In this document: piece by piece, positions 1 to 51,585 of the stretch
How the letters are laid out: the number at the start of each line of letters is the position of its first letter
Position numbering within the stretch: position 1 is the first letter of the stretch
Source: a bacterium
GTDB lineage: Bacteria; Zhuqueibacterota; Zhuqueibacteria; Residuimicrobiales; Residuimicrobiaceae
NCBI GenBank assembly: GCA_035388125.1
Contig: DAOOPF010000006.1
Span: 1-51,585 of the forward strand
Length of the DNA: 51,585 nt
Direction of reading: 5' to 3'
Position numbers and translations under genes: made by a program
The notes under the pieces: model-generated
The model's input: only the letters and a program-made list of their open reading frames with translations
Told to the model about the DNA's origin: nothing
The model's database searches: none

Positions 1-99
1 ACTCCCCAGGATCCACAAACCACACACTGCGCAAAAACTGATCATATTGCTGATATGACGCGGCTGCAACACAAGAAGCAGAGCTCAAGAGGCTTGTAT

Positions 100-128
100 A
101 ATGTACATTTTTGGCGATTAATAGTCAA
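100..128 (-). promoter_or_regulatory. sigma-70-type promoter candidate firing leftward out of the window
   Basis: The minus strand reads TTGACT-17 nt-TACATT (agtcaa at 123-128 and aatgta at 100-105 on the + strand). Five other intergenic sites in this window share this architecture. An ATG at 45 opens a minus-strand frame (MISFCAVCGLWILGS) that runs off the left edge. Confidence 0.35.
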
Positions 129-170
129 GAACAATTATTTTTTTTGACAACTTGCCCATTTTTGACCTGT

Positions 171-213
171 TTTGTGACAAACAAAACGGCCGGCGCATGA
201 AATGCGCCGGCCG
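171..213 (-). terminator. rho-independent terminator downstream of the amidase gene
   Basis: Perfect 12-bp stem cggccggcgcat / atgcgccggccg (187-198 / 202-213) with a 3-nt loop. On the minus strand it is followed by TTTTGTTTGT. It lies 44 nt after the stop codon at 257. Confidence 0.8.
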
Positions 214-256
214 TCGTTAAATAGTTGAACAATTGTCTGGAGGTGTGCTGCAGGCT

Positions 257-2767
257 CTATTTGATGAAGAGCATGCGTTTGACCGCGGTGAAACGGGGGG
301 TGTTGATCCGGTAGAGGTATACGCCGCTGGCAGCTGCATGGCCACCGTCATCGCGTCCGTCCCAGAGCACCGAATAGTGCCCGGCGGACTGGCGGGTCTC
401 GACCAGGGTACGGACCGGCCGGCCGAGCAGATCATAAATACGCACTGAAACCTCGTGCACACCCTCCGGCAGATCATAAAGGATGGTCGTCGACGGGTTG
501 AAAGGATTGGGATAGTTCTGGCGCAGGCTGAAAGTCGCCGGCACAGCAGTCGCCTCCTCCTCCACTCCGACGGCGGAATAGCCGGCGATACGCAGATCGT
601 CAAAATAGAGGGTTCCCGATGTTTTCCCGCCGGGCTCGAAGCCGAGCTGGATGCTGTCAAAAGCGAGGGTTCCATCGAGCTGCCCGTCACCGAGCCAGCT
701 TCCGGAGGCCTCACTGTTCATATCCCAGCTGATCAGGCGCCAGCCGTACCAGTTGACCTTATACCAGGGGCTGACTTCATGGTTTTCTGCTGCGGCCACA
801 GGGACGCGGTCATCCACAGCAAAACGGAAGAGGGTACCGCTGTTGTCGCCGAAGAGGTAGACCTGCAGGCAGCTGCTCTTGTCAAAGGTGACCGCCTTGG
901 CGGGGCCGCCGAAAAGATAGTCACGCAGCAGCCAGGCGGAGGAACCGGTGTTCCAGCCATAGTCGATTGCGAAAGAAAGGGCACTGCCGGTGAGGGGGTT
1001 GACGATTACGGACGAACCATAGGAGCGGGTGCTGTCGGCGATCGTGCCGGTGGTAGTGCCGCTGGCGGAGGGCTGCCACCAGTTTTCCACGCCGTTCTCG
1101 AAGGTGTCGATGGTCCGCGCGCGCCAGAAGGTGGTGCCGGTTTTCATGCGGACGGTTTTGGTTCCGCCCTCCTCGTTGCCGAGGGTGTCGCGCAAGCCCG
1201 GGGCGATGAGCAGGGCATAGAGCTGATTCGGCTCGAGGTCCACGGCCGGTGCAAATGAGAGAACGCTCCTGGAGCCGACGACCGCATGCGCATAGAGGTG
1301 CGGGATCGGCGTGGTGGTGCCATTCTTCTGCAGGGTGAAAAGGCCGGGATGGATCGAAGCAGCGTCGATCACCTCATCGAAAGTGACGTTCAGGATCGGA
1401 CGGGTGTCGATCGCCGGGCTGTTGGTGGGGGGATAGACCGCTGTGATGCGCGGCGCCGTCATGTCCATGGGGCCGGTGCGGAAGTGGAGAACGAAATCAT
1501 CGCCTCCCACCCGATCGCCGTTGCCGTCGAGGGGATGGCCGTAGCGATCCAGGCCCGTGGCGGCGATGGTGACCTGATAGGCGCTCTCAAAATCGAGGGT
1601 ATCGGGCTTGAAGATCATCTGCTGGTCGTTGTTGCCCCAAAGGAACTGGCCTGTGACAGCCGGTTCGATTTTGAAAGCGGCTTCGAAGCTGGCCCGGTCG
1701 ACCGGCCGGTTGAAGATGAAGCTCAGGTTGCCCCAGGCGGGCTGGCGCTCATACCCGTCAGCAGGTGAAGAGAGTTTGACCGCGGGCGGGCGTTTCCAGA
1801 CCAGTTTGGGATCCACAAAGGTGAAGAAGGTGTCGGCAGCGGTCACCTGCAGGGTATCGGGATAATAGTCCGGTGCGCTGACGATGACCTCGAGGGAACC
1901 GGTGGACAGGCCGTCGAGAAGATAGACGCCGTTGCGCAGGGCCTCCGGGTCCGTGGTGTACTTGTGAAAGGTGGTCTCAAAACTGTCGGTGGTATAGCTC
2001 TTGTCGCCGACTGTGACAGTGGCCCCATTGACGGGCACATTGCGCTCGAGGTCGGCGACGATGCCGGTGAGAACGGGATTGGCCGGCAGCGGGAGGCCGT
2101 GGTAGCGGAGGATTGACCAATAGAGGGTATAAGCCTCCAGTTTGTTAAAGGCGGCGCTCATCTGGCGCATATTCTGGGCCATGTTGGTATGGTAGCCGGC
2201 CTCGCTGAGTTCGGCGGGCATGAGGGTATTTTTCGTCACCGAGAGATAGGGGCACGCGCCGGTGTTGTAAAAGTAGCAGTCCCCGCGCGAGCCGCTGCTT
2301 TTTATGCGCATGCCGCGGCTGAGCTGATCGATCATGATATCCGACATGCCCTTGCCCCCGGCGGGGGGGCGTTCATTGTAATTTGCGAGCTGGCCCCAGA
2401 GCAGCAGGGCCGAATTGACTTCCGAGGCTCCGCCGGAGCCGGTGGCATCGCTGTGGATGGAGTGGAACCAGGCTGCGCCGAGTGAATTGGCATAGGTTGA
2501 CCGCGCTAAAAGCCCGACTGGTGTATTATCATCCTCGCGGGTCAGATAGACGGTGTCGATATCGGTGGTCTCCAGGAGCAGGTCGCGCAGCGCCCAGGCG
2601 ACGCGGACATTTTTCTCCGCCTCGGAAAAACCGGCGACGCCCATATTCTCCCTGAAGCTGTGGCCGGGATCGAGGACGATGTTCCATCCCGCCAGGCCGG
2701 TGACCTGCTGGGCCAGTACGCTGCCGCCCCAGAGCAGAGCCATCAGTGCTATGATCGTTTTTTTCAT
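257..2767 (-). CDS. secreted N-acetylmuramoyl-L-alanine amidase-domain protein with Ig-like repeats and a T9SS/FlgD-Ig-type C-terminal sorting domain
   Basis: ORF 257..2866 trimmed to the ATG at 2767, which gives the signal peptide MKKTIIALMALLWGGSVLAQQ. Amidase_3-like motifs are present (IVLDPGHS, FHSIHSDA). Bacterial Ig-like segments follow. The C-terminus NYPNPFNPSTTILYDLP...GVYLYRI...MLFIK is typical of Por/T9SS C-terminal sorting domains. Confidence 0.8.
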   Translation of the reverse strand: MKKTIIALMALLWGGSVLAQQVTGLAGWNIVLDPGHSFRENMGVAGFSEAEKNVRVAWALRDLLLETTDIDTVYLTREDDNTPVGLLARSTYANSLGAAWFHSIHSDATGSGGASEVNSALLLWGQLANYNERPPAGGKGMSDIMIDQLSRGMRIKSSGSRGDCYFYNTGACPYLSVTKNTLMPAELSEAGYHTNMAQNMRQMSAAFNKLEAYTLYWSILRYHGLPLPANPVLTGIVADLERNVPVNGATVTVGDKSYTTDSFETTFHKYTTDPEALRNGVYLLDGLSTGSLEVIVSAPDYYPDTLQVTAADTFFTFVDPKLVWKRPPAVKLSSPADGYERQPAWGNLSFIFNRPVDRASFEAAFKIEPAVTGQFLWGNNDQQMIFKPDTLDFESAYQVTIAATGLDRYGHPLDGNGDRVGGDDFVLHFRTGPMDMTAPRITAVYPPTNSPAIDTRPILNVTFDEVIDAASIHPGLFTLQKNGTTTPIPHLYAHAVVGSRSVLSFAPAVDLEPNQLYALLIAPGLRDTLGNEEGGTKTVRMKTGTTFWRARTIDTFENGVENWWQPSASGTTTGTIADSTRSYGSSVIVNPLTGSALSFAIDYGWNTGSSAWLLRDYLFGGPAKAVTFDKSSCLQVYLFGDNSGTLFRFAVDDRVPVAAAENHEVSPWYKVNWYGWRLISWDMNSEASGSWLGDGQLDGTLAFDSIQLGFEPGGKTSGTLYFDDLRIAGYSAVGVEEEATAVPATFSLRQNYPNPFNPSTTILYDLPEGVHEVSVRIYDLLGRPVRTLVETRQSAGHYSVLWDGRDDGGHAAASGVYLYRINTPRFTAVKRMLFIK

Positions 2768-2780
2768 TACCGTTCCCTGG

Positions 2781-3746
2781 CTAGTCTCTCTTTTCAATGG
2801 ATTCATCCTGAGTGACCGGCAAGCTCCAGATCTCGCCGGTTTCATAAAGATCATATAGAATGGCATCCCCGCGCGGCGACCAGGCAGGGTGCATCTCGCT
2901 GCGGCCTTCGGTCGAGGTCAGCTTTGTCCTGCCGGCGCCATCGGCCCCGATGATATAGAGATCCGAGCCGGTGATGGTATGTCCGTCATCCTGCGTGACC
3001 ATGAAGACGAGGTGTTGGCCGTCGGGTGAAAAGCCGGGATGTTCTCCAGCACCCAGTTCGACCAGGCCGGTGCCGTCGCTGCGCATCACGCAGAGGGGGC
3101 CGCCGAGGATCTGAAAGGCCACCCTCCCACCATCCGCGGACTGGACCAGATTGAAGATGCGCCTGCCGGCCAGGGCAGCGACTGCCGCCGCCTTTTCGGC
3201 CGCCGGAGCGAGGAGCATGGCCCGGTCGCCGTCCAGGAACCAAAGCGGGCGGTCAGCCCGGCGCTGCAGGAGCGCGGGTTCCAGGCCGGAGGGGATGCGC
3301 TGCAAGCTGCCGTTCATGCTGGCGAAAACCTCCCTGCTGTCGGATCCCCAGCACGGCAAGCCGACGATGCCGGTGCGGTAAGCGGTCAGCAGGGTGTCGC
3401 GGCGGGATGTTATATCAAACCGTTTCAGGGCGTTATGGCGTCTGTGACCCTCCGTGCGGCCGACGCGGGCGAGGATGGAGGCGCCGTCCGGCGACCACTG
3501 CAGGCCGAAGCCGGCGCCGGGCTCATCGGTGATACGGCGCATTTCCGAGCCATCAGGGCGCATCAGCCAGATGCCGGCATAATGCGGGGTCGTGACCGAA
3601 ATCAACTCGCCGTCGGGCGACCACTGCGGAGTGCATAGCGGGTTATTTTCATCGCCGGCCAGGTAGCGCGGCGGGCCGGCGGTTCTGAACCCCGCCCATG
3701 CCGGGCAGACCAGGCAGAGAAGCAGCAGGAGCATTCTTTTTGTCAT
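2781..3746 (-). CDS. TolB-like PD40/WD40-like beta-propeller protein, secreted
   Basis: Signal peptide MTKRMLLLLLCLVCPAWAG. Repeated PD40 motifs: QWSPDGELIS, LQWSPDGASI, FSPDGQHLVF, PAWSPRGDAI. Confidence 0.75.
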   Translation of the reverse strand: MTKRMLLLLLCLVCPAWAGFRTAGPPRYLAGDENNPLCTPQWSPDGELISVTTPHYAGIWLMRPDGSEMRRITDEPGAGFGLQWSPDGASILARVGRTEGHRRHNALKRFDITSRRDTLLTAYRTGIVGLPCWGSDSREVFASMNGSLQRIPSGLEPALLQRRADRPLWFLDGDRAMLLAPAAEKAAAVAALAGRRIFNLVQSADGGRVAFQILGGPLCVMRSDGTGLVELGAGEHPGFSPDGQHLVFMVTQDDGHTITGSDLYIIGADGAGRTKLTSTEGRSEMHPAWSPRGDAILYDLYETGEIWSLPVTQDESIEKRD

Positions 3747-3778
3747 GACAGAACTCCGTGGTTAATGACCAGTTTGCT

Positions 3779-3807
3779 ATTTTAGCCAATAATCGCGTAA
3801 AAGTCAA
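3779..3807 (-). promoter_or_regulatory. sigma-70-type promoter for the TolB-like/amidase pair
   Basis: The minus strand reads TTGACT (3802-3807), a 17-nt spacer, then TAAAAT (3779-3784). This lies about 30 nt upstream of the ATG at 3746, which is preceded by GGAG. Confidence 0.5.
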
Positions 3808-3915
3808 GGTTTTTACGGATATACCATGTTTTCCGTGTAGAGAGCACTCCGGAGCGGGTAGCAGAGAAGTAAAGTTGGTCAGGCCTGCTGCGGCCACGAA
3901 AAAGGGCTTGCTTGT

Positions 3916-3930
3916 TGGATGAACATTTGC
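3916..3930 (+). promoter_or_regulatory. weak sigma-54-like -24/-12 element upstream of the heptose kinase gene
   Basis: TGGatgaacatTTGCt has GG and GC at the canonical 12-nt register, but the CAC of the TGGCAC element is not conserved. Confidence 0.2.
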
Positions 3931-3983
3931 TAAACTTACAGGTAGTTTCATATCTCATGAACCATCACCAAAAAGCGGTCCGA

Positions 3984-4985
3984 ATGAATCGTCACATTGT
4001 GCGCGAAAAGCGCATCCGTGAACATATCGCCGCCATGCAGCGGCAGCGCATCATGGTCATCGGCGACCTGATGCTCGATGAATTCATCTGGGGAAAAGTC
4101 TCCCGCATCTCCCCCGAGGCACCTGTCCCTGTGGTACACGTCACCCGTGAGAGCTCCTATCCCGGCGGTGCGGCCAACGTGGCGCGCAATCTGGCCGAGT
4201 TTGGCATCTCATCCGCGATGTGCGGTCTGACCGGCCGCGATTTCAACGGACAGCAGCTGGTCAAGCTGCTCTCAGCGGCCCGCATTGACAGCCAGGGCAT
4301 TCTCATGAGCGGCCGGTTCCCCACCACTGTCAAGACCCGGATCATAGCCCGTCATCAGCAGGTGGTGAGGGTTGACCGGGAGGAGAGCATCCGGCTCTCG
4401 CCCCCCGATCTGCGCAAGCTGGCCCGTTATCTGGAAAAGTCCATCCCGCAAATGAATGCTGTCGTTATCGAGGATTACGGCAAGGGTTTTGTCACCCAGG
4501 AACTGGTGGATCTGGTCCTCCGTCTGGCCCAGGAGCACAAGGTGATTGTCACGGTCGATCCCAATCCGGGCAATCCCTTGCTCTGGCGGGGGGCGACCCT
4601 GATCAAGCCCAATCGTCAGGAGGCCTTTGCCGCGCTCGGCATGCCCGGCAGTGAAGCGCCTGGAGCAATAGAGGCCGCCGGCACCGCACTGCTGGCGCAT
4701 TGGCAGGTGCCTTATCTGCTCGTCACTTTGGGGGAAGAGGGCATGCTCCTCTTTCACCCGCCCAACAAGCCCTATTATAGTCCGACGCGGGCGCGGGAGG
4801 TTTACGATGTCTCCGGCGCGGGCGATACCGCCATCGCCTTTCTGACTGCGGCGCTGGCGGCGGGGATCAGCGCCGAAGAGGCGACGGAGATCGCCAATCA
4901 TGCGGCCGGGATCGTCGTCGGCAAGCTTGGTACTGCGACGGTAGCCGAGAAGGAATTGATCGCGAGTTATATTGACAATGAGTAG
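3984..4985 (+). CDS. hldA: D-glycero-beta-D-manno-heptose-7-phosphate kinase (RfaE/HldE domain I type, PfkB family)
   Basis: IMVIGDLMLDEFIWGKVSRISPEAPVPVV and DVSGAGDTAIA motifs. The ATG at 3984 (alternatively 3957) is preferred over the TTG at 3912. The stop at 4983-4985 overlaps the next gene's ATG at 4978. Confidence 0.8.
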   Translation: MNRHIVREKRIREHIAAMQRQRIMVIGDLMLDEFIWGKVSRISPEAPVPVVHVTRESSYPGGAANVARNLAEFGISSAMCGLTGRDFNGQQLVKLLSAARIDSQGILMSGRFPTTVKTRIIARHQQVVRVDREESIRLSPPDLRKLARYLEKSIPQMNAVVIEDYGKGFVTQELVDLVLRLAQEHKVIVTVDPNPGNPLLWRGATLIKPNRQEAFAALGMPGSEAPGAIEAAGTALLAHWQVPYLLVTLGEEGMLLFHPPNKPYYSPTRAREVYDVSGAGDTAIAFLTAALAAGISAEEATEIANHAAGIVVGKLGTATVAEKELIASYIDNE

Positions 4986-5931
4986 GCCCGCCGTTTTTTT
5001 CGACCGGGATGACACCCTGATCCGGAATATTCCCTACAACGGGGATCCGGAGAAGGTCGAGCTTCTGCCCGGCGCGCGGGAGGCGCTGCTCGACCTCCGG
5101 CAGGCCGGTTTCACGCTGGTCATCATCTCCAACCAGTCGGGTGTCGGCCGGGGCCTGATCACCCCTGCGCAGGTGGATGCTGTCAACCGCGAGATGATGC
5201 GACAGCTGGGCGAAGAGCTCTTCGCGGGCATCTATCTCTGCTTCGCGGCTCCGGACCAGCCCGATGAAAACTGCCGCAAGCCCCATCCCGGAATGGTTTT
5301 GCAGGCGAGGGATGAACACGACCTCGACCTGGAGGGCTCTTTTTTCATCGGCGACAAGCTGATCGATGTTCAGTGCGGCCGGAATGCCGGCTGCCATGCG
5401 GTTTTGTTGTATAATCCCCATGATGATCCGGAAAAGAGAGCGGCCGCCACTGAGGCAGCCGATTTCACCGCCTCCACCCTCCCGGAAGCGGCCCGCTGGA
5501 TCATCGCAACCCATCAGGAGCGGGCACAGCGCCCGTCCAACAAAGAGAGGAAACACACTATGATCGCCAAAAATCAGGTTTATCGCTGCGGTGTCTGCGG
5601 CAACATGGTCGAAGTGGTCGCTGTCGGCGGCGGCACGCTGGTCTGCTGCGGCCAGCCTATGAACCTGCAGGAGGAGAATACCACCGACGGCGCCACTGAA
5701 AAGCATGTGCCGGTAGTTGAGAAAAACGGCACGGTCAAGGTTACAGTCGGCAGCGTCCTTCACCCCATGACCGAGGCGCACTATATTCAGTGGATCGAGG
5801 TAGTCACGGCGAGCAAAGTGCTGCGCAAATACCTCAAGCCGGGCGAGGAACCCGTCGCGGTGTTCACCGTGGATGAGCCGGTGCTCAAGGTGCGCGAATA
5901 CTGCAACCTGCACGGGCTGTGGGCAGTCTGA
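4978..5931 (+). CDS. in-frame fusion ORF: D,D-heptose 1,7-bisphosphate phosphatase (HAD, GmhB-like) followed by desulfoferrodoxin (2Fe superoxide reductase)
   Basis: The N-terminal part has FFDRDDTLI, VIISNQSGVGRG, CRKPHPGM and FFIGDKLIDVQ motifs. No stop codon occurs before MIAKNQVYRCGVCGNMVEV...CCGQPM...EKHVPVV...HPMTEAHYIQWIE...EYCNLHGLW. The whole region is a single frame from 4978 to 5931. Confidence 0.7.
   Translation: MSRPAVFFDRDDTLIRNIPYNGDPEKVELLPGAREALLDLRQAGFTLVIISNQSGVGRGLITPAQVDAVNREMMRQLGEELFAGIYLCFAAPDQPDENCRKPHPGMVLQARDEHDLDLEGSFFIGDKLIDVQCGRNAGCHAVLLYNPHDDPEKRAAATEAADFTASTLPEAARWIIATHQERAQRPSNKERKHTMIAKNQVYRCGVCGNMVEVVAVGGGTLVCCGQPMNLQEENTTDGATEKHVPVVEKNGTVKVTVGSVLHPMTEAHYIQWIEVVTASKVLRKYLKPGEEPVAVFTVDEPVLKVREYCNLHGLWAV
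5560..5931 (+). CDS. dfx: desulfoferrodoxin module, a possible independent translation start inside the fusion ORF
   Basis: The ATG at 5560 is preceded by AAAGAGAGGAAA 8 nt upstream. The 123-aa product has the length of stand-alone Dfx. It keeps the CxxC...CC desulforedoxin centre and the His/Cys centre II ligand pattern. Confidence 0.6.
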   Translation: MIAKNQVYRCGVCGNMVEVVAVGGGTLVCCGQPMNLQEENTTDGATEKHVPVVEKNGTVKVTVGSVLHPMTEAHYIQWIEVVTASKVLRKYLKPGEEPVAVFTVDEPVLKVREYCNLHGLWAV

Positions 5932-5974
5932 ACTTAAGGTACAATTCAGCCGGTATCACTCTCAGGAGGGAACC

Positions 5975-7321
5975 ATGAAACAGCTCTCCATTGTTCTTGT
6001 CTTTATGCTGCTCCTCGGCGGCATCGCCGCTGCGCAGGTCGAGCCGTCGGGCGACGCCCTTTTGGGCAGCAAAAAGTACGAGCAGTATGAAAAGCCGGAG
6101 GCATGCAAAAGCTGTCACCCCGATTTCTATCAGCAGTGGCGGCAGTCGATGATGTCCCAGGCGTTCACTCATCATTGGGATGAGATCGAGTATTTCGATC
6201 TCGCCGTACCCCATGCCGATAAGGTGCCCGGACTCAAGGGGCCGGTCGATGGCTGCAACGGCTGCCACACGCCCCTGGCCTTTATGGCCGGGGATGTGAC
6301 CCCGCCGCGGCCAACGGAAAATTCACGCGCCAACGAAGCAGTCAGCTGTGAGGTTTGCCACACCATCAGCGGCTGGTCCGGCGATGTGCCGCACAATTTC
6401 AGCTACATCTCCACGCCCGGGCGCAAAAAATTCGGCTCCAAGCCTGGACTGGTTTCGCCGCACCACGATACCGAACAGAATGCTCTCTATGAGCAGACGG
6501 AATTCTGCGGCAACTGCCATAACGAGAAGAGCCCGTTCGGCGTCTGGGTAAAATCGACCCAGATCGAGTGGAAAGAGGGGCCCTATGCCGCGCAGGGGGT
6601 ACCCTGTCAGCAGTGCCACATGCCCAAGGCATGGGGCAAAAATGCCACCATGGCCAAGGAGGACATGGTAGCGCAGCATCTGTTCCATGGCGCCCATGAC
6701 GCAGGCAAGGTCGGCGGCACTATCGAGCTGCGCATCCACCCGTCCGAGCAGGAGGTCCCCTATGACGGGACGGTGGCCCTGAGCGTCCAGCTCTTCAACG
6801 CCAAGACCGGCCATAAATTCCCCTCCGGCTCGGTTGAGGACCGCATCGTCTGGCTACATGTCACCGCCAGGGATGCCGCCGGCAAGATCTATCACCTCCC
6901 GGTCGACAAGAAGGGCTTCGCAGGCGAGGAGTACACGATTGCTGCCGACGTGCTGGCCTACCAGGACATGGGCCTGCCCAAGGGCATCGCCAATTTTGCC
7001 GGTGTACAGCGCGACGGGGTCCCGGCCGGGGACAGGATCTTCCGCATGCCCTATTTCGACCCCGAAGGCCGGATGACCATTATGCAGTGGAATACCAAAT
7101 CCCTGGGTGTCGATTACCGCATCGGACCGCGTGAGACCAAAACCGAGACCTACACCTGGCAATTGCCGGATGATGTGACGGCGGGTCCGGTCACCATCAC
7201 CGCACAGCTCAATTTTCAAAAGCTGGTTAAACCTGTGGCCGATTTTCTTGGTGTGCCGGCCGATGAAAGCGAGATCATTCCCGTCAACAGCGCCACAACC
7301 ACCTTTGAAATCTACGAATAA
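5975..7321 (+). CDS. secreted pentahaem c-type cytochrome
   Basis: The ATG at 5975 follows AGGAGGG. Signal peptide MKQLSIVLVFMLLLGGIAAAQ. Five CXXCH motifs: CKSCH, CNGCH, CEVCH, CGNCH, CQQCH. The C-terminal roughly 200 aa contain no haem motif. Confidence 0.8.
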   Translation: MKQLSIVLVFMLLLGGIAAAQVEPSGDALLGSKKYEQYEKPEACKSCHPDFYQQWRQSMMSQAFTHHWDEIEYFDLAVPHADKVPGLKGPVDGCNGCHTPLAFMAGDVTPPRPTENSRANEAVSCEVCHTISGWSGDVPHNFSYISTPGRKKFGSKPGLVSPHHDTEQNALYEQTEFCGNCHNEKSPFGVWVKSTQIEWKEGPYAAQGVPCQQCHMPKAWGKNATMAKEDMVAQHLFHGAHDAGKVGGTIELRIHPSEQEVPYDGTVALSVQLFNAKTGHKFPSGSVEDRIVWLHVTARDAAGKIYHLPVDKKGFAGEEYTIAADVLAYQDMGLPKGIANFAGVQRDGVPAGDRIFRMPYFDPEGRMTIMQWNTKSLGVDYRIGPRETKTETYTWQLPDDVTAGPVTITAQLNFQKLVKPVADFLGVPADESEIIPVNSATTTFEIYE

Positions 7322-7338
7322 ACCCGAGGAGGCGCATC

Positions 7339-8541
7339 ATGAAACGAGTACCAGAAATCCTGATCCTCTTTGCATTGCTGCTGGGCATGCAGTGGTTGAT
7401 CGTGCCCGATGAGAGCCAGGCCATCCCCGCTTTCGCGCGGCGCAACAATCTCTCCTGCTCCACCTGTCATGCTCCGATCCCCAAGCTCAAACCCTACGGC
7501 GAGGATTTCGCCGGCGACGGTTTTATCATCGCCGAGAACGAAAAAGAACGTGACTATGTGACCGCCGGAGATGATTTGCTGTGGCTGAACAAAACCTTCC
7601 CCATCAGCGTCCGCCTTGACGCTTATGGCGTGTACAATTCCAGGGGTGAAGTAAAGAGTGATCTGCAGTCGCCCTGGGGCTTGAAACTGATGTCCGGCGG
7701 CACCCTGGCCAAAAACATCGGCTATTATTTCTATTTCTATATGAGCGAACGCGGCGAGGTGGCCGGCATCGAGGACAGCTACGTCCATTTCAATGATGTG
7801 TTCGGCATCCCGCTCGACGTGATGGTGGGTCAGTTCCAGACCAGCGACCCACTCATGAAGCGCGAACTCAGGCTGACTTATGAAGATTATATGATTTACA
7901 AACTCAAGGTCGGAAATTCGCACGCCAACCTCGCCTATGATCGCGGCGTCATGTTCGCCTACGGCATTGAGCAGACGGGAACCGATCTGGTGTTTTCGTT
8001 CTCCAACGGCAACGGCAAGAACGCCGCCGATGAGGAGAGCGGGGCATTCGATATCGATGCGGGAAAAAATATCGGCCTGCGCTTGAACCAGGGGATAACG
8101 GACCATTTCAGTGTGGGGGGCTATTACTATTTCGGTGAAGAGAGCATGAGCAGCGATCTCAAGAACAAGGTGACCTATATCGGACCGGATTTCAAGGCCA
8201 TTCTGGGCCCGGTTGAGGTCACGGCCCAGTACCTGCTGCGCAAGGACACCAATCCGTGGTTCGCTGAAACCGAGGCGGAGACGGAAACCAGCGGCATCGT
8301 GCTGGAAGCGGTTATTTCGCCGCAGCTTGATCGCTCGCGTTATTATTTTACAGTGCTCTACAACAGCATCGATCAGGAGCAGAATATCGGCACCATGGGC
8401 GCGAACAGCGCCCTCTACGAGACCGCCACTTTCAGCGCCACCTATTTGATGGCGCGCAACCTGCGGCTGATGGCCGAGTATACCCGCGATCTGGACAATG
8501 ATGCCAACCGGATGCTGATCGGCCTGGTGAGCGGATTTTAG
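7339..8541 (+). CDS. Cyc2-like fused monohaem cytochrome c / outer-membrane beta-barrel protein
   Basis: The ATG follows GAGGAGG. There is a signal peptide, then AIPAFARRNNLSCSTCH, which contains the only CXXCH. About 350 aa follow with a beta-strand-like alternating pattern rich in G, Y, N and D. The protein ends ...LIGLVSGF. Confidence 0.6.
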   Translation: MKRVPEILILFALLLGMQWLIVPDESQAIPAFARRNNLSCSTCHAPIPKLKPYGEDFAGDGFIIAENEKERDYVTAGDDLLWLNKTFPISVRLDAYGVYNSRGEVKSDLQSPWGLKLMSGGTLAKNIGYYFYFYMSERGEVAGIEDSYVHFNDVFGIPLDVMVGQFQTSDPLMKRELRLTYEDYMIYKLKVGNSHANLAYDRGVMFAYGIEQTGTDLVFSFSNGNGKNAADEESGAFDIDAGKNIGLRLNQGITDHFSVGGYYYFGEESMSSDLKNKVTYIGPDFKAILGPVEVTAQYLLRKDTNPWFAETEAETETSGIVLEAVISPQLDRSRYYFTVLYNSIDQEQNIGTMGANSALYETATFSATYLMARNLRLMAEYTRDLDNDANRMLIGLVSGF

Positions 8542-8705
8542 GGGAAAAAATCGCGCCCAGCCGGAGGGCAGATCTCTCCCCCGTCTGAAGCAGCCGATGC
8601 CGCCCACCCTGGGAGAGTGAATTTGGCAGAAACCGGAAGCGCACACACCCATTTTCAGAGCTGAAACAGGCACTCGAATAAGAATCGCAGTACAGCATCC
8701 CAAAA

Positions 8706-8728
8706 GGAGGAGCAATCCTCCTTTTTTT
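8706..8728. terminator. bidirectional rho-independent terminator between convergent genes
   Basis: Stem ggagga / tcctcc with loop gcaa, flanked by an A-run (8702-8705) and a T-run (8722-8728). It serves the + strand cytochrome genes and the long - strand string that ends at 8727. Confidence 0.7.
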
Positions 8729-9494
8729 ATTCCTGATTGGGATCCTGGAACGTTTCGTCGCGGGAAATGCGCTGGCGCATCACTTCTGCGAGGAGGATGG
8801 CGGAGGCGTGGCTGAGGGAGAGAGAACCGGCGGCGGAGAGCATGGGAATCTTGATGAAGCGGTCGCAGCGGCCGCGCACGGCTGCCGAAAGGCCGCGCTT
8901 TTCGCCGCCAAGGGCGATGAGCACCGACTGGGCCAGGTCGACCTGATAGATGGTGCGCTGGGCATTGGCGATACAGCCATAGATCCTCACCCCGATCCCC
9001 GAAATCCTGGGGAGCAGGGGTTCCACCTGGTCGAAAACGCAGATGGGCAGGCGTTCAAAAGCCCCTGAAGAGGCGCGGGAGACGGCCGCGCCATCAAAAT
9101 CCCAGAGATGTTTTTTCAGCAGCACGGCATCGACCCCGCAGGCCTCGGCGGTGCGCAGGACAAAACCGAGGTTCTGGCTGTCATCAACCCCCTCAAGCAG
9201 AAGCAGAAAGAGGGGAAAACCGCAGTTTTGGAGGTGATTCAGGAGCTGGTCGGCGGAAAGCCGGGGTCTGGGCGCGCAGAGGGCGAGGACGCCGCCATGG
9301 GAATGACCGTGGGCCATGGCATCAAGCTCCTCCCGGCTGATCTGCTTGACCGGGATGTGTCGTTCTTCGGCCATTTCGATGAGGGGAGCGCTGGTTTCCG
9401 GCTGCAGCGAGCTGCGCAGGATCAGCAGATGGATCTTGCGCTGGTGCGCGCGCAGAGCCGCTTCGACGCAGATTTTACCTTCCAGCTGTTCCAT
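8727..9494 (-). CDS. TrmH/SpoU-family RNA 2'-O-methyltransferase (RlmB-like)
   Basis: SQNLGFVLRTAEACGVDAVLL, ALGGEKRGLS and IPMLSAAGSLSLSHASAILLAE motifs. The ATG at 9494 (MEQLEGK) sits 2 nt after the upstream stop and follows GGGAGAGAG. Confidence 0.75.
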   Translation of the reverse strand: MEQLEGKICVEAALRAHQRKIHLLILRSSLQPETSAPLIEMAEERHIPVKQISREELDAMAHGHSHGGVLALCAPRPRLSADQLLNHLQNCGFPLFLLLLEGVDDSQNLGFVLRTAEACGVDAVLLKKHLWDFDGAAVSRASSGAFERLPICVFDQVEPLLPRISGIGVRIYGCIANAQRTIYQVDLAQSVLIALGGEKRGLSAAVRGRCDRFIKIPMLSAAGSLSLSHASAILLAEVMRQRISRDETFQDPNQE

Positions 9495-9496
9495 AC

Positions 9497-10393
9497 TTAA
9501 CTCTCTCCCAGGCCGGCGAGGTCGGCCTGATTCCACTCCGGCATGGCGCCCTCGCGTGTGGCAACAAAAGCTCCCAACCTGTTGGCGAATTCAGCTGCTT
9601 CTTCAAGTGATGCTTTATGCAAAACACTGTAGGCCAGAGCGGCTGCAAAGGCGTCGCCGCAGCCGGTAGTATCGACCACCGGCACGCGAAAGCCGGGATG
9701 GCGAATGATCTCATCCCGGGTTACCAGGCAGCAGCCCTGGCTGCCGAGGGTGAGGGCGGCCAGTTTAATTCCGTTGGAACGCACGAGTCTGCTCAGGAAC
9801 TCCTCCCCTTCGACTTTAGTCCCCTGGTTCTCCTGCAGCAAAGCCAATTCAGCCTCGTTCATCTTGATGATATCGCAATTGCGGAGCGAATATTCGACGA
9901 TCTCGCGGGTGGTCTCATTCCAGCCGCGCAGGTTGAGATCGAAGAGGCGGAGCGCGTTGCCGGTGTGCTGGAGAAACCGACGGATGGCCTGGCGGCTGGT
10001 GACCTCCCGCTGGGCGAGGGTGCCGTAAAGGAGGGCGTCGAGCTGCGGAGCGAGTTCCAGCCACTGGCGGCCGCATTCCAGCTGATCAAAGGCGGTATCA
10101 CGGCTGCATTCGAAGCGGGGATGGCCGGTGGAGTCAATGTGAACGCGCACGCTGCCTGTGGATTTATCCGGGCTGGTCTGGATGGCGGAAATATCCACTC
10201 CGGAGTGTGCCAGGCACTCCTTGAGGTCGCGGCCGGCCTCATCGTCGCCAACGCGGCTGAGCAGGATGGCGTGGGCTCCGCAGCGCCGGGCATGGTAGGC
10301 GAAATTGGCTGGAGCTCCACCCGGATGACGCTGCTGATCGTAGAGGTCCCAGAGCAGCTCGCCCAGTCCGGCGATTTTGAAGGGATGCGTCAC
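9497..10393 (-). CDS. PfkB-family carbohydrate kinase (fructokinase/KDG-kinase-like)
   Basis: GELLWDLY and GGAPANFA at the N-terminus, and the VVDTTGCGDAFAAALA anion-hole motif. Confidence 0.7.
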   Translation of the reverse strand: MTHPFKIAGLGELLWDLYDQQRHPGGAPANFAYHARRCGAHAILLSRVGDDEAGRDLKECLAHSGVDISAIQTSPDKSTGSVRVHIDSTGHPRFECSRDTAFDQLECGRQWLELAPQLDALLYGTLAQREVTSRQAIRRFLQHTGNALRLFDLNLRGWNETTREIVEYSLRNCDIIKMNEAELALLQENQGTKVEGEEFLSRLVRSNGIKLAALTLGSQGCCLVTRDEIIRHPGFRVPVVDTTGCGDAFAAALAYSVLHKASLEEAAEFANRLGAFVATREGAMPEWNQADLAGLGES

Positions 10394-12351
10394 TCGTCTT
10401 CCCGCAGGGCGACGGTGATGGAGGGGCCGCCGGGCATACGGCCGGAACCTGTTCGCGGATCGAGAGTGGAGAAGATGATCCGGCCGGGAACGGCAAAGTT
10501 GGTGACCGGCTGTCCGGCGGAAGCGTTTTTCATAAAAAGGGCCCAGATGGGCAGGGCTGCTTTGCTGCCGGTTATGCCCCTGCCGCTGGTGTCCCGCATG
10601 GAGCGATTATCGTCGAATCCCACCCAGACTGCCACAGCGAGTTCCGGAGTGAAACCGACGAACCAGGCGTCCCGGTACTCGTTGGAGGTGCCGGTCTTGC
10701 CGGCGCAGGGACGATGAAAACCATAGCTGCGCACCGCGCTGCCGGTCCCTCCCTTCTCGACAACGCCGGTGAGCATGTCAAGCAGGAGAAAAGCGGTCTG
10801 GGCATCGGTCACGCGGTTGCTCTTCGGGATGGTCTCCTCCAGCACTTCGTTGATCTCGTTCTGGATGGAGCGCAGCATGAAGGGCTGGCAGCGGGTGCCG
10901 CCATTGGCGATGGTCGCAAAGGCGCATGCCATCTCCAGAGGTGAAACCCCGGTTGCACCGAGAGCGAGCGCAAGGTTGGGGCCCATCTCGCTGGTGATGC
11001 CCAATCTGCGGGCTGCGGCGACGACCGCTTCCGGCGAGAGCTCATAGATGAGCTTGGCGGAGATGGTATTGATGGAGCGCAGCAGGGCGTATTTCATGGT
11101 CACCGGACCGAGGTAATTAAAGTCAATGTTGTCCGGGGCCCAGATTTTGGGGCCGCTTTGAAAGGCGACCTCTTCATCGACCTTGACGGTGGCGGGAGTG
11201 ATCACTCTCTTTTCAAGGGCGGTGAAGTAGATAAAGGGCTTGAAAGCGGAGCCGGCGTGGCGGTTATTGGCGGAAGCGCGGTTGAAGGGGGCACGGCGGA
11301 AGTCCCTCCCTCCTACCATGGCCTTGATGGCGCCGGTGCGAACATCGACAGCTACCAACGCGGCCTGGGGATAGTTCCCCCGTTGTTCCCATGACGCCTG
11401 GGCATAGGGCAGAAGACCAAGGGATTCATCCAGACGGGAGAGACCGTCGGCTACCGCCCGGGTCGCCTCGAGCTGGAGGTGTGAATTGAGGGTCGAATAG
11501 ATGCGCAGTCCGCCAAAGTTGACCGCGTCGGGCGTCAATTTGTCGGCGGCCAGGCTTTTAATCTCCTCGACGAAATAGTCGGCGCTCCCCTGCAGCCGGT
11601 TGACCCGGTCAACCTTGATCGATTCAGCGAGAGCCACCGCCCGTTCCGGTTCGGTGATGAAACCTTCATCGACCATGCGTCTGAGCACAAAGGACTGCCG
11701 TTCCCTGGCCACCTTGGGATTGGTGCTCGGGTTGTAACGCGCCGGCCAGCGCGGGATGCCGGCCAACAGGGCCGATTCTGCCAGGGTAAGCTCGCTGGCG
11801 TGCTTGGCAAAATAGGTCTGGCTGGCCAGCTCGATGCCATAGACACCCGATCCGAAGTTGATCTGATTGATGTAGGCTTCGAGGATCTCTTCCTTGGAGA
11901 ACTGCTGTTCGATCTGAAAAGCGACGAACATCTCCTTGAACTTGCGGGCCCAGTCGCGCTCAAAGGTGAAAAAAAGGTTTTTTGCCAGCTGCTGGGTGAT
12001 GGTGCTGCCTCCGCCCTTTCCCCCCATGTGAACGAGGTTTTCGCTCAGGGCCCGCAGCAGATGGAGCTTGCTGATGCCTGAATGGTTATAAAAGTTATCG
12101 TCTTCGATAGCGATGAAGGCCTGCTGAACCGTCAGCGGCATCTCTGTAATCGGAATCACGGCACGGTCGGCGAGCAGTTTGACCACCTCATCCTCGTCGC
12201 CGTAAATAATGCTGGGATTGTTAAGGGCGATGTCATTGAGGTTGTCCGGCACGCGCGGAAAGGTGATCACGGATAAATAGAGCGTGACCAGAAGCAGAAT
12301 GAACGACAGCAGAAGCACCCCCCAGAGAATGCGGCGGAAGCTCTTATTCAT
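10390..12351 (-). CDS. class A penicillin-binding protein (glycosyltransferase + transpeptidase, PBP1A family)
   Basis: The N-terminal TM segment is followed by GT51 motifs (IAIEDDNFYNHSGI, GGSTITQQLAKN, RKFKEM). Transpeptidase motifs are SAFKPF (SxxK), RSIN (SxN-like) and KTGTS. The ATG at 12351 follows GGAGGA and overlaps the upstream stop. Confidence 0.85.
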   Translation of the reverse strand: MNKSFRRILWGVLLLSFILLLVTLYLSVITFPRVPDNLNDIALNNPSIIYGDEDEVVKLLADRAVIPITEMPLTVQQAFIAIEDDNFYNHSGISKLHLLRALSENLVHMGGKGGGSTITQQLAKNLFFTFERDWARKFKEMFVAFQIEQQFSKEEILEAYINQINFGSGVYGIELASQTYFAKHASELTLAESALLAGIPRWPARYNPSTNPKVARERQSFVLRRMVDEGFITEPERAVALAESIKVDRVNRLQGSADYFVEEIKSLAADKLTPDAVNFGGLRIYSTLNSHLQLEATRAVADGLSRLDESLGLLPYAQASWEQRGNYPQAALVAVDVRTGAIKAMVGGRDFRRAPFNRASANNRHAGSAFKPFIYFTALEKRVITPATVKVDEEVAFQSGPKIWAPDNIDFNYLGPVTMKYALLRSINTISAKLIYELSPEAVVAAARRLGITSEMGPNLALALGATGVSPLEMACAFATIANGGTRCQPFMLRSIQNEINEVLEETIPKSNRVTDAQTAFLLLDMLTGVVEKGGTGSAVRSYGFHRPCAGKTGTSNEYRDAWFVGFTPELAVAVWVGFDDNRSMRDTSGRGITGSKAALPIWALFMKNASAGQPVTNFAVPGRIIFSTLDPRTGSGRMPGGPSITVALREDE

Positions 12352-13219
12352 GATCTTCCTCCTTCCCGGGACAGCTGTAGTGAGTTTCCGGAGAAAGTGC
12401 ATTGATGGCGTTGATCAGGTACTCCACCGCGAGTTCGCTGGCCTGAATCTCCTGCACCGTGACGCTGCCATCCTGGACGATTTCGAGCGCTACCGTCACG
12501 GAGCCGTGTGCGATGCGGGTGGCCACCGCCGCGGCGATCAGCCGCTGACGCCACTCCTGCCATTTCTGCGGGTCGTTGACCACCTGCAGACGGAGATGGC
12601 CGGGCAGGCTCTCCAGCGCAGTGACGAAAAGTGGTGCGGGAATCGTTCTGCCGGCATAGAGCGGGTTATCGGCAAGATGAGATTCCTGCATCAATTCGGC
12701 CGCGGAGAGGAGCACAATCTGGGCGCTATGCAGGGGCTGACCGTAAAAGTCAAGGAAGAGAAGCTGCAGTTTATCTTCATTTTTATCCAGTTTTACACTG
12801 CCCCATGCATCCGCCTCCGCCAGCCGGCCAAGAAGTTCCGGCTCCACCAGCCTGCCCGCATCTTCCCCCGGGAGCGAACGATAGAGCGCGAGAAAATCCT
12901 CACGGCTGAGGGCGAATCCCGACTTGAAAGCCACATAGGCGGCGAGATCATCCAGAGAGTGGATATAACGCTCGTAAGCGGGCTGCAGCCGGACCGAATC
13001 GATATGGGTGGAGGCTTGCTGACGTCCGGTCTGGTCGCGCTCCTCCTCGACCCAGAGCCGTCCTACTTTCGGTCTCGATTCATTAGTCCAAAGCATGAAC
13101 CAACCGATGGTTACCTCGATGATATTAAATAACAGTTCAAGCACAACAATCAGGGCTGCGAGCATGATGGCTGTTCTGGCAGTGCGGTTCAGTCCCTTCC
13201 AGCGGCTGATGAGCGACAT
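12344..13219 (-). CDS. membrane-anchored hypothetical protein (no family recognised)
   Basis: ORF 12344..13270 trimmed to the ATG at 13219 (MSLISRWKG), which follows GGAG. It has a single TM segment, TAIMLAALIVVLELLFNIIEVTIGWFMLW. Its stop overlaps the PBP1A start. Confidence 0.5.
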   Translation of the reverse strand: MSLISRWKGLNRTARTAIMLAALIVVLELLFNIIEVTIGWFMLWTNESRPKVGRLWVEEERDQTGRQQASTHIDSVRLQPAYERYIHSLDDLAAYVAFKSGFALSREDFLALYRSLPGEDAGRLVEPELLGRLAEADAWGSVKLDKNEDKLQLLFLDFYGQPLHSAQIVLLSAAELMQESHLADNPLYAGRTIPAPLFVTALESLPGHLRLQVVNDPQKWQEWRQRLIAAAVATRIAHGSVTVALEIVQDGSVTVQEIQASELAVEYLINAINALSPETHYSCPGKEEDHE

Positions 13220-13232
13220 GATGCGGCTCCGG

Positions 13233-14120
13233 CTAAATTTTAAAGGGGACGGGAGTGAAAGAGAGTACAAAGAGGATCATGACCAGGCCGCCGATTATGC
13301 GGCGCCGGCGATCCAGTGGAGTATAATCGTCCAGGGGCGAGGGGTGGCGCCTGCCGAAAATGGCGAGGAGCAGAAAGAGCAGCGCCCAGCTGTAGTTATG
13401 GATGGTCAGGATGCCGAGAGCGCCGATAAAGAGCCAGGTGAAATACTTGGCGCGCGGGCCGAAGAGAGCATAGGTGACGTGTCCGCCATCGAGCTGGCCG
13501 ACCGGGATCAGGTTGAGGGCCGTGATGAAGAGGCCGGCCCATCCCGCATAGGCGACCGGATGGAGCATGATATCCACCTCATCGGGCTGGTGTCCGAGGA
13601 CCAGCAGGGAGATCAGCTTGAAGAGCAGGGACTCTCCCAGCGTCATTCCGCCGGCCGACTCGACATGGGGAGCGGTGCTGGAAAGCGCGAGTCCGATGAA
13701 AAGGACAGGGATAGTCACAACCAGGCCGGCGAGAGGCCCGCCGGCGCCGATGTCGAAGAGGGCCTTGCGGCTTGGAATGTAGCCCCGCATCGAAATCAGG
13801 GCGCCCATAGTGCCGAAGGGATTATAGCCCGGGAAGGGGAAAGGGATGAAATAGGGAAGCGTGGCCGGCACCCCGTACTTGCGGCACATCAGAAAGTGCC
13901 CCATCTCGTGGGCGGTGAGGATGGCGATGATAGCGATGCAGTACCCGGGGCCTCCGACCAGCCAGGTTGAGGCGACGGTGGTAATAAAGAGGATGAGATT
14001 GATATATTTTTTGCCGACAATGCGCCAGGTGTTGGCGGGCGGACGCCACTGTCCGGTGACGGGGTCGTATGTCAGGTAGGACCAGCTGCTGGTTGCAGAT
14101 TCAGCCATCTTTTCGTTCAT
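13233..14120 (-). CDS. site-2 protease family (M50) intramembrane zinc metalloprotease
   Basis: HEMGHFLM (HExxH) lies within a TM segment. The protein has multiple TM helices. Its start overlaps the upstream gene stop (ATGA). Confidence 0.75.
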   Translation of the reverse strand: MNEKMAESATSSWSYLTYDPVTGQWRPPANTWRIVGKKYINLILFITTVASTWLVGGPGYCIAIIAILTAHEMGHFLMCRKYGVPATLPYFIPFPFPGYNPFGTMGALISMRGYIPSRKALFDIGAGGPLAGLVVTIPVLFIGLALSSTAPHVESAGGMTLGESLLFKLISLLVLGHQPDEVDIMLHPVAYAGWAGLFITALNLIPVGQLDGGHVTYALFGPRAKYFTWLFIGALGILTIHNYSWALLFLLLAIFGRRHPSPLDDYTPLDRRRRIIGGLVMILFVLSFTPVPFKI

Positions 14121-14797
14121 TTCGATTCACCGAGGCGGTGCGCCTCTTCATGTTCGCTGATCGTTTTGCAAATAATCTCAAAATCAGCGGGGGATTTTTC
14201 AAAGTCGACCTTGTCCGCATCGACGACCATAACCGGTATGCTCTTGCTGATCTCCCCTATCCAACGCTCATAGGCCGCATTAAGTTCGAAGAGATATTCG
14301 TTGGTGATACTCTTTTCAAACTCCCGTCCCCGTTTGCGGATGCGGGAAATGAGTGTCCAGGTTGAGGCGCGCAGGTAGAGGATCAGATGCGGTTTGCGCA
14401 GATATTCGGTCATGGTGTAAAACAGGTCGCGGTAATTGTCATAGTCGCGATCTGACATGTTGCCTTGTTTGTGTAAAATATAGGCAAAGATCTCGGCGTC
14501 CTCGTAGATGGTGCGGTCCTGGACGCAAGATTGCGGGTTGGCGGAGATCAGGCGCTGGTCCATGAAGCGGCGCGAGAGGAAATAGACCTGCAGATTAAAG
14601 CTCCACCGATTCATATCCGCATAGAAATCATCGAGGTAAGGATTATTAATCACGCGTTCAAAGTAGGCGGTCCAGCCGAAATGGGTGCTGATCATCTGCG
14701 TCAGCGTAGTCTTGCCGACGCCGATATTGCCGGCAATAGCGAGATAAAAGGGTTCCCTGCCTTGCGTTTGAGGCCGGGAAAGCTGCGATTCCACCAT
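14117..14797 (-). CDS. deoxynucleoside kinase
   Basis: P-loop IAGNIGVGKTTL, plus DRTIYEDAEIFA and the YLRAS...RIRKRGR LID region. Confidence 0.75.
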   Translation of the reverse strand: MVESQLSRPQTQGREPFYLAIAGNIGVGKTTLTQMISTHFGWTAYFERVINNPYLDDFYADMNRWSFNLQVYFLSRRFMDQRLISANPQSCVQDRTIYEDAEIFAYILHKQGNMSDRDYDNYRDLFYTMTEYLRKPHLILYLRASTWTLISRIRKRGREFEKSITNEYLFELNAAYERWIGEISKSIPVMVVDADKVDFEKSPADFEIICKTISEHEEAHRLGESK

Positions 14798-14800
14798 GGT

Positions 14801-16183
14801 TCACTCCTCGTGATTGGAAAGCAGTGACAGATTGAGCTCTTTTACCCAGAGGGCCAGGCCTTCCAGCTGTACCGGAGTATACTGCCGGCGCCAGAAAGGA
14901 TAAAGCGAATTGTTGCCGAGGAGCAGATCCTCCTCCCCGTCCCAGCTGCCGTTGTCCAGAGCGTGCTGATACTCCCTGGTGCCGGGGATGGGCGAATAGG
15001 AGGCCAGGTTGACGCGGGCGCCGAGATCATGAACCTGCCTTGCGCTTTCGCGGACCTCTTCCATCTCCTGGCCGGGCAAACCCGCAAGGATATAAACACC
15101 GATCTGCCCGCTCTGAAATCCCGCTGCGAGCAGGTTTTTCAGTGCGGATGCGAGTTCCCGGGTCGTGACCTTGCCCTGCCGGCGCAGGGCGCTGCTGCTT
15201 TCATAGCTAAGCCGCAGATTTTTCATACCGGCGGCATGCATGAGAGCGGCCATCTCTGCATCGATGCAGCGGGGCTGCACGCCATTGGGCGTATGGAGAG
15301 AGAGGCCCGGCAGCTCTGCGGCGAGCATGCTGAAGAGCGGTATGGCGTGCGTTTCCGCTTCGTGGAGCAGAGCATCGTCATAAAAGGCGAAGCTGCTGAT
15401 GCCCCGGCGGTCGCGCCAGTATCTGATCTCCTCAAAAACCGCACCGGCGCTGCGGCGGCGGCAGGATGCGGCTAGTATCCCGGAGGCGCAGTAGCTGCAG
15501 CAGTAGGGGCACCCGCGCGAGGTGAGTACGGCGATGCTGGCCAGGTGCGGGTAGCCCTCATACCAGGGATAGGGTAATTGATCGAGATCCTTAAAGTCGA
15601 AATCGCCGCCCGGGCCGCCGGACAGTTGGCTGACAAGCCGTATGGCCTTGATCTCACCCTCGCCGGCAACCAGATGGTCCGGCTTGACCACACGGCGGGC
15701 ATGATCCGGGCAGAGAGTCGCATAGATTCCGCCCAGAATCAGGGGCGCGTGCGGGAAGCGGGAACGCAGCAGCTCCACCGTCTCGACCAGGCCCGGATAC
15801 CAGTAGGTCATTGCGGAAGTGACGAGGATAAAATCAGGCGGCTCCTGCTGCGCCAGCCACGCCTCCACCCTTTCGCGCGGTGCGCCGTAGCGGCAGTAGC
15901 GACGCGGTATCCCCTGCAGGGGCGCCGGTTTGTCCAACTCCTGGCGGAAGTACTTGCCGGCGCCATCGCTCTTTTCCCTATCCGGTTCTTCATCTGACCG
16001 CTGACGCCAGAACGGGTTGTAACGGTCGAGACAATCGAGCAGAACGGTATCGTAGCCGAGCCGGTTGAGAACAGCGCCGATGTAGAGCAGGCCCAAAGGT
16101 TTCTGCCAAAAGTCAAAGGCCGAAAAATCATGGATCCAGGGATTGACCAGCAGGATCCGGCCGTTTGGATTTCGCCGCGGCAC
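14801..16183 (-). CDS. B12-binding-domain radical SAM protein (class B type)
   Basis: N-terminal ILLVNPW...LGLLYIGAVLNRLGYDTVLLDC Rossmann-like module, then TSRGCPYCCSYC (CxxxCxxC). Confidence 0.7.
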   Translation of the reverse strand: MPRRNPNGRILLVNPWIHDFSAFDFWQKPLGLLYIGAVLNRLGYDTVLLDCLDRYNPFWRQRSDEEPDREKSDGAGKYFRQELDKPAPLQGIPRRYCRYGAPRERVEAWLAQQEPPDFILVTSAMTYWYPGLVETVELLRSRFPHAPLILGGIYATLCPDHARRVVKPDHLVAGEGEIKAIRLVSQLSGGPGGDFDFKDLDQLPYPWYEGYPHLASIAVLTSRGCPYCCSYCASGILAASCRRRSAGAVFEEIRYWRDRRGISSFAFYDDALLHEAETHAIPLFSMLAAELPGLSLHTPNGVQPRCIDAEMAALMHAAGMKNLRLSYESSSALRRQGKVTTRELASALKNLLAAGFQSGQIGVYILAGLPGQEMEEVRESARQVHDLGARVNLASYSPIPGTREYQHALDNGSWDGEEDLLLGNNSLYPFWRRQYTPVQLEGLALWVKELNLSLLSNHEE

Positions 16184-16190
16184 GGGCTGC

Positions 16191-17366
16191 TCAGAGCAGA
16201 GAGGCGGCCAGCATCAGCATATCATCACCGGGCTCGGCGCTGCTGAATTCGACCACGCGATCAACAATTGCTTTGGCGGTTTCGAGTGCTGAGGATCCCC
16301 TGCCCTCCTGGCGGATGACGCGCTGCAGCCCCTGGAGGCCGATGATTTTGCCGGCGGCGGTTTCGGCCTCAACCAGACCGTCAGTATAAAGCAGCAGCTT
16401 GTCGCCCGGTTTGTAGTCCATGGAGGCTGAGCGGAAAGCAGTCTTTTCGGTTCGGGCGAAACCGATAATGGCATTTTGCGAATCGAGCCGGGTGAAGCTC
16501 TGGCCGTCGCGCAGGAGGAGTGCGGCAGGATGGGCACTGCCGGCGTAGCGCAGTCTTTTTTTCTGCAGATCGACCTCCACAGCCATGATGGTCAGGAAGA
16601 GCGGGGTATCATAAAAGGTATCGATAAAGAATTCATTCAGTCGCCAGAGGAGTTCCGCGGGGTCGGGGGCCTGCTGCACGGCCCGGCGCCACTCATGGCA
16701 CACCCGGCTGACCAGGAGGGCCGCGGCGATGCCGTGACCGGTGACATCAATGACCACCAGGTAGAGTCTGTTCTCATCGATGAGATAGAGGTCGGCAAAG
16801 TCGCCGCCGAGGCCGATCATGGGCCGGTAGCAGATGCCAACATCGATCCCTGGGGTGGTGAAAGCAGAGGGCACCAGGCTGGCCTGGATCTGCCGCGCGA
16901 GGATGAGGTCGCGGTCGATCATCTCGTGGTGCATCTGCAGGATCTTTTCCTGGTCGGCCAGAGTCAGCAGGAGGCGGCGGCGTTCGATGGCATTGCGGAC
17001 TTTGATGGTCAGGGCGTCGGGCTGAACCGGCTTGGTCAGATATTCATAGGCGCCTTCGCGCATGGCCCGGACGGCGGTGCCCACCGAGGCGAAACCGGTG
17101 ATGATAATCACCTGGGTATAGGGGTCCTTCCGGGTCGCCTCCTTGAGCACATCAAGTCCGCTCAGTTTCTGCATCTGCATATCGCTGATGACCACGTCCA
17201 GCTTGGAGGCTTCGATTGTGGTCATGGCGGCCTCGCCGGAATCGGCTTCAAGAACGGTATAGGAGTCGCGCCGCAGAATTTCGACGAAGAGCCGGCGCAG
17301 GTTGGGGTCATCCTCGACCACGAGGATGGTGTGGTGCGAGAGGTCGGGCTTGTTTATTTCAGCCAT
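16191..17366 (-). CDS. response-regulator receiver fused to a PP2C/SpoIIE-type Ser/Thr phosphatase
   Basis: REC motifs ILVVEDD, VVISDMQM and LTKP. PP2C motifs GGDFADLY, VIDVTGHGIAAAL, LYTDGLVEA and GDDMLMLA. Confidence 0.85.
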   Translation of the reverse strand: MAEINKPDLSHHTILVVEDDPNLRRLFVEILRRDSYTVLEADSGEAAMTTIEASKLDVVISDMQMQKLSGLDVLKEATRKDPYTQVIIITGFASVGTAVRAMREGAYEYLTKPVQPDALTIKVRNAIERRRLLLTLADQEKILQMHHEMIDRDLILARQIQASLVPSAFTTPGIDVGICYRPMIGLGGDFADLYLIDENRLYLVVIDVTGHGIAAALLVSRVCHEWRRAVQQAPDPAELLWRLNEFFIDTFYDTPLFLTIMAVEVDLQKKRLRYAGSAHPAALLLRDGQSFTRLDSQNAIIGFARTEKTAFRSASMDYKPGDKLLLYTDGLVEAETAAGKIIGLQGLQRVIRQEGRGSSALETAKAIVDRVVEFSSAEPGDDMLMLAASLL

Positions 17367-19138
17367 CTTACCGCCATCATGGTGATATCATCGGATTGGG
17401 GCATGTCGGCGCTGTGGGCGCGGACCGCATCGACTATGGTGTTCAGGAGCTCCTCAAGGGGCAGATGCAAATTCGGGCGGACCACCGCTTCAAGCTTCTC
17501 CTCCTCAAAATCCTCATCGCCGGAGCTTTTTGCTTCGGTCACTCCGTCGGTGAAGAGGAGCAGCAGATCCCCTCTTTGCATGGGGACGGTTTCGGAGGCG
17601 TAGGGCATGTTGGGCAGCATGCCCAGCAGCAGTCCCCCCGTCTCCAGCCGCCGGGTGGAGCCGTCGGCGCGGAAGAGGTAGGGCAGATTGTGCCCGGCGT
17701 TGACATACGTGAAGCTCTTGCCGGCGAGATCGAATTCGCCGTAGAAAAAAGTGATGAATTTGTCGTAGCCGGTGTTAGCCTGGATGAAATTATTGAGCCT
17801 TCCCACCATGGCCGGAATGTCGCCGCCGATCCCGACAAGGTTATGCAGACCGGCGTGAAGAGAAGACATCAGCAGGGAGGCTGGCACGCCCTTGCCCGAG
17901 ACGTCGGCGATGGCCACGGCGAGGCGGTTATCTTCGAGCCGGATGCAGTCGAACAAGTCTCCGCCGACCTGGCGGGTCGGGATATTCAGCCCCTTGATTT
18001 CCACGCCATCGATCTGGGGGCATTCCTGGGGAAGGAGGCGCTGCTGGATATCGCGGGCGATGTTGAGTTCCTCTTCGATGCGCTCTTTTTCGAGCGCATC
18101 GGCGAAGAGGCGGGCATTTTCGATCGAAATCATCGCGAGATTGCAGAGGGTGCTTAGAAACTCGATTTCATCGGGCTGGAATGGTTGGGCTTTGATCTTT
18201 TCACCGACGACAAAGAGGCCGCGGATCTCCTCCTCCATCTGCATCGGGATGACCAGCTTGAGCCGTTGCGACTTGAGGAGTTGGAGGCCAGGCGGGAGTT
18301 CATCCACGTCCACGTTGAGCACACGATCGACCCCTGCCAGCGCCTCGATGAATTCCGGCGCGCTGAGCAGCCGGCAGTTGGGATCATCCATGCGCAGTCC
18401 ACGGCTGCCGAAAAGCTGCAGTGTCTGCTCCTTGCGCAGATAGAGGTAGCAGCGGCTGACCACCAGCTCACCCATGACGGCATAGATCAGCAGATTGACG
18501 ACACGATCGATCTCGAGATTGGCATTCAGCTCCTTGCCGATTTCGAAGAGCGTGCGTAATTCCTGGACTTTTTTATCCAGCCGGCGGTTGACCTCTTCGA
18601 GCTGCTGATACATGAGGGCGTTTTCGATGGAGGAGGCGGCGATATTGGAAAGTGAGGTCAGATACTCGATCTCGGTGGGTTTAAAGGGGATACCGCCGAG
18701 TTTGCTGCCCAATCCCATGATGCCGATGGTGCGCTGGACGCTGATGATCGGGATGACCAGATCGATCCTGTTCTCCTGAAAAAAGGCCTTCAGCCTTTCG
18801 TCTTCCTCCTGAATATCGGCGACGATGAACGAGTCCGGCAGTTCGCCGGAGAAGAAAATCTTTTTCCCCAGCAAGTTGCGGGGCATCCCCTTGAGGGTGG
18901 TGACCTCGAAGGCCTGGTGTTCATTGGCGACCAGGACGACGCCCCGGCTGATCATCATCCGGCCCATCGGGGTGAGGAGCAGATTGTTGAGCGTGGTGCG
19001 CAGATGGAGCGACGAGTTCAGGACCTGGCTCATTTCAAAGAGGGACTGCAATTCGACCAGGCGTTCATCCAGTTCTCGGGCCACGGCGCTGTGGGAATCC
19101 GGTTCTTTCAAGGCAGGGTGGTCCCGTTCAGTTGACAA
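17354..19138 (-). CDS. cytoplasmic multi-GAF PP2C/SpoIIE-type phosphatase
   Basis: Two to three GAF-like modules are followed by VGGDLFDC, IADVSGKGVPASL, LFTDGVTEA and SDDITMMAV. The start overlaps the RsbW-like stop. Confidence 0.8.
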   Translation of the reverse strand: MSTERDHPALKEPDSHSAVARELDERLVELQSLFEMSQVLNSSLHLRTTLNNLLLTPMGRMMISRGVVLVANEHQAFEVTTLKGMPRNLLGKKIFFSGELPDSFIVADIQEEDERLKAFFQENRIDLVIPIISVQRTIGIMGLGSKLGGIPFKPTEIEYLTSLSNIAASSIENALMYQQLEEVNRRLDKKVQELRTLFEIGKELNANLEIDRVVNLLIYAVMGELVVSRCYLYLRKEQTLQLFGSRGLRMDDPNCRLLSAPEFIEALAGVDRVLNVDVDELPPGLQLLKSQRLKLVIPMQMEEEIRGLFVVGEKIKAQPFQPDEIEFLSTLCNLAMISIENARLFADALEKERIEEELNIARDIQQRLLPQECPQIDGVEIKGLNIPTRQVGGDLFDCIRLEDNRLAVAIADVSGKGVPASLLMSSLHAGLHNLVGIGGDIPAMVGRLNNFIQANTGYDKFITFFYGEFDLAGKSFTYVNAGHNLPYLFRADGSTRRLETGGLLLGMLPNMPYASETVPMQRGDLLLLFTDGVTEAKSSGDEDFEEEKLEAVVRPNLHLPLEELLNTIVDAVRAHSADMPQSDDITMMAVRWLK

Positions 19139-19586
19139 CTTTTGAACTCTTGCGGTTTATCAGATATTTTACCATCCGGACCTGATTGCGCACGCCGGGT
19201 TTGATCGTATAGTCTACTTCATCCATCAGGGTGCGCATCAGAAAAATGCCCAGGCCGCCGACCCTGAGCTCGGCCAGATACTCTTTCATATCAGGCGGCT
19301 GCACTGTGTCCGGATTGAATCCCTTGCCATGGTCGGTGACGATGAGGGTCAGCTTCTGATAGTCGATCTGGATGGCCACGTCCAGCGTCTTGTCCTGCTC
19401 CGCCTCCCTGTAGGCGTGTTTCATCACGTTGGTGCACGCCTCGTCGATGGCGAGTTCGATTTTGCCGACATCATCCTCCGGAAAGCCGACCTTTTCGGCC
19501 ACCTTGCCGACAAAAAAGCGGATGATCTCCAGGTTTTCGGTTTGACTTGGTATGCGCAGTTTATATTCTATTTTGGCTTTCGGCAT
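19128..19586 (-). CDS. RsbW/SpoIIAB-type anti-sigma-like serine kinase (HATPase_c)
   Basis: ELAIDEACTNVMKHAY (N box), VTDHGKGFNP (G1) and VGGLGIFLMRTLMDEV (G2). 152 aa. Confidence 0.8.
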   Translation of the reverse strand: MPKAKIEYKLRIPSQTENLEIIRFFVGKVAEKVGFPEDDVGKIELAIDEACTNVMKHAYREAEQDKTLDVAIQIDYQKLTLIVTDHGKGFNPDTVQPPDMKEYLAELRVGGLGIFLMRTLMDEVDYTIKPGVRNQVRMVKYLINRKSSKVVN

Positions 19587-19668
19587 ATGGGGTTCCGCCT
19601 TGTATGCATTGGTAACATTCAGGGTCAGGGGTTATAAAGCCCGTCCTCGCAAGCGATCCGCCATTGGT

Positions 19669-20040
19669 TCACTCGTTTGATGTGGGGGCGGATTTCTGCG
19701 TAAAGGTCGCCAGCGCTTCCTCCTGCCGTTCGTATATCTGGTAAATGGTCGGGAAACCCAGCAAATCGAACACCCGGTAAATTTTGGGAGACATCGAACA
19801 CATCTTGATATCTCCGTTCTTGCCTCTGATTTCCTCGATGAAGCCCATGAAGACCCCGAGACCGGCGCTGCTGATATAGTTGAGATCCTTGAAATCGACG
19901 AGGATGTTGACCTGCTCTTCGTCGAGAAGTTTCTGGATCGCCTCTTCCAGGGTGGGAGCAGTGTGGGCATCGAGGAAGCCGATAATTTTGAGCGTCGTCA
20001 GATTTGTGCCATCCAGACGGACAATCTTAAAGTTTTCCAT
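19669..20040 (-). CDS. STAS-domain anti-anti-sigma factor (RsbV/SpoIIAA-like)
   Basis: 123 aa. DFKDLNYISSAGLGVF contains the conserved phosphorylatable Ser context. Confidence 0.8.
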   Translation of the reverse strand: MENFKIVRLDGTNLTTLKIIGFLDAHTAPTLEEAIQKLLDEEQVNILVDFKDLNYISSAGLGVFMGFIEEIRGKNGDIKMCSMSPKIYRVFDLLGFPTIYQIYERQEEALATFTQKSAPTSNE

Positions 20041-20076
20041 TCATGTTCCTCCATCTATGCTGAATTGACCCGTTTT

Positions 20077-22155
20077 TCAGACGGCTTGCAGGATGACAAA
20101 GGTCAAGTCATCATGCGATCGGGCGCTGCCGACAAATCCGCCGATTTCCTCGATCAGCTGTGACAGCAGCCGTCGTGGTGGCAGAGCGTGATAGCGTTGA
20201 AAGAGAGAGACCAGCCTGGTCTCTGTGAACTCTTCACCCCGCGCGTTGCGGGCTTCAACAGCTCCATCCGTGTAAAAAAGGAAGGTATCGCCGGCCCGGT
20301 ATGGCTGCCGGTACTCCTCGAGAGCCTGTGCAAAACTCGCCCCCTGGTCCAGTCCGAGCCCCATCCCTTTCGGTTCCAGGGTCTGAACCTTCTCCCCCGC
20401 TGCTGGTGCAAATAGGACCGGGCATTGACCGGCCCGGCAAAAGGTGATCTCCATTGCCCCGGTGTCGACGATGCCGTAGGCCAGGCTGACAAAGATATTG
20501 CGATCGATGTTGCCGTAAAGGGTTTCGTTGGCGGCGATCAGCAGCTCCTTGGGCGAATGATGCTTGGGGGCCAGGGCCTCCATGATGCCCTTGAGCTCGG
20601 CCATGATAAAGGCGGCAGAGGCGCCTTTGCCGGAGACATCCCCGATCACCAGCCCCAGACGCGTTGCGTCGATACGGAAAAAGTCGTAATAATCGCCACC
20701 CACCTCGTTGGCGGTTCTGCAGACCGCCTCAAGGGTGATGCCGGGCACTTGCGGCATCTTTTTGGGCAGCAGTTTCATCTGGGCATCGTGGGCGATACGC
20801 AGCTCCTGTTCGAGCCGTTCGCGTACAAGCGAGGATTCGACCAGTCTCGCGTTGCTGATGGCGACGACCGCCTGCTCGCTGAAAGCGCGCAGCATGTCGA
20901 GGTCATCCTGCTCAAAGCCATATTCGAGCTTTTTGGCGACGTAGAGGCACCCGATCGCTTCGCCGCCGCTTTCAAGCGGCACGGCGATGACCGACTGGAC
21001 GTCGTCTTTCCACAGCGACATCGGCACATTCAGTTCGCTCCGGCTGACATGGTTGACCAGCCTGGGCCGCAGCTGGCTGGTCGCCCAACGGGCGATGGCT
21101 TCAGGCACTCCCCGCTCCATTTCGGCTGCAGAGAGATTGCGCGCAGCCGCCAGCCGCCAGGAAGCCGACTCTTCGCCGGCCAGGGCGAGCCAGCCGGAAT
21201 CGGCTTCCGTCACCTGTACGGCCAGTTCCACAGTGGTCTCGGCAAGGCGGTCAAGATTGAATTCGGAGCTGATCGCCCTGCTCAGGGTATGCAGGGAAGA
21301 GAGCTGCTTGATCTGGCGGTCGAAAAGATGCGCTGTCGGCAAATGGAAAACAAGGGCGATGTAGGCCATGGAAATATAGATGGAGAGAAAAAGAAAGCCG
21401 AGGTCGACGAAGCGGCCAAGCACGGGGCTGAAGAGAGCGGCGGGATTGGCGGTATGAAATTTGATATAGAGCAGCCACTGCAGTGGCACCAGGATCAGTC
21501 CACCGAAGAAAAGGGTCAGCTTTTGCTTCCGGTTGAGATAATTGATCCAGGCGACGCGAAAAGAGTTGAGCACCATCAGATTGATGACGATGAAGAGGAG
21601 GATATAGCCAAGATTCTCACTGCTCAGGCGGTAGGAAAAGCGAAAATCGAGATCGTTGAGATTGGTTATGCTCAGAAGTGCATAGAGGATCAGAACCAGA
21701 ATGAGGATGAGGAAGTGGAGGGCGGTATTCTTCCGCTGCTTGATAAAGATCAGATTGCGCAAAGTGCCAAGGATGACCAGAACGAAAAGAGACGAAAAAA
21801 GGGCCCAGGCGGTGAGGATGAAATAGTTGACCAGACTGCCGTAGAGGACATTGCGACCTGTGCTGAGGCTCTGGTCGGCGAAGGGCTCCAGATTCGAGAT
21901 CAGCAGCAGCAGAAAAGTGCCGAGGATCAGATAAAAAAGCGAGCGCAGCCCGCGCAGAATGTTGCGGTCCGAAGCCCAGCGCTGCTGGTAGATGATGGGC
22001 AGGCAGAGAATCAGCGCCAGTGTGATGAATCCCTCCCTGAAATAGGCCAGCGCTCGGGAGTCGAGAAGGCCGCCGAGGACATTCAGGTCGATGAGTATAC
22101 CGCCCAGAAAAAGAGCGAGCGGCAGGATGAGGGAAAGCGGGCCGATTTTTCTCAT
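20077..22155 (-). CDS. polytopic membrane sensor with GAF domain and PP2C/SpoIIE phosphatase
   Basis: About 9 hydrophobic helices in the first roughly 290 aa, then a GAF-like module, then VGGDYYDFF, IGDVSGKGASAAF, FYTDGAVEA and HDDLTFVIL. Confidence 0.8.
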   Translation of the reverse strand: MRKIGPLSLILPLALFLGGILIDLNVLGGLLDSRALAYFREGFITLALILCLPIIYQQRWASDRNILRGLRSLFYLILGTFLLLLISNLEPFADQSLSTGRNVLYGSLVNYFILTAWALFSSLFVLVILGTLRNLIFIKQRKNTALHFLILILVLILYALLSITNLNDLDFRFSYRLSSENLGYILLFIVINLMVLNSFRVAWINYLNRKQKLTLFFGGLILVPLQWLLYIKFHTANPAALFSPVLGRFVDLGFLFLSIYISMAYIALVFHLPTAHLFDRQIKQLSSLHTLSRAISSEFNLDRLAETTVELAVQVTEADSGWLALAGEESASWRLAAARNLSAAEMERGVPEAIARWATSQLRPRLVNHVSRSELNVPMSLWKDDVQSVIAVPLESGGEAIGCLYVAKKLEYGFEQDDLDMLRAFSEQAVVAISNARLVESSLVRERLEQELRIAHDAQMKLLPKKMPQVPGITLEAVCRTANEVGGDYYDFFRIDATRLGLVIGDVSGKGASAAFIMAELKGIMEALAPKHHSPKELLIAANETLYGNIDRNIFVSLAYGIVDTGAMEITFCRAGQCPVLFAPAAGEKVQTLEPKGMGLGLDQGASFAQALEEYRQPYRAGDTFLFYTDGAVEARNARGEEFTETRLVSLFQRYHALPPRRLLSQLIEEIGGFVGSARSHDDLTFVILQAV

Positions 22156-22164
22156 GGCTGCCCG

Positions 22165-24582
22165 TCAGGGTTTGAGTACACGCATGATGATCATGGTCAT
22201 GTCGTCATGCTGCGGCGTATGGCCGACAAAATGGGCGACCTGGGTCTTGATCTTGGCGAGGATCTGGTCCGTCGGCAGGTCGGCCAGCCGTTTGATCGAC
22301 TGGGCGAGCCGCTCCTCGCTGAATTCGTTGGCATATTCATTCATCGCTTCGGAGAAACCATCAGTGTAGAGGACGAAGAGATCGCCCGGCTCGACGTCGA
22401 TGGTCTGTTCCCGGATGATTTCGCTGAAAATATCGCCCGGTTCAAGGCCGAGAGCGATGCCGGGCGGGAGCAGCCGTTCCAGTCGTTCCTGTTCAGCCCG
22501 GTACCAAAAGATCGGGTCATGTCCGGCGCGTGCGAAGGTCATTTTGCGGCCGGGGAGATCGAGAATGCCGAAGATGAGGCTGATAAAATGGCCGCGTTCG
22601 ACGTTCTGGTAAAAAAGCTTGTTCATCTCGATCATCACCTGGGCGGGACTCCAGGTGGTCCGGCTCAGCGAGCGCAGAAAGCCCTTGGTCAAGGTCATGT
22701 AAAAAGCGGCGGAGACCCCCTTGCCGGAGACATCGCCGATGGCAAAACCGAGCCGCCCGTCGCCCATTTCAATGAAATCATAGTAATCACCACCCACCTC
22801 GGAAGCCGGCAGGCAGATGCTGGAGATCTCGAGCCCCTCCATGCGCGGAGTCTGCTTCGGCAGAAAGCTCATCTGCACCCTGCTGGCGATCTCGAGTTCC
22901 CGTTTCAGACGCTCGTTCTCTACTATTTTTACGGCCTGGCGAGGTAAAAAGTTGCGCAGCTGCTCGCGGCTCATATGGACCGGCCATGCCCAGACCGCAA
23001 AGGCAGCGATACCCGCCAGAGGGAGCAGAAGGAAAAGGCCCGAGTACCAGAATGTGGGGTGCCCGAGGAGCAGCAGGGGTGCTGTGGCGAAGATAAGCGC
23101 ATAGGTGAAATGAGTGGTTACGACCGTCACCAGATCATAGCGGATGAAGATCATCGCAAAAGACGTCATGATCAGGAGCCCGACAATGAGATTGACGCCC
23201 AGAGGCTCGCTGGGCAGCTTCATCTCCATATGCAGTCCGACTGCCGTGATCAGCGCGAAGAGAAACACGGCCCATTTCGTACGATGCATCGACTTCATAA
23301 GCAGGGGCAGAAAAGCGAGAACCAGGGCGAACTGATACCAGAGCACTTCATTGATGACCCGGATAAAGCTGACCAGGAACGGGACCGAACTGGCGTCACG
23401 ATGCAGTTCTGCACATAAAGATGCAATGCTGATCGTGCCGAAAAGGGAGGCGATGGTCATCACCAAAGCGACCAGTCCGGCCAGAGCAGCGCCGAAGCCC
23501 AGACCGTGCAGCAGGGCACCCGCCATGGCACGGTAGCGGAGCTGACCGCGCAGCATCGCATCGAAATAAAGCAGCTTGTCGCCGGTGAGGGTTCGGGTAT
23601 TGGACTCCCCCACGGCGACCGCAAGAAACAGGGTCACGCCGACGAAAAAGCCGGAAAAGAGAGAACCGAGGAGCAAAGAATCGAGCCCGCTCAGGCCGGG
23701 CTCGAGCACAATCATCAGAATGGTCAGCGCACTGCCTGCCAGTGCCGGCACGAGAGCATAACGGAAATTGATGCTGTCCGTGCGCAGGCGGCGAATTAAG
23801 TCGACGATGAATATGATGCTGAGAGATATGATCAGCAGGCCAAAGGGAAGCGTCTGGATTATGCGTTCCTTTTGCCACGAGGAATAGGCCGGCGGATTGT
23901 ACTGGCGCGCAAATTTGCTGACAAGGGCGCCACTGACGACCACATTCAGCTGCTGCTGCAGGCCGCAGATCAGTTCATTGCGGTTATAAGTGAAGAGATG
24001 CTCGGTATGCGAATCGAGGATGCTGCTGCTCGTCTTGGAAAAGGTGTAATGATCGGCCTCCGGACCAAGTGCCCTAAGGAGGGTGGAATCGGCGATCGCG
24101 CGAGCCTGGAAAGCGGAAAGGTTGACGCCAATGCTCTCCTTTTTTACTTCGCTCCAGAAGGAAACCGGCACGCCGTAAAGGTCGATCTGTAAAAAGACCT
24201 CTGTGAAGGCCGCGGGAAAGGTATTGCGCGAAACACCGGCGGGCTGATCGTCATTTTCAGGCCGGCTCCAGCGCACTTGCCAGGTGTAGGCGGGCAGCTG
24301 GTGGAGGACGGAATCACGCTCCGCGGGCTTGAACTGGTTCTCGATATACTGGATAAGGTCTCGTCTGACCTCCAGAGTGGCGTGCGCCCGATACTCACCC
24401 GGCTGAAAGCCGAAGAGCTGCAGGTGCTGCCCTCCTTTCGTAATCGCTTCCGACCGGTTCAGGGAGATGTGACGGGGCAGCGGAGAAAAAATGCGCGGAG
24501 CCGCGAGCACAAAGATGACCAGGCCAGTCAGTGCGATGGCAGCAAGCAAAAGCCAGTTATACCCTTTTTTATCTCCGTGCAT
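22165..24582 (-). CDS. polytopic membrane sensor with large extracytoplasmic domain and PP2C/SpoIIE phosphatase
   Basis: One TM helix, a non-hydrophobic domain of about 230 aa, about 10 further TM helices, then VGGDYYDFI, IGDVSGKGVSAAF, LYTDGFSEA and HDDMTMIIM. Confidence 0.8.
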   Translation of the reverse strand: MHGDKKGYNWLLLAAIALTGLVIFVLAAPRIFSPLPRHISLNRSEAITKGGQHLQLFGFQPGEYRAHATLEVRRDLIQYIENQFKPAERDSVLHQLPAYTWQVRWSRPENDDQPAGVSRNTFPAAFTEVFLQIDLYGVPVSFWSEVKKESIGVNLSAFQARAIADSTLLRALGPEADHYTFSKTSSSILDSHTEHLFTYNRNELICGLQQQLNVVVSGALVSKFARQYNPPAYSSWQKERIIQTLPFGLLIISLSIIFIVDLIRRLRTDSINFRYALVPALAGSALTILMIVLEPGLSGLDSLLLGSLFSGFFVGVTLFLAVAVGESNTRTLTGDKLLYFDAMLRGQLRYRAMAGALLHGLGFGAALAGLVALVMTIASLFGTISIASLCAELHRDASSVPFLVSFIRVINEVLWYQFALVLAFLPLLMKSMHRTKWAVFLFALITAVGLHMEMKLPSEPLGVNLIVGLLIMTSFAMIFIRYDLVTVVTTHFTYALIFATAPLLLLGHPTFWYSGLFLLLPLAGIAAFAVWAWPVHMSREQLRNFLPRQAVKIVENERLKRELEIASRVQMSFLPKQTPRMEGLEISSICLPASEVGGDYYDFIEMGDGRLGFAIGDVSGKGVSAAFYMTLTKGFLRSLSRTTWSPAQVMIEMNKLFYQNVERGHFISLIFGILDLPGRKMTFARAGHDPIFWYRAEQERLERLLPPGIALGLEPGDIFSEIIREQTIDVEPGDLFVLYTDGFSEAMNEYANEFSEERLAQSIKRLADLPTDQILAKIKTQVAHFVGHTPQHDDMTMIIMRVLKP

Positions 24583-24636
24583 GGGTTTGAGAAGGATCCC
24601 TGGTTCAGAGAGCAGTGAGAATCATTAAATTTTTGA

Positions 24637-24665
24637 AAATTAACCAATTCTAAGCTTCAAATCAA
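24637..24665 (-). promoter_or_regulatory. sigma-70-type promoter heading the long minus-strand string
   Basis: The minus strand reads TTGATT (24660-24665), a 17-nt spacer, then TAATTT (24637-24642), in an AT-rich spacer about 50 nt upstream of the ATG at 24582. Confidence 0.5.
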
Positions 24666-24757
24666 GGGAAATATCACGGCCCGGGGGTGAGGAAACTGCA
24701 TCGAGTCCGCCCCGGCCGCTGCCGTTCTGACGGTCAAATGAAGGTGCTCCGGGACAG

Positions 24758-26254
24758 CTACTTGAGCAGGCTTTCGTCGAAGACCTGGGTCTCATAGAGC
24801 AGGATTTTCGCCCCTTCCCGCCAGCCATTGGCGGGAAGACCGGCCTTCTGGCAGAGGCTGGCCATCTCCTCCTCCTTGCTCTTCCAGCCGGCTTCGAGTG
24901 GCACTTCAGGCAGATAGGTGGCAGCGCGGCTGCCTTTGATGAGGATGATGCCGTGTTTGCCCATGACGAAATCATCAATACTTTCAGCTTCATAGACATC
25001 GGTCAGATAGACCGATATTTTGATTTTGATCTTGTCCAGCTCATCCATCTGCAGGGGCATGAAGCGCGGATCCTCAAAGGCAGCGGCCACCGCCCGGTCC
25101 GGTACAGCCAGGTAGAGCGGCTTGTCGGCCTCGTGCATGCCGATGCAGCCGCGCAGCGCCCCGTTTCTGGTGATGGTCACAAACACTCCCCGCTTCTCCT
25201 GCAGCACCGGAAGAGAGCTGTGCAGCTCCGGCATGGTGCCATGCTTCAAGTAATGCTTGATGCTTTCCCTGGCAGAGCGCAATAGTTCGATTTGTGCGTT
25301 GACGGGCAAAGGCTGAAATTGCTGTCTGTTCATTGCTTTCTCCTGCAGATAGAAGAGTCCTGCGGCATAGCCCACAATATATCCGCTTTTGTCGCCGGTG
25401 ACATCGCCGGAGTTGGTGCGTGCAACTATTTTGCCGTTGCAGCGGCCGCGCTCGAGTGCGGCCACCTGCATCACAGCAAGCGGTGTTCCGCCGCACGCCT
25501 GATACTGTCCGGATTCCATTCCCGCATGAAGCGCGCGCGGCTCCATGCGGGTGATGGCTGCGAGGGTGGCCGCATCGCTTGCAAGACCCGCATCATAGGA
25601 GTAGCCGTGATAGAGGTCCGTACTGGCAATGATGAGCGCTTTGCGCTGCGCAAGCAGGCTTCCCAGCGCCTTTCCCATCTTTGCGCAGGATTCCCAGTCA
25701 CAGGCCCCAACCATGATGGGCAGAAGCGGAGTCCCCGGAAAGAGGTGTTGCACAAAGGGAAGCTGGACTTCCAGACTGTGCTCCCGCGGCCCATGTCCTG
25801 TCGATGAGAGGCGAAAGAAGCGGCAGGAGGCGCTGAGGCGGGTTGCAGCCTGACTGTCGATCTCCACACGCCCCAGCGGGGTCTCGTAGGCCTGGCCGGG
25901 ATAGATGGTGGCACCGGTGAAATACTCCTGGTGGCTGGGGGCAAGAATCACGATCAAGTCATAGGAGCGGCCTGATACGGCCTTGTAGGCGGCCGCCGCC
26001 GTGCGGGCGGAATAGAGATAGCCTGCGTGCGGCGCGCAGAGACCGAGGATCTCGCTCGGGACAGCCGCTGCCGGCGCCTTGGCGAGGTAATGCGCTATTT
26101 CGGCGCGGAGCTGCGCACCATCACCGGGATAGAATTGTCCGGCGACGGCGGCTGTGCGGATTGGGCCCGTTTCCGCCCCCGACAGGCCGCCCGGATTCAT
26201 CAAAAGCAGAGCCCCCAACCATACTTGAAGTGATGCTTTATATGTCATGCGCAT
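24758..26254 (-). CDS. fusion of MEMO1-like (AmmeMemoRadiSam protein B) and AMMECR1 (protein A) modules with an N-terminal Sec-like signal peptide
   Basis: The start at 26254 or 26248 (MRMTYKASLQVWLGALLLMNPGGLSGAE) is preferred over 26332, which would overlap the upstream gene. Memo motifs: AVAGQFYPGD, LCAPHAGYLYS. AMMECR1 motif: GVFVTITRNGALRGCIGMHE. Confidence 0.75.
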   Translation of the reverse strand: MRMTYKASLQVWLGALLLMNPGGLSGAETGPIRTAAVAGQFYPGDGAQLRAEIAHYLAKAPAAAVPSEILGLCAPHAGYLYSARTAAAAYKAVSGRSYDLIVILAPSHQEYFTGATIYPGQAYETPLGRVEIDSQAATRLSASCRFFRLSSTGHGPREHSLEVQLPFVQHLFPGTPLLPIMVGACDWESCAKMGKALGSLLAQRKALIIASTDLYHGYSYDAGLASDAATLAAITRMEPRALHAGMESGQYQACGGTPLAVMQVAALERGRCNGKIVARTNSGDVTGDKSGYIVGYAAGLFYLQEKAMNRQQFQPLPVNAQIELLRSARESIKHYLKHGTMPELHSSLPVLQEKRGVFVTITRNGALRGCIGMHEADKPLYLAVPDRAVAAAFEDPRFMPLQMDELDKIKIKISVYLTDVYEAESIDDFVMGKHGIILIKGSRAATYLPEVPLEAGWKSKEEEMASLCQKAGLPANGWREGAKILLYETQVFDESLLK

Positions 26255-26298
26255 CCCCCCAGTAAAAGATAATATAAGCCATTTTCCAGATCTTGTTG

Positions 26299-27414
26299 TC
26301 ATGTCCATACTCCCGGAATCCTGGCTTTGCACTCCGGGCAGAGTGAGGATTTGATCCTGTTTTCAACGATGGTGTAGCCGAGCCGGCGGATGAGCAGTGC
26401 GTGACAGGCGGGACAGAAGGTGTTCTCGCCCTCATCGCCGGGGAGATTACCGGTGTAGACGAAATGCAAACCGGCCTCCAGCGCGATTTTTCTCGCCCCC
26501 TGCAGGGTTTTTACCGGTGTTGGCGGCAGGTTGGTCATCCGGTATTGGGGATAAAAGCGGGTGAAATGAACGGGTACTTCCACCCCCAGCTCGGAAGCGA
26601 TCCACCGGCAGAGGGAGGTCAGCTCGGCCTGGCTGTCATTTTCGCCCGGGATGACCAGGTATACGATTTCGAACCAGATTTGTTCCTGCCGCAGCAGTAC
26701 AAGCGTATCAAGGACAGGGCGCAGTTCCCCTGCGACGAGATCGCGATAAAACCGTTCGCTGAAGGCCTTGAGATCAATTTTGACGGCGGAGAGGACTCGG
26801 CACAGGTCGAGCATGGGTTCTTTACGGATATAGCCGTTGGAGATCATCACGCTGCGAATGCCCTGACGCCGTGCCATGAGGGCGATGTCGTGCATGTATT
26901 CGGCAAAGACGACCGGTTCATTGTAGGTGCAGGCGATCACCGGGCACCCCTCTTTCCGCGCCAGATCCGCCATCTGGCCGGGCGAGATCTCCATCGATTC
27001 CAGCTGTTCGGGGCGTGTCTGGGAGATCTCCCAATTCTGGCAGAACTTGCAAAAAACATTGCAGCCGGCGGTGCCGAGAGAAAGGGCCCGGCTGGAGGGC
27101 AGAAAGTGGAAGAGCGGCTTTTTCTCAATCGGATCGACATGGAGGGAGCAGGGTCTGCCATAGACCAGGGAGTAGTAGGTGCCGCCCCGGTTCTCTCTCA
27201 CGCCGCAGTAGCCCCGCTCGAGATCGTCGATAACGCAGCTGCGGGGACAGAGGGTGCAGCGGATTTTGCGATGGGGCAGTTTTTCATAGTAGCGCGCCTC
27301 GACCCCCTCCCCATCTGCGCCCGGGACGCGAGCGGCCGGGGCGGCGCGCCCTGCAGCCGCCAGGAGTGGGGCGGCACAGGCAACCGAACCGATGAAGGCT
27401 CTGCGCGTGATCAT
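26299..27414 (-). CDS. AmmeMemoRadiSam-type radical SAM enzyme with a twin-arginine-like N-terminal leader
   Basis: ORF 26299..27723 trimmed to the ATG at 27414, which follows GGAGGA. The leader is MITRRAFIGSVACAAPLLAAAGRAAPA. Other motifs are KIRCTLCPRSC, DPIEKKPLFHF and GCNVFCKFCQNWEIS. Confidence 0.75.
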   Translation of the reverse strand: MITRRAFIGSVACAAPLLAAAGRAAPAARVPGADGEGVEARYYEKLPHRKIRCTLCPRSCVIDDLERGYCGVRENRGGTYYSLVYGRPCSLHVDPIEKKPLFHFLPSSRALSLGTAGCNVFCKFCQNWEISQTRPEQLESMEISPGQMADLARKEGCPVIACTYNEPVVFAEYMHDIALMARRQGIRSVMISNGYIRKEPMLDLCRVLSAVKIDLKAFSERFYRDLVAGELRPVLDTLVLLRQEQIWFEIVYLVIPGENDSQAELTSLCRWIASELGVEVPVHFTRFYPQYRMTNLPPTPVKTLQGARKIALEAGLHFVYTGNLPGDEGENTFCPACHALLIRRLGYTIVENRIKSSLCPECKARIPGVWT

Positions 27415-27487
27415 ATATTCCTCCAGCGTGGTTCTCCCCTCCCGACCGGGGTGGGCGGGAGCGGCATCGGGTACAGGTCTATTCTGT

Positions 27488-28453
27488 TCATACCTGTACG
27501 ATCTCGATCTGTTCCGGATCGGCGATGCCCAGCCCTGTTCGAGCAGCTGATTGGATATAGGAGGGCTCGCGGCCGGCATCGCGAAGAGAGGGCATTCCGG
27601 CCTGCCGGCGCTGGTCTTCAACGATCCCCCAGGCGACGCTGTCCATCGCCACCATATCGGTCGCCAGGAGCAGACGCTGGAGGGGCCAGCACCACTGCGG
27701 CATGTAGGGTGGTCCGCCTTCATACTGGGCGGTGATGGCGTCGCAGATGGTCAGCCTGGTCTTGTCGCGAAGGAGCGGTATACGGCAGAGGTCGGCGACA
27801 TAGGGATCGCCGCAGTGGTCGTGGTATTTGTTGGGATTATCGATGGCGCCGAAATAATTCTTCATGGCGGCGCTCAGGCCGACGATGCCGTGGTCTTTCA
27901 GAACGGGCAGGTTGATCAGGGCAGTGCACATGCCGGCGACCAGATTGGAGAGGCGGCTGCACACCGATCCGCTTTCATAAAGCCGGCGCGAATAGCCAGC
28001 GACGTCGTTGCCGAAACAGCGCACACGGTCCGGCCCGGTGGCGATGGCGTATCCGCCCCGTTTGAGGTCGGCGTTGAGGCGGTCCCAGATGATGATCTGT
28101 TCCGGCTTGAGGCCGATTTCGAGCAGACGGTCGACGACGAGGTCGGCCAGTACGGGGTTGGTCGAGATGCCGCGCCCGGCGAGGCAATTGACCTTGAGGC
28201 CGACAACATCCCGGGGTGAAAAGAGGCTGGACCACGCCTGGCGGGCCGGCAGACCGAGAAGAGCCTCCAGGCCGCGGTCCAGTGCGCCGCCAAGACCCTG
28301 CAGGTCAGGCTTACGCAGATCGACAGCGGTGCGGGCCAGGACCACGCGCGCCTTGCCGGTCCCATTCGACTCCGGCCTCTGCCCGGAACCGTGGAGCAGA
28401 CAGGTGCCGAGCCCCATCAGGCTTCCGGTATGGAGGAACTGCCGTCTGTTCAT
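27488..28453 (-). CDS. DUF362-family protein with a twin-arginine signal
   Basis: MNRRQFLHTGSLMGLGTCLLHG leader. VVGLKVNCLAGRGISTNPVLADLVV and LINLPVLKDHGIVGLSAAMKNYFG resemble PF04015. Confidence 0.7.
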   Translation of the reverse strand: MNRRQFLHTGSLMGLGTCLLHGSGQRPESNGTGKARVVLARTAVDLRKPDLQGLGGALDRGLEALLGLPARQAWSSLFSPRDVVGLKVNCLAGRGISTNPVLADLVVDRLLEIGLKPEQIIIWDRLNADLKRGGYAIATGPDRVRCFGNDVAGYSRRLYESGSVCSRLSNLVAGMCTALINLPVLKDHGIVGLSAAMKNYFGAIDNPNKYHDHCGDPYVADLCRIPLLRDKTRLTICDAITAQYEGGPPYMPQWCWPLQRLLLATDMVAMDSVAWGIVEDQRRQAGMPSLRDAGREPSYIQSAARTGLGIADPEQIEIVQV

Positions 28454-28472
28454 AGGCTTCCGCCGGGTGAAA

Positions 28473-28515
28473 TAAAAAACCGTGATCCCCTCGCAGACCG
28501 CACGAGATCACGGTT
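28473..28515 (-). terminator. rho-independent terminator after the PAS/GAF gene
   Basis: 10-bp stem aaccgtgatc / gatcacggtt (28478-28487 / 28506-28515) with an 18-nt loop. On the minus strand it is followed by TTTTTTATTT. Confidence 0.65.
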
Positions 28516-28544
28516 GAACTGTCAGATATGCGGTCGTATGCCGG

Positions 28545-30803
28545 TCAGCGCAGGAAGCGGTCCACTAGCCTGCGCAGTCCGGTGCTGTTTTCTTCCGGAT
28601 ATTCCATCTCCGCTGAATCTGGTCCGGCTTCGGGCTCTGGTTCAGCCGGAGGTTCTGCACTCTGCGGCCTTTCTTTAGCCTGGACATAGAGCATCCGGTT
28701 GTCGATGGCGATCCCCACCTGGTTGGCGAGGATTTCAAGGATATGAACGCTTTCGGTGGTCGGAAGTTTACCGTCAGCCGGGTCATCGGCGAGGATGAAA
28801 CCGATGATTTTGCCTTCGCGCGACTTGATGGGCACGAGCAGCAGGGCATAGCGCGGCCAGCCATCCGCATAGTGGCCATTGCTGAGATTGCCATAATAGA
28901 TCTGTTTGAGATGGCTCAGCACCTCCTCTTCGCTGCTGATCAGAAAGGACTTGCCGCGGCGATACTCTTCGCGCAGGAGCGCGCTGAAATCGCGCAGATC
29001 GAAGGTGAGTTCCTGGATCTGCCCGAGTTTGATGCGATCGTCGCAGGCGACCGCCTTGGTTTCGAGCTGTCCACTCTTCTTGCTGATGAGAACGAGCGAG
29101 ACCAGATTGAATTCGAGGGAGAATTTGACGGACCAGACCACCTCTTTCAACAGCTCGTTGAGGCTGAGGTAGAGTTTGAAGATATTGCTGTTGATAAGGA
29201 TCTGTTTCAGCCGGCGATTGCGGCGTTCGATGGTCGAGAAGCGGTAATAGTTTTCGATCACCATGGCTGACAGCTGGCTGAAAATCTCGAGATTGTGAAA
29301 GGTGGATCTGGCCGGGGTGACGCTGTCGAGGGGCTCGTCGAGGGAGATGTAGCCGAACTGGTGGCCGCGATGGTCGGCGAGGCGGAGCAGGACCAGATCG
29401 CGTGGATGCCAACGCGATTCGACTGCCGGCAGGTTCGCCTGCACAAGCGGCAGGGCCGGATTGTCGAGCGAGCCGGCAACGACGCTCTCCTGACTGTCAT
29501 AGATCACCTTGACCTGGGCTTTGTCGACAAAGAGGCGGTCGACTACCTCCTCCGGCACCTCGAGGGCTTTCTCCCTGGCTGCAGCGGCGCGCTCGTCACC
29601 ATAGCCGACCATGGCGTGTTTGGTGTAAGCCTTTTTACGGCGGTCGAGCAGGGCGACAGTAGAACGCTGAAAACCGAATATTTGGCAGACCACTTCACCT
29701 AACCGCTTGAGCAGAACATTGAGGGGCTCGGTATAGCTCATCTGCACAAGGTCGAAAAGGTGCCGGACCATGACGCCCTGGTCGATCTGGCTCTGATCAT
29801 CGGCCGTCTCTCTTTTCTCCGGAGCGACGAAAGTGACGCTGCCGCGAAAACCGATGATCCTTTTCTCCCTGGATTCGTCCCGCAGCATGCGGATTTTCAG
29901 GCTGACCGGCCGCTTTACTCCCACCTTGTCAATGAACTGGAGCTGGATGGGGAAAATATCCTGATCGGCCTGACCGGTGAATATATCATTAAAGAGGTGT
30001 TGTTCCTCATCGCGCGAAAGCAGGTCCGAGAGCGAGAGTTCGAGGAGCTCCTCCTCGGTATAGTTGAGCATGGTCTGCAGGGTTCTGTTGGCTGAAAGAA
30101 AGCGCCCGCGGCGATCACAGATAAAAAACCCTTCATCGGGCGCCTCGGCCTCCTTGACGCTGGTGCCGGCAGGAGCGGCTTTCGAAGCTGCGGCCGCAGC
30201 CCGTTCCCGGGCGGCCTGATCCGTCTCTTCGCGCTGGGCCTGGATCCGTGCGCGCTCTTTCCTGGCGGCCTCCTCCACTTCAGCCTGAAAACGTTCCGTC
30301 TCCAGACGCGCGGCTTCAGCCCGAAGGGCCTCCAGCCGTACGGCTTCGGCTCGGGCTGCATCTTCTTTCTCTTTGGCCAGGCGCAGAGCTTCCGCCTTTT
30401 CGGCCTCGGCGCGGGCTGCTTCTTCGAGCCTTTTCAGATGGCCGGCATGGCTTTGACGGATGGCTTCGGCCAGGGCGGTCAGAAAGCCCTTGCGTTTGTA
30501 GAGGAGGGTCACCGACCCATAGGATTGCAGCGCTTCGGCAAGCGACTCCTCGCTCTCTTCGATCATGATGATAGCCGGAACCTGGCGGCTCATGGCGCCG
30601 ATCTGATCCAGGGTCGCTGAGGGCTCGTCGCGGAGCAGAATACTGTCAATGACATAGACATCATCGAGCTTTTGCGCGCTCGAATCAAAAACCTCATTCA
30701 AAGAGGTGGCGCCTGTAAGATGAAAATCTTCTCCCTGGGCTCTAAGCAGCTGGCTGGTTGCGTCAAAGTAAGAGGTGATGGGGTGAGCTATCTGGATTTT
30801 CAT
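28545..30803 (-). CDS. output-less signalling protein: receiver-like N-terminus, Ala/Glu/Arg coiled coil, PAS, two GAF-like modules
   Basis: The receiver-sized N-terminal domain shows no clear acidic pocket. It is followed by about 90 aa of EAARAEAEKAEALRLAKEKEDAARAEAVRLEALRAEAARLE..., then a PAS-like segment (FFICDRRGRFLSANRTLQTMLNYTEEELL), then two GAF-like regions. No kinase, cyclase or HTH domain was recognised. Confidence 0.6.
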   Translation of the reverse strand: MKIQIAHPITSYFDATSQLLRAQGEDFHLTGATSLNEVFDSSAQKLDDVYVIDSILLRDEPSATLDQIGAMSRQVPAIIMIEESEESLAEALQSYGSVTLLYKRKGFLTALAEAIRQSHAGHLKRLEEAARAEAEKAEALRLAKEKEDAARAEAVRLEALRAEAARLETERFQAEVEEAARKERARIQAQREETDQAARERAAAAASKAAPAGTSVKEAEAPDEGFFICDRRGRFLSANRTLQTMLNYTEEELLELSLSDLLSRDEEQHLFNDIFTGQADQDIFPIQLQFIDKVGVKRPVSLKIRMLRDESREKRIIGFRGSVTFVAPEKRETADDQSQIDQGVMVRHLFDLVQMSYTEPLNVLLKRLGEVVCQIFGFQRSTVALLDRRKKAYTKHAMVGYGDERAAAAREKALEVPEEVVDRLFVDKAQVKVIYDSQESVVAGSLDNPALPLVQANLPAVESRWHPRDLVLLRLADHRGHQFGYISLDEPLDSVTPARSTFHNLEIFSQLSAMVIENYYRFSTIERRNRRLKQILINSNIFKLYLSLNELLKEVVWSVKFSLEFNLVSLVLISKKSGQLETKAVACDDRIKLGQIQELTFDLRDFSALLREEYRRGKSFLISSEEEVLSHLKQIYYGNLSNGHYADGWPRYALLLVPIKSREGKIIGFILADDPADGKLPTTESVHILEILANQVGIAIDNRMLYVQAKERPQSAEPPAEPEPEAGPDSAEMEYPEENSTGLRRLVDRFLR

Positions 30804-30859
30804 GCCACCGTTTCTCCCGTTTTCCCGTCACAGCACGTGGTCGGCCATATTTATGCGTA

Positions 30860-30888
30860 AAATTAACAAAACTTTAAAAATAAGTCAA
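30860..30888 (-). promoter_or_regulatory. sigma-70-type promoter for the PAS/GAF gene
   Basis: The minus strand reads TTGACT (30883-30888), a 17-nt spacer, then TAATTT (30860-30865), in an AT-rich spacer about 55 nt upstream of the ATG at 30803. Confidence 0.5.
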
Positions 30889-30932
30889 GCTTTTAAATAA
30901 TTTATTCTTCACTCCGGTGCCGCAGCACATGC

Positions 30933-31682
30933 TCAGCTGGCAATAAAAAGTGAGTTCACCCGGCTACGCAGGAATTTTCCGCTGGTTTGACCCAGTTTCT
31001 GTTTGCTGAAGAGCCGTCGGTTGTGCGGCGCGACGATGAGATGGCTGATCCGGATGGTGGCGGTGATCTCCAGAATGCGTGTCACCGGCGCTCCGGAGAG
31101 GGCCAGGGTTTCAGCGGCTGCTCCTCTGGCTTCGACGAGGGCGCAGCCCTGTTCGAGAATTGAGAGAGCCTGGTTTGGATCATCGCCGGTGTGAATGAGC
31201 AGGTAGCGCAGCCGGGAACGGCTGAAGAGCTGAAGATGGAGCTTGAGAGCGCGCGACGCAGCGCTGGAGCCGTCCCAGGCCACGGCAATCACTTTCGATT
31301 CCGGGGGTGCCGTCGCAGGCAGAAAAAGCGGACATCCGCCGTCGGTGAGCATTTTAACCACCCGCTTCTCCATGCGGGCCGCGGATTTGGGCGCGAGATA
31401 GGGCAGCACCGCGAGATCGCTGGACCTGGACCACTCCAGGCTTGCGGAGAAGGGCAAAGCTGTGGTTGAGAGCACCTGGTAGGAGAGGCCGGCAGCCTCG
31501 GCGCGCTGCAAGGTCGGGCCGAGGAGAAGCTCACCCGTAGCCGCTCCGGCGTCGGCAGTTTTCTCCGCCAGGGGAAAGAGGAGCAGCTGGCTGCCATACC
31601 TGGCAGCGATAGAGAAGGCATGATCGGCCGCGATTTCCATCTGCGGCGAAGCGTCGACAAGGAGCAGGATCCGTTTCAGCAT
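30933..31682 (-). CDS. tandem universal stress protein (UspA-family) domains
   Basis: Trimmed to the ATG at 31682 (MLKRILLLVDASPQ), 1 nt after the upstream stop. There are two USP-like halves; the second begins KVIAVAWDGSSAASRALK. Confidence 0.55.
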   Translation of the reverse strand: MLKRILLLVDASPQMEIAADHAFSIAARYGSQLLLFPLAEKTADAGAATGELLLGPTLQRAEAAGLSYQVLSTTALPFSASLEWSRSSDLAVLPYLAPKSAARMEKRVVKMLTDGGCPLFLPATAPPESKVIAVAWDGSSAASRALKLHLQLFSRSRLRYLLIHTGDDPNQALSILEQGCALVEARGAAAETLALSGAPVTRILEITATIRISHLIVAPHNRRLFSKQKLGQTSGKFLRSRVNSLFIAS

Positions 31683-31683
31683 G

Positions 31684-32565
31684 TCACATATCCCCCTTGA
31701 GCTGGTGACGAAATGCCCTGATGTGGTCGGGTGTGGTCCCGCAGCACCCGCCGACAAAGCGGGCACCTGCCCCGATCAGTTCCGGCAGCTTTGCAGCCAT
31801 CATTTCCGGGGTCTCCCGGTAGCAGGTTTTGCCGTCGATGAGCTGGGGGAGTCCCGCATTCGGCTCGGAGAGGATCGGACCTTGCCAGTGCCGGGCCATC
31901 TCCCGGACGATGAGGATAGCGTCATCGATGCCGGTGCCGCAGTTGCAGCCCAAAACCGAGGCGCCCGCCTCAGCAAGCGCACCGGCAGCCTGGGAGATAT
32001 CGACGCCCATTAGGGTGCGGTAGCCGCGCTGTCCGGGCGAGAAGGTCAGGGAGACAAAAACGGGCAGATCGCAGACTGAGCGAGCGGCCTTGAGTGCAAG
32101 CAGGGCTTCGGTCAGATCGGACATGGTCTCGATAATGATCAGGTCCGCACCGCCGCTGGCGAGGCCTCTGGCCTGTCGGAGGAATCCCGCATGGATCTCC
32201 TCTTCGCTGAGGTCGCCCATCATGAGCATGGTACCGGTGGGACCGATCGAGCCGGCGACCCAGGCCTTGCTGCCGGCGGCTGCGCGGGCGATGGAAGCGG
32301 CCAGGCGGTTGATCTCCTCGGGGTCGCCCTCCACCCCGTCGGTCCGGAGCTTGTGCGGGGAGGCGCCGAAAGTGTTGGTGGTCAGGACCTGCGCGCCCGC
32401 ATCAAGGTATGCGCTGTGCACTGCGGCGACATGGTCCGGATGGAGCTGGTTCCAGCTCTCAGGAGAGGAGCCGATCGGGAGGCCGCGGGCTTGCAGCTGG
32501 GTGCCGATGGCGCCGTCGAAAAGCACAGGGCCCGCTTTCGCGGCGGAGAGGATATCTCTGTTCAT
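31684..32565 (-). CDS. homocysteine S-methyltransferase domain protein (MetH N-terminal module / MmuM-like)
   Basis: Trimmed to the ATG at 32565 (MNRDILSAAKAGPVLFDGAIGTQL). Motifs include GADLIIIETMSD, VLGCNCGTG and FVGGCCGTTPDHI. Confidence 0.75.
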   Translation of the reverse strand: MNRDILSAAKAGPVLFDGAIGTQLQARGLPIGSSPESWNQLHPDHVAAVHSAYLDAGAQVLTTNTFGASPHKLRTDGVEGDPEEINRLAASIARAAAGSKAWVAGSIGPTGTMLMMGDLSEEEIHAGFLRQARGLASGGADLIIIETMSDLTEALLALKAARSVCDLPVFVSLTFSPGQRGYRTLMGVDISQAAGALAEAGASVLGCNCGTGIDDAILIVREMARHWQGPILSEPNAGLPQLIDGKTCYRETPEMMAAKLPELIGAGARFVGGCCGTTPDHIRAFRHQLKGDM

Positions 32566-32572
32566 CTTGATC

Positions 32573-33391
32573 TCATTCGCTTTTGACGATGCTGTATTCC
32601 CTGGTGACCTTGACGATGAAGCGTTTGGCATAATCCTCCGCCGATTCGCGATCAGGGAAGGAGCCGATCCACACTGCATGGAAGAGGCGGTTGCCGACTT
32701 TTTTCTCGACGATCGACCCTTCATAGCCGACTTTTTCCAGTCCGGAGAGAATAGTGCGGGCGTTCTCACGCTGACTGAAGGCACCGACCTGGATTGAATA
32801 GAAGGGCTTTGCAGCTGCCGGCCCCGGTGCGGCCTTTTGACGGGGGCTGACGGCAGGTTCATCCCAGACCGACGATTCGAGGTCGGCCACTGCCATATCG
32901 CAGTAGGGAGAGCGTGGGAACCTTTTGATCAACGAGTTCCAGGCCAGGCGCGCTGAATCAGGTTTGCCTTCAGCGAGGTAACACTGTCCGGTCAAATAGA
33001 GGCTGTCATCCAGCCATCTGGTTTGCGGAAAACGTTTTTGCAGCAGCTGGAAATACTTTCGCGCCGGCATAAAACGTTCGCGTGCATACTGGTATTGAGC
33101 CATCTTGAAGAGAGCGGTATCGGCAAAGCGGCTCAACTCTTCGCTTTCGAAGACCCGTTTATAGCTGGCGAAGGCCTCATCGGCGTCATCGAGGACCAAA
33201 GCCCGGAAAAAAGCGATAGAAGGATTCCGGGGATAGGCCTTTTCAGCCGCGGGCAGGAGCCTGGCCAGATCATCGAAGCGGTCCTCCTGCCAGGCGCGTT
33301 CCAGTTCTGCCAGGCTGTTCTGGCCGAAAAGAGGCGAAGCAGCAGCGCCGGTCAGAAGGAGGATCAGGATCAGAGTGATGGATCTTTTCAT
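32573..33391 (-). CDS. secreted TPR-like protein with C-terminal SPOR peptidoglycan-binding domain
   Basis: Trimmed to the ATG at 33391 (MKRSITLILILLLTGAAASPLFGQ; the alternative is 33406). A YbgF-like TPR region is followed by FYSIQVGAFSQRENA...AVWIGSFPDRESAEDY (SPOR). The longer ORF would overlap rpsA and its terminator. Confidence 0.65.
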   Translation of the reverse strand: MKRSITLILILLLTGAAASPLFGQNSLAELERAWQEDRFDDLARLLPAAEKAYPRNPSIAFFRALVLDDADEAFASYKRVFESEELSRFADTALFKMAQYQYARERFMPARKYFQLLQKRFPQTRWLDDSLYLTGQCYLAEGKPDSARLAWNSLIKRFPRSPYCDMAVADLESSVWDEPAVSPRQKAAPGPAAAKPFYSIQVGAFSQRENARTILSGLEKVGYEGSIVEKKVGNRLFHAVWIGSFPDRESAEDYAKRFIVKVTREYSIVKSE

Positions 33392-33437
33392 AGGCCTGAA
33401 TCTCATATAGTGCGGCAGCGGGCAATTCCGCTGCTGC

Positions 33438-33465
33438 AATGTATCATTATTCAGCCAGATTTCAA
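33438..33465 (-). promoter_or_regulatory. sigma-70-type promoter candidate for the TPR-SPOR/Hcy-methyltransferase/USP string
   Basis: The minus strand reads TTGAAA (33460-33465), a 16-nt spacer, then TACATT (33438-33443), just downstream of the rpsA terminator. Confidence 0.35.
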
Positions 33466-33494
33466 ACAGCTTTTTGCAGAGCGAGGTGGCTGCA

Positions 33495-33532
33495 AATAAA
33501 AAATGGAGTTGGATCCGGCAGGATCCAACTCC
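33495..33532 (-). terminator. rho-independent terminator of rpsA
   Basis: Perfect 12-bp stem ggagttggatcc / ggatccaactcc (33505-33516 / 33521-33532) with a 4-nt loop. On the minus strand it is followed by ATTTTTTATTT. Confidence 0.85.
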
Positions 33533-33563
33533 AGCAGAGACAGGCAGCGCCTGCAGGAAAAGC

Positions 33564-35627
33564 CTACTCTTCGCTTTTCTTCTTGCGAGCGCGCTTGGGT
33601 TTCTCTTCAGCCGACTCTTCCGCACCGCTTTCGGCGGCGGATTCATCAGCTGCCGGCTCTTCAGCGCCGGTTTCGGCTTCAGGCTCAGCAGCAGCCGACT
33701 TTTCGGCGGGCTGCTCATCCTCTTCAGCAGCGGTGGATTGCTCCTCCGCCGGCGGGACCGGTTCTGCTTCGGCCGCGGCCTTTTCGGCAGCAGCGGCAGC
33801 CTTGGCTTCCCGGTTTTCCATCTTGACCGCATTCTTTTCGGAGAGAACGATCTTTTTGTTCTCCTTGTTGAATTCGATCACGGCGAGGGTGAGGGCGTCA
33901 TCGATCTGATAGGCGTCGGCCGGCTTGCTGAGATTGTCCTTGGCGAGCTGGGACATGGGAACAAAGCCGTCGACGGAATCGGGCAGCTCAACGATCAGCC
34001 CCTTTTCGATCAGCCGCACCACCTTGCCCTCAACGAGGGCGCCCGGGTGATACTTGTCTTCGAAAAAGTCCCAGGGATTATCCTGAGTCTGCTTGTAGCC
34101 CAGCGAAATCCGGCGGTTGTCGCGGTCGACATTAAGGACAACCACATCGATATCGTCGCCCTTCTTGACAACTTCGCCAGGATGGCGGATCTTCTTGGTC
34201 CAGGAGAGGTCGGAAATATGGATCAGGCCGTCGATGCCGTCTTCCAGCTCGACAAAAGCGCCAAAGTTGGTGAGGTTGCGAACCTTGCCCTTATGACGCG
34301 AGCCGACCGGGTAGCGCTCCGACAGGGTCTGCCAGGGATCCGGTTCGAGCTGTTTGAGGCCCAGGGAGATCTTGCGCTCCTCTTTCTGGATATTGAGCAC
34401 CTTGGCATCCACCATTTCGCCCACGGAGAGGACCTTGGAGGGATGTTTGATATGCTGGGTCCAGGACATCTCGGAGATATGGATGAGACCTTCGACACCC
34501 TTTTCGAGTTCGACGAAAGCGCCATAATCGGAGATGCTGACAACCTTGCCGCGGATGGTCGAACCGACCGGGTACTTGTTCTCGACATCCTCCCACGGAT
34601 GGGGCTGGAGCTGCTTGAGGCCGAGGGATATGCGGTCTTTGTCCTCGTTGAAATCGAGGACGACCACCTTGATCTTCTCGTCCAGAGCAACCACTTCGGA
34701 GGGATGCGCCACGCGGCCCCAGGAGAGGTCGTTGATGTGGAGCAGGCCGTCGACGCCGCCGAGATCGATAAAAACACCGAAATCGGTGATATTCTTGACG
34801 GCTCCTTCGAGGATCTGGCCTTTCTGCAGATCTTCGAGGATCTTTTCGCGCTGGCCTTTCATCGCCTCTTCCACCAGGACGCGGTGAGAAACGACAATAT
34901 TCTTGCGCAGGTTGTTGATCTTGACGATTTTGAAATCCATGGTCTGACCGATCAGCGCATCGAAATCCCTGATCGGACGGACATCGATCTGAGAACCCGG
35001 CAGGAAGGCATCGACGCCGGAGAGATCGACGACAATACCGCCCTTGATGCGGCGGGTGCAGCGGCCCTGGATGATCTCACCTTTTTCATAGGAGGTGTTG
35101 ACCATCTCCCAGACGCGCATAAAGTCGGCTTTCTTTTTCGACAGAATAAGACTGCCCTCAGCATCTTCGATGTTGTCGATGAAGACCTGTATATTGTCAC
35201 CAACATTGATCTCCCTGGGATCGGCAAACTCCTCGAGGGGGATGGTCCCCTCCGACTTGAAGCCGATATCAACAGCCACTTCCTTTTCGTTGATGGCGAG
35301 TACCTTGCCGGTGACGACAACACCGGAGACAAAATCGGTGAGGGTCTCTTCGTAGAGCTTTTCAAGGCTCTCGCGTTCCTGCGGTGAGTACTCATTTTCG
35401 AGCAGGTCGAGGGATGCCAGTGTGGGCTCCTGCGAAGCCGTCGCCAGGACAGGCGCGGCTGCCGGGGCTTGCGCCGGTTCTTCAACGGCAACTGGAGCCT
35501 GGACCGGTTCTTCTGCAGCTGCGAACTCTAGTTCAGAGGCGGCCGTCTCCGGGATGACCTCTTCCTGCTTTGGAATCTCTTGTCCATCCTCAGCGGCGGA
35601 CAGGTTGGTGTTGGTTAGTTCGTCCAT
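33564..35627 (-). CDS. rpsA: 30S ribosomal protein S1 with extended N- and C-terminal low-complexity tails
   Basis: Six S1-domain repeats with motifs such as GKVLAINEKEVAVDIG, G.V.NITDFGVFIDLGGVDGLLHINDLSW and GKVVSISDYGAFVELEKGVEGLIHISEMSW. The SD AAGGAGAAAG precedes the ATG. Confidence 0.9.
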   Translation of the reverse strand: MDELTNTNLSAAEDGQEIPKQEEVIPETAASELEFAAAEEPVQAPVAVEEPAQAPAAAPVLATASQEPTLASLDLLENEYSPQERESLEKLYEETLTDFVSGVVVTGKVLAINEKEVAVDIGFKSEGTIPLEEFADPREINVGDNIQVFIDNIEDAEGSLILSKKKADFMRVWEMVNTSYEKGEIIQGRCTRRIKGGIVVDLSGVDAFLPGSQIDVRPIRDFDALIGQTMDFKIVKINNLRKNIVVSHRVLVEEAMKGQREKILEDLQKGQILEGAVKNITDFGVFIDLGGVDGLLHINDLSWGRVAHPSEVVALDEKIKVVVLDFNEDKDRISLGLKQLQPHPWEDVENKYPVGSTIRGKVVSISDYGAFVELEKGVEGLIHISEMSWTQHIKHPSKVLSVGEMVDAKVLNIQKEERKISLGLKQLEPDPWQTLSERYPVGSRHKGKVRNLTNFGAFVELEDGIDGLIHISDLSWTKKIRHPGEVVKKGDDIDVVVLNVDRDNRRISLGYKQTQDNPWDFFEDKYHPGALVEGKVVRLIEKGLIVELPDSVDGFVPMSQLAKDNLSKPADAYQIDDALTLAVIEFNKENKKIVLSEKNAVKMENREAKAAAAAEKAAAEAEPVPPAEEQSTAAEEDEQPAEKSAAAEPEAETGAEEPAADESAAESGAEESAEEKPKRARKKKSEE

Positions 35628-35688
35628 TTTTTTACTTTCTCCTTTTGTATGAATACTTGCCCAACTGGGTCAAGTTTTTTTATTTGCT

Positions 35689-36555
35689 CTATACCTTGTT
35701 CTCTGCAGCGGATAAAAGATCGCGGATCTCCTCAAACTGCCAGTACGGAGTCGAGGCCCCGCCGGTGATACCGATCAGATCTTGCGGATGGATCCAGGCC
35801 CTATCCAGCTCGGCGGGGGATTCAATCCGGTAGCTTCTGGGATTCTTTTGCCGGCAGATTTCAAAGAGCACCCTGGAATTGGAGCTCTCGCGTCCGCCGA
35901 CAAAAATGAGCAGATCCACACTGCCGGCGAAGCCGGCGATCTGATCGTAGCGCCGGCTGATGAAGGGGCAGGTGGTATCGGCAAAGGTCACCTGGCGCAC
36001 GTGCCCGGCGATGAGGCCGCACATGCGCTCAAACTGCTCGCCGCCGATGGTGGTCTGGGCGATGACGAAGGTCGCACGCTCAGGATCGATCTCCGCCAGA
36101 TCGGTTTCGTCGGCGGCGACGATGCCCTGATTTTCGCAATGGCCGAGGATGCCGATCACCTCGGCGTGGCCCTTTTTACCGATGATGACGATCTGTTCGC
36201 CCAGGCGGTAGTGCTCGGCCGCCATTTTTTGCACTCTTTTCACGGTCGAGCAGGTGCCGTCGATGACCGTAAAGCCGGCGTCATGCAGGTTCGTCTGCAG
36301 GGCGGTTCCGACTCCGTGGGTGCGTATAAAAATTTCCCGCCCCTGCAGACCGGCAAGCTTGTCGGGCTGATCAGCCACTTCCTGGCTGACGGTTTCGAGG
36401 CCCAGCAGGGCCAGGCGGTCGATTTCGCGCTGGTTGTGGATGAGTGGACCAAGCGCAGTCAGGGCTTCGCCGCGCTGGAGGCGCGTCTCAACCTGGCTGA
36501 TGGCGCGCCGGACACCGGGGCAGAAGCCGGCCCGGGGATCGATGATGATCTCCAT
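35689..36555 (-). CDS. ispH: 4-hydroxy-3-methylbut-2-enyl diphosphate reductase
   Basis: AGFCPGVRRAI, IHNQREI, DGTCSTVKRVQ and ADTTCPFISRR motifs, giving three conserved Cys contexts. Confidence 0.85.
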   Translation of the reverse strand: MEIIIDPRAGFCPGVRRAISQVETRLQRGEALTALGPLIHNQREIDRLALLGLETVSQEVADQPDKLAGLQGREIFIRTHGVGTALQTNLHDAGFTVIDGTCSTVKRVQKMAAEHYRLGEQIVIIGKKGHAEVIGILGHCENQGIVAADETDLAEIDPERATFVIAQTTIGGEQFERMCGLIAGHVRQVTFADTTCPFISRRYDQIAGFAGSVDLLIFVGGRESSNSRVLFEICRQKNPRSYRIESPAELDRAWIHPQDLIGITGGASTPYWQFEEIRDLLSAAENKV

Positions 36556-36557
36556 CC

Positions 36558-37241
36558 TCAGGCACCCCTCTGGCGGGCCGCGTGTACAATATACTCGACC
36601 TGTTCATCGATGGCCATGCAGGTGGTGTCCAGTTCGAGAGCGTCCTCCGGCTTGCACAAGGGGCTGATCCTGCGGCCGCTGTCATCCTGATCCCGCTTGG
36701 CGATCGTGCGGATGAGCTCATCCAGGTCGACTGCGATCCCCTTTTCCGCCAGCTCCAAACGACGACGGCGCGCCCTCTCCTCGATTGAAGCGATGAGGAA
36801 AACTTTCACTTCCGCATCGGGAAATACCACACTGCCCATATCCCGCCCTTCGGCGACTATGCCGCCCTGCCCGCCCAGACGGCGCTGCTGGCTCAGGAGG
36901 GCCTCACGCACGCCGGGATTGGCCGCCACAGGCCCGATCGCGCTGGCGACCTCGGGGAGACGGATGGCCTCGCTGACATCCTCACCCTGCAGGATGACCC
37001 TGAGCCCCGCGCTGGCGGGGACGAGGGCGATTTCACACTCTCTGGCGATCGCGGCCAATTGTTCGGGACTGTCAAAGTCTGCCCGCCGGCGCAGGGCCGC
37101 CAAAGTTACGGCGCGGTAGAGCGCACCCGAATCAAGATAAAGATAGCCGAGCTGTTCAGCCACACGGCGTGCGGTCGTGCTTTTCCCGGAGCCAGCGGGA
37201 CCGTCGATGGTGATGACGAGTCTTTTATTCTTTTCGTCCAT
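36558..37241 (-). CDS. cmk: cytidylate kinase
   Basis: ITIDGPAGSGKSTTARRVAEQLGYLYLDSGALYRA. Confidence 0.9.
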   Translation of the reverse strand: MDEKNKRLVITIDGPAGSGKSTTARRVAEQLGYLYLDSGALYRAVTLAALRRRADFDSPEQLAAIARECEIALVPASAGLRVILQGEDVSEAIRLPEVASAIGPVAANPGVREALLSQQRRLGGQGGIVAEGRDMGSVVFPDAEVKVFLIASIEERARRRRLELAEKGIAVDLDELIRTIAKRDQDDSGRRISPLCKPEDALELDTTCMAIDEQVEYIVHAARQRGA

Positions 37242-37244
37242 CGT

Positions 37245-37970
37245 TCACTCTGCGTCCTGTGCCAGACCCACCGCCGCGCGCAGGGAGCGGACCTCCTCGT
37301 CCTCGAGGTAGCGCCATTCGCCGCGCGGCAGTCCCGAGAGCTTGATCGGTCCGAAGCGGACGCGGCCGAGATTCTTGACCCGGTAGCCTAGCGCAGCGAA
37401 CATGCGGCGGACCTGCTGCTGCCGGCCTTCGCGCAGTTCGATTTCGACCTCGTGCCTGGAGTCGCCGTAAAAGCGGGCGCTGCAGGGCTGGGTGATGCCG
37501 TCCTCGAGGGTGACGCCGGTTGTGAGCGGCTCAAAGTGCTGCGGATCGAACGGGCTCTCCAGCACGGCGTGATAGAGCTTGGGCACCTTGAAGCGGGGAT
37601 GGGTGAGCCGGTGGGCCAGCTCGCCGTCATTGGTGAGCAGCAAAAGTCCGGTAGTATTATAGTCGAGGCGGCCGACCGGAAAAATGCGCTGCGGCAGGGG
37701 CACCAGTTCGAGAACGGTGCGCCGTCCCTTTTCGTCGCTTGCGGTGGTGATATAGCCTTTGGGTTTATTTAAAAGAACATAGACCGAATCCGCGGCGGGC
37801 GCCAGGTGATTGCCATCCAGGGTGACCCGGTCGAGCGCTTCGTCGATACGGGTCGCGAGGCTGTCGATAATCTCGCCATTGACGGCGATGCGCCGCTCGC
37901 GAATTAGATTTTCGACGGCACGGCGCGAGCCGAGGCCACAGGCGGCCAGATAACGGTTAATGCGCATCAT
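37245..37970 (-). CDS. rluB: RsuA/RluB-family pseudouridine synthase with S4 domain
   Basis: MMRINRYLAACGLGSRRAVENLI (S4 domain) and the catalytic motif GRLDYNTTGLLLLTNDG. The start at 37970/37967 is preferred over 38009. Confidence 0.8.
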   Translation of the reverse strand: MMRINRYLAACGLGSRRAVENLIRERRIAVNGEIIDSLATRIDEALDRVTLDGNHLAPAADSVYVLLNKPKGYITTASDEKGRRTVLELVPLPQRIFPVGRLDYNTTGLLLLTNDGELAHRLTHPRFKVPKLYHAVLESPFDPQHFEPLTTGVTLEDGITQPCSARFYGDSRHEVEIELREGRQQQVRRMFAALGYRVKNLGRVRFGPIKLSGLPRGEWRYLEDEEVRSLRAAVGLAQDAE

Positions 37971-38745
37971 CGGCCGGAGAGGTTTCCGTGACGGCAGCAG
38001 CGGCGTCAAGCGGAAGCTGCGCCGAATCGGGCGAGGCTTCGACCGGCGGAATGTCTGGTCCGGCCGTCACCGGAGAAACGGGTGCTTCGGAGGCCACTTC
38101 TACGCCTCCATTCGAGCCGTTCGAGTCGCCGCCTTCAGCTCCGGTTTCTGCCTCATCCCCGGCCTCACTGGCGAGGATCTCCTCCTCGGGGATTTCGCGG
38201 ATGGCCTTTTGGCCTTCGCCCATAGCGAGCAGCTCTTCGATCTCCTTGGGTTTGGGCAGATCGGAGATATCGTCGATGCCGAAATAGATCAAAAATTCCT
38301 TGGTCGTGCTGAAAAGCAAGGCGCGGCCCTGGCCCTCGTCGCGTCCGGTGATGGAGATCAGTTTGCGTTCGAGCAGGGTCTGCATCACTCCGTCCGAGTT
38401 CACACCGCGGATGGCAGCCACTTCCACCCTGCTGATCGGCTGTTTAAAGGCGATGATGGAGAGGGTCTCGAGTGCGGCACGGGTGAGGCGGTTGCGCTCC
38501 CGCCCGGCGAACATCTGTTTGATCCAGCGGAAATATTCGGGCCGGGTGGCGAACTGGTATCCGCCGCCCGCCTTTTTGAGAAAAAAGGCGCGTTCCTTGA
38601 GATCCTCGGCCAGTTCTGCGAGGGCGCTTTCGATCTCCGTCTTCTCCACCCCCTCAAGGATAACCCTGATCTGGTTCATGGAAAGGGGTGTGTCCGAGGC
38701 GAAGATAAGGGCCTCAAGAATCGACTTGAGTTTGTTCCGCTCCAT
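37957..38745 (-). CDS. scpB: segregation and condensation protein B
   Basis: LKSILEALIFASDTPLSMNQI and LETLSIIAFKQPISRVEVAAIRGV motifs, with an acidic, low-complexity C-terminal tail. Confidence 0.85.
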   Translation of the reverse strand: MERNKLKSILEALIFASDTPLSMNQIRVILEGVEKTEIESALAELAEDLKERAFFLKKAGGGYQFATRPEYFRWIKQMFAGRERNRLTRAALETLSIIAFKQPISRVEVAAIRGVNSDGVMQTLLERKLISITGRDEGQGRALLFSTTKEFLIYFGIDDISDLPKPKEIEELLAMGEGQKAIREIPEEEILASEAGDEAETGAEGGDSNGSNGGVEVASEAPVSPVTAGPDIPPVEASPDSAQLPLDAAAAVTETSPADDAH

Positions 38746-39460
38746 TTATCCTTCTGATCATAATTTCTGCAAAAGGCTCATCCTGCACCGCGCGAATCTC
38801 GCTCCGCTTGATCAGCTCGAGGATGGCGATGAAGGTCACCACCCAGATGATCTTTTCACTGTCCGGAGAAAAGAGTTCGCGAAAAGTCAATTCACTTTTT
38901 TTATCGAGGGCGTCGAGAACATTGGCCATGCACTCCTCGAGCGTGGTGGTAATTTCGACCACGCGGTGGACCGTCACCTTTTTGGACTGGTCCATAATCA
39001 GCTTGAAGGCGGCGACCAGATCAAAGAGGCCCACTTCAGCGCCGGGCTGAAAATCCTCGCCGATGGTCTCTTCCTCGACCTTGAAGTTGCCGCGGCCGTA
39101 CTCTTTGAGGGTGGTTTCCTCTTTGCTGCCGAGATCCTCGGCGACATCCTTGAAGCGCTTGTACTCGAGCAGGCGCTGAACCAGTTCCTGGCGCGGATCG
39201 GTGATATCCTGCTGCTCCTCGCCGAGATCGGGTTTGGGCAGGAGCATCTGGGCCTTGATGCGCATCAGGGTGGCGGCCATGAGGATGAAATCGCTCGCCG
39301 CCTCCAGGTCAAGAAGCTGGATGATCTCAAGATACTGCAGGTACTGCTGGGTGACCTTGGCGATCGGGATATCATAAATGTCGACCTCCTCCTTTTTGAT
39401 CAGGAAGAGGAGCAGATCCAGCGGCCCTTCAAAACTTTCCAGTTTGACCTTGTAACTCAT
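38714..39460 (-). CDS. scpA: segregation and condensation protein A
   Basis: LESFEGPLDLLLFLIKKEEVDIYDIPIAKVTQQYL. Confidence 0.85.
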   Translation of the reverse strand: MSYKVKLESFEGPLDLLLFLIKKEEVDIYDIPIAKVTQQYLQYLEIIQLLDLEAASDFILMAATLMRIKAQMLLPKPDLGEEQQDITDPRQELVQRLLEYKRFKDVAEDLGSKEETTLKEYGRGNFKVEEETIGEDFQPGAEVGLFDLVAAFKLIMDQSKKVTVHRVVEITTTLEECMANVLDALDKKSELTFRELFSPDSEKIIWVVTFIAILELIKRSEIRAVQDEPFAEIMIRRINGAEQTQVDS

Positions 39461-39604
39461 AAGCAGCCAGGAGACCTCACCGTGTGAAGCGTTTTCAAGT
39501 GGAAGGCCTGCCGGAAGCGCCGGTTCCGCTTGACATGACGAAGGCCGTCGGAATCACGGCCTTGGCAGCAGAAGAAGAGATGCGCTGTATCTGGATAGCC
39601 ACGG

Positions 39605-40108
39605 TCAATTTAAAAAGATATAGGGTTTCCAGCAATCTTCGCTGACGCCCATATGATGCTGAATAAAAAAGAGATGGCTTGGCCGCCGGGGGTCTTTCGC
39701 CAGCCGCAGGTTGGCCTGTTCGGGAGAGCGGTCCCCCTTGCGGTTGTTGCAGCGCACACAGGCGCAGACCAGATTATCCCAGCTGTCGGAGCCGCCCCGC
39801 ACCTTCGGGATGATGTGATCGACGGTGAAAGGCCCTTTGGTGGTGCCACAGTACTGGCAGCGGAAGTTGTCCCGTTTGAGGATGTTGCGGCGCGACAGTT
39901 CAACATGCTGATGAGGGAACCGGATATAGCGCAGCAGGCGCACGATGCTCGGCAGGGGGAAAGCCATGTGTTGCGAATGGACCCAGCGGTCGTGCTTCTC
40001 GACGATCTCCACCTTCTCGAGGAAGGCGAGGATGATCGCTTTCTGGGCGCTGACGACGGTCAACGGCTCATAATTTTGATTGAGCAGCAGTACTTTGACG
40101 TTTTGCAT
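39605..40108 (-). CDS. stand-alone HNH endonuclease (McrA-like COG1403 type)
   Basis: Trimmed to the ATG at 40108 (MQNVKVLLLNQNYEPL). The HNH core is CQYCGTTKGPFTVDHIIPKVRGGSDSWDNLVCACVRCNNRKGDR. Confidence 0.8.
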   Translation of the reverse strand: MQNVKVLLLNQNYEPLTVVSAQKAIILAFLEKVEIVEKHDRWVHSQHMAFPLPSIVRLLRYIRFPHQHVELSRRNILKRDNFRCQYCGTTKGPFTVDHIIPKVRGGSDSWDNLVCACVRCNNRKGDRSPEQANLRLAKDPRRPSHLFFIQHHMGVSEDCWKPYIFLN

Positions 40109-40224
40109 TTTCGATCCTTGGACAAGGATCTCCTCGTCGCCTGCTGATCCAGCGCAATGGCCGCCGGCAGCGTGCCGCCGCGCGTTGTGGCCGGCAGGCG
40201 AACACACTATGAAAAATATTAAAA

Positions 40225-40253
40225 AATATAAGATTAAATATTGATATAGTCAA
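40225..40253 (-). promoter_or_regulatory. sigma-70-type promoter for the HNH gene
   Basis: The minus strand reads TTGACT (40248-40253), a 17-nt spacer, then TATATT (40225-40230), in an AT-rich patch. Confidence 0.5.
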
Positions 40254-40293
40254 GTTTTTTCTGCATTTTTGCAGCGTCAGCAGGCGCAGTGCG

Positions 40294-40548
40294 TCACAGG
40301 TCGATTTTTTCGGCCTCATCGATGAGCATGACCGGAATATTATCCTCAACGCGATAGCGCAGGCCCACTACTTTTTCCGGCTTGAGGCCGCACTCCGGCT
40401 CGGTGCAGAGTCCGTTTTCATCAACCGGCATTCCGCATTCCGGGCAGTGGCGGCCCCTGCAGGTCAGAGTATCCGCGGCCTCATCGTACTCCAGTTCGCC
40501 GTGGCAGGCGGGGCAAATCAGAATCTCGAGCAGCTCCTTGCTCACCAT
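40294..40548 (-). CDS. Trm112/UPF0434-family zinc-ribbon protein with an internal insertion
   Basis: LLEILICPACHGELEY...RYRVEDNIPVMLIDEAEKI frames an insert of about 30 aa carrying CPEC and C..PEC. Confidence 0.65.
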   Translation of the reverse strand: MVSKELLEILICPACHGELEYDEAADTLTCRGRHCPECGMPVDENGLCTEPECGLKPEKVVGLRYRVEDNIPVMLIDEAEKIDL

Positions 40549-40560
40549 AATTACCTCCTT

Positions 40561-41517
40561 TTATTCGTTCCAGACGCCCATGCGGGCGAATTTTTCGATG
40601 CGGCGCCGCACCAGTTCCTCGCGCGGGAGTGCGGCAAGTTCTTCCAGTTCACCGAGCAGGGCCTCCTTGAGGATGCCGGCGGTCCCGGCGTGATCGTTAT
40701 GCGCCCCGCCCTCGGGTTCCCTGAGGATGCGGTCGATGATGCCCAGTTTGAGGAGGTCTTCCGGTGCCACCTTCATCGATTCTGCAGCGATGTGGGCGTT
40801 GGCGCTGTCGCGGTAAAGAATGGCAGCGCATCCTTCCGGCGAGATGACCGAATACCAGCTGTTCTCGAGCATGAGAATCCGGTCCCCCACTCCGATACCC
40901 AGGGCTCCGCCGCTGGCTCCGTCCCCGATGATGACCACCACGATCGGGACTGGCAGGCGGGCCATCTCGAAGAGATTGCGCGCGATCGCTTCCGCCTGGC
41001 CGCGTTCTTCGGCACCCAGCCCAGGGTAGGCGCCGGGAGTATCGATCAGGCAGACCACCGGCCGTGAAAAACGAGCGGCCATTTTCATCAGACGGAGGGC
41101 TTTGCGGTAGCCTTCCGGATTGGGCATGCCGAAATTGCGGCGGATCTTCTCCCGGGTCTCCCTCGCCTTCTGGTGGCCGATGAGGGTGATGCGGATGGTT
41201 CCCAGGGTGCCAATGCCCGCGACGATGGCGGGATCGTCGGCAAAGAGGCGGTCGCCGTGAAGCTCGATAAAATCGGTCATCATAAGCCGGATATAGTCGA
41301 GGGTATAGGGCCGGTTGGGATGGCGGGCGAGCTGCACGCGCTGCCAGCGCGTCAGGCTGCTGTAGACCTCCTGGCGGAGCTGGCGCGCTTTTGCCTCCAG
41401 CCGTTCGATCTCACGGCTGAAGGCGAGATCCTTGCTGCTGGAGTATTCACGCAGCTCGGCGATGCGCCGTTCGATCTCGACAATAGGTTTTTCGAATTCA
41501 GGGACAAAATTGTTCAT
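40561..41517 (-). CDS. accA: acetyl-CoA carboxylase carboxyltransferase subunit alpha
   Basis: [54 protein letters not shown] and [10 protein letters not shown] motifs. Confidence 0.9.
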
Positions 41518-43613
41518 GATTCGCTCCGCTCCACATTCTGCATGCGAGCGATCACACTCTTGATCAGGATCTCTGCATCCAGAAATGGCGAATAATTTTT
41601 CATGTAAAAGAGCCGCAGACGTTCCCGCTCCTCTTCGGAGAGAGCGGGTGCGTGATCAGCCTCTTCCATACTAGTCAACCCCGGTTTCAGGGACCAGGCC
41701 AGGCTCGAACGGGCCGGACTGCTCTCCGGGCTGGGGCCGACGAAACTCATCCGTCCGCGCCAGATGGCCGCTATTCTCGGCAGGAGCCGCCACCACTCTC
41801 CCCCCTCGCCAGTGCTTTCCCACTCCTGCACTGAAAAGTTCTGCCGCTGCACCCCCGCATAGGTCACCGGCCTGCGTCGCCGGCCGCGCACCCAGCGCTG
41901 CCACAGCCATACCGGCCAGGCCAGAAACAGAATGAGCGAAGCCAGCGTAAAGTCGAGGATGCGCTTGAGGACGCGATAGATGGGGCTTTGCAGCTTGTAG
42001 TTGATCTCCATCAGCGGCACATCCTCGATGTACTCGATCGAAGCCTTGCCGATGATGACATCCATACTGCTCGGCACGAGCTTAAAGCTCACCTGCTCAT
42101 GCGTCGAGGCCGAGATGATGGCCAGCATCTCCTGATAGGGCAGGCGGTCGGTGGCGAAGATGACCTCCTGGACCCTCTCCCTGCGGAGAAGATCATGGAT
42201 GTGGGCAAGCCCTCCATAGACGGGAATCCCCTCGATCGCAGTGATCTCCTCCTCGGGCTGCGGCAGGACCACAGCACGGACCTCGTAGGCGGCATCGAGC
42301 CGGCGCCGCAGACGCGAGACCAGGGCCTCGCTGCTGGCGCGATCTCCGACCAGTATGGCTGTGCGGCGCAGCACCAGCTGGCCGAGTCTGCGGGAGAAGA
42401 AGCGCCCCTGCATCTGGGCGGCGAGCTTGAGCAGCATGCGCCAGCCGGGGAGCAGCAGCAGATTGAGCGCCCCGGCGTAAAGGACGACGAGGCGGGAGAA
42501 ACCGATCTGCTTGAAGAAGAAGGTGATGGCGCTGTTGATCACCAGCCCGATCAGCACAGCCACGGTGGTCCTGGCCACCGAGAGCCGCCAGGAAGTATAG
42601 ACCCCCTGCATAAAGAGGGCCGCCAGCCAGATCGTGCTGTAGACAAGGTGCACAATGAGAAAGGCGTCCCAGGGGAAGCGGGGTGAAAAGCGCAGATAGA
42701 CCGCTGCCGCCAGCGCGAGAGTCATCAGCATCAGATCCAGCAGCGGCCAGACCGCGCTGCGCAGCGCGGCGGAGAGCAGGGCAGCCAGGGCGCGCAGGCG
42801 AATCGCCACGATCAGGGTCCAGGAGGGGATCCAGGCGCTGTTTTTTCGAAAGTGCTTGTTGACAAAGAGGCGCATGGCCTCGTAGAAGAGGCGGCGCTGT
42901 TCAAAAGGGCTGCGTTTTGAGCTCTCGCCCTTGAAATGAATGATCCGAGTATCGGGCACATAGTAGATCTTCCAGCCCGCCGACAGGATGCGGAAGCAGT
43001 AATCGAGATCCTCTCCGTACATGAAGAAAGAGTCGTCGAGATAACCGACCTGATGGACCGCCTCGCGGCGCAGGAGCATGAAAGAGCCGGAGATCGCCTC
43101 CACCTCGCTGGTCTTGTCCTCGTCCAGGAAGGTGAGGTTGTATCGTCCGAAGAGCGGGCTCTTCGGAAAGAGGGCGGCCAGCCCGATGATTTTGGCAAAG
43201 GCGACCCAGGGCGTGGGGAAGCTTCTGCGGCAGGCCAGCTGCAGCGTGCCGTCAGGGTTGAGAATCTTGCAGCCGACCGCCCCGGCCTCGGGATGCCCGT
43301 TTAAAAAGCCGATCAGGGTTGAGAAGGTATCTTCCTGAACAATGGTATCTGGATTGATCAGGCAGATATAGCGTCCGGTCGCCTTTTCCAGCGCCAGGTT
43401 GTTGCCGCCGGCGAAGCCGAGGTTTTCGGCGCTGGCGATGAGGTGAACGCCGGGGAAGCGGCGGCGGACGAACTCGGCGCTGCCATCCATGGAGTTGTTG
43501 TCGACGACGAAAAGCTCATGGTCGATTCCTGCAACGGCGCGTTCGATGGAGATGAGCGCCTGCTCGAGGAATTCGCGCACATTATAGCTGACGATTATGA
43601 TGCTCAGAGTCAT
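41514..43613 (-). CDS. family-2 glycosyltransferase fused to a polytopic WbaP-like polyprenyl-phosphate sugar-transferase scaffold
   Basis: Trimmed to the ATG at 43613 ([16 protein letters not shown]). The GT2 DxD context is CLINPDT. Several TM helices lie in the middle. The C-terminal [22 protein letters not shown] ... [10 protein letters not shown] resembles Bac_transf, but I could not find KFRTM-like or DELPQ-like motifs. Confidence 0.6.
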
Positions 43614-43653
43614 GCACTGGCCATAGGTCGCATGCGGAAAATGATTATTAACA

Positions 43654-43682
43654 AACATACAAAAAAAGCGGCTGATTCGCAA
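43654..43682 (-). promoter_or_regulatory. sigma-70-type promoter candidate for the GT2-accA string
   Basis: The minus strand reads TTGCGA (43677-43682), a 17-nt spacer, then TATGTT (43654-43659), between the tRNA terminator and the ATG at 43613. Confidence 0.3.
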
Positions 43683-43730
43683 CTGAATAGTATGGCAAAA
43701 TGAGCGCGATTCATTTTTCGCCGTCCACAT

Positions 43731-43759
43731 AAAAAAAGGGCGGCAATAAGTTGCCGCCC
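43731..43759 (-). terminator. rho-independent terminator after the tRNA pair
   Basis: 9-bp stem gggcggcaa / ttgccgccc with loop taag (43738-43759). On the minus strand it is followed by TTTTTTT (the + strand A-run at 43731-43737). Confidence 0.8.
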
Positions 43760-43766
43760 GGATCAG

Positions 43767-43838
43767 TGTCCCCAAGGGGATTCGAACCCCTGTTACGGGA
43801 TCGAAAATCCCGAGTCCTGACCCCTAGACGATGGGGAC
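43767..43838 (-). tRNA. tRNA-Glu (anticodon UUC)
   Basis: The reverse complement GTCCCCATCGTCTAGGGGTCAGGACTCGGGATTTTCGATCCCGTAACAGGGGTTCGAATCCCCTTGGGGACA folds as a cloverleaf. The anticodon loop is TTTTCGA. It is near-collinear with E. coli tRNA-Glu. CCA is not encoded. Confidence 0.9.
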
Positions 43839-43864
43839 AATGCAACAGGTCAAATGTATGGGAG

Positions 43865-43939
43865 GGTGAGTGACGGGACTTGAACCCGCGGCCACCAGGG
43901 CCACAACCTGGTGCTCTATCCAACTGAGCTACACCCACC
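43865..43939 (-). tRNA. tRNA-His (anticodon GUG) with encoded G-1
   Basis: The reverse complement GGTGGGTGTAGCTCAGTTGGATAGAGCACCAGGTTGTGGCCCTGGTGGCCGCGGGTTCAAGTCCCGTCACTCACC has the anticodon loop TTGTGGC. An extra 5' G is opposite C73. CCA is not encoded. Confidence 0.9.
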
Positions 43940-43964
43940 GTGGCGATTTTTACTCAAGAGTGTT

Positions 43965-43993
43965 AATTTATGAATTTATTTATTTCAAATCAA
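43965..43993 (-). promoter_or_regulatory. sigma-70-type promoter for the tRNA-His/tRNA-Glu unit
   Basis: The minus strand reads TTGATT (43988-43993), a 17-nt spacer, then TAAATT (43965-43970), about 25 nt upstream of the tRNA-His 5' end. Confidence 0.5.
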
Positions 43994-44000
43994 GTGATTT

Positions 44001-44750
44001 TTATCGTGTGTGCGATAAATTCGCCATGGCCAGTTGAAAACGATCCGGATAGTTGGTTATGATTGAGTCCACGTTCAGCTCGATCATGCGCTCGATCTCT
44101 TCCACCCGGTTGACAGTCCAGGCGCAGACCCGGATTCCCCGCGCATGGGCGACATCGATCCATTCGCTGGAGAGCAGGCTCTGTTCTACACTCCAGACGG
44201 GCCACCGGAAAAGCAGTTCATCGGGCGGCCAGGTGCTGGCGAAGATCAATCCCATCCTGATGCCGGGCAGGAGCGGAGCGAGGCTGAGCAGATTCCGGGG
44301 GTCGAAGGAGGTGCAGATGAGCCGCCCCGGATCCTCCACCCTTTCGAGGAGAGCGGCGGCCTTTTCCGCCAGCCGCACCGGTTCGCGGACTGTTTTGAGT
44401 TCGATATTAAGGCGCCAGCCGGGAGGGCCAAGCTGCAGTATATCCGCCAAAACGGGGATGCGCTCACCCGGAAAGGCGGGGTTGAACCAGCGGCCGGCTT
44501 CCAGTTTTTGCAGATCGCGCCAGAGGAACTGATCAACACGGCCGCTGCCGTTGGTCGTGCGCTGCAGGGTATCGTCATGAATGACGACGAGTTCGTCGTC
44601 CAGTGAGAGCTGCACATCCAGCTCGCTGCCGTCCGCTCCGAGCTCAATCGCCCGCCTGAAGGCCGCCAGGGTGAGTTCGGGAGCATGCCCTGAAGCTCCG
44701 CGGTGAGCGAGGAGGAGCGGCCGGTCGGCGAGGAAAAATTGTTCAGTCAC
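44001..44750 (-). CDS. glycerophosphodiester phosphodiesterase
   Basis: LLLAHRGASGHAPELTLAAF and ELDVQLSLDDELVVIHDDTLQRTTNGSG motifs, with a C-terminal ...VDSIITNYPD. Confidence 0.8.
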   Translation of the reverse strand: MTEQFFLADRPLLLAHRGASGHAPELTLAAFRRAIELGADGSELDVQLSLDDELVVIHDDTLQRTTNGSGRVDQFLWRDLQKLEAGRWFNPAFPGERIPVLADILQLGPPGWRLNIELKTVREPVRLAEKAAALLERVEDPGRLICTSFDPRNLLSLAPLLPGIRMGLIFASTWPPDELLFRWPVWSVEQSLLSSEWIDVAHARGIRVCAWTVNRVEEIERMIELNVDSIITNYPDRFQLAMANLSHTR

Positions 44751-44774
44751 ACCAATTCCCTTCCGGGCGATGTT

Positions 44775-45956
44775 CTATTCTGCGATCAACTGAGCGACGG
44801 CCCGGTCCAGTTTCTCCTCCGAGGCGGGACCGGAGCCGATGGCATATTCGCGCACAATACCTTTTTTGTCGATCAGCACCATATGGGGGATGCCGTAGAC
44901 TCCATAGGAGGTTTCATTGGCTGCGGCCTCCTCCCCCTCTGCGACGGCATAGGGAAAAGGGATCTGGTGGTGCTGCTTGAATTTGACAATCCATTCGAAT
45001 TCATCGGCGGGAGCGATTCCGGTCAGGTTTTGTCCGAGCTGGTTAAAGCGGCCATAGTAGCGGGTCAAGCCGATGATGACCAGCCCCTTTTCATGGTACT
45101 CCCCGTAGAGCTTTTTGAGATGGGGGAACATCGCCCGGCATGGGCCGCACCAGGGAGCCCAAAAGTCGAGCAGGACCACTTTGCCCCGCAGCCCCTTCAG
45201 GTTCAGGGGTTGCGAATCGATCCATTTACCCGCCCGCCACTCGGCAGCAGGGGCATTGATGAGGTTGAAAAGGCTGGATTTGGCTGTGATGGCGCGCTGC
45301 AGCCGCGCTTCTGTATCGCCGCTCTTTTTCAGCTCCTCAAGCAGGCCGAGAGCGGCGGTTTTATCGCCCTTCTGGAAGAGCAGGTCGGCTTTTTCGATGA
45401 TCAGGCTGCCGCGGGCATTCGCGGGCAGAGCGGCAATACCGGCATCGGCCGCAGCTATAGCTTTATCCAGTTGATTTTGTTCCTGATAGCCGTAGAGAAG
45501 ATTGAGATAATAGTCACCGGCTTCGTCGCCCACGAGGAGTTTGAGTTTGTTATTGAAGAGTTGTTCCGCCCTGGCAACCTCGCCCTTCTGCACGTAGAGG
45601 TTGAAGAGCATGGCGAGGGGCTCCTTTTCAGCGCCGGCCGGAGCGTATTTTTCCAGCAGGATCAGCGCCGAATCGCTCTTGCCGGCGGCAAAGAAGAGGC
45701 GGGCGGCGGCGTGATAGTTCTCCCCGCCAACCTTGACAGGATTCACCCCGCTGATGTAGGAGAGAGCCTTTTCCCGGCGCGCGGTCCGCAGGCTGTCCAT
45801 GTTGCGCAAGCCTGCCGCGCGCGCCTTGATGATCAGACTGTCCACTTCCACCGCCTTTTTATCCAGATCGACATAAGCCTCCTTCTGGCAGGCGAAGGCA
45901 AAGAGGGCCAGCAGTGCGAAAACAGCGGCAATGGTTCTTGTCATCATTTTCTCCAA
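44775..45956 (-). CDS. lipoprotein with TPR-like region and TlpA/ResA-like thioredoxin domain
   Basis: Lipobox-like ALLALFAFAC. The C-terminal VVLLDFWAPWCGPCRAMFPHL has the CxxC active site. Confidence 0.75.
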   Translation of the reverse strand: MEKMMTRTIAAVFALLALFAFACQKEAYVDLDKKAVEVDSLIIKARAAGLRNMDSLRTARREKALSYISGVNPVKVGGENYHAAARLFFAAGKSDSALILLEKYAPAGAEKEPLAMLFNLYVQKGEVARAEQLFNNKLKLLVGDEAGDYYLNLLYGYQEQNQLDKAIAAADAGIAALPANARGSLIIEKADLLFQKGDKTAALGLLEELKKSGDTEARLQRAITAKSSLFNLINAPAAEWRAGKWIDSQPLNLKGLRGKVVLLDFWAPWCGPCRAMFPHLKKLYGEYHEKGLVIIGLTRYYGRFNQLGQNLTGIAPADEFEWIVKFKQHHQIPFPYAVAEGEEAAANETSYGVYGIPHMVLIDKKGIVREYAIGSGPASEEKLDRAVAQLIAE

Positions 45957-45974
45957 TGGTTGAGTCCTGAAGGT

Positions 45975-48107
45975 CTACTGCAGGCCGAGTTCCTGCAGCA
46001 GTGTATGGGCGCGCGAGACCTGTTCGAGAACCCAGAGTATGTAGCGCACATCGACGCCGATCGAGCGGCTGTAGGAGCTGCTCCAGGCATAATCGTTGAT
46101 GGTGGCTTCAAAGGCGCGATCAAAATTGAGGCCGATCAGCTCACCGCGCCCATTGAGGACGGGGCTGCCGGAGTTGCCGCCGGTGGTATCCATATCATAG
46201 AGAATGTTCACCGGCACCTGTCCCAGATCAGGGTTGATATAGGGACCGGCGACGCTTCTGGCGCAGGCGTCAAGCAGGGCCCGGGGAGCATCGAAGGGCT
46301 CCTCCCCCCTGTTCTTCTCGATAATGCCGTCAAGGGTGGTGAAGGGGGCATAGTAGACAGCGTCGCGCGGGGCATAACCGCGGATATGGCCGTAGGTAAA
46401 ACGGAGGGTGCCGTTGGCGTCGGGGATAAAGTCGTGGCCGTCAGCCGCCTGTTTGATATCCACGTAATCCGCCATCAGCTGTTCCAGCCTGGCGCTGCCG
46501 GCGCGCCGGGCCTCACGCTGAATCTGAAAATCGGGATAGAGACCGGCCGCCAGTTTAATGAAGGGGTCTCCGGTCTTGAGCAGTTCTGCGGAAGGCTTGC
46601 CGAAGAGCTGTAGCGCCCAGGCAGCCTCCTTGAGCCGGCTGCTGTTAAAAGCCTCATCGAGGAATTTGCCCAGTTTCCTGCCTTTGGGCAGCCGTGCGAT
46701 GGCCGCGGGCTGCTGACCGGCGGGAAGGGCCTGCATTTTCTCGATGAGTTCACCAAGGAAGAGGCGTTCCCGCGGGAGATAAAAATCGGCGAGGGAGAGC
46801 GGCAGCCGTTCTCTGGTGCGGGTCAGATTGCGCTCCATAAAGGGACTGTCGCGCTCAAGATCGGGCTTGGCCATCTCGACGGAAGATTGATAGAGGGTAT
46901 AGGCGGTCGAGAGCAGCGCGGAGCTTCTCAGCAGGGCATCCATGAGCTTCTCGGATTCGAAACGGCTGGAGATATCCGCATAGTAGGCGGCGATCTCCGG
47001 CAGCACTGTGCTGTAGCGGCTCTGGCGTGCCGTATCGGCGGCGATAAATTCCGCCAGCCGGACCTCCTCATGCCGTTTGCGCTCCACGAGGTTGAGGCGT
47101 TCGACGCCGAGCAGTTTGCCCTGGTAATTTTTCCAGGTATTGGCCAGGCCCTTGATCGGCGAGGCGAGTTTGAGGGCGACAGCGCGATCTGCTTTGCTCA
47201 TCTCCTCCATGGTTTCGATCTGGTGGCCGTACCATTCGACGATCCAGGGCATGCGCAGCCCGCTTTCATACTCAAGATAGTGCGAGGTTGTATGCCGATA
47301 GGTCCGCCCGGGATAGCCGAGAATGAAGGCGAGGTCGCCCTCGCGGGCGCCTTTGGCGGCAATCGGCAGGTAGATGCGCGGGGAGTATGGGACATTTTCC
47401 GGGGCGTATTCCGCGGGACTGCCGTCGGGGGCCACATAAGCGCGCATGAGAGAGAAATCGCCGGTGTGGCGCGGCCAGACCCAGTTATCTTCTTCACCGC
47501 CAAAGTTGCCGATGCCGTGGGGTGGGGCATAAACCAGGCGGACATCAGTAAGATAGGTGTAGATAAAGAGCACATAGCTTTTGCCGGGGAACATCTCAGC
47601 GAGTTCGACGCGCTTGCCGGGATTTTCCTTTTCTGCAGCAGCGATCAATTCCTTGCTCTTCTGTTCCTTGGCTTTGGCTCTGGCGGCGAAATCGCCGGCT
47701 GCGGCCACCGCATCGAGGAGCTGCCGCGAGACATCCACATAGTCTTCAGTAATGCGCACGGTAAAGCCCCGGGCGGGGAACTCTGTGGCATGGGTGGCGG
47801 CATAAAAGCCATCGTGGAGATAGTCGTGCTCGGCGCTGCTGGCGCGCTGGATAGCGGAGAAGGCGCAGTGATGATTGGTGAGAATAAGCCCCTGCGGCGA
47901 AATAAAGGAGCCGGTGCAGCCGCCGATATTGATGATAGCGCCGGTGAGGCTGAGGCTGTCGGGATTGAAAATGGACCCGGCGGAAAGTTCAAAGCCGGCC
48001 TGGCGCAGGTCGAGTCTGTTCAGTTCACTCATGGGGAACATGCCCTCCTCGGCGAGGCCGAGTGAGGCGAGGAGGATCAGTAAAAGGGGGATTTTGGTCA
48101 GACGCAT
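45975..48107 (-). CDS. S46-family dipeptidyl-peptidase (DPP7/DPP11-like), secreted
   Basis: Trimmed to the ATG at 48107, which follows AGGAG (MRLTKIPLLLILLASLGLA). Motifs are EGMFPMSEL, GCTGSFISPQGLILTNHHCA (His) and TTGGNSGSPVLNGRGELIGLNFD (Ser). Confidence 0.85.
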   Translation of the reverse strand: MRLTKIPLLLILLASLGLAEEGMFPMSELNRLDLRQAGFELSAGSIFNPDSLSLTGAIINIGGCTGSFISPQGLILTNHHCAFSAIQRASSAEHDYLHDGFYAATHATEFPARGFTVRITEDYVDVSRQLLDAVAAAGDFAARAKAKEQKSKELIAAAEKENPGKRVELAEMFPGKSYVLFIYTYLTDVRLVYAPPHGIGNFGGEEDNWVWPRHTGDFSLMRAYVAPDGSPAEYAPENVPYSPRIYLPIAAKGAREGDLAFILGYPGRTYRHTTSHYLEYESGLRMPWIVEWYGHQIETMEEMSKADRAVALKLASPIKGLANTWKNYQGKLLGVERLNLVERKRHEEVRLAEFIAADTARQSRYSTVLPEIAAYYADISSRFESEKLMDALLRSSALLSTAYTLYQSSVEMAKPDLERDSPFMERNLTRTRERLPLSLADFYLPRERLFLGELIEKMQALPAGQQPAAIARLPKGRKLGKFLDEAFNSSRLKEAAWALQLFGKPSAELLKTGDPFIKLAAGLYPDFQIQREARRAGSARLEQLMADYVDIKQAADGHDFIPDANGTLRFTYGHIRGYAPRDAVYYAPFTTLDGIIEKNRGEEPFDAPRALLDACARSVAGPYINPDLGQVPVNILYDMDTTGGNSGSPVLNGRGELIGLNFDRAFEATINDYAWSSSYSRSIGVDVRYILWVLEQVSRAHTLLQELGLQ

Positions 48108-48198
48108 GACGGACTCCTGCTGGGAAAATGGCATAGGAATTGACAGCTCAAAGATAGAAAAAAAAGGGCAAAGAAGAAAGAAGAAAGTCGCGGGGGTG

Positions 48199-48238
48199 CA
48201 AAAATGGAACGGCCCCGGCCGTGGTGGCGGCTGGGGCC
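48199..48238 (-). terminator. probable rho-independent terminator after the EBP-like gene
   Basis: GC-rich stem ggccccggcc / ggctggggcc (48211-48220 / 48229-48238, one mismatch). On the minus strand it is followed, after 5 nt, by TTTTT. Confidence 0.45.
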
Positions 48239-48292
48239 GAAAGCTGGTACAAGTTTTGTGGAGCATCGCCGGCTAAGGAGCTGTGCGCCCTT

Positions 48293-49252
48293 TTATTCGT
48301 TGCCCATGATGAACTCTTCCTTACGGATGCCGAGCTTTTTCATCTTGAAGCGCAAATTGGGCTCGGAAAGATGGAGCACCTGAGCGGCGCGCGACTGATT
48401 GCCGGCGAACCGGCGCAGGGCGCGTTCGATCATCTCCTTCTCGAGCTGCGCCACAGCGCGGTTGAGGCTCTGCAGTTCAACGCGCTGGAACTTTTCTGCC
48501 TCGTCGACAAAGGGAAGGGCCTCCATCAGCAGCATGCCTTCCGGGGAGGAGACCACAACGCTGCGGACAGCGTTCTCCATCTCCTTGACGTTGCCCGGCC
48601 AGGAGTATTTCAAGATCTGATGAAAGATCTCGAAGGGCATGGGTGGCACAGTGCGGCCGATTTTTCGGCAGAAATAATCGAGATAGAATTCAAAAAAGGC
48701 GACAATATCCTGTTTACGTTCCCGCAGGGAGGGCAGTTTGACGGTCATGGCGCTGAGGGTGAGATAGAGTTCCGAGTTAAAGATTCCCTCTTTGGCATAT
48801 TCCTGCAGTTTGCCGGTAGCGGTGGAGATAATGCGGAATTCGGCGGCGATGGGCTCGGCGTGAGCCTGAAGCTGGAGGTATCCTCCCTGAGCGAAGCTCA
48901 TCAGGCGAGCCTGCGATTCGCGGTCCAGGTATTCCAGATTCTGGACGATCAGCGTGCCGCGCAGTCCCTCTTCCGAGGAGTGTTCTTGCTGCTGGAGCAG
49001 GGACTGGATCTCCTGATCGAAGGTTTTGTTGAGTTTGGCGGCGTCGGTAATGAAAACGGGTGCTTTTTTGCGGGCGCTGTTATCGATGACAAGTTTGGCA
49101 ATCAGCAGCTTTTCGGTGCCAGGTTCGCCGGTGATCAATACGGGTTGATCGCCCTTGGCGAGGATCGGAATGGAACGGCGGATCTGAAAGATCGCCGGAG
49201 AATGACCAATCAAATCCTCCTGGACGAGATATTCCTCCCAGAGCTTGCTCAT
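48293..49252 (-). CDS. degenerate sigma-54 enhancer-binding-protein homologue (AAA+ core without GAFTGA, C-terminal Fis-type HTH, no N-terminal sensor domain)
   Basis: LIGHSPAIFQI, VLITGEPGTEKLL (the Walker A G-K is replaced by E-K), GTLIVQNLEYL (the Walker B DE is replaced by QN), LPSLRERKQDI, SWPGNVKEMENAV and HTH GNQSRAAQVLHLSEPNLRFKMKKLGI. No GAFTGA-like loop is present anywhere in the translation. Confidence 0.7.
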   Translation of the reverse strand: MSKLWEEYLVQEDLIGHSPAIFQIRRSIPILAKGDQPVLITGEPGTEKLLIAKLVIDNSARKKAPVFITDAAKLNKTFDQEIQSLLQQQEHSSEEGLRGTLIVQNLEYLDRESQARLMSFAQGGYLQLQAHAEPIAAEFRIISTATGKLQEYAKEGIFNSELYLTLSAMTVKLPSLRERKQDIVAFFEFYLDYFCRKIGRTVPPMPFEIFHQILKYSWPGNVKEMENAVRSVVVSSPEGMLLMEALPFVDEAEKFQRVELQSLNRAVAQLEKEMIERALRRFAGNQSRAAQVLHLSEPNLRFKMKKLGIRKEEFIMGNE

Positions 49253-49453
49253 AGGGTGCTTCCCTTAATATGCCAATGCATAAGGTGCCAATATCTAATA
49301 GAATCAGTGTGTTAGCCGTTCAGATGATGTCGGAGGCAAGGCAGAGTGGAGAGAGATTGTCACAAGAGTATTACACCTCTATCCCTCTTAATATTATCTC
49401 TTTTACGGTCAAAAAGCAAGCAAAAAATCATAAAAAGAAATAAATTTCGTAAT

Positions 49454-49495
49454 AAAAAAACCGGCCTGTCACGATGTAGATGTGACAAGCCGGTT
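49454..49495 (-). terminator. rho-independent terminator after the small exported-protein gene
   Basis: 14-bp stem aaccggcctgtcac / gtgacaagccggtt (49459-49472 / 49482-49495, one mismatch, C:A) with a 9-nt loop. On the minus strand it is followed by TTTTTTTATT. Confidence 0.8.
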
Positions 49496-49527
49496 CCTGT
49501 GAGGAGACACAGTTAAACTTGAACGCT

Positions 49528-49899
49528 TCAGACCGAGGAGGCGTAGTGCTGGAGTTTGATCCGGATGCGTCTGACCATTTCGGCCTGACGGCCCTGGATC
49601 GTGGCATTCTCGATCATGCCCAGGCAAATCTTCGCCTCCCTGGCGGTGACATTGAGAACGACAGTCCGGGATGAATCCTGAAAGAGAGCGACCTGCCGCG
49701 CGCCCTCGCGCAGTTTTGCCGACAGGTCAGCCAGTCCTTCTATGTCTGAGCCCTTGACGATGGTATGATCGAAAAGCGTGAGCATGCTCTCCATCTCCAG
49801 CCGGTTGAGCCGAAGGGACTTGTCCTGAGCGATGTTGACACTGAGGCTCAGGAAAAAGAGAAAAGTCATCATGGCCAGCAGGGCAAAAAAGTGTTTCAT
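49528..49899 (-). CDS. small exported or membrane-anchored hypothetical protein
   Basis: 123 aa. The hydrophobic N-terminus is MKHFFALLAMMTFLFFLSLSVNIAQ. AGGAGG lies 5 nt upstream of the ATG. No family was recognised. Confidence 0.6.
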   Translation of the reverse strand: MKHFFALLAMMTFLFFLSLSVNIAQDKSLRLNRLEMESMLTLFDHTIVKGSDIEGLADLSAKLREGARQVALFQDSSRTVVLNVTAREAKICLGMIENATIQGRQAEMVRRIRIKLQHYASSV

Positions 49900-49948
49900 C
49901 CAGCCTCCTGTCGGATCTACACAATCCTTGCAGCGACACTAATCCTGA

Positions 49949-49964
49949 TGCAAGCTGTGTGCCA
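49949..49964 (-). promoter_or_regulatory. sigma-54 (-24/-12) promoter
   Basis: The minus strand reads TGGCAC-acagc-TTGCA, an exact match to the TGGCAC-N5-TTGCW consensus. It ends 49 nt upstream of the ATG at 49899. Confidence 0.75.
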
Positions 49965-50084
49965 ACATTTAGAGGCATCTTTTGTGCCTGGCTCTCCCCT
50001 GCCGGGGGGACAAGCTGTGGTCCTGAAGCCACAACCAACCCTGCGCATGGGGCATCTCCTCCCCACTATCTCCAGGAGCCGGGA

Positions 50085-50885
50085 TTACCTTTCCCTGCGC
50101 TTCTTCTCGCGCATGATGGCGAACTGCCTTCTGGCGAATTCCCAGGTTCCGCGCCGTTTCCCCCAGATCGCAGGTTCCAGCTGCTGCTCCGCCAGCAGGC
50201 GTTTCAGGGTCAGGGCGGGCTCATCGGGATCCATTTCACCGGTGATCATGCAGCCATAGCGTCCGAACGAGCGTTCTTCGCCCTGGAAGGGGAGCGGATC
50301 GGAGCCTGCGAGAATGCGCCATCCCTCACTCACGGCCTTGCGCATGAGGTCGGGTTCACTCCAGAAAGTGGGGCGCATGGCGCTGTCGCCTATGAAGAGG
50401 CCCGGCCGCGGCGGTTGTGCGAGCAGTGATTGCACGATGGTCTTGCGTCGTCCTGACCATTTCCCGGGCGCCCAGTTGATGGTGACCAGAGCGCCGGCTT
50501 CAAGCGCCTGGTCGATGAGAGCTGAGGTTTCCAGCTCCCGGTCGGGGAGTCTCAACCGTGAGGCGAGAGTGCCGATTTCGAGTCCATCCGCGCTGACCAC
50601 CTGCCGTCCTGCGATGATATAAAGGACGATGCGTTCGCCGAGCTGAACGCGCAGAGCTTCCTGCTCCCGGGTCGGGATGATGTGATAGATCCCGACTCTG
50701 ACGCTCTCCTGCAGCTGGGTAAATGCGGAACAGTCGGCGCGCTCCGTCAGGAGCCATATCTTGGCGGTCTCTTTTTCCGGCCTGGCGGAATCCATATTCG
50801 ACAGGCTGAAGGCGATGGCCTGGTTCAGATCAGCCTGCGGATAGAGGTGAATATGGGCATCGATGATCAGGGTTTTCTCAGACAT
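50085..50885 (-). CDS. metal-dependent hydrolase-like protein (amidohydrolase/TIM-barrel type), family uncertain
   Basis: The N-terminal LIIDAHIHLYPQ is a typical H-x-H metal-binding start for amidohydrolase-superfamily proteins. I did not recognise the rest. Confidence 0.45.
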   Translation of the reverse strand: MSEKTLIIDAHIHLYPQADLNQAIAFSLSNMDSARPEKETAKIWLLTERADCSAFTQLQESVRVGIYHIIPTREQEALRVQLGERIVLYIIAGRQVVSADGLEIGTLASRLRLPDRELETSALIDQALEAGALVTINWAPGKWSGRRKTIVQSLLAQPPRPGLFIGDSAMRPTFWSEPDLMRKAVSEGWRILAGSDPLPFQGEERSFGRYGCMITGEMDPDEPALTLKRLLAEQQLEPAIWGKRRGTWEFARRQFAIMREKKRRER

Positions 50886-50964
50886 GGCTCCTCACATTCC
50901 TGAGGCGGCCTCCTGAACCCGGCTTTCGGGCAGGAGAGCTCAACCTCCCGCACAAGAGAGTATC

Positions 50965-51585
50965 TTATTTCGTTGATGACCATTCATGGGCGCCTTGCGA
51001 CGGCACCGAGATATAGATAGCGGGTTCCAGGCCGGTTCTGCTCCGGTAGAGGGTGCCGATCTCCCTGCAGAAAGAGTCAACGGCGCTGCGTTCCACAAGG
51101 TTGACGGTGCAGCCGCCGAATCCCCCGCCGGTCATGCGGGCGCCGAGGCATCCGGGTACACCTCTGGCGATCCCGACCATGAGGTCGAGTTCCTCGCAGC
51201 TGACCTGATAATCGTCGCGCAGGCTGTCGTGGGAGGCATTCATCAGGCTGCCAAAGTGGTGCAGATCGCCGCTGCGCAGGCTGCGGATCGACTCGAGCAC
51301 CCTTTCGTTTTCGCTGATGACGTGGCGGCAGCGTTTTCTGACGGTCTCGTCGAGTTCGCCTTCCACCCGGGTGAATTGTTCGAGGTCAAGGTCGCGCAGA
51401 GCCCTGATGGCGGGCCAGTGCTTCTGCATGCGCTGCACACCCTCCTCACACTCCCGGCGGCGGTTGTTGTACTCTGATGCCCCGAGCTCATGTTTGACCA
51501 TGGTGTTGCAGACCACGATCCGGGAATGATCTGAGGGCAGGGGAACGAGTTGATACTCGAGCGACCGGCAGTCGAGGAAGAGGGC
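50965..51585 (-). CDS. galK: galactokinase, 3' part (the gene continues beyond the right edge)
   Basis: The frame is open to the window edge (ALFLDCRSLEYQLVPLP...). It has the GHMP kinase motif GARMTGGGFGGCTVNLV, and NNRRRECEEG is typical of GalK. Confidence 0.85.
   Translation of the reverse strand, partial: ALFLDCRSLEYQLVPLPSDHSRIVVCNTMVKHELGASEYNNRRRECEEGVQRMQKHWPAIRALRDLDLEQFTRVEGELDETVRKRCRHVISENERVLESIRSLRSGDLHHFGSLMNASHDSLRDDYQVSCEELDLMVGIARGVPGCLGARMTGGGFGGCTVNLVERSAVDSFCREIGTLYRSRTGLEPAIYISVPSQGAHEWSSTK

What the first reader, a model, noticed from the sequence alone, without database searches (positions are those of the whole stretch)
5975..8541. Cyc2-like fused cytochrome-porin next to a pentahaem cytochrome: a candidate outer-membrane electron conduit
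Seen: 7339-8541 encodes a 400-aa protein. It has a signal peptide (MKRVPEILILFALLLGMQWLIV) and then AIPAFARRNNLSCSTCH, which contains the only CXXCH. About 350 aa follow with alternating-hydrophobic, G/Y/N/D-rich beta-strand character, ending ...MLIGLVSGF. An aromatic C-terminus is typical for OM beta-barrels. 17 nt upstream ends 5975-7321, a secreted protein with five CXXCH motifs (CKSCH, CNGCH, CEVCH, CGNCH, CQQCH). Both genes have strong SDs.

Known: Cyc2 of Acidithiobacillus, Zetaproteobacteria and Gallionellaceae is a fused monohaem cytochrome-porin of about this size. It is implicated in Fe(II) oxidation at the outer membrane and is usually encoded beside periplasmic c-type cytochromes. 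As far as I recall, its N-terminus carries an A-x-P-x-F-A-x6-CXXCH signature, which this protein matches.

Inference: this is a Cyc2-type extracellular electron-transfer module with a pentahaem periplasmic partner. It sits in a lineage, judged from the T9SS-type CTD and S46 peptidase, that is not classically associated with iron oxidation.
Basis: partly seen in the sequence, partly recalled or inferred. Interest (0 to 1): 0.68.

Follow-up and report, generated by a model that had tools for sequence, protein, structure and literature searches.

The report
Cyc2-type cytochrome-porin with pentahaem partner
Two adjacent genes encode an outer-membrane pore with one built-in haem, related to the bacterial iron oxidase Cyc2, and a five-haem periplasmic cytochrome; the pair travels together in many non-iron-oxidising bacteria, so it is a known kind of electron gate in an unstudied form.

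Summary
Gene 7339-8541 encodes a 400-aa protein with a signal peptide, one CXXCH and a predicted 16-strand porin ending in Phe. Gene 5975-7321, which ends 17 nt upstream, encodes a secreted protein with five CXXCH motifs.

The Cyc2 reading holds. The protein has the AXPXFAR core at the published spacing from CXXCH, the PXL motif, a length above 365 aa and an OprP/OmpF-like barrel. All 38 aligned homologues keep the CXXCH.

It is not a Cluster 1 (neutrophilic iron-oxidiser) Cyc2. Its barrel matches only the 'FARKY' sequences that I equate with Cluster 3 (Nitrospira, Acidobacteriota, one Mariprofundus paralogue), the cluster whose function is least certain. It reads FAR-R-N, so it fails the strict published motif filter.

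The pentahaem gene lies directly upstream in all 26 loci that carry this subfamily, including Marinilabilia salmonicolor and a MAG assigned to Ignavibacterium album. No other neighbour is conserved. The pentahaem protein resembles Thermochromatium tepidum cytochrome c552 (5ZE8) and lacks the catalytic Cys/Sec of MccSep.

Cyc2 homologues in KSB1, Calditrichota, Ignavibacteria and Bacteroidota were already reported from surveys. What looks new is the fixed pentahaem pairing and the unusually high conservation. Function and direction of electron flow are untested.

The parts
7339..8541 (+). Cyc2-family fused monohaem cytochrome-porin, 400 aa
   Evidence: ORF and sequence. It has 1492 homologues, and the best 120 are at least 58% identical over the full length. 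It is a full-length homologue of Cluster 3-like Cyc2 sequences. No Pfam or NCBIfam model matches it.
7339..7422 (+). Signal peptide (residues 1-28). The likely cleavage is SQA|I, which would put AIPAFAR at or near the mature N-terminus.
   Evidence: Direct reading of the sequence. Residues 4-21 are modelled as a helix. Alignment conservation begins at A28. No SignalP run was available.
7420..7488 (+). Cytochrome signature: AIPAFARRN (residues 28-36), CSTCH (40-44, nt 7456-7470) and PKL (48-50)
   Evidence: Compared with the published consensus AXPXFAR[Q/K][T/Y]...CXXCH...PXL. P30, F32, R34, R35, C40, C43, H44, P48 and L50 are invariant in 38 sequences.
7603..8535 (+). 16-strand beta-barrel (residues 89-399), followed by the C-terminal Phe
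   Evidence: AlphaFold2 strand list. Foldseek matches OmpU, OmpT, OmpF, OmpC, OprP and OprO at E about 1e-11.
7837..7938 (+). Longest loop, between strands 5 and 6 (residues 167-200; loop L3 by position). Together with the end of strand 5 it carries the invariant block GQFQTSDPLMKRELRLTxEDY (residues 164-184).
   Evidence: Invariant columns G164-Y184 and its position between E159-166 and E201-210. Its role as a pore constriction or as the distal haem ligand (M173, or H150 on strand 4) is inferred.
5975..7321 (+). Secreted pentahaem c-type cytochrome, 448 aa, of the c552 (5ZE8) type, with a haem-free beta-rich C-terminal half
   Evidence: Pfam Cytochrome_C554 and Cytochrome_C7. PDB entry 5ze8 matches at E 3.6e-11 in three collinear segments. 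It has 2460 homologues, and the best 120 are at least 69% identical. Haem motifs lie at nt 6104-6118, 6254-6268, 6347-6361, 6506-6520 and 6605-6619. It has a signal peptide without a lipobox Cys.
4972..5931 (+). Upstream gene in the same orientation, 43 nt before the pentahaem gene: a GmhB-type HAD phosphatase fused in frame to desulfoferrodoxin. It is probably in the same transcription unit.
   Evidence: The same fused gene is called in L121-L123.
3912..4985 (+). PfkB-family sugar kinase, overlapping the next gene by 14 nt. It is the likely first gene of the unit.
   Evidence: The order PfkB-HAD-pentahaem-Cyc2-like is kept in L121-L123 and L125.
8702..8725 (+). Terminator-like hairpin followed by a T run, between the Cyc2-like gene and the convergent SpoU methylase gene
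   Evidence: This is a consensus match only.

Best explanation
The two genes form a self-contained outer-membrane electron-transfer module.

The components:
- The 400-aa protein belongs to the Cyc2 family of fused cytochrome-porins. A short N-terminal segment carries one c-type haem and is tethered to the periplasmic end of a 16-strand porin.
- The 448-aa protein is its dedicated soluble periplasmic partner. It has five haems, all probably bis-His ligated, and an Ig-like C-terminal domain, as in Thermochromatium tepidum cytochrome c552.

How it probably works: together the two proteins give a six-haem path between the periplasm and the pore lumen. A 16-strand barrel is too narrow to hold a multihaem protein. 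The reacting species must therefore be small and dissolved, and must enter the pore. By precedent from the three Cyc2 proteins tested biochemically, that species is most likely Fe2+. It would be oxidised at the pore haem, and the electron would pass to the pentahaem carrier and on to the respiratory chain.

What is shown: the architecture, the family relationship and the obligate pairing of the two genes.
What is inferred: physical docking of the two proteins, the substrate, and the direction of electron flow.

I put about 0.85 on the statement that this is a Cyc2-family porin with a dedicated pentahaem partner. I put about 0.45 on inward flow from Fe(II).
For: Family features:
- The motif core, its spacing to CXXCH, the PXL motif and the length fit the published definition.
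- A 16-strand barrel is predicted, and it matches OprP, OprO and general porins.
- Against a Cluster 3-like Cyc2 HMM that excludes this subfamily, the protein scores 131 bits over residues 8-388.
- The barrel alone scores 58.5 bits, with HHalign 99% probability, E 8e-18 over 285 columns.

Pairing of the two genes:
- The pentahaem gene lies directly upstream on the same strand in 26 of 26 loci that carry this subfamily.
- These loci span KSB1/Zhuqueibacterota-like, Latescibacteria, Eisenbacteria, Ignavibacteriota, Bacteroidota and Thermoanaerobaculia.
- No third gene is shared among them.

The pentahaem protein:
- It aligns collinearly with 5ze8.
- It has five invariant non-motif His residues (H66, H164, H235, H241, H280) for five haems.
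- It has no Cys outside the haem motifs.

Precedent:
- One Cyc2 from each published cluster oxidises Fe(II) in vitro.
- Other Cyc2 groups also sit next to periplasmic cytochromes. The Acidithiobacillus type has a dihaem protein of about 210-235 aa downstream; the Nitrospira and Acidobacteria groups have a dihaem protein of 260-330 aa downstream.
Against: - No experiment exists for any member of this subclade. Ten literature searches found none.
- The barrel shows no detectable similarity to Cluster 1 or Acidithiobacillus-type Cyc2 (6.2 and 1.7 bits).
- The Cyc2 authors consider Cluster 3 function the most uncertain. [quoted passage not shown]
- The partner is not the high-potential Cyc1-type dihaem cytochrome. 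It is a bis-His-type pentahaem protein whose closest solved relative is, from my memory of the paper's title, a low-potential cytochrome. That makes it an awkward acceptor for Fe(II) electrons.
- No oxidase, Cyc1, rusticyanin or inner-membrane quinol dehydrogenase is encoded in the 51.6-kb window or beside the module in any locus.
- The hosts are facultatively anaerobic organoheterotrophs.
- The cytochrome segment (residues 22-84) is modelled with pLDDT below 50, so the position of the haem is unknown.
Confidence: 0.5

Rival explanations
1. The same module runs outward. Quinol-derived electrons pass through the pentahaem carrier to the pore haem, which reduces small soluble acceptors in the pore, such as chelated Fe(III), quinone or humic analogues, or possibly O2. 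This would give fermentative or facultatively anaerobic FCB bacteria an electron sink.
For: - The partner is an all-bis-His-type pentahaem protein related to c552 of T. tepidum. That type is usual for low-potential electron delivery (general knowledge).
- FeGenie classes Cluster 3 Cyc2 as possibly reductive and finds it in the iron reducers Geobacter and Rhodoferax.
- Cyc2-like genes were found in Fe(III)-reducing Ignavibacteriaceae and were enriched in an anoxic humic hypolimnion.
- The hosts are anaerobic or facultative heterotrophs.
Against: - No Cyc2 homologue has been shown to work reductively.
- Fe(III) is insoluble at neutral pH, and its chelates are bulky for a constricted 16-strand pore.
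- No inner-membrane quinol dehydrogenase is linked to the module.
Confidence: 0.25
2. The module is part of the oxygen and iron stress response rather than of respiration. It would oxidise incoming Fe2+ at the outer membrane, or dispose of electrons or oxidants in the periplasm, and so limit Fenton chemistry when an anaerobe meets O2.
For: - In the window and in L121-L123, desulfoferrodoxin is encoded immediately upstream in the same apparent unit.
- In L124 the order is ferritin, desulfoferrodoxin, peroxiredoxin, pentahaem, Cyc2-like, Fe/Mn superoxide dismutase.
- L125 has the same wider synteny as the window but no desulfoferrodoxin. That points to gain or loss of this gene right at this spot.
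Against: - Only two independent contexts out of about seven show this neighbourhood.
- No such genes were found beside the module in the Bacteroidota, Ignavibacteriota, Eisenbacteria, Latescibacteria or KSB1 loci.
- Desulfoferrodoxin is cytoplasmic and cannot be a direct partner.
Confidence: 0.15
3. It is a growth-supporting lithotrophic iron oxidase, equivalent to Cyc2 of Zetaproteobacteria or Gallionellaceae, which would make this organism an overlooked iron oxidiser.
For: - It shares the family motif and architecture.
- Surveys have made this interpretation for Cyc2 hits in KSB1 and Calditrichota.
Against: - It is not in the Cluster 1-like group.
- Neither the window nor any locus shows Cyc1, cbb3 or aa3 oxidase, or carbon-fixation genes.
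- The module occurs in cultured organoheterotrophs, namely Marinilabilia salmonicolor, and in the species Ignavibacterium album through a MAG. To my knowledge neither is known to grow on Fe(II).
Confidence: 0.1

Closest known systems
Cyc2 Cluster 3 (McAllister 2020 / Keffer 2021 numbering; includes Leptospirillum Cyt572), represented here by motif-bearing homologues from Ca. Nitrospira defluvii, Acidobacteriota, Myxococcota, Krumholzibacteriia and a Mariprofundus 'FARKY' paralogue
   Same: - It has a signal peptide, AIPAFAR...CXXCH...PxL and a 16-strand porin.
- Homology runs the full length, barrel included (131 bits over the whole protein, 58.5 bits for the barrel alone).
- A periplasmic c-type cytochrome gene is adjacent.
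   Different: - The trailing motif residues are R-N (R-Y in the subfamily) instead of K-Y.
- It is shorter: about 390-407 aa against 430-510 aa.
- The barrel is much more conserved: 55-98% pairwise identity, mean 65% (the set was chosen from best hits).
- The partner is a pentahaem protein of about 448 aa upstream, not a dihaem protein of 260-370 aa.
- Equating my 'FARKY' supergroup with published Cluster 3 is an inference from statements in the papers. It is not a tree placement.
Cyc2PV-1 of Mariprofundus ferrooxydans and other Cluster 1 Cyc2 proteins (Zetaproteobacteria, Gallionellaceae, Chlorobium)
   Same: The fused monohaem cytochrome-porin plan and the AXPXFAR core. Both have a 16-strand barrel structurally like OprP/OprO.
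   Different: - Only the N-terminal 60-130 residues align (42 bits).
- The barrels are not detectably similar (6.2 bits; HHalign probability about 6%).
- Cluster 1-type loci mostly have no adjacent multihaem gene.
Acidithiobacillus ferrooxidans Cyc2, with cyc1 downstream
   Same: A fused cytochrome-porin encoded beside a periplasmic c-type cytochrome. The PXL spacing after CXXCH is the same.
   Different: - The partner there is a dihaem protein of about 210-235 aa downstream; here it is a pentahaem protein upstream.
- The barrel is not detectably similar (1.7 bits).
- No rusticyanin or oxidase genes lie nearby.
Thermochromatium tepidum pentahaem cytochrome c552 (PDB 5ZE8)
   Same: - It has five haem motifs in the same order.
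- The alignment is collinear, including the GHxxP(S/T)G stretch at the start of the second domain (E 3.6e-11).
- The sizes are similar: 435 against 448 aa.
   Different: - Similarity is low outside the haem motifs.
- Its physiological role is not established.
- To my knowledge it is not reported to be paired with a cytochrome-porin.
- The AlphaFold2 model of the window protein was too poor (pLDDT 50) for a fold comparison.
MccSep / ExtKL of Geobacter sulfurreducens (pentahaem selenoprotein, polysulfide reductase)
   Same: Five c-type haems plus a C-terminal Ig-like domain, and a periplasmic location. There is a weak NCBIfam match (52 bits).
   Different: - It lacks both the defining haem-ligating Cys (C239) and the Sec/Cys (U325); no Cys lies outside the haem motifs.
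- The score is far below the family cut-off of 250 bits.
- The evidence therefore favours a carrier over this enzyme.
Porin-cytochrome complexes (MtrAB/MtoAB/PioAB, Geobacter Pcc)
   Same: An outer-membrane barrel plus a periplasmic multihaem cytochrome, encoded side by side.
   Different: - Those barrels have 20-26 strands, carry no haem and sheathe the multihaem protein.
- Here the barrel has 16 strands and carries its own haem, so the pentahaem protein must stay in the periplasm.

Membership tests
Cyc2 fused cytochrome-porin (definition of Keffer et al. 2021, PMC8406198) | N-terminal signal peptide | tested here: met
   It has a hydrophobic N-terminus and an SQA|I site. Residues 4-21 are modelled as a helix, and alignment conservation starts at A28. 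No SignalP run was available.
Cyc2 fused cytochrome-porin (definition of Keffer et al. 2021, PMC8406198) | A single CXXCH near the N-terminus | tested here: met
   C40-H44 is the only CXXCH, and C40 and C43 are the only Cys residues. The motif is invariant in 38 of 38 homologues.
Cyc2 fused cytochrome-porin (definition of Keffer et al. 2021, PMC8406198) | AXPXFAR core upstream of CXXCH at the family spacing | tested here: met
   The sequence is AIPAFAR + RN + NLS + CSTCH. The spacing is the same as in Zetaproteobacteria (AIPAFARQT-GAA-CLSCH) and Acidithiobacillus sp. sequences.
Cyc2 fused cytochrome-porin (definition of Keffer et al. 2021, PMC8406198) | Strict trailing residues [Q/K][T/Y] (the regex PXFAR[Q/K][T/Y] used to admit sequences to the published tree) | tested here: not met
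   - The window protein has R-N.
- All 38 close homologues have R at the first position, and most have Y at the second.
- Orthologues that are 56-58% identical over the full length (L071, L102) carry the exact K-Y.
- I treat the regex as a screening heuristic: K to R is conservative, and homology is full-length. A strict filter would still exclude this protein.
Cyc2 fused cytochrome-porin (definition of Keffer et al. 2021, PMC8406198) | PXL motif 4 residues after CXXCH | tested here: met
   The sequence is H44-API-P48-K-L50. P48 and L50 are invariant.
Cyc2 fused cytochrome-porin (definition of Keffer et al. 2021, PMC8406198) | Length of at least 365 aa | tested here: met
   The protein is 400 aa.
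Cyc2 fused cytochrome-porin (definition of Keffer et al. 2021, PMC8406198) | 16-strand porin structurally like OprO/OprP | tested here: met
   The model has 16 strands over residues 89-399. Foldseek finds OprP 2o4v at rank 5 (TM 0.57, 410 columns), OprO 4rjx at rank 33, and OmpU, OmpT, OmpF and OmpC at E about 1e-11.
Cyc2 fused cytochrome-porin (definition of Keffer et al. 2021, PMC8406198) | Score above cut-off with a FeGenie Cyc2 cluster HMM, or placement on the published tree | not testable with these tools
   Neither the HMMs nor the figshare alignment is available here. As a surrogate I built HMMs from 120 motif-bearing genome loci. They give 131 bits (Cluster 3-like), 42 bits (Cluster 1-like) and 48 bits (Acidithiobacillus-like).
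Cyc2 fused cytochrome-porin (definition of Keffer et al. 2021, PMC8406198) | Fe(II) oxidase activity and outer-membrane location | not testable with these tools
   This needs expression, haem staining, fractionation and kinetics.
Cyc2 Cluster 1 (neutrophilic iron oxidisers) | Sequence similarity across the barrel to Zetaproteobacteria/Gallionellaceae Cyc2 | tested here: not met
   The barrel alone scores 6.2 bits, and HHalign probability is about 6%. As a control, the Cluster 1-like and Acidithiobacillus-like barrels match each other at 97%.
MccSep / ExtKL pentahaem (seleno)protein | Five CXXCH plus a conserved haem-ligating Cys and a Sec/Cys in the Ig-like domain | tested here: not met
   The five motifs are present, but no Cys lies outside them and the gene ends in TAA. 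NF040886 scores 52 bits against a cut-off of 250. The defining features are taken from the preprint.
Pentahaem cytochrome c552 of the T. tepidum type (5ZE8) | Five haem motifs in conserved order followed by an Ig-like domain | tested here: inconclusive
   The profile matches 5ze8 at E 3.6e-11 in three collinear segments, the last of them weak. The C-terminal half is modelled as beta-rich with moderate confidence, but the overall model has pLDDT 50, so no fold search was made.
MtrB/PioB-type porin-cytochrome complex | A haem-free barrel of 20-26 strands enclosing a multihaem cytochrome | tested here: not met
   The barrel has 16 strands and its own haem motif.

The most novel reading that the evidence does not exclude
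The 'FARR' Cyc2-like porin and its c552-type pentahaem partner may be a distinct two-gene redox cassette of FCB-group heterotrophs whose main job is not lithotrophic iron oxidation. It could be a reversible electron vent to soluble acceptors, or part of the O2 and iron stress response.

On this reading, the unusual conservation of a surface protein reflects a tight, specific six-haem complex. Barrel identity is 55-98% across several phyla, against 20-66% within iron-oxidiser Cyc2 groups. Because most members fail the published PXFAR[Q/K][T/Y] filter, the clade would be under-represented in existing Cyc2 trees. Survey hits in these phyla would then be over-read as iron oxidation.
Probability: 0.3. 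Interest if true: 0.65.

Novelty: new variant of a known kind. Interest (0 to 1): 0.42.

Why it matters
Cyc2 is the main marker gene used to infer iron oxidation from genomes and metagenomes. Hits in KSB1, Calditrichota, Bacteroidota and Ignavibacteriota are already being read as 'novel iron oxidisers'. This locus shows that those hits belong to a separate, very conserved subclade. The subclade is tied to a pentahaem partner rather than to the Cyc1/oxidase context of true iron oxidisers. It lies in the part of the family whose function is least certain.

If the module works differently, iron-cycle inferences from surveys would need correcting. The module also occurs in Marinilabilia salmonicolor, a cultured organism, and in MAGs assigned to the cultured species Ignavibacterium album. 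The long-open question of what non-Cluster 1 Cyc2 homologues do can therefore be tested directly.

Tried and rejected
- **No family match for the 400-aa protein.** Pfam and NCBIfam scans found nothing, even at E 10. Weak Porin_4, BBP2 and SlpA_C hits appear only in some homologues. Sequence and profile searches of the PDB found nothing meaningful.
- **Bona fide Cyc2 sequences.** They are not given as text in the supplements of the Cyc2 paper. I obtained them with a degenerate DNA pattern for PxFAR[QK][TY]xxxCxxCH on the genome collection. Matches in the N-terminal region are therefore partly by construction, so I repeated all comparisons on the barrel alone.
- **AlphaFold2 of the pentahaem protein.** The model reached only pLDDT 50. 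I ran no fold search on it and used a profile search of PDB sequences instead.
- **MccSep/ExtKL polysulfide reductase.** Considered because of the NCBIfam hit; rejected because the catalytic Cys and Sec/Cys are absent.
- **MtrAB-type sheath model.** Rejected because the barrel has 16 strands.
- **A conserved third component.** I looked for an inner-membrane quinol dehydrogenase, Cyc1 or an oxidase by clustering all ORFs of 26 loci. Only the two genes recur, apart from antisense shadow ORFs.
- **Oxidative-stress neighbours.** I searched all 124 loci held at that point for desulfoferrodoxin, peroxiredoxin, superoxide dismutase and ferritin. They occur only in the window's close relatives and in L124.
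- **Rest of the window.** A Pfam scan of ten further ORFs, together with the gene annotation of the syntenic loci, shows no respiratory genes and no further cytochrome genes.
- **Literature.** Ten searches found survey-level reports only. None gave an experiment on this subclade, and none mentioned the pentahaem pairing.
- **No maximum-likelihood tree.** Barrel identities between groups are too low and no tree software was available. Classification rests on HMM and HHalign scores.

Full report
**1. Observation**

The sequence is as described.
- ORF 7339-8541 (+) encodes 400 aa. It starts MKRVPEILILFALLLGMQWLIVPDESQA-IPAFARRNNLSCSTCH and ends ...GLVSGF.
- The upstream gene, read from the ATG at 5975, gives 448 aa and stops at 7319-7321. 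That is 17 nt before the next ATG.
- Both starts are preceded by GGAGG-type ribosome-binding sites (5964-5970 and 7326-7332).
- The 400-aa protein has only two cysteines, which form its one CXXCH. The 448-aa protein has ten, all within five CXXCH motifs.
- A longer ORF on the opposite strand (7312-8715) is a shadow ORF in 59% GC DNA.

**2. The 400-aa protein: family and conservation**

- No Pfam or NCBIfam model matches it, and no PDB sequence does.
- It has 1492 homologues in the 5.8-billion-protein collection. The best 120 are all 58-99% identical over the full length.
- Those that are named come from candidate division KSB1 (now Zhuqueibacterota, FCB group), Latescibacteria, Eisenbacteria, Calditrichia and unclassified bacteria. 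All are annotated 'hypothetical'.
- In an alignment of 38 of them the CXXCH is invariant, and the consensus reads AIPAFARRYxxSCxTCHAPxPKLKPYG.
- A profile search of 1.84 billion 50%-identity representatives finds 2645 clusters at E of 1e-3 or better, and 142 at 1e-30 or better.

**3. Is it Cyc2?**

Keffer et al. 2021 define the family by several features:
- a signal peptide;
- one CXXCH;
- the motif AXPXFAR[Q/K][T/Y] just upstream of it, which they call unique to Cyc2;
- a PXL motif four residues after it;
- a 16-strand porin resembling OprO/OprP;
- a length of at least 365 aa.

The window protein has AIPAFAR at the family spacing, PKL at +4, and 400 aa. Its two trailing motif residues are R-N instead of [Q/K][T/Y]. 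The whole close subfamily has R at the first of these positions. It therefore fails the regex the authors used to admit sequences to their tree. Orthologues that are 56-58% identical (L071, L102) carry the exact K-Y.

AlphaFold2 on the 38-sequence alignment gives pLDDT 71 and pTM 0.70.
- It shows sixteen strands between residues 89 and 399.
- Short turns alternate with longer loops.
- The longest loop (167-200) lies between strands 5 and 6.
- The haem segment (22-84) is of low confidence, as expected without the cofactor.

Foldseek against the PDB returns 16-strand porins at E about 1e-11: OmpU, OmpT, OmpF, OmpC, OprP 2o4v at rank 5 and OprO 4rjx at rank 33.

**4. Which kind of Cyc2?**

The FeGenie HMMs are not available here. 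I therefore fetched reference sequences with a degenerate DNA pattern for PxFAR[QK][TY]xxxCxxCH from one genome per species. This gave 120 loci. They include Mariprofundus and other Zetaproteobacteria, Sideroxydans, Gallionellaceae, Acidithiobacillus, Ca. Nitrospira defluvii, Acidobacteriota, Myxococcota, Krumholzibacteriia, Gemmatimonadota, Bacteroidota and Ignavibacteriota.

BLAST clustering puts the window protein in a group of 25. The other members are:
- Ignavibacteriota and Melioribacteraceae;
- a MAG assigned to Ignavibacterium album;
- Bacteroidales;
- the cultured Marinilabilia salmonicolor;
- Gemmatimonadota and Longimicrobiales;
- two distant gammaproteobacterial-type sequences.

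Identities to the window protein are 28-58%.

These sequences were selected by the N-terminal motif, so I compared the barrels alone (everything from 25 residues after CXXCH).
- The subfamily's barrel matches the Acidobacteria (96%), Krumholzibacteriia (91%) and Myxococcota/Eisenbacteria (88%) groups.
- It does not match the Zetaproteobacteria/Gallionellaceae group or the Acidithiobacillus-type group (about 5%).
- Those two groups match each other at 97%.
- Against a pooled 'FARKY' barrel profile, HHalign gives 99%, E 8e-18 over 285 columns. The window barrel scores 58.5 bits by HMMER, against 6.2 and 1.7 bits for the other two groups.
- Full-length HMMs give 131 bits (residues 8-388), against 42 and 48 bits confined to the N-terminus.

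The papers state that Zetaproteobacteria carry both Cluster 1 and Cluster 3 genes, and that Leptospirillum (Nitrospirota) Cyt572 is in Cluster 3. On that basis I equate the 'FARKY' supergroup with Cluster 3. This is an inference, not a tree placement. The authors call the function of Cluster 3 'most uncertain'. [quoted passage not shown]

**5. The pentahaem neighbour**

- It matches Pfam Cytochrome_C554 and Cytochrome_C7.
- It has 2460 homologues, and the best 120 are at least 69% identical, nearly all 445-449 aa long.
- A profile of 34 of them matches one PDB entry, the pentahaem cytochrome c552 of Thermochromatium tepidum (5ze8), at E 3.6e-11. The match is in three collinear segments. They cover haems 1-3, then haems 4-5 with the GHxxP(S/T)G stretch, and weakly the C-terminus.
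- NCBIfam gives a sub-threshold hit (52 bits, cut-off 250) to ExtKL. ExtKL is the Geobacter pentahaem selenoprotein recently characterised as the polysulfide reductase MccSep. Its defining features are a haem-ligating Cys and a Sec/Cys in the Ig-like domain.
- The window protein has no cysteine outside its haem motifs, so it is not that enzyme.
- Five invariant non-motif histidines (H66, H164, H235, H241, H280) would allow bis-His ligation of all five haems. That suits an electron carrier. This step is inferred.
- It has a signal peptide without a lipobox, so it should be soluble in the periplasm.
- The AlphaFold2 model was poor (pLDDT 50) and was not used for a fold search.

**6. The pairing is the rule**

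- In 26 of 26 loci carrying this subfamily, the pentahaem gene is immediately upstream on the same strand. In some of them it is cut by the end of the locus.
- The 26 are the window, 19 genome loci and 6 contigs fetched by exact protein.
- After clustering all ORFs of these loci, only these two genes recur, apart from antisense shadow ORFs. Other shared neighbours occur only among the window's nearest relatives.
- In Ignavibacteriota the first haem motif is CXXXCH, so the protein is still pentahaem.
- Other groups have other partners:
  - the Gemmatimonadota members of the group have a small monohaem gene downstream instead;
  - Acidithiobacillus-type Cyc2 genes have a dihaem gene of about 210-235 aa downstream (the cyc2-cyc1 pattern);
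  - Nitrospira and Acidobacteria groups have a dihaem gene of 260-330 aa downstream;
  - Krumholzibacteriia have a dihaem gene of about 340-370 aa upstream;
  - Cluster 1-like loci mostly have none.
- The pentahaem partner is therefore the hallmark of this FCB-centred subclade.

**7. Genomic context**

- In the window the two genes follow a PfkB kinase (3912-4985) and a GmhB-type phosphatase fused in frame to desulfoferrodoxin (4972-5931). The first two genes overlap by 14 nt, and the fusion gene ends 43 nt before the pentahaem gene.
- A terminator-like hairpin lies at 8702-8725, before a convergent SpoU gene.
- The wider order runs amidase, PD40-repeat protein, PfkB, HAD, pentahaem, Cyc2-like, SpoU, PfkB, PBP1, M50 protease. 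It is kept in relatives whose Cyc2-like protein is 61-65% identical (L121-L123, L125). The module is therefore chromosomal and vertically inherited there.
- L125 lacks the desulfoferrodoxin part.
- L124 places the pair between ferritin, desulfoferrodoxin and peroxiredoxin on one side and superoxide dismutase on the other.
- Eisenbacteria, Latescibacteria and KSB1 loci show unrelated neighbours.
- Neither the Pfam scan of ten further ORFs nor the annotated syntenic loci showed an oxidase, Cyc1, rusticyanin, a quinol dehydrogenase or another cytochrome in the 51.6-kb window. The genes seen are housekeeping and regulatory, plus an S46 peptidase.

**8. Mechanism**

Shown:
- the protein is a Cyc2-family fused monohaem cytochrome-porin;
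- a c552-type pentahaem gene is obligately linked to it;
- there is no third conserved gene.

Inferred:
- With an even number of strands, both ends of the barrel are periplasmic. The haem segment then sits at or inside the periplasmic mouth, where the soluble pentahaem protein can dock. Together they would make a six-haem path.
- There is no invariant Met or His between CXXCH and the first strand. The sixth haem ligand probably comes from the barrel (H150 on strand 4, or M173 in loop 3).
- Loop 3 is the loop that constricts classical porins (general knowledge). Here it carries the invariant acidic block QTSDPLMKRELRLTxEDY (residues 167-184; the full invariant block GQFQTSDPLMKRELRLTxEDY starts at G164 on strand 5).
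- A 16-strand pore admits only small solutes. Fe2+ is the precedent substrate, since one member of each Cyc2 cluster oxidises Fe(II) in vitro.

I therefore favour Fe2+ oxidation in the pore with electrons handed to the pentahaem carrier, but with only about 0.45 confidence in that direction. A bis-His pentahaem protein is more typical of low-potential, outward electron delivery. The hosts are facultatively anaerobic heterotrophs. The occasional oxidative-stress neighbourhood suggests a protective role in some lineages.

**9. Comparison and novelty**

- Cyc2 homologues have already been reported in Ignavibacteriaceae and Bacteroidetes (2019), Krumholzibacteria (2021), Calditrichota, Eisenbacteria and KSB1 (2022), and again in KSB1 (2023). 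All came from marker-gene surveys.
- The presence of a Cyc2-like gene in this lineage is therefore not new.
- I did not find three things described in the library I could search:
  - the fixed pentahaem pairing;
  - the separateness of this subclade from the iron-oxidiser clusters;
  - its high conservation. Barrel pairwise identity is 55-98%, mean 65%, against a mean of 29% in the Cluster 1-like set and 37% in the Acidithiobacillus-like set. My set was drawn from best hits, which inflates the figure.
- I rate it a new variant of a known kind, of moderate interest. It matters mainly because it bears on how Cyc2 hits in heterotrophic phyla should be read, and because cultured carriers make it testable.

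Noticed in passing
window 4972-5931 (+): A single 319-aa ORF joins a GmhB-type HAD-IIIA heptose-bisphosphate phosphatase (residues 1-180) in frame to a complete desulfoferrodoxin (residues 198-318; TIGR00320, 173 bits). The same fused 320-aa gene is called in three independent assemblies of a relative (L121-L123). L125 has the phosphatase alone, and L124 has desulfoferrodoxin alone. This is an unusual fusion of an LPS-precursor enzyme with a superoxide reductase.
   Followed up: partly
L124 4485-10134 (CP070762.1): The module sits inside a run of oxidative-stress and iron-storage genes: ferritin, desulfoferrodoxin, AhpC-type peroxiredoxin, pentahaem, Cyc2-like, Fe/Mn superoxide dismutase. Together with the desulfoferrodoxin in the window, this hints at a link to O2 and iron stress in some lineages.
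   Followed up: partly
window 7420-7446; alignment A1: All 38 close homologues read FARR, and most read FARRY. They therefore fail the regex PXFAR[Q/K][T/Y] used to admit sequences to the published Cyc2 tree, so this subclade may be under-represented there.
   Followed up: partly
L012, L032, L058, L081, L085, L094 (pentahaem orthologues): In Ignavibacteriota-type orthologues the first haem motif is CXXXCH (for example CGTSCH) instead of CXXCH. The other four motifs are unchanged.
   Followed up: yes
window 7312-8715 (-) and 5885-7219 (-): Long antisense ORFs (467 aa opposite the Cyc2-like gene, several opposite the pentahaem gene) are shadow ORFs of high-GC coding DNA. The ones inside the pentahaem gene recur in 21 loci only because the sense gene is conserved.
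   Followed up: yes
window 24758-27723 (-): A Memo+AMMECR1 fusion protein (524 aa) lies next to a radical SAM protein, which is the AmmeMemoRadiSam set. A Memo/AMMECR1 gene and a radical SAM gene also lie about 6 kb from the module in the Eisenbacteria locus L126. This is probably coincidence.
   Followed up: no
window 16191-20040 (-): This is a partner-switching type regulatory cluster: a response regulator-SpoIIE phosphatase, a GAF-SpoIIE phosphatase (594 aa) and two small proteins (152 and 123 aa) of the size expected for an anti-sigma factor and its antagonist.
   Followed up: no
window 257-2866 (-) and 45975-48266 (-): An Amidase_3/Big_5 protein has a C-terminus that resembles a T9SS sorting domain (its orthologue in L121 carries FlgD_ig), and there is an S46 dipeptidyl peptidase (671 bits).
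   Followed up: partly
L042 4724-7197: In one Bacteroidales MAG both genes of the module are broken into several frames. This could be a pseudogenised copy or an assembly error.
   Followed up: no

What the first reader, a model, noticed from the sequence alone, without database searches (positions are those of the whole stretch)
24758..28453. AmmeMemoRadiSam-type cluster in which every product carries an export leader, with a Memo-AMMECR1 fusion and a DUF362 partner
Seen: three co-directional genes lie between the terminator at 28473-28515 and the next promoter at 24637-24665.
(1) 27488-28453 is DUF362-like (VVGLKVNCLAGRGISTNP, LINLPVLKDHG) and opens MNRRQFLHTGSLMGLGTCLLHG.
(2) 26299-27414 is a radical SAM enzyme (GCNVFCKFCQNWEIS, DPIEKKPLFHF). 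It opens MITRRAFIGSVACAAPLLAAAGRAAPA directly after a GGAGGA Shine-Dalgarno.
(3) 24758-26254 opens MRMTYKASLQVWLGALLLMNPGGLSGAE. It then fuses a Memo-like module (GQFYPGD, LCAPHAGYLYS) to an AMMECR1 module (GVFVTITRNGALRGCIGMHE).

Known: AMMECR1, MEMO1-like protein and a dedicated radical SAM enzyme form the co-occurring AmmeMemoRadiSam trio (TIGR04335/04336/04337). Its substrate and function are unknown, and it is normally described as three separate proteins.

Inference: here components A and B are one polypeptide. All three gene products look targeted to or across the inner membrane. A Tat-type DUF362 protein is a candidate fourth component. This would be an envelope-located version of an already enigmatic system.
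Basis: partly seen in the sequence, partly recalled or inferred. Interest (0 to 1): 0.72.

Follow-up and report, generated by a model that had tools for sequence, protein, structure and literature searches.

The report
Exported AmmeMemoRadiSam cluster with DUF362 partner
Three adjacent genes encode a version of the unexplained AMMECR1/Memo/radical-SAM system in which every protein carries a conserved export signal and a fourth, LarA-like DUF362 protein is a regular partner, which implies radical-SAM chemistry outside the cytoplasm, where it has not been described in the papers I could search.

Summary
On the minus strand lie DUF362 (27488-28453), a TIGR04337 radical SAM enzyme (26299-27414) and a Memo-AMMECR1 fusion (24758-26254). 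All family models hit well above their cut-offs.

The leaders are real and conserved:
- The rSAM leader is a canonical S/T-R-R-x-F-(I/L)-K Tat signal in about 114 of its 120 closest relatives and in 74 of 81 loci from at least 8 phyla. In the window no other start codon can produce the conserved N-terminus.
- The DUF362 leader is Tat-type in at least 98 of 120 relatives.
- The fusion carries a Sec-type or lipoprotein leader in 97 of 118 relatives.

DUF362 lies directly upstream of the rSAM gene in 45 of 73 evaluable loci (median gap 16 nt). In a control sample it did so in 12 of 22 Tat-type loci and in 0 of 38 others (p = 5e-7).

Independent domain fusions point the same way. TIGR04337 is found fused to FMN_bind, NosR/NapH-like, DsbD-like, CBM and beta-propeller modules. 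This suggests an extracytoplasmic rSAM fed by trans-membrane electron conduits.

The A-B fusion is common, not special. Chemistry and substrate remain unknown. Verdict: a new variant of a known kind, and high interest.

The parts
27488..28453 (-). DUF362 protein (321 aa), LarA-like fold, with an N-terminal Tat-type leader
   Evidence: PF04015 at E = 4e-16. AlphaFold model pLDDT 88. The only significant PDB fold matches are LarA-family nickel-pincer enzymes, probability 1.0, TM-score 0.43-0.48. The 120 closest homologues were collected.
28355..28453 (-). DUF362 leader MNRRQFLHTGSLMGLGTCLLHG..., about residues 1-33, ahead of the conserved ARVV strand
   Evidence: RR is invariant in alignment A2. 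An RR motif is present in at least 98 of 120 homologues. In the model, residues 3-19 form a helix and 20-31 are disordered.
26299..27414 (-). AmmeMemoRadiSam radical SAM enzyme (371 aa). It has the CNVFCKFC radical SAM cluster motif, an N-terminal CX2CX3C...C motif and a C-terminal CxxC...CxxC motif
   Evidence: TIGR04337 at 399 bits against a cut-off of 220. Invariant cysteines are listed in alignment A1.
27298..27414 (-). rSAM Tat leader MITRRAFIGSVACAAPLLAAAGRAAPA|ARV..., residues 1-39. It has a TRRAFI motif, an uncharged h-region, a basic residue (R23) in the c-region and an A-P-A candidate cleavage site
   Evidence: This ATG is the only in-frame start before the conserved domain. The consensus of 114 homologues is S/T-R-R-x-F-I/L-K. 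74 of 81 loci are Tat-type.
27419..27424 (-). Shine-Dalgarno sequence GGAGGA of the rSAM gene
   Evidence: Read directly in the sequence.
24758..26254 (-). Memo-AMMECR1 fusion protein (498 aa, or 496 aa from the ATG at 26248)
   Evidence: TIGR04336 and TIGR04335 both hit. AlphaFold pLDDT is 92.6 but pTM only 0.63, so the domains are confident and their relative orientation is not.
26174..26254 (-). Sec-type signal peptide M(RM)TYKASLQVWLGALLLMNPGGLSGA|E, residues 1-27
   Evidence: 97 of 118 full-length homologues carry a hydrophobic leader, and 23 of those have a lipobox. The internal Met19 is Leu in the 97%-identical P0001. The model has low confidence over residues 1-30.
25355..26158 (-). 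Memo-like domain, residues 33-300. Invariant residues include H76, H108, D213, H216 and C254
   Evidence: By alignment offset to MEMO1, H76, H108 and C254 correspond to the metal ligands H49, H81 and C244 of human MEMO1 (PMC11081632).
24779..25285 (-). AMMECR1 domain, residues 324-492, with invariant LRGCIG and DPRF motifs
   Evidence: It aligns to PDB entries 1VAJ and 1ZQ7.
28473..28515 (-). Terminator-like hairpin with a U-run, after the upstream PAS-GAF gene. It ends 19 nt before the DUF362 ATG
   Evidence: RNA fold of -25.3 kcal/mol with a 12-bp stem; sequence read.

Best explanation
This is an extracytoplasmic (periplasm-facing) form of the AmmeMemoRadiSam system, with a fourth protein.

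The two proteins expected to fold around cofactors in the cytoplasm each carry a twin-arginine (Tat) signal. These are the multi-cysteine radical SAM enzyme and the LarA-like DUF362 protein. The Memo-AMMECR1 fusion carries a Sec-type signal peptide, which is replaced by a lipoprotein signal in many orthologues.

DUF362 and the rSAM gene are translationally close partners and probably form a complex. In some lineages DUF362 has lost its own signal and would have to travel with the rSAM enzyme.

Outside the cytoplasm, the rSAM enzyme would cleave SAM to make a 5'-deoxyadenosyl radical. Its nearest characterised relatives are the pyruvate formate-lyase-type activases. The radical would act on a substrate held or further processed by the metal-binding Memo domain and the Cys-bearing AMMECR1 domain. 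That substrate would be an envelope molecule (lipid or isoprenoid, cell-wall component or exported protein), not a nucleic acid.

In relatives, electrons would come from trans-membrane conduits (NapH/NosR-like, DsbD-like, FMN_bind modules). No such gene lies in this window.

Shown: gene content, family membership, conservation of the leaders, and specific linkage of DUF362 to Tat-type rSAM genes.
Inferred: export, complex formation, the chemistry and the substrate class.
For: Family membership.

rSAM leader:
- Only one possible start codon in the window.
- RR motif in 106 of 120 closest homologues by a strict pattern.
- Canonical S/T-RR-x-F-I/L-K consensus in 114.
- 74 of 81 genome loci from KSB1, Calditrichota, Acidobacteriota, Aminicenantes, Planctomycetota, Zixibacteria, Eisenbacteria, Verrucomicrobiota and others.
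- An apparently leaderless public gene call, P0165, is a start miscall; an in-frame MSVSRRKFIQ lies upstream.

DUF362:
- Tat motif in at least 98 of 120 homologues, and RR is invariant in A2.
- Directly upstream on the same strand in 45 of 73 evaluable loci.
- Median gap 16 nt, with 27 of 45 overlapping or within 20 nt.
- In a control sample seeded with leaderless rSAMs, 12 of 22 Tat-type loci have it against 0 of 38 non-Tat loci, p = 4.6e-7.
- 12 of the 45 DUF362 genes lack a leader while overlapping a Tat-rSAM gene.

Fusion:
- Leader in 97 of 118 homologues, 23 with a lipobox.
- 39 of 41 in the genome loci and 15 of 15 next to Tat-type rSAM genes in the control.
- A leaderless fusion, P0100, sits near a leaderless 347-aa rSAM with no DUF362.

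Independent domain fusions, all bona fide TIGR04337 members:
- Anchor + FMN_bind + rSAM with no TM segment between them (P0388, P0404).
- Anchor + CBM_11 or beta-propeller + rSAM (P0372, P0368).
- NosR/NapH-like + an extra TM after the cytoplasmic CX3CP motif + rSAM (P0366, P0376, P0386).
- DsbD_2 + rSAM (P0374, P0379).
- Lipobox + rSAM (P0389).
- Signal peptide + Memo + AMMECR1 + rSAM (P0413).
FMN_bind, NapH-like and DsbD modules are established extracytosolic electron-transfer parts (PMC8238504).
Against: - No trained signal-peptide or topology predictor was available. Export rests on motif heuristics and conservation.
- No source of SAM or of a low-potential reductant is known in the periplasm, and the window has no electron-conduit gene.
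- Some relatives carry Sec-like or lipoprotein leaders on the rSAM enzyme (L062, L064, L076, L078, P0389, P0413). That would require Fe-S cluster insertion outside the cytoplasm, which is not known to occur.
- One clade (L110, L116, L129, L149, L161) has a leaderless rSAM next to a TM-anchored Memo-AMMECR1 fusion.
- P0380 has an anchor whose flanking charges suggest a cytoplasmic orientation.
- L085 pairs a leaderless rSAM with a signal-bearing fusion.
- The rSAM leader has a position-conserved Cys, which is unusual for a plain signal peptide.
- The substrate and reaction are entirely unknown.
Confidence: 0.7

Rival explanations
1. Cytoplasmic maturation followed by co-export. The rSAM enzyme does its SAM-dependent step in the cytoplasm on a partner protein (DUF362 or Memo-AMMECR1), as activases of the PFL-AE type act on proteins. 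It is then carried out through Tat as part of the complex. The exported product, not the rSAM enzyme, is the working extracytoplasmic catalyst.
For: The closest characterised relatives are protein-activating enzymes: PFL-AE, YjjW and NrdG rank next after TIGR04337. Leaderless DUF362 genes overlap Tat-rSAM genes in 12 of 45 loci, which implies a complex formed before export. This model removes the need for SAM outside the cell.
Against: The Memo-AMMECR1 fusion uses Sec or lipoprotein signals, so it crosses the membrane unfolded and separately. That makes it a poor cytoplasmic substrate. Fusions of rSAM to extracytosolic electron-transfer modules (FMN_bind, NapH/NosR-like + extra TM, DsbD_2) suggest that the exported enzyme is kept reduced, and so active, outside the cell.
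Confidence: 0.18
2. The leaders are membrane tethers, not export signals. The proteins stay at the cytoplasmic face of the inner membrane, where SAM and reductants are available.
For: Some relatives have plain TM anchors whose flanking charges suit an N-out/C-in orientation (P0380, the L110 fusion). Leaderless rSAM genes occur beside anchored Memo-AMMECR1 fusions. The chemistry would be easier to explain.
Against: A canonical S/T-RR-x-F-L-K motif with a weakly hydrophobic h-region and a basic c-region is the signature of Tat export, not of cytoplasmic tethering. 23 orthologues of the fusion carry lipoboxes, which are processed only after translocation. FMN_bind, CBM_11 and beta-propeller modules fused to the rSAM domain are extracytoplasmic domain types.
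Confidence: 0.1
3. DUF362 is only a neighbour with its own unrelated periplasmic function, for example a LarA-like racemase. The system is the ordinary trio.
For: DUF362 is absent from 28 of 73 evaluable Tat-type loci. It has no NCBIfam model linked to the system. Tat-bearing DUF362 paralogues occur elsewhere in some loci.
Against: It lies on the same strand, directly upstream, with a median gap of 16 nt, in at least 8 phyla. It is found with 12 of 22 Tat-type rSAM genes and 0 of 38 non-Tat ones. The order DUF362, rSAM, fusion is kept even where the flanking genes differ.
Confidence: 0.05
4. The leaders are annotation artefacts, and the true starts lie downstream.
For: Public gene calls sometimes start at MIEARYY (P0165, P0240, P0175). 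The fusion and DUF362 each have an internal in-frame ATG, at residues 19 and 13.
Against: The rSAM gene has no alternative in-frame start before its conserved N-terminus. The RR motif is conserved at the residue level across phyla. The internal Met of the fusion is not conserved. The 'leaderless' P0165 has the leader in frame upstream.
Confidence: 0.01

Closest known systems
AmmeMemoRadiSam system (NCBIfam TIGR04335 / TIGR04336 / TIGR04337), classical cytoplasmic form
   Same: All three family models hit above their cut-offs and the genes are adjacent and co-directional. The radical SAM CX3CX2C motif, the Memo metal ligands and the AMMECR1 LRGCIG motif are conserved.
   Different: Every product carries an export signal. 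A and B are fused, which is common in this clade. A DUF362 gene is linked specifically to the Tat-type form. The function of the classical system is itself unknown. MEMO1 is known only as an Fe/Cu-binding protein with a dioxygenase-like site (PMC11081632).
Glycyl-radical-enzyme activases (PFL-AE, TIGR02493; YjjW; NrdG)
   Same: These are the next-best NCBIfam hits for the rSAM enzyme, covering the shared radical SAM core.
   Different: Their scores fall far below their cut-offs (54 bits against 232). They are cytoplasmic. They lack the N-terminal CX2CX3C...C and C-terminal zinc-ribbon-like motifs, and no glycyl-radical partner is encoded here.
LarA lactate racemase superfamily (nickel-pincer nucleotide enzymes; Pfam clan CL0471)
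   Same: The DUF362 model matches only LarA-family structures with significance: 7S91, 9EID, 5HUQ and others, probability 1.0. DUF362 and DUF2088 share a Pfam clan (PMC11770544).
   Different: No sequence-level match to any solved structure. TM-scores are only 0.4-0.5. The NPN-binding residues could not be checked. No lar cofactor-synthesis genes were seen in the window.
Tat substrates exported with cofactors, including hitchhiker pairs (my own knowledge: HybO-HybC and DmsA-DmsB in E. coli), and NapG-NapH / NosR electron conduits
   Same: The rSAM and DUF362 leaders carry a canonical Tat motif. Leaderless DUF362 genes sit next to a signal-bearing partner. NapH-NapG-like polyferredoxin genes lie beside DUF362-rSAM in 12 loci and are fused to the rSAM domain in some proteins.
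   Different: No radical SAM enzyme is described as a Tat substrate in the papers I could search. The window has no conduit gene.
ApbE-flavinylated extracytosolic electron-transfer systems (Meheust et al. 2021, PMC8238504)
   Same: FMN_bind, NapH-like and DsbD-like modules of the kinds catalogued there are fused to TIGR04337 domains in relatives.
   Different: The main text of that paper does not mention radical SAM, Memo, AMMECR1 or DUF362. These modules are not present in the window.

Membership tests
AmmeMemoRadiSam system | Radical SAM enzyme matching TIGR04337 above its cut-off, with a CX3CX2C motif | tested here: met
   399 bits against a cut-off of 220. C118-x3-C122-x2-C125 is invariant.
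AmmeMemoRadiSam system | Memo-like protein B (TIGR04336) | tested here: met
   234 bits against a cut-off of 26, over residues 33-300 of the fusion.
AmmeMemoRadiSam system | AMMECR1-like protein A (TIGR04335) | tested here: met
   160 bits against a cut-off of 99, over residues 324-492.
AmmeMemoRadiSam system | The three components are encoded together | tested here: met
   They are adjacent on the same strand, with a 44-50 nt gap between the rSAM gene and the fusion.
Tat (twin-arginine) signal peptide, on rSAM and DUF362 | S/T-R-R-x-F-L-K motif near the N-terminus | tested here: met
   TRRAFI in the rSAM enzyme and NRRQFL in DUF362. The motif is conserved in 114 of 120 and at least 98 of 120 homologues respectively.
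Tat (twin-arginine) signal peptide, on rSAM and DUF362 | Uncharged, moderately hydrophobic h-region, and a c-region with a small-x-small cleavage site, often with a basic residue | tested here: inconclusive
   By eye and by a simple heuristic the features are present (rSAM h-region AFIGSVACAAPLLAAAG, then R23, then A-P-A). No SignalP or TatP was available, and the cleavage site is not established.
Tat (twin-arginine) signal peptide, on rSAM and DUF362 | Tat-dependent translocation of the folded protein | not testable with these tools
   This needs reporter fusions or cell fractionation.
Sec signal peptide / lipoprotein signal, on the Memo-AMMECR1 fusion | Basic n-region, hydrophobic h-region, and a -3/-1 small-residue site or a lipobox | tested here: met
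   R2 and K6, then LQVWLGALLLM, then S-G-A|E. 97 of 118 homologues have a leader and 23 of these a lipobox. This is heuristic only.
DUF362 (PF04015) | Pfam model hit above the gathering score | tested here: met
   60 bits against a cut-off of 24, covering 198 of 200 model positions.
LarA / nickel-pincer nucleotide enzymes | LarA-like two-domain fold | tested here: met
   Foldseek gives probability 1.0 to 14 LarA-family chains, though TM-scores are only 0.36-0.48.
LarA / nickel-pincer nucleotide enzymes | NPN-tethering Lys, Ni-binding His and catalytic His residues | not tested
   No sequence alignment to LarA was obtainable. DUF362 has invariant K186-D187-H188, K209, H211 and C176, but their equivalence to LarA residues is unknown. 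I do not file it as a LarA enzyme.
Glycyl-radical activases (PFL-AE) | Family model above its cut-off, and a glycyl-radical enzyme partner | tested here: not met
   54 bits against a cut-off of 232. No glycyl-radical enzyme gene is in the neighbourhood.

The most novel reading that the evidence does not exclude
A large, multi-phylum clade of AmmeMemoRadiSam systems performs radical SAM chemistry outside the cytoplasm. The Tat-exported, Fe-S-loaded rSAM enzyme is probably in complex with a LarA-like DUF362 protein. It is kept reduced by trans-membrane conduits (NapH/NosR-, DsbD- or FMN_bind-type). It works with an exported Memo-AMMECR1 protein on an envelope substrate. SAM would either travel with the enzyme as a regenerated cofactor or be supplied by the co-occurring polytopic spermidine-synthase-like membrane protein. 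As far as I could find, this would be the first extracytoplasmic radical SAM system.
Probability: 0.45. Interest if true: 0.9.

Novelty: new variant of a known kind. Interest (0 to 1): 0.76.

Why it matters
Radical SAM enzymes are treated as cytoplasmic because they need SAM, an oxygen-sensitive Fe-S cluster and a low-potential electron donor. A conserved, canonical Tat signal on one family, across many phyla, challenges that view. The challenge is strengthened by matching export signals on its partners and by fusions to known extracytosolic electron-transfer modules.

The finding also helps with an old puzzle. The function of Memo and AMMECR1, which are conserved from bacteria to humans and linked to disease, is unknown. 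For this clade the location would rule out nucleic-acid substrates and point to envelope lipids, isoprenoids, cell-wall components or exported proteins. It also adds testable partners: DUF362, and in relatives a membrane spermidine-synthase-like protein and NapH/NosR-like conduits.

Finally, it gives DUF362, a large uncharacterised family, a concrete functional context.

Tried and rejected
- **Sequence search of DUF362 against PDB**, with a single sequence and with a profile. Nothing meaningful came back. Only fold comparison linked it to LarA.
- **Rfam scan of 24400-29000** for a riboswitch or attenuator around the terminator-like hairpin. No match at E <= 1.
- **Consensus promoter/terminator scan.** The hairpin was confirmed by folding instead.
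- **Crude hydropathy topology of the spermidine-synthase-like membrane protein.** TM counts were inconsistent, so I abandoned it. The side its soluble domain faces is unresolved.
- **Burroughs et al. 2019 (JBC)**, the main comparative paper on Memo-AMMECR1 contexts, is not held. What I say about it rests on my memory of its abstract.
- **Look-ups of leaderless Memo-AMMECR1 fusions** as an outgroup. Most had no adjacent rSAM gene; only L082 was informative. The metagenome control scan replaced this approach.
- **Lipobox reading of the conserved Cys in the rSAM leader.** Rejected, because the Cys lies only 8-12 residues after RR and the hydrophobic stretch follows it rather than preceding it.
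- **Search of the window for conduit or partner genes** (NapH/NosR-like, DsbD_2, FMN_bind, SpmSyn-like, DUF6599). None found.
- **AlphaFold of the fusion.** It gave confident domains but an unreliable inter-domain arrangement (pTM 0.63), so I make no claim about a composite active site.

Full report
**1. What is in the window**

Three co-directional minus-strand ORFs occupy 24758-28453.

- DUF362 (27488-28453, 321 aa) matches PF04015 end to end, at E = 4e-16. It matches no NCBIfam model.
- The second gene (26299-27414, 371 aa) scores 399 bits on TIGR04337, the AmmeMemoRadiSam radical SAM enzyme, against a cut-off of 220. The model begins only at residue 40.
- The third gene (24758-26254, 498 aa) joins a Memo domain (TIGR04336, residues 33-300) to an AMMECR1 domain (TIGR04335, residues 324-492).

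The rSAM gene has a GGAGGA four bases ahead of its ATG. No other in-frame ATG, GTG or TTG lies between that ATG and the conserved EARYYEKL N-terminus, so the 39-residue leader must be translated. The fusion probably starts at its second ATG (26248), which leaves the leader unchanged.

A 12-bp hairpin with a U-run at 28515-28473 follows the upstream PAS-GAF gene and ends 19 nt before the DUF362 start. Nothing in Rfam matches the region.

The flanking genes are:
- on the upstream side of the cluster (higher coordinates): ribosomal protein S1, a TPR/SPOR protein, homocysteine S-methyltransferase, a Usp protein and the PAS-GAF protein;
- on the downstream side (lower coordinates): four SpoIIE-type phosphatases and a B12-radical SAM gene.

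The same order occurs in KSB1 genomes (L001, L085, L087). The source is most likely a KSB1-related uncultured bacterium.

**2. Are the leaders real?**

*rSAM enzyme.*
- Of the 120 closest homologues, 114 have RR. Their consensus around it is S/T-R-R-x-F-(I/L)-K followed by an A/L/G-rich uncharged stretch, which is the textbook Tat motif.
- Among 80 loci from species-representative genomes plus the window, 74 of 81 rSAM genes are Tat-type, 4 have a Sec-like hydrophobic leader, 2 are cut by a contig end and 1 is unclear.
- A public gene call that looked leaderless (P0165, MIEARYY...) has MSVSRRKFIQ... in frame upstream.

*DUF362.* At least 98 of 120 homologues carry the RR motif, and RR is invariant in alignment A2.

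*Memo-AMMECR1 fusion.*
- 97 of 118 full-length homologues have a hydrophobic leader and 23 of these have a lipobox.
- The leader varies in sequence but is constant in presence, and switches between signal-peptidase I and II types. That is how genuine signal peptides evolve.
- The window's internal Met19 is Leu in a 97%-identical homologue.

The AlphaFold models of DUF362 and the fusion show a low-confidence N-terminal helix detached from well-folded domains.

**3. Is DUF362 a partner?**

In the genome sample, DUF362 lies directly upstream of the rSAM gene on the same strand in 45 of 73 evaluable loci. The median gap is 16 nt, and 27 of the 45 overlap or lie within 20 nt. The lineages include KSB1, Calditrichota, Acidobacteriota, Aminicenantes, Zixibacteria, Eisenbacteria, Planctomycetota and Thermoanaerobaculia.

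As a control, I built a profile from leaderless family members and scanned metagenome contigs. That sample held 43 leaderless, 27 Tat-type and 7 hydrophobic-leader rSAM genes. DUF362 was directly upstream in 12 of 22 evaluable Tat-type loci and in 0 of 38 others (Fisher p = 4.6e-7). Every Memo-AMMECR1 gene next to a Tat-type rSAM gene had a leader, 15 of 15. One leaderless fusion (P0100) sits near a leaderless 347-aa rSAM gene with no DUF362.

In 12 of the 45 linked pairs, DUF362 has no leader of its own, and in most of them it overlaps the Tat-rSAM gene by 1-4 nt. The simplest reading is co-export as a complex.

**4. What is DUF362?**

The model is good (pLDDT 88). Its only significant PDB neighbours are LarA-family nickel-pincer-nucleotide racemases. 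This agrees with the shared Pfam clan (PMC11770544).

Sequence searches find no solved relative. I therefore could not test whether the cofactor-binding residues are kept. Invariant residues include K87, D124-R125, C176, K186-D187-H188, K209, H211 and a QYEGGP motif. A Tat signal fits a protein that binds a cofactor before export.

**5. Independent evidence from domain architectures**

A search of 1.8 billion cluster representatives gave 1631 relatives at E <= 1e-30. Among the best 150:
- 33 were Tat-type;
- about 6 had hydrophobic leaders;
- 65 were leaderless stand-alone proteins;
- about 26 were leaderless C-terminal fusions, mostly rSAM-AMMECR1-Memo triple fusions;
- 14 were N-terminal fusions.

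Seven of these N-terminal fusions plus two of the triple fusions were checked against NCBIfam, and all nine pass the TIGR04337 cut-off. The N-terminal fusions fall into these architectures:
- TM anchor, FMN_bind, rSAM, with no TM segment between the last two (P0388, P0404).
- Anchor, CBM_11 or beta-propeller, rSAM (P0372, P0368).
- FMN_bind, NapH/NosR-like membrane module, one extra TM after the second CX3CP motif, then rSAM (P0366, P0376, P0386).
- DsbD_2, rSAM (P0374, P0379).

One representative has a lipobox before the rSAM domain (P0389). Another is signal peptide, Memo, AMMECR1, rSAM (P0413).

FMN_bind, NapH-like and DsbD-like modules are the recognised parts of extracytosolic electron-transfer systems (PMC8238504). 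Putting the rSAM domain on their outer side agrees with the Tat signal, and it suggests how the cluster is kept reduced.

In the locus samples, a NapH-NapG-like polyferredoxin lies beside DUF362-rSAM in 12 loci.

**6. Mechanism: how far the evidence goes**

*Shown:* family membership, conserved export signals on all three products, and specific, tight linkage of DUF362 to Tat-type rSAM genes.

*Inferred:* that the proteins are exported; that DUF362 and the rSAM enzyme form a complex; that the rSAM enzyme makes a 5'-deoxyadenosyl radical outside the cytoplasm; and that the substrate is an envelope molecule.

The Memo domain keeps the residues that bind Fe or Cu in human MEMO1. H76, H108 and C254 correspond by alignment offset to H49, H81 and C244. 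AMMECR1 keeps its LRGCIG cysteine.

The function of the classical system is unknown. MEMO1's 'primary molecular function remains unknown' (PMC11081632). From my memory of its abstract, Burroughs et al. 2019 linked Memo contexts to nucleotide-base and isoprenoid modification. Only the second would fit an exported system.

How SAM would reach the periplasm is open. It could travel bound to the folded enzyme and be regenerated each cycle, as in lysine 2,3-aminomutase (my own knowledge). The main rival is that the SAM-dependent step happens in the cytoplasm before co-export.

**7. Difficulties**

- Some relatives carry Sec-like or lipoprotein leaders on the rSAM enzyme. That would require Fe-S insertion outside the cytoplasm.
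- A clade starting at VQCELCP has a leaderless rSAM next to a TM-anchored Memo-AMMECR1 and a giant SpmSyn-like + NapH/NosR-like membrane fusion. Not every membrane-associated variant need face outward.
- The rSAM Tat leader has a position-conserved Cys, in 103 of 112 homologues, clustered at positions +7/+8 and +10/+11 counted from the residue after RR. These are the same cysteines as positions 8-9 and 11-12 in the numbering, where the first R is 0. Cys makes up 7.3% of that stretch, against 1.8% in DUF362 leaders. I cannot explain this.
- All signal calls here are heuristic.

**8. Known or new?**

The trio, the A-B fusion and DUF362 are all catalogued families. I found no paper that describes Tat- or Sec-targeted AmmeMemoRadiSam components, a DUF362 partner, or any exported radical SAM enzyme. 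Databases may still display signal predictions for these proteins.

I rate this a new variant of a known kind. The window's copy is a typical member of a large clade, not a one-off.

Noticed in passing
window 27376-27378 (Cys13 of the rSAM leader); homologues P0121-P0240: The h-region of the rSAM Tat leader has a position-conserved cysteine. 103 of 112 homologues have a Cys within 22 residues after RR, clustered at +7/+8 and +10/+11 counted from the residue after RR, and 28 have CxxC. Cys makes up 7.3% of this stretch, against 1.8% in DUF362 leaders. It is not placed like a lipobox, and I have no explanation.
   Followed up: partly
L016 9122-11261; L008, L018, L021 and others (47 of 80 genome loci); not in the window: A 700-800 aa polytopic membrane protein with a central spermidine-synthase-like domain (PF01564, E = 6e-30) is the most frequent extra neighbour of Tat-type rSAM genes. 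It is often the next gene downstream. In the control sample it occurs in 17 of 27 Tat-type loci but only 3 of 43 leaderless ones. The side its soluble domain faces could not be resolved.
   Followed up: partly
L110 9787-13707; L149 3185-6631: Giant fusions (1149-1307 aa) join the spermidine-synthase-like membrane protein to a NapH/NosR-like polyferredoxin module. They lie downstream of a leaderless rSAM gene and a TM-anchored Memo-AMMECR1 gene.
   Followed up: no
P0366, P0376, P0386, P0374, P0379, P0388, P0404, P0372, P0368 (family representatives): Bona fide TIGR04337 domains are fused at their N-termini to FMN_bind, NosR/NapH-like, DsbD_2, CBM_11 or beta-propeller modules. These fusions link the rSAM enzyme to extracytosolic electron-transfer machinery.
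   Followed up: yes
L008, L010, L018, L022, L024, L030, L042, L045, L046, L048, L052, L056: These DUF362 genes have no leader and in most cases overlap a Tat-bearing rSAM gene by 1-4 nt. The lineages are mainly Aminicenantes and Zixibacteria. The pattern suggests Tat 'hitchhiker' co-export and a physical DUF362-rSAM complex.
   Followed up: partly
L081, L083, L084, L086: Leaderless Memo-AMMECR1 fusions sit next to BcrAD/BadFG-type ATPase genes and HgdD/DUF2229-like genes, rather than next to an rSAM gene. In L083, L084 and L086 the BcrAD/BadFG gene lies directly upstream; in L081 these genes lie downstream. That machinery is the ATP-driven electron-activation type that serves 2-hydroxyacyl-CoA dehydratases. 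This may be a different low-potential partner for the same two domains.
   Followed up: no
L062, L064, L076, L078; P0389; P0413: Some rSAM orthologues carry Sec-like signal peptides, and one carries a lipobox (LLSGC). P0413 is signal peptide, Memo, AMMECR1, rSAM on one chain. Sec export of an Fe-S enzyme would need cluster assembly outside the cytoplasm.
   Followed up: no
window 28454-28544: The terminator-like hairpin after the PAS-GAF gene ends only 19 nt before the DUF362 start codon. That leaves no room for a promoter in between, so the cluster is transcribed either by read-through or from a promoter overlapping the end of the upstream gene. No Rfam element was found.
   Followed up: partly
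window 16191-24582 and 14801-16183: Four consecutive SpoIIE/PP2C phosphatase genes lie directly downstream: two polytopic membrane forms, one GAF form and one response-regulator form. A B12-binding radical SAM gene follows. The two large SpoIIE genes are syntenic with KSB1 loci L001 and L085.
   Followed up: no
L001 10605-11171; L087 7534-8127: KSB1 relatives have a second, stand-alone, leaderless AMMECR1 gene right after the fusion. The window lacks it.
   Followed up: no
P0392, P0407, P0416, P0421 and about 20 more representatives: Leaderless rSAM-AMMECR1-Memo triple fusions of 900-1150 aa are common among family representatives. Their source organisms are not given.
   Followed up: no
L087 4876-5000 (P0165); also P0175, P0240: Public gene calls for some Tat-type rSAM enzymes start at the conserved MxEARYY and drop the leader. 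Annotation-based surveys would therefore undercount the exported form.
   Followed up: partly
L021 13107-14133; 17 loci: A second, divergent Tat-bearing DUF362 paralogue (PF04015, E = 2e-51) lies about 4 kb downstream in Acidobacteriota loci. A secreted DUF6599 protein occurs in 15 loci.
   Followed up: no
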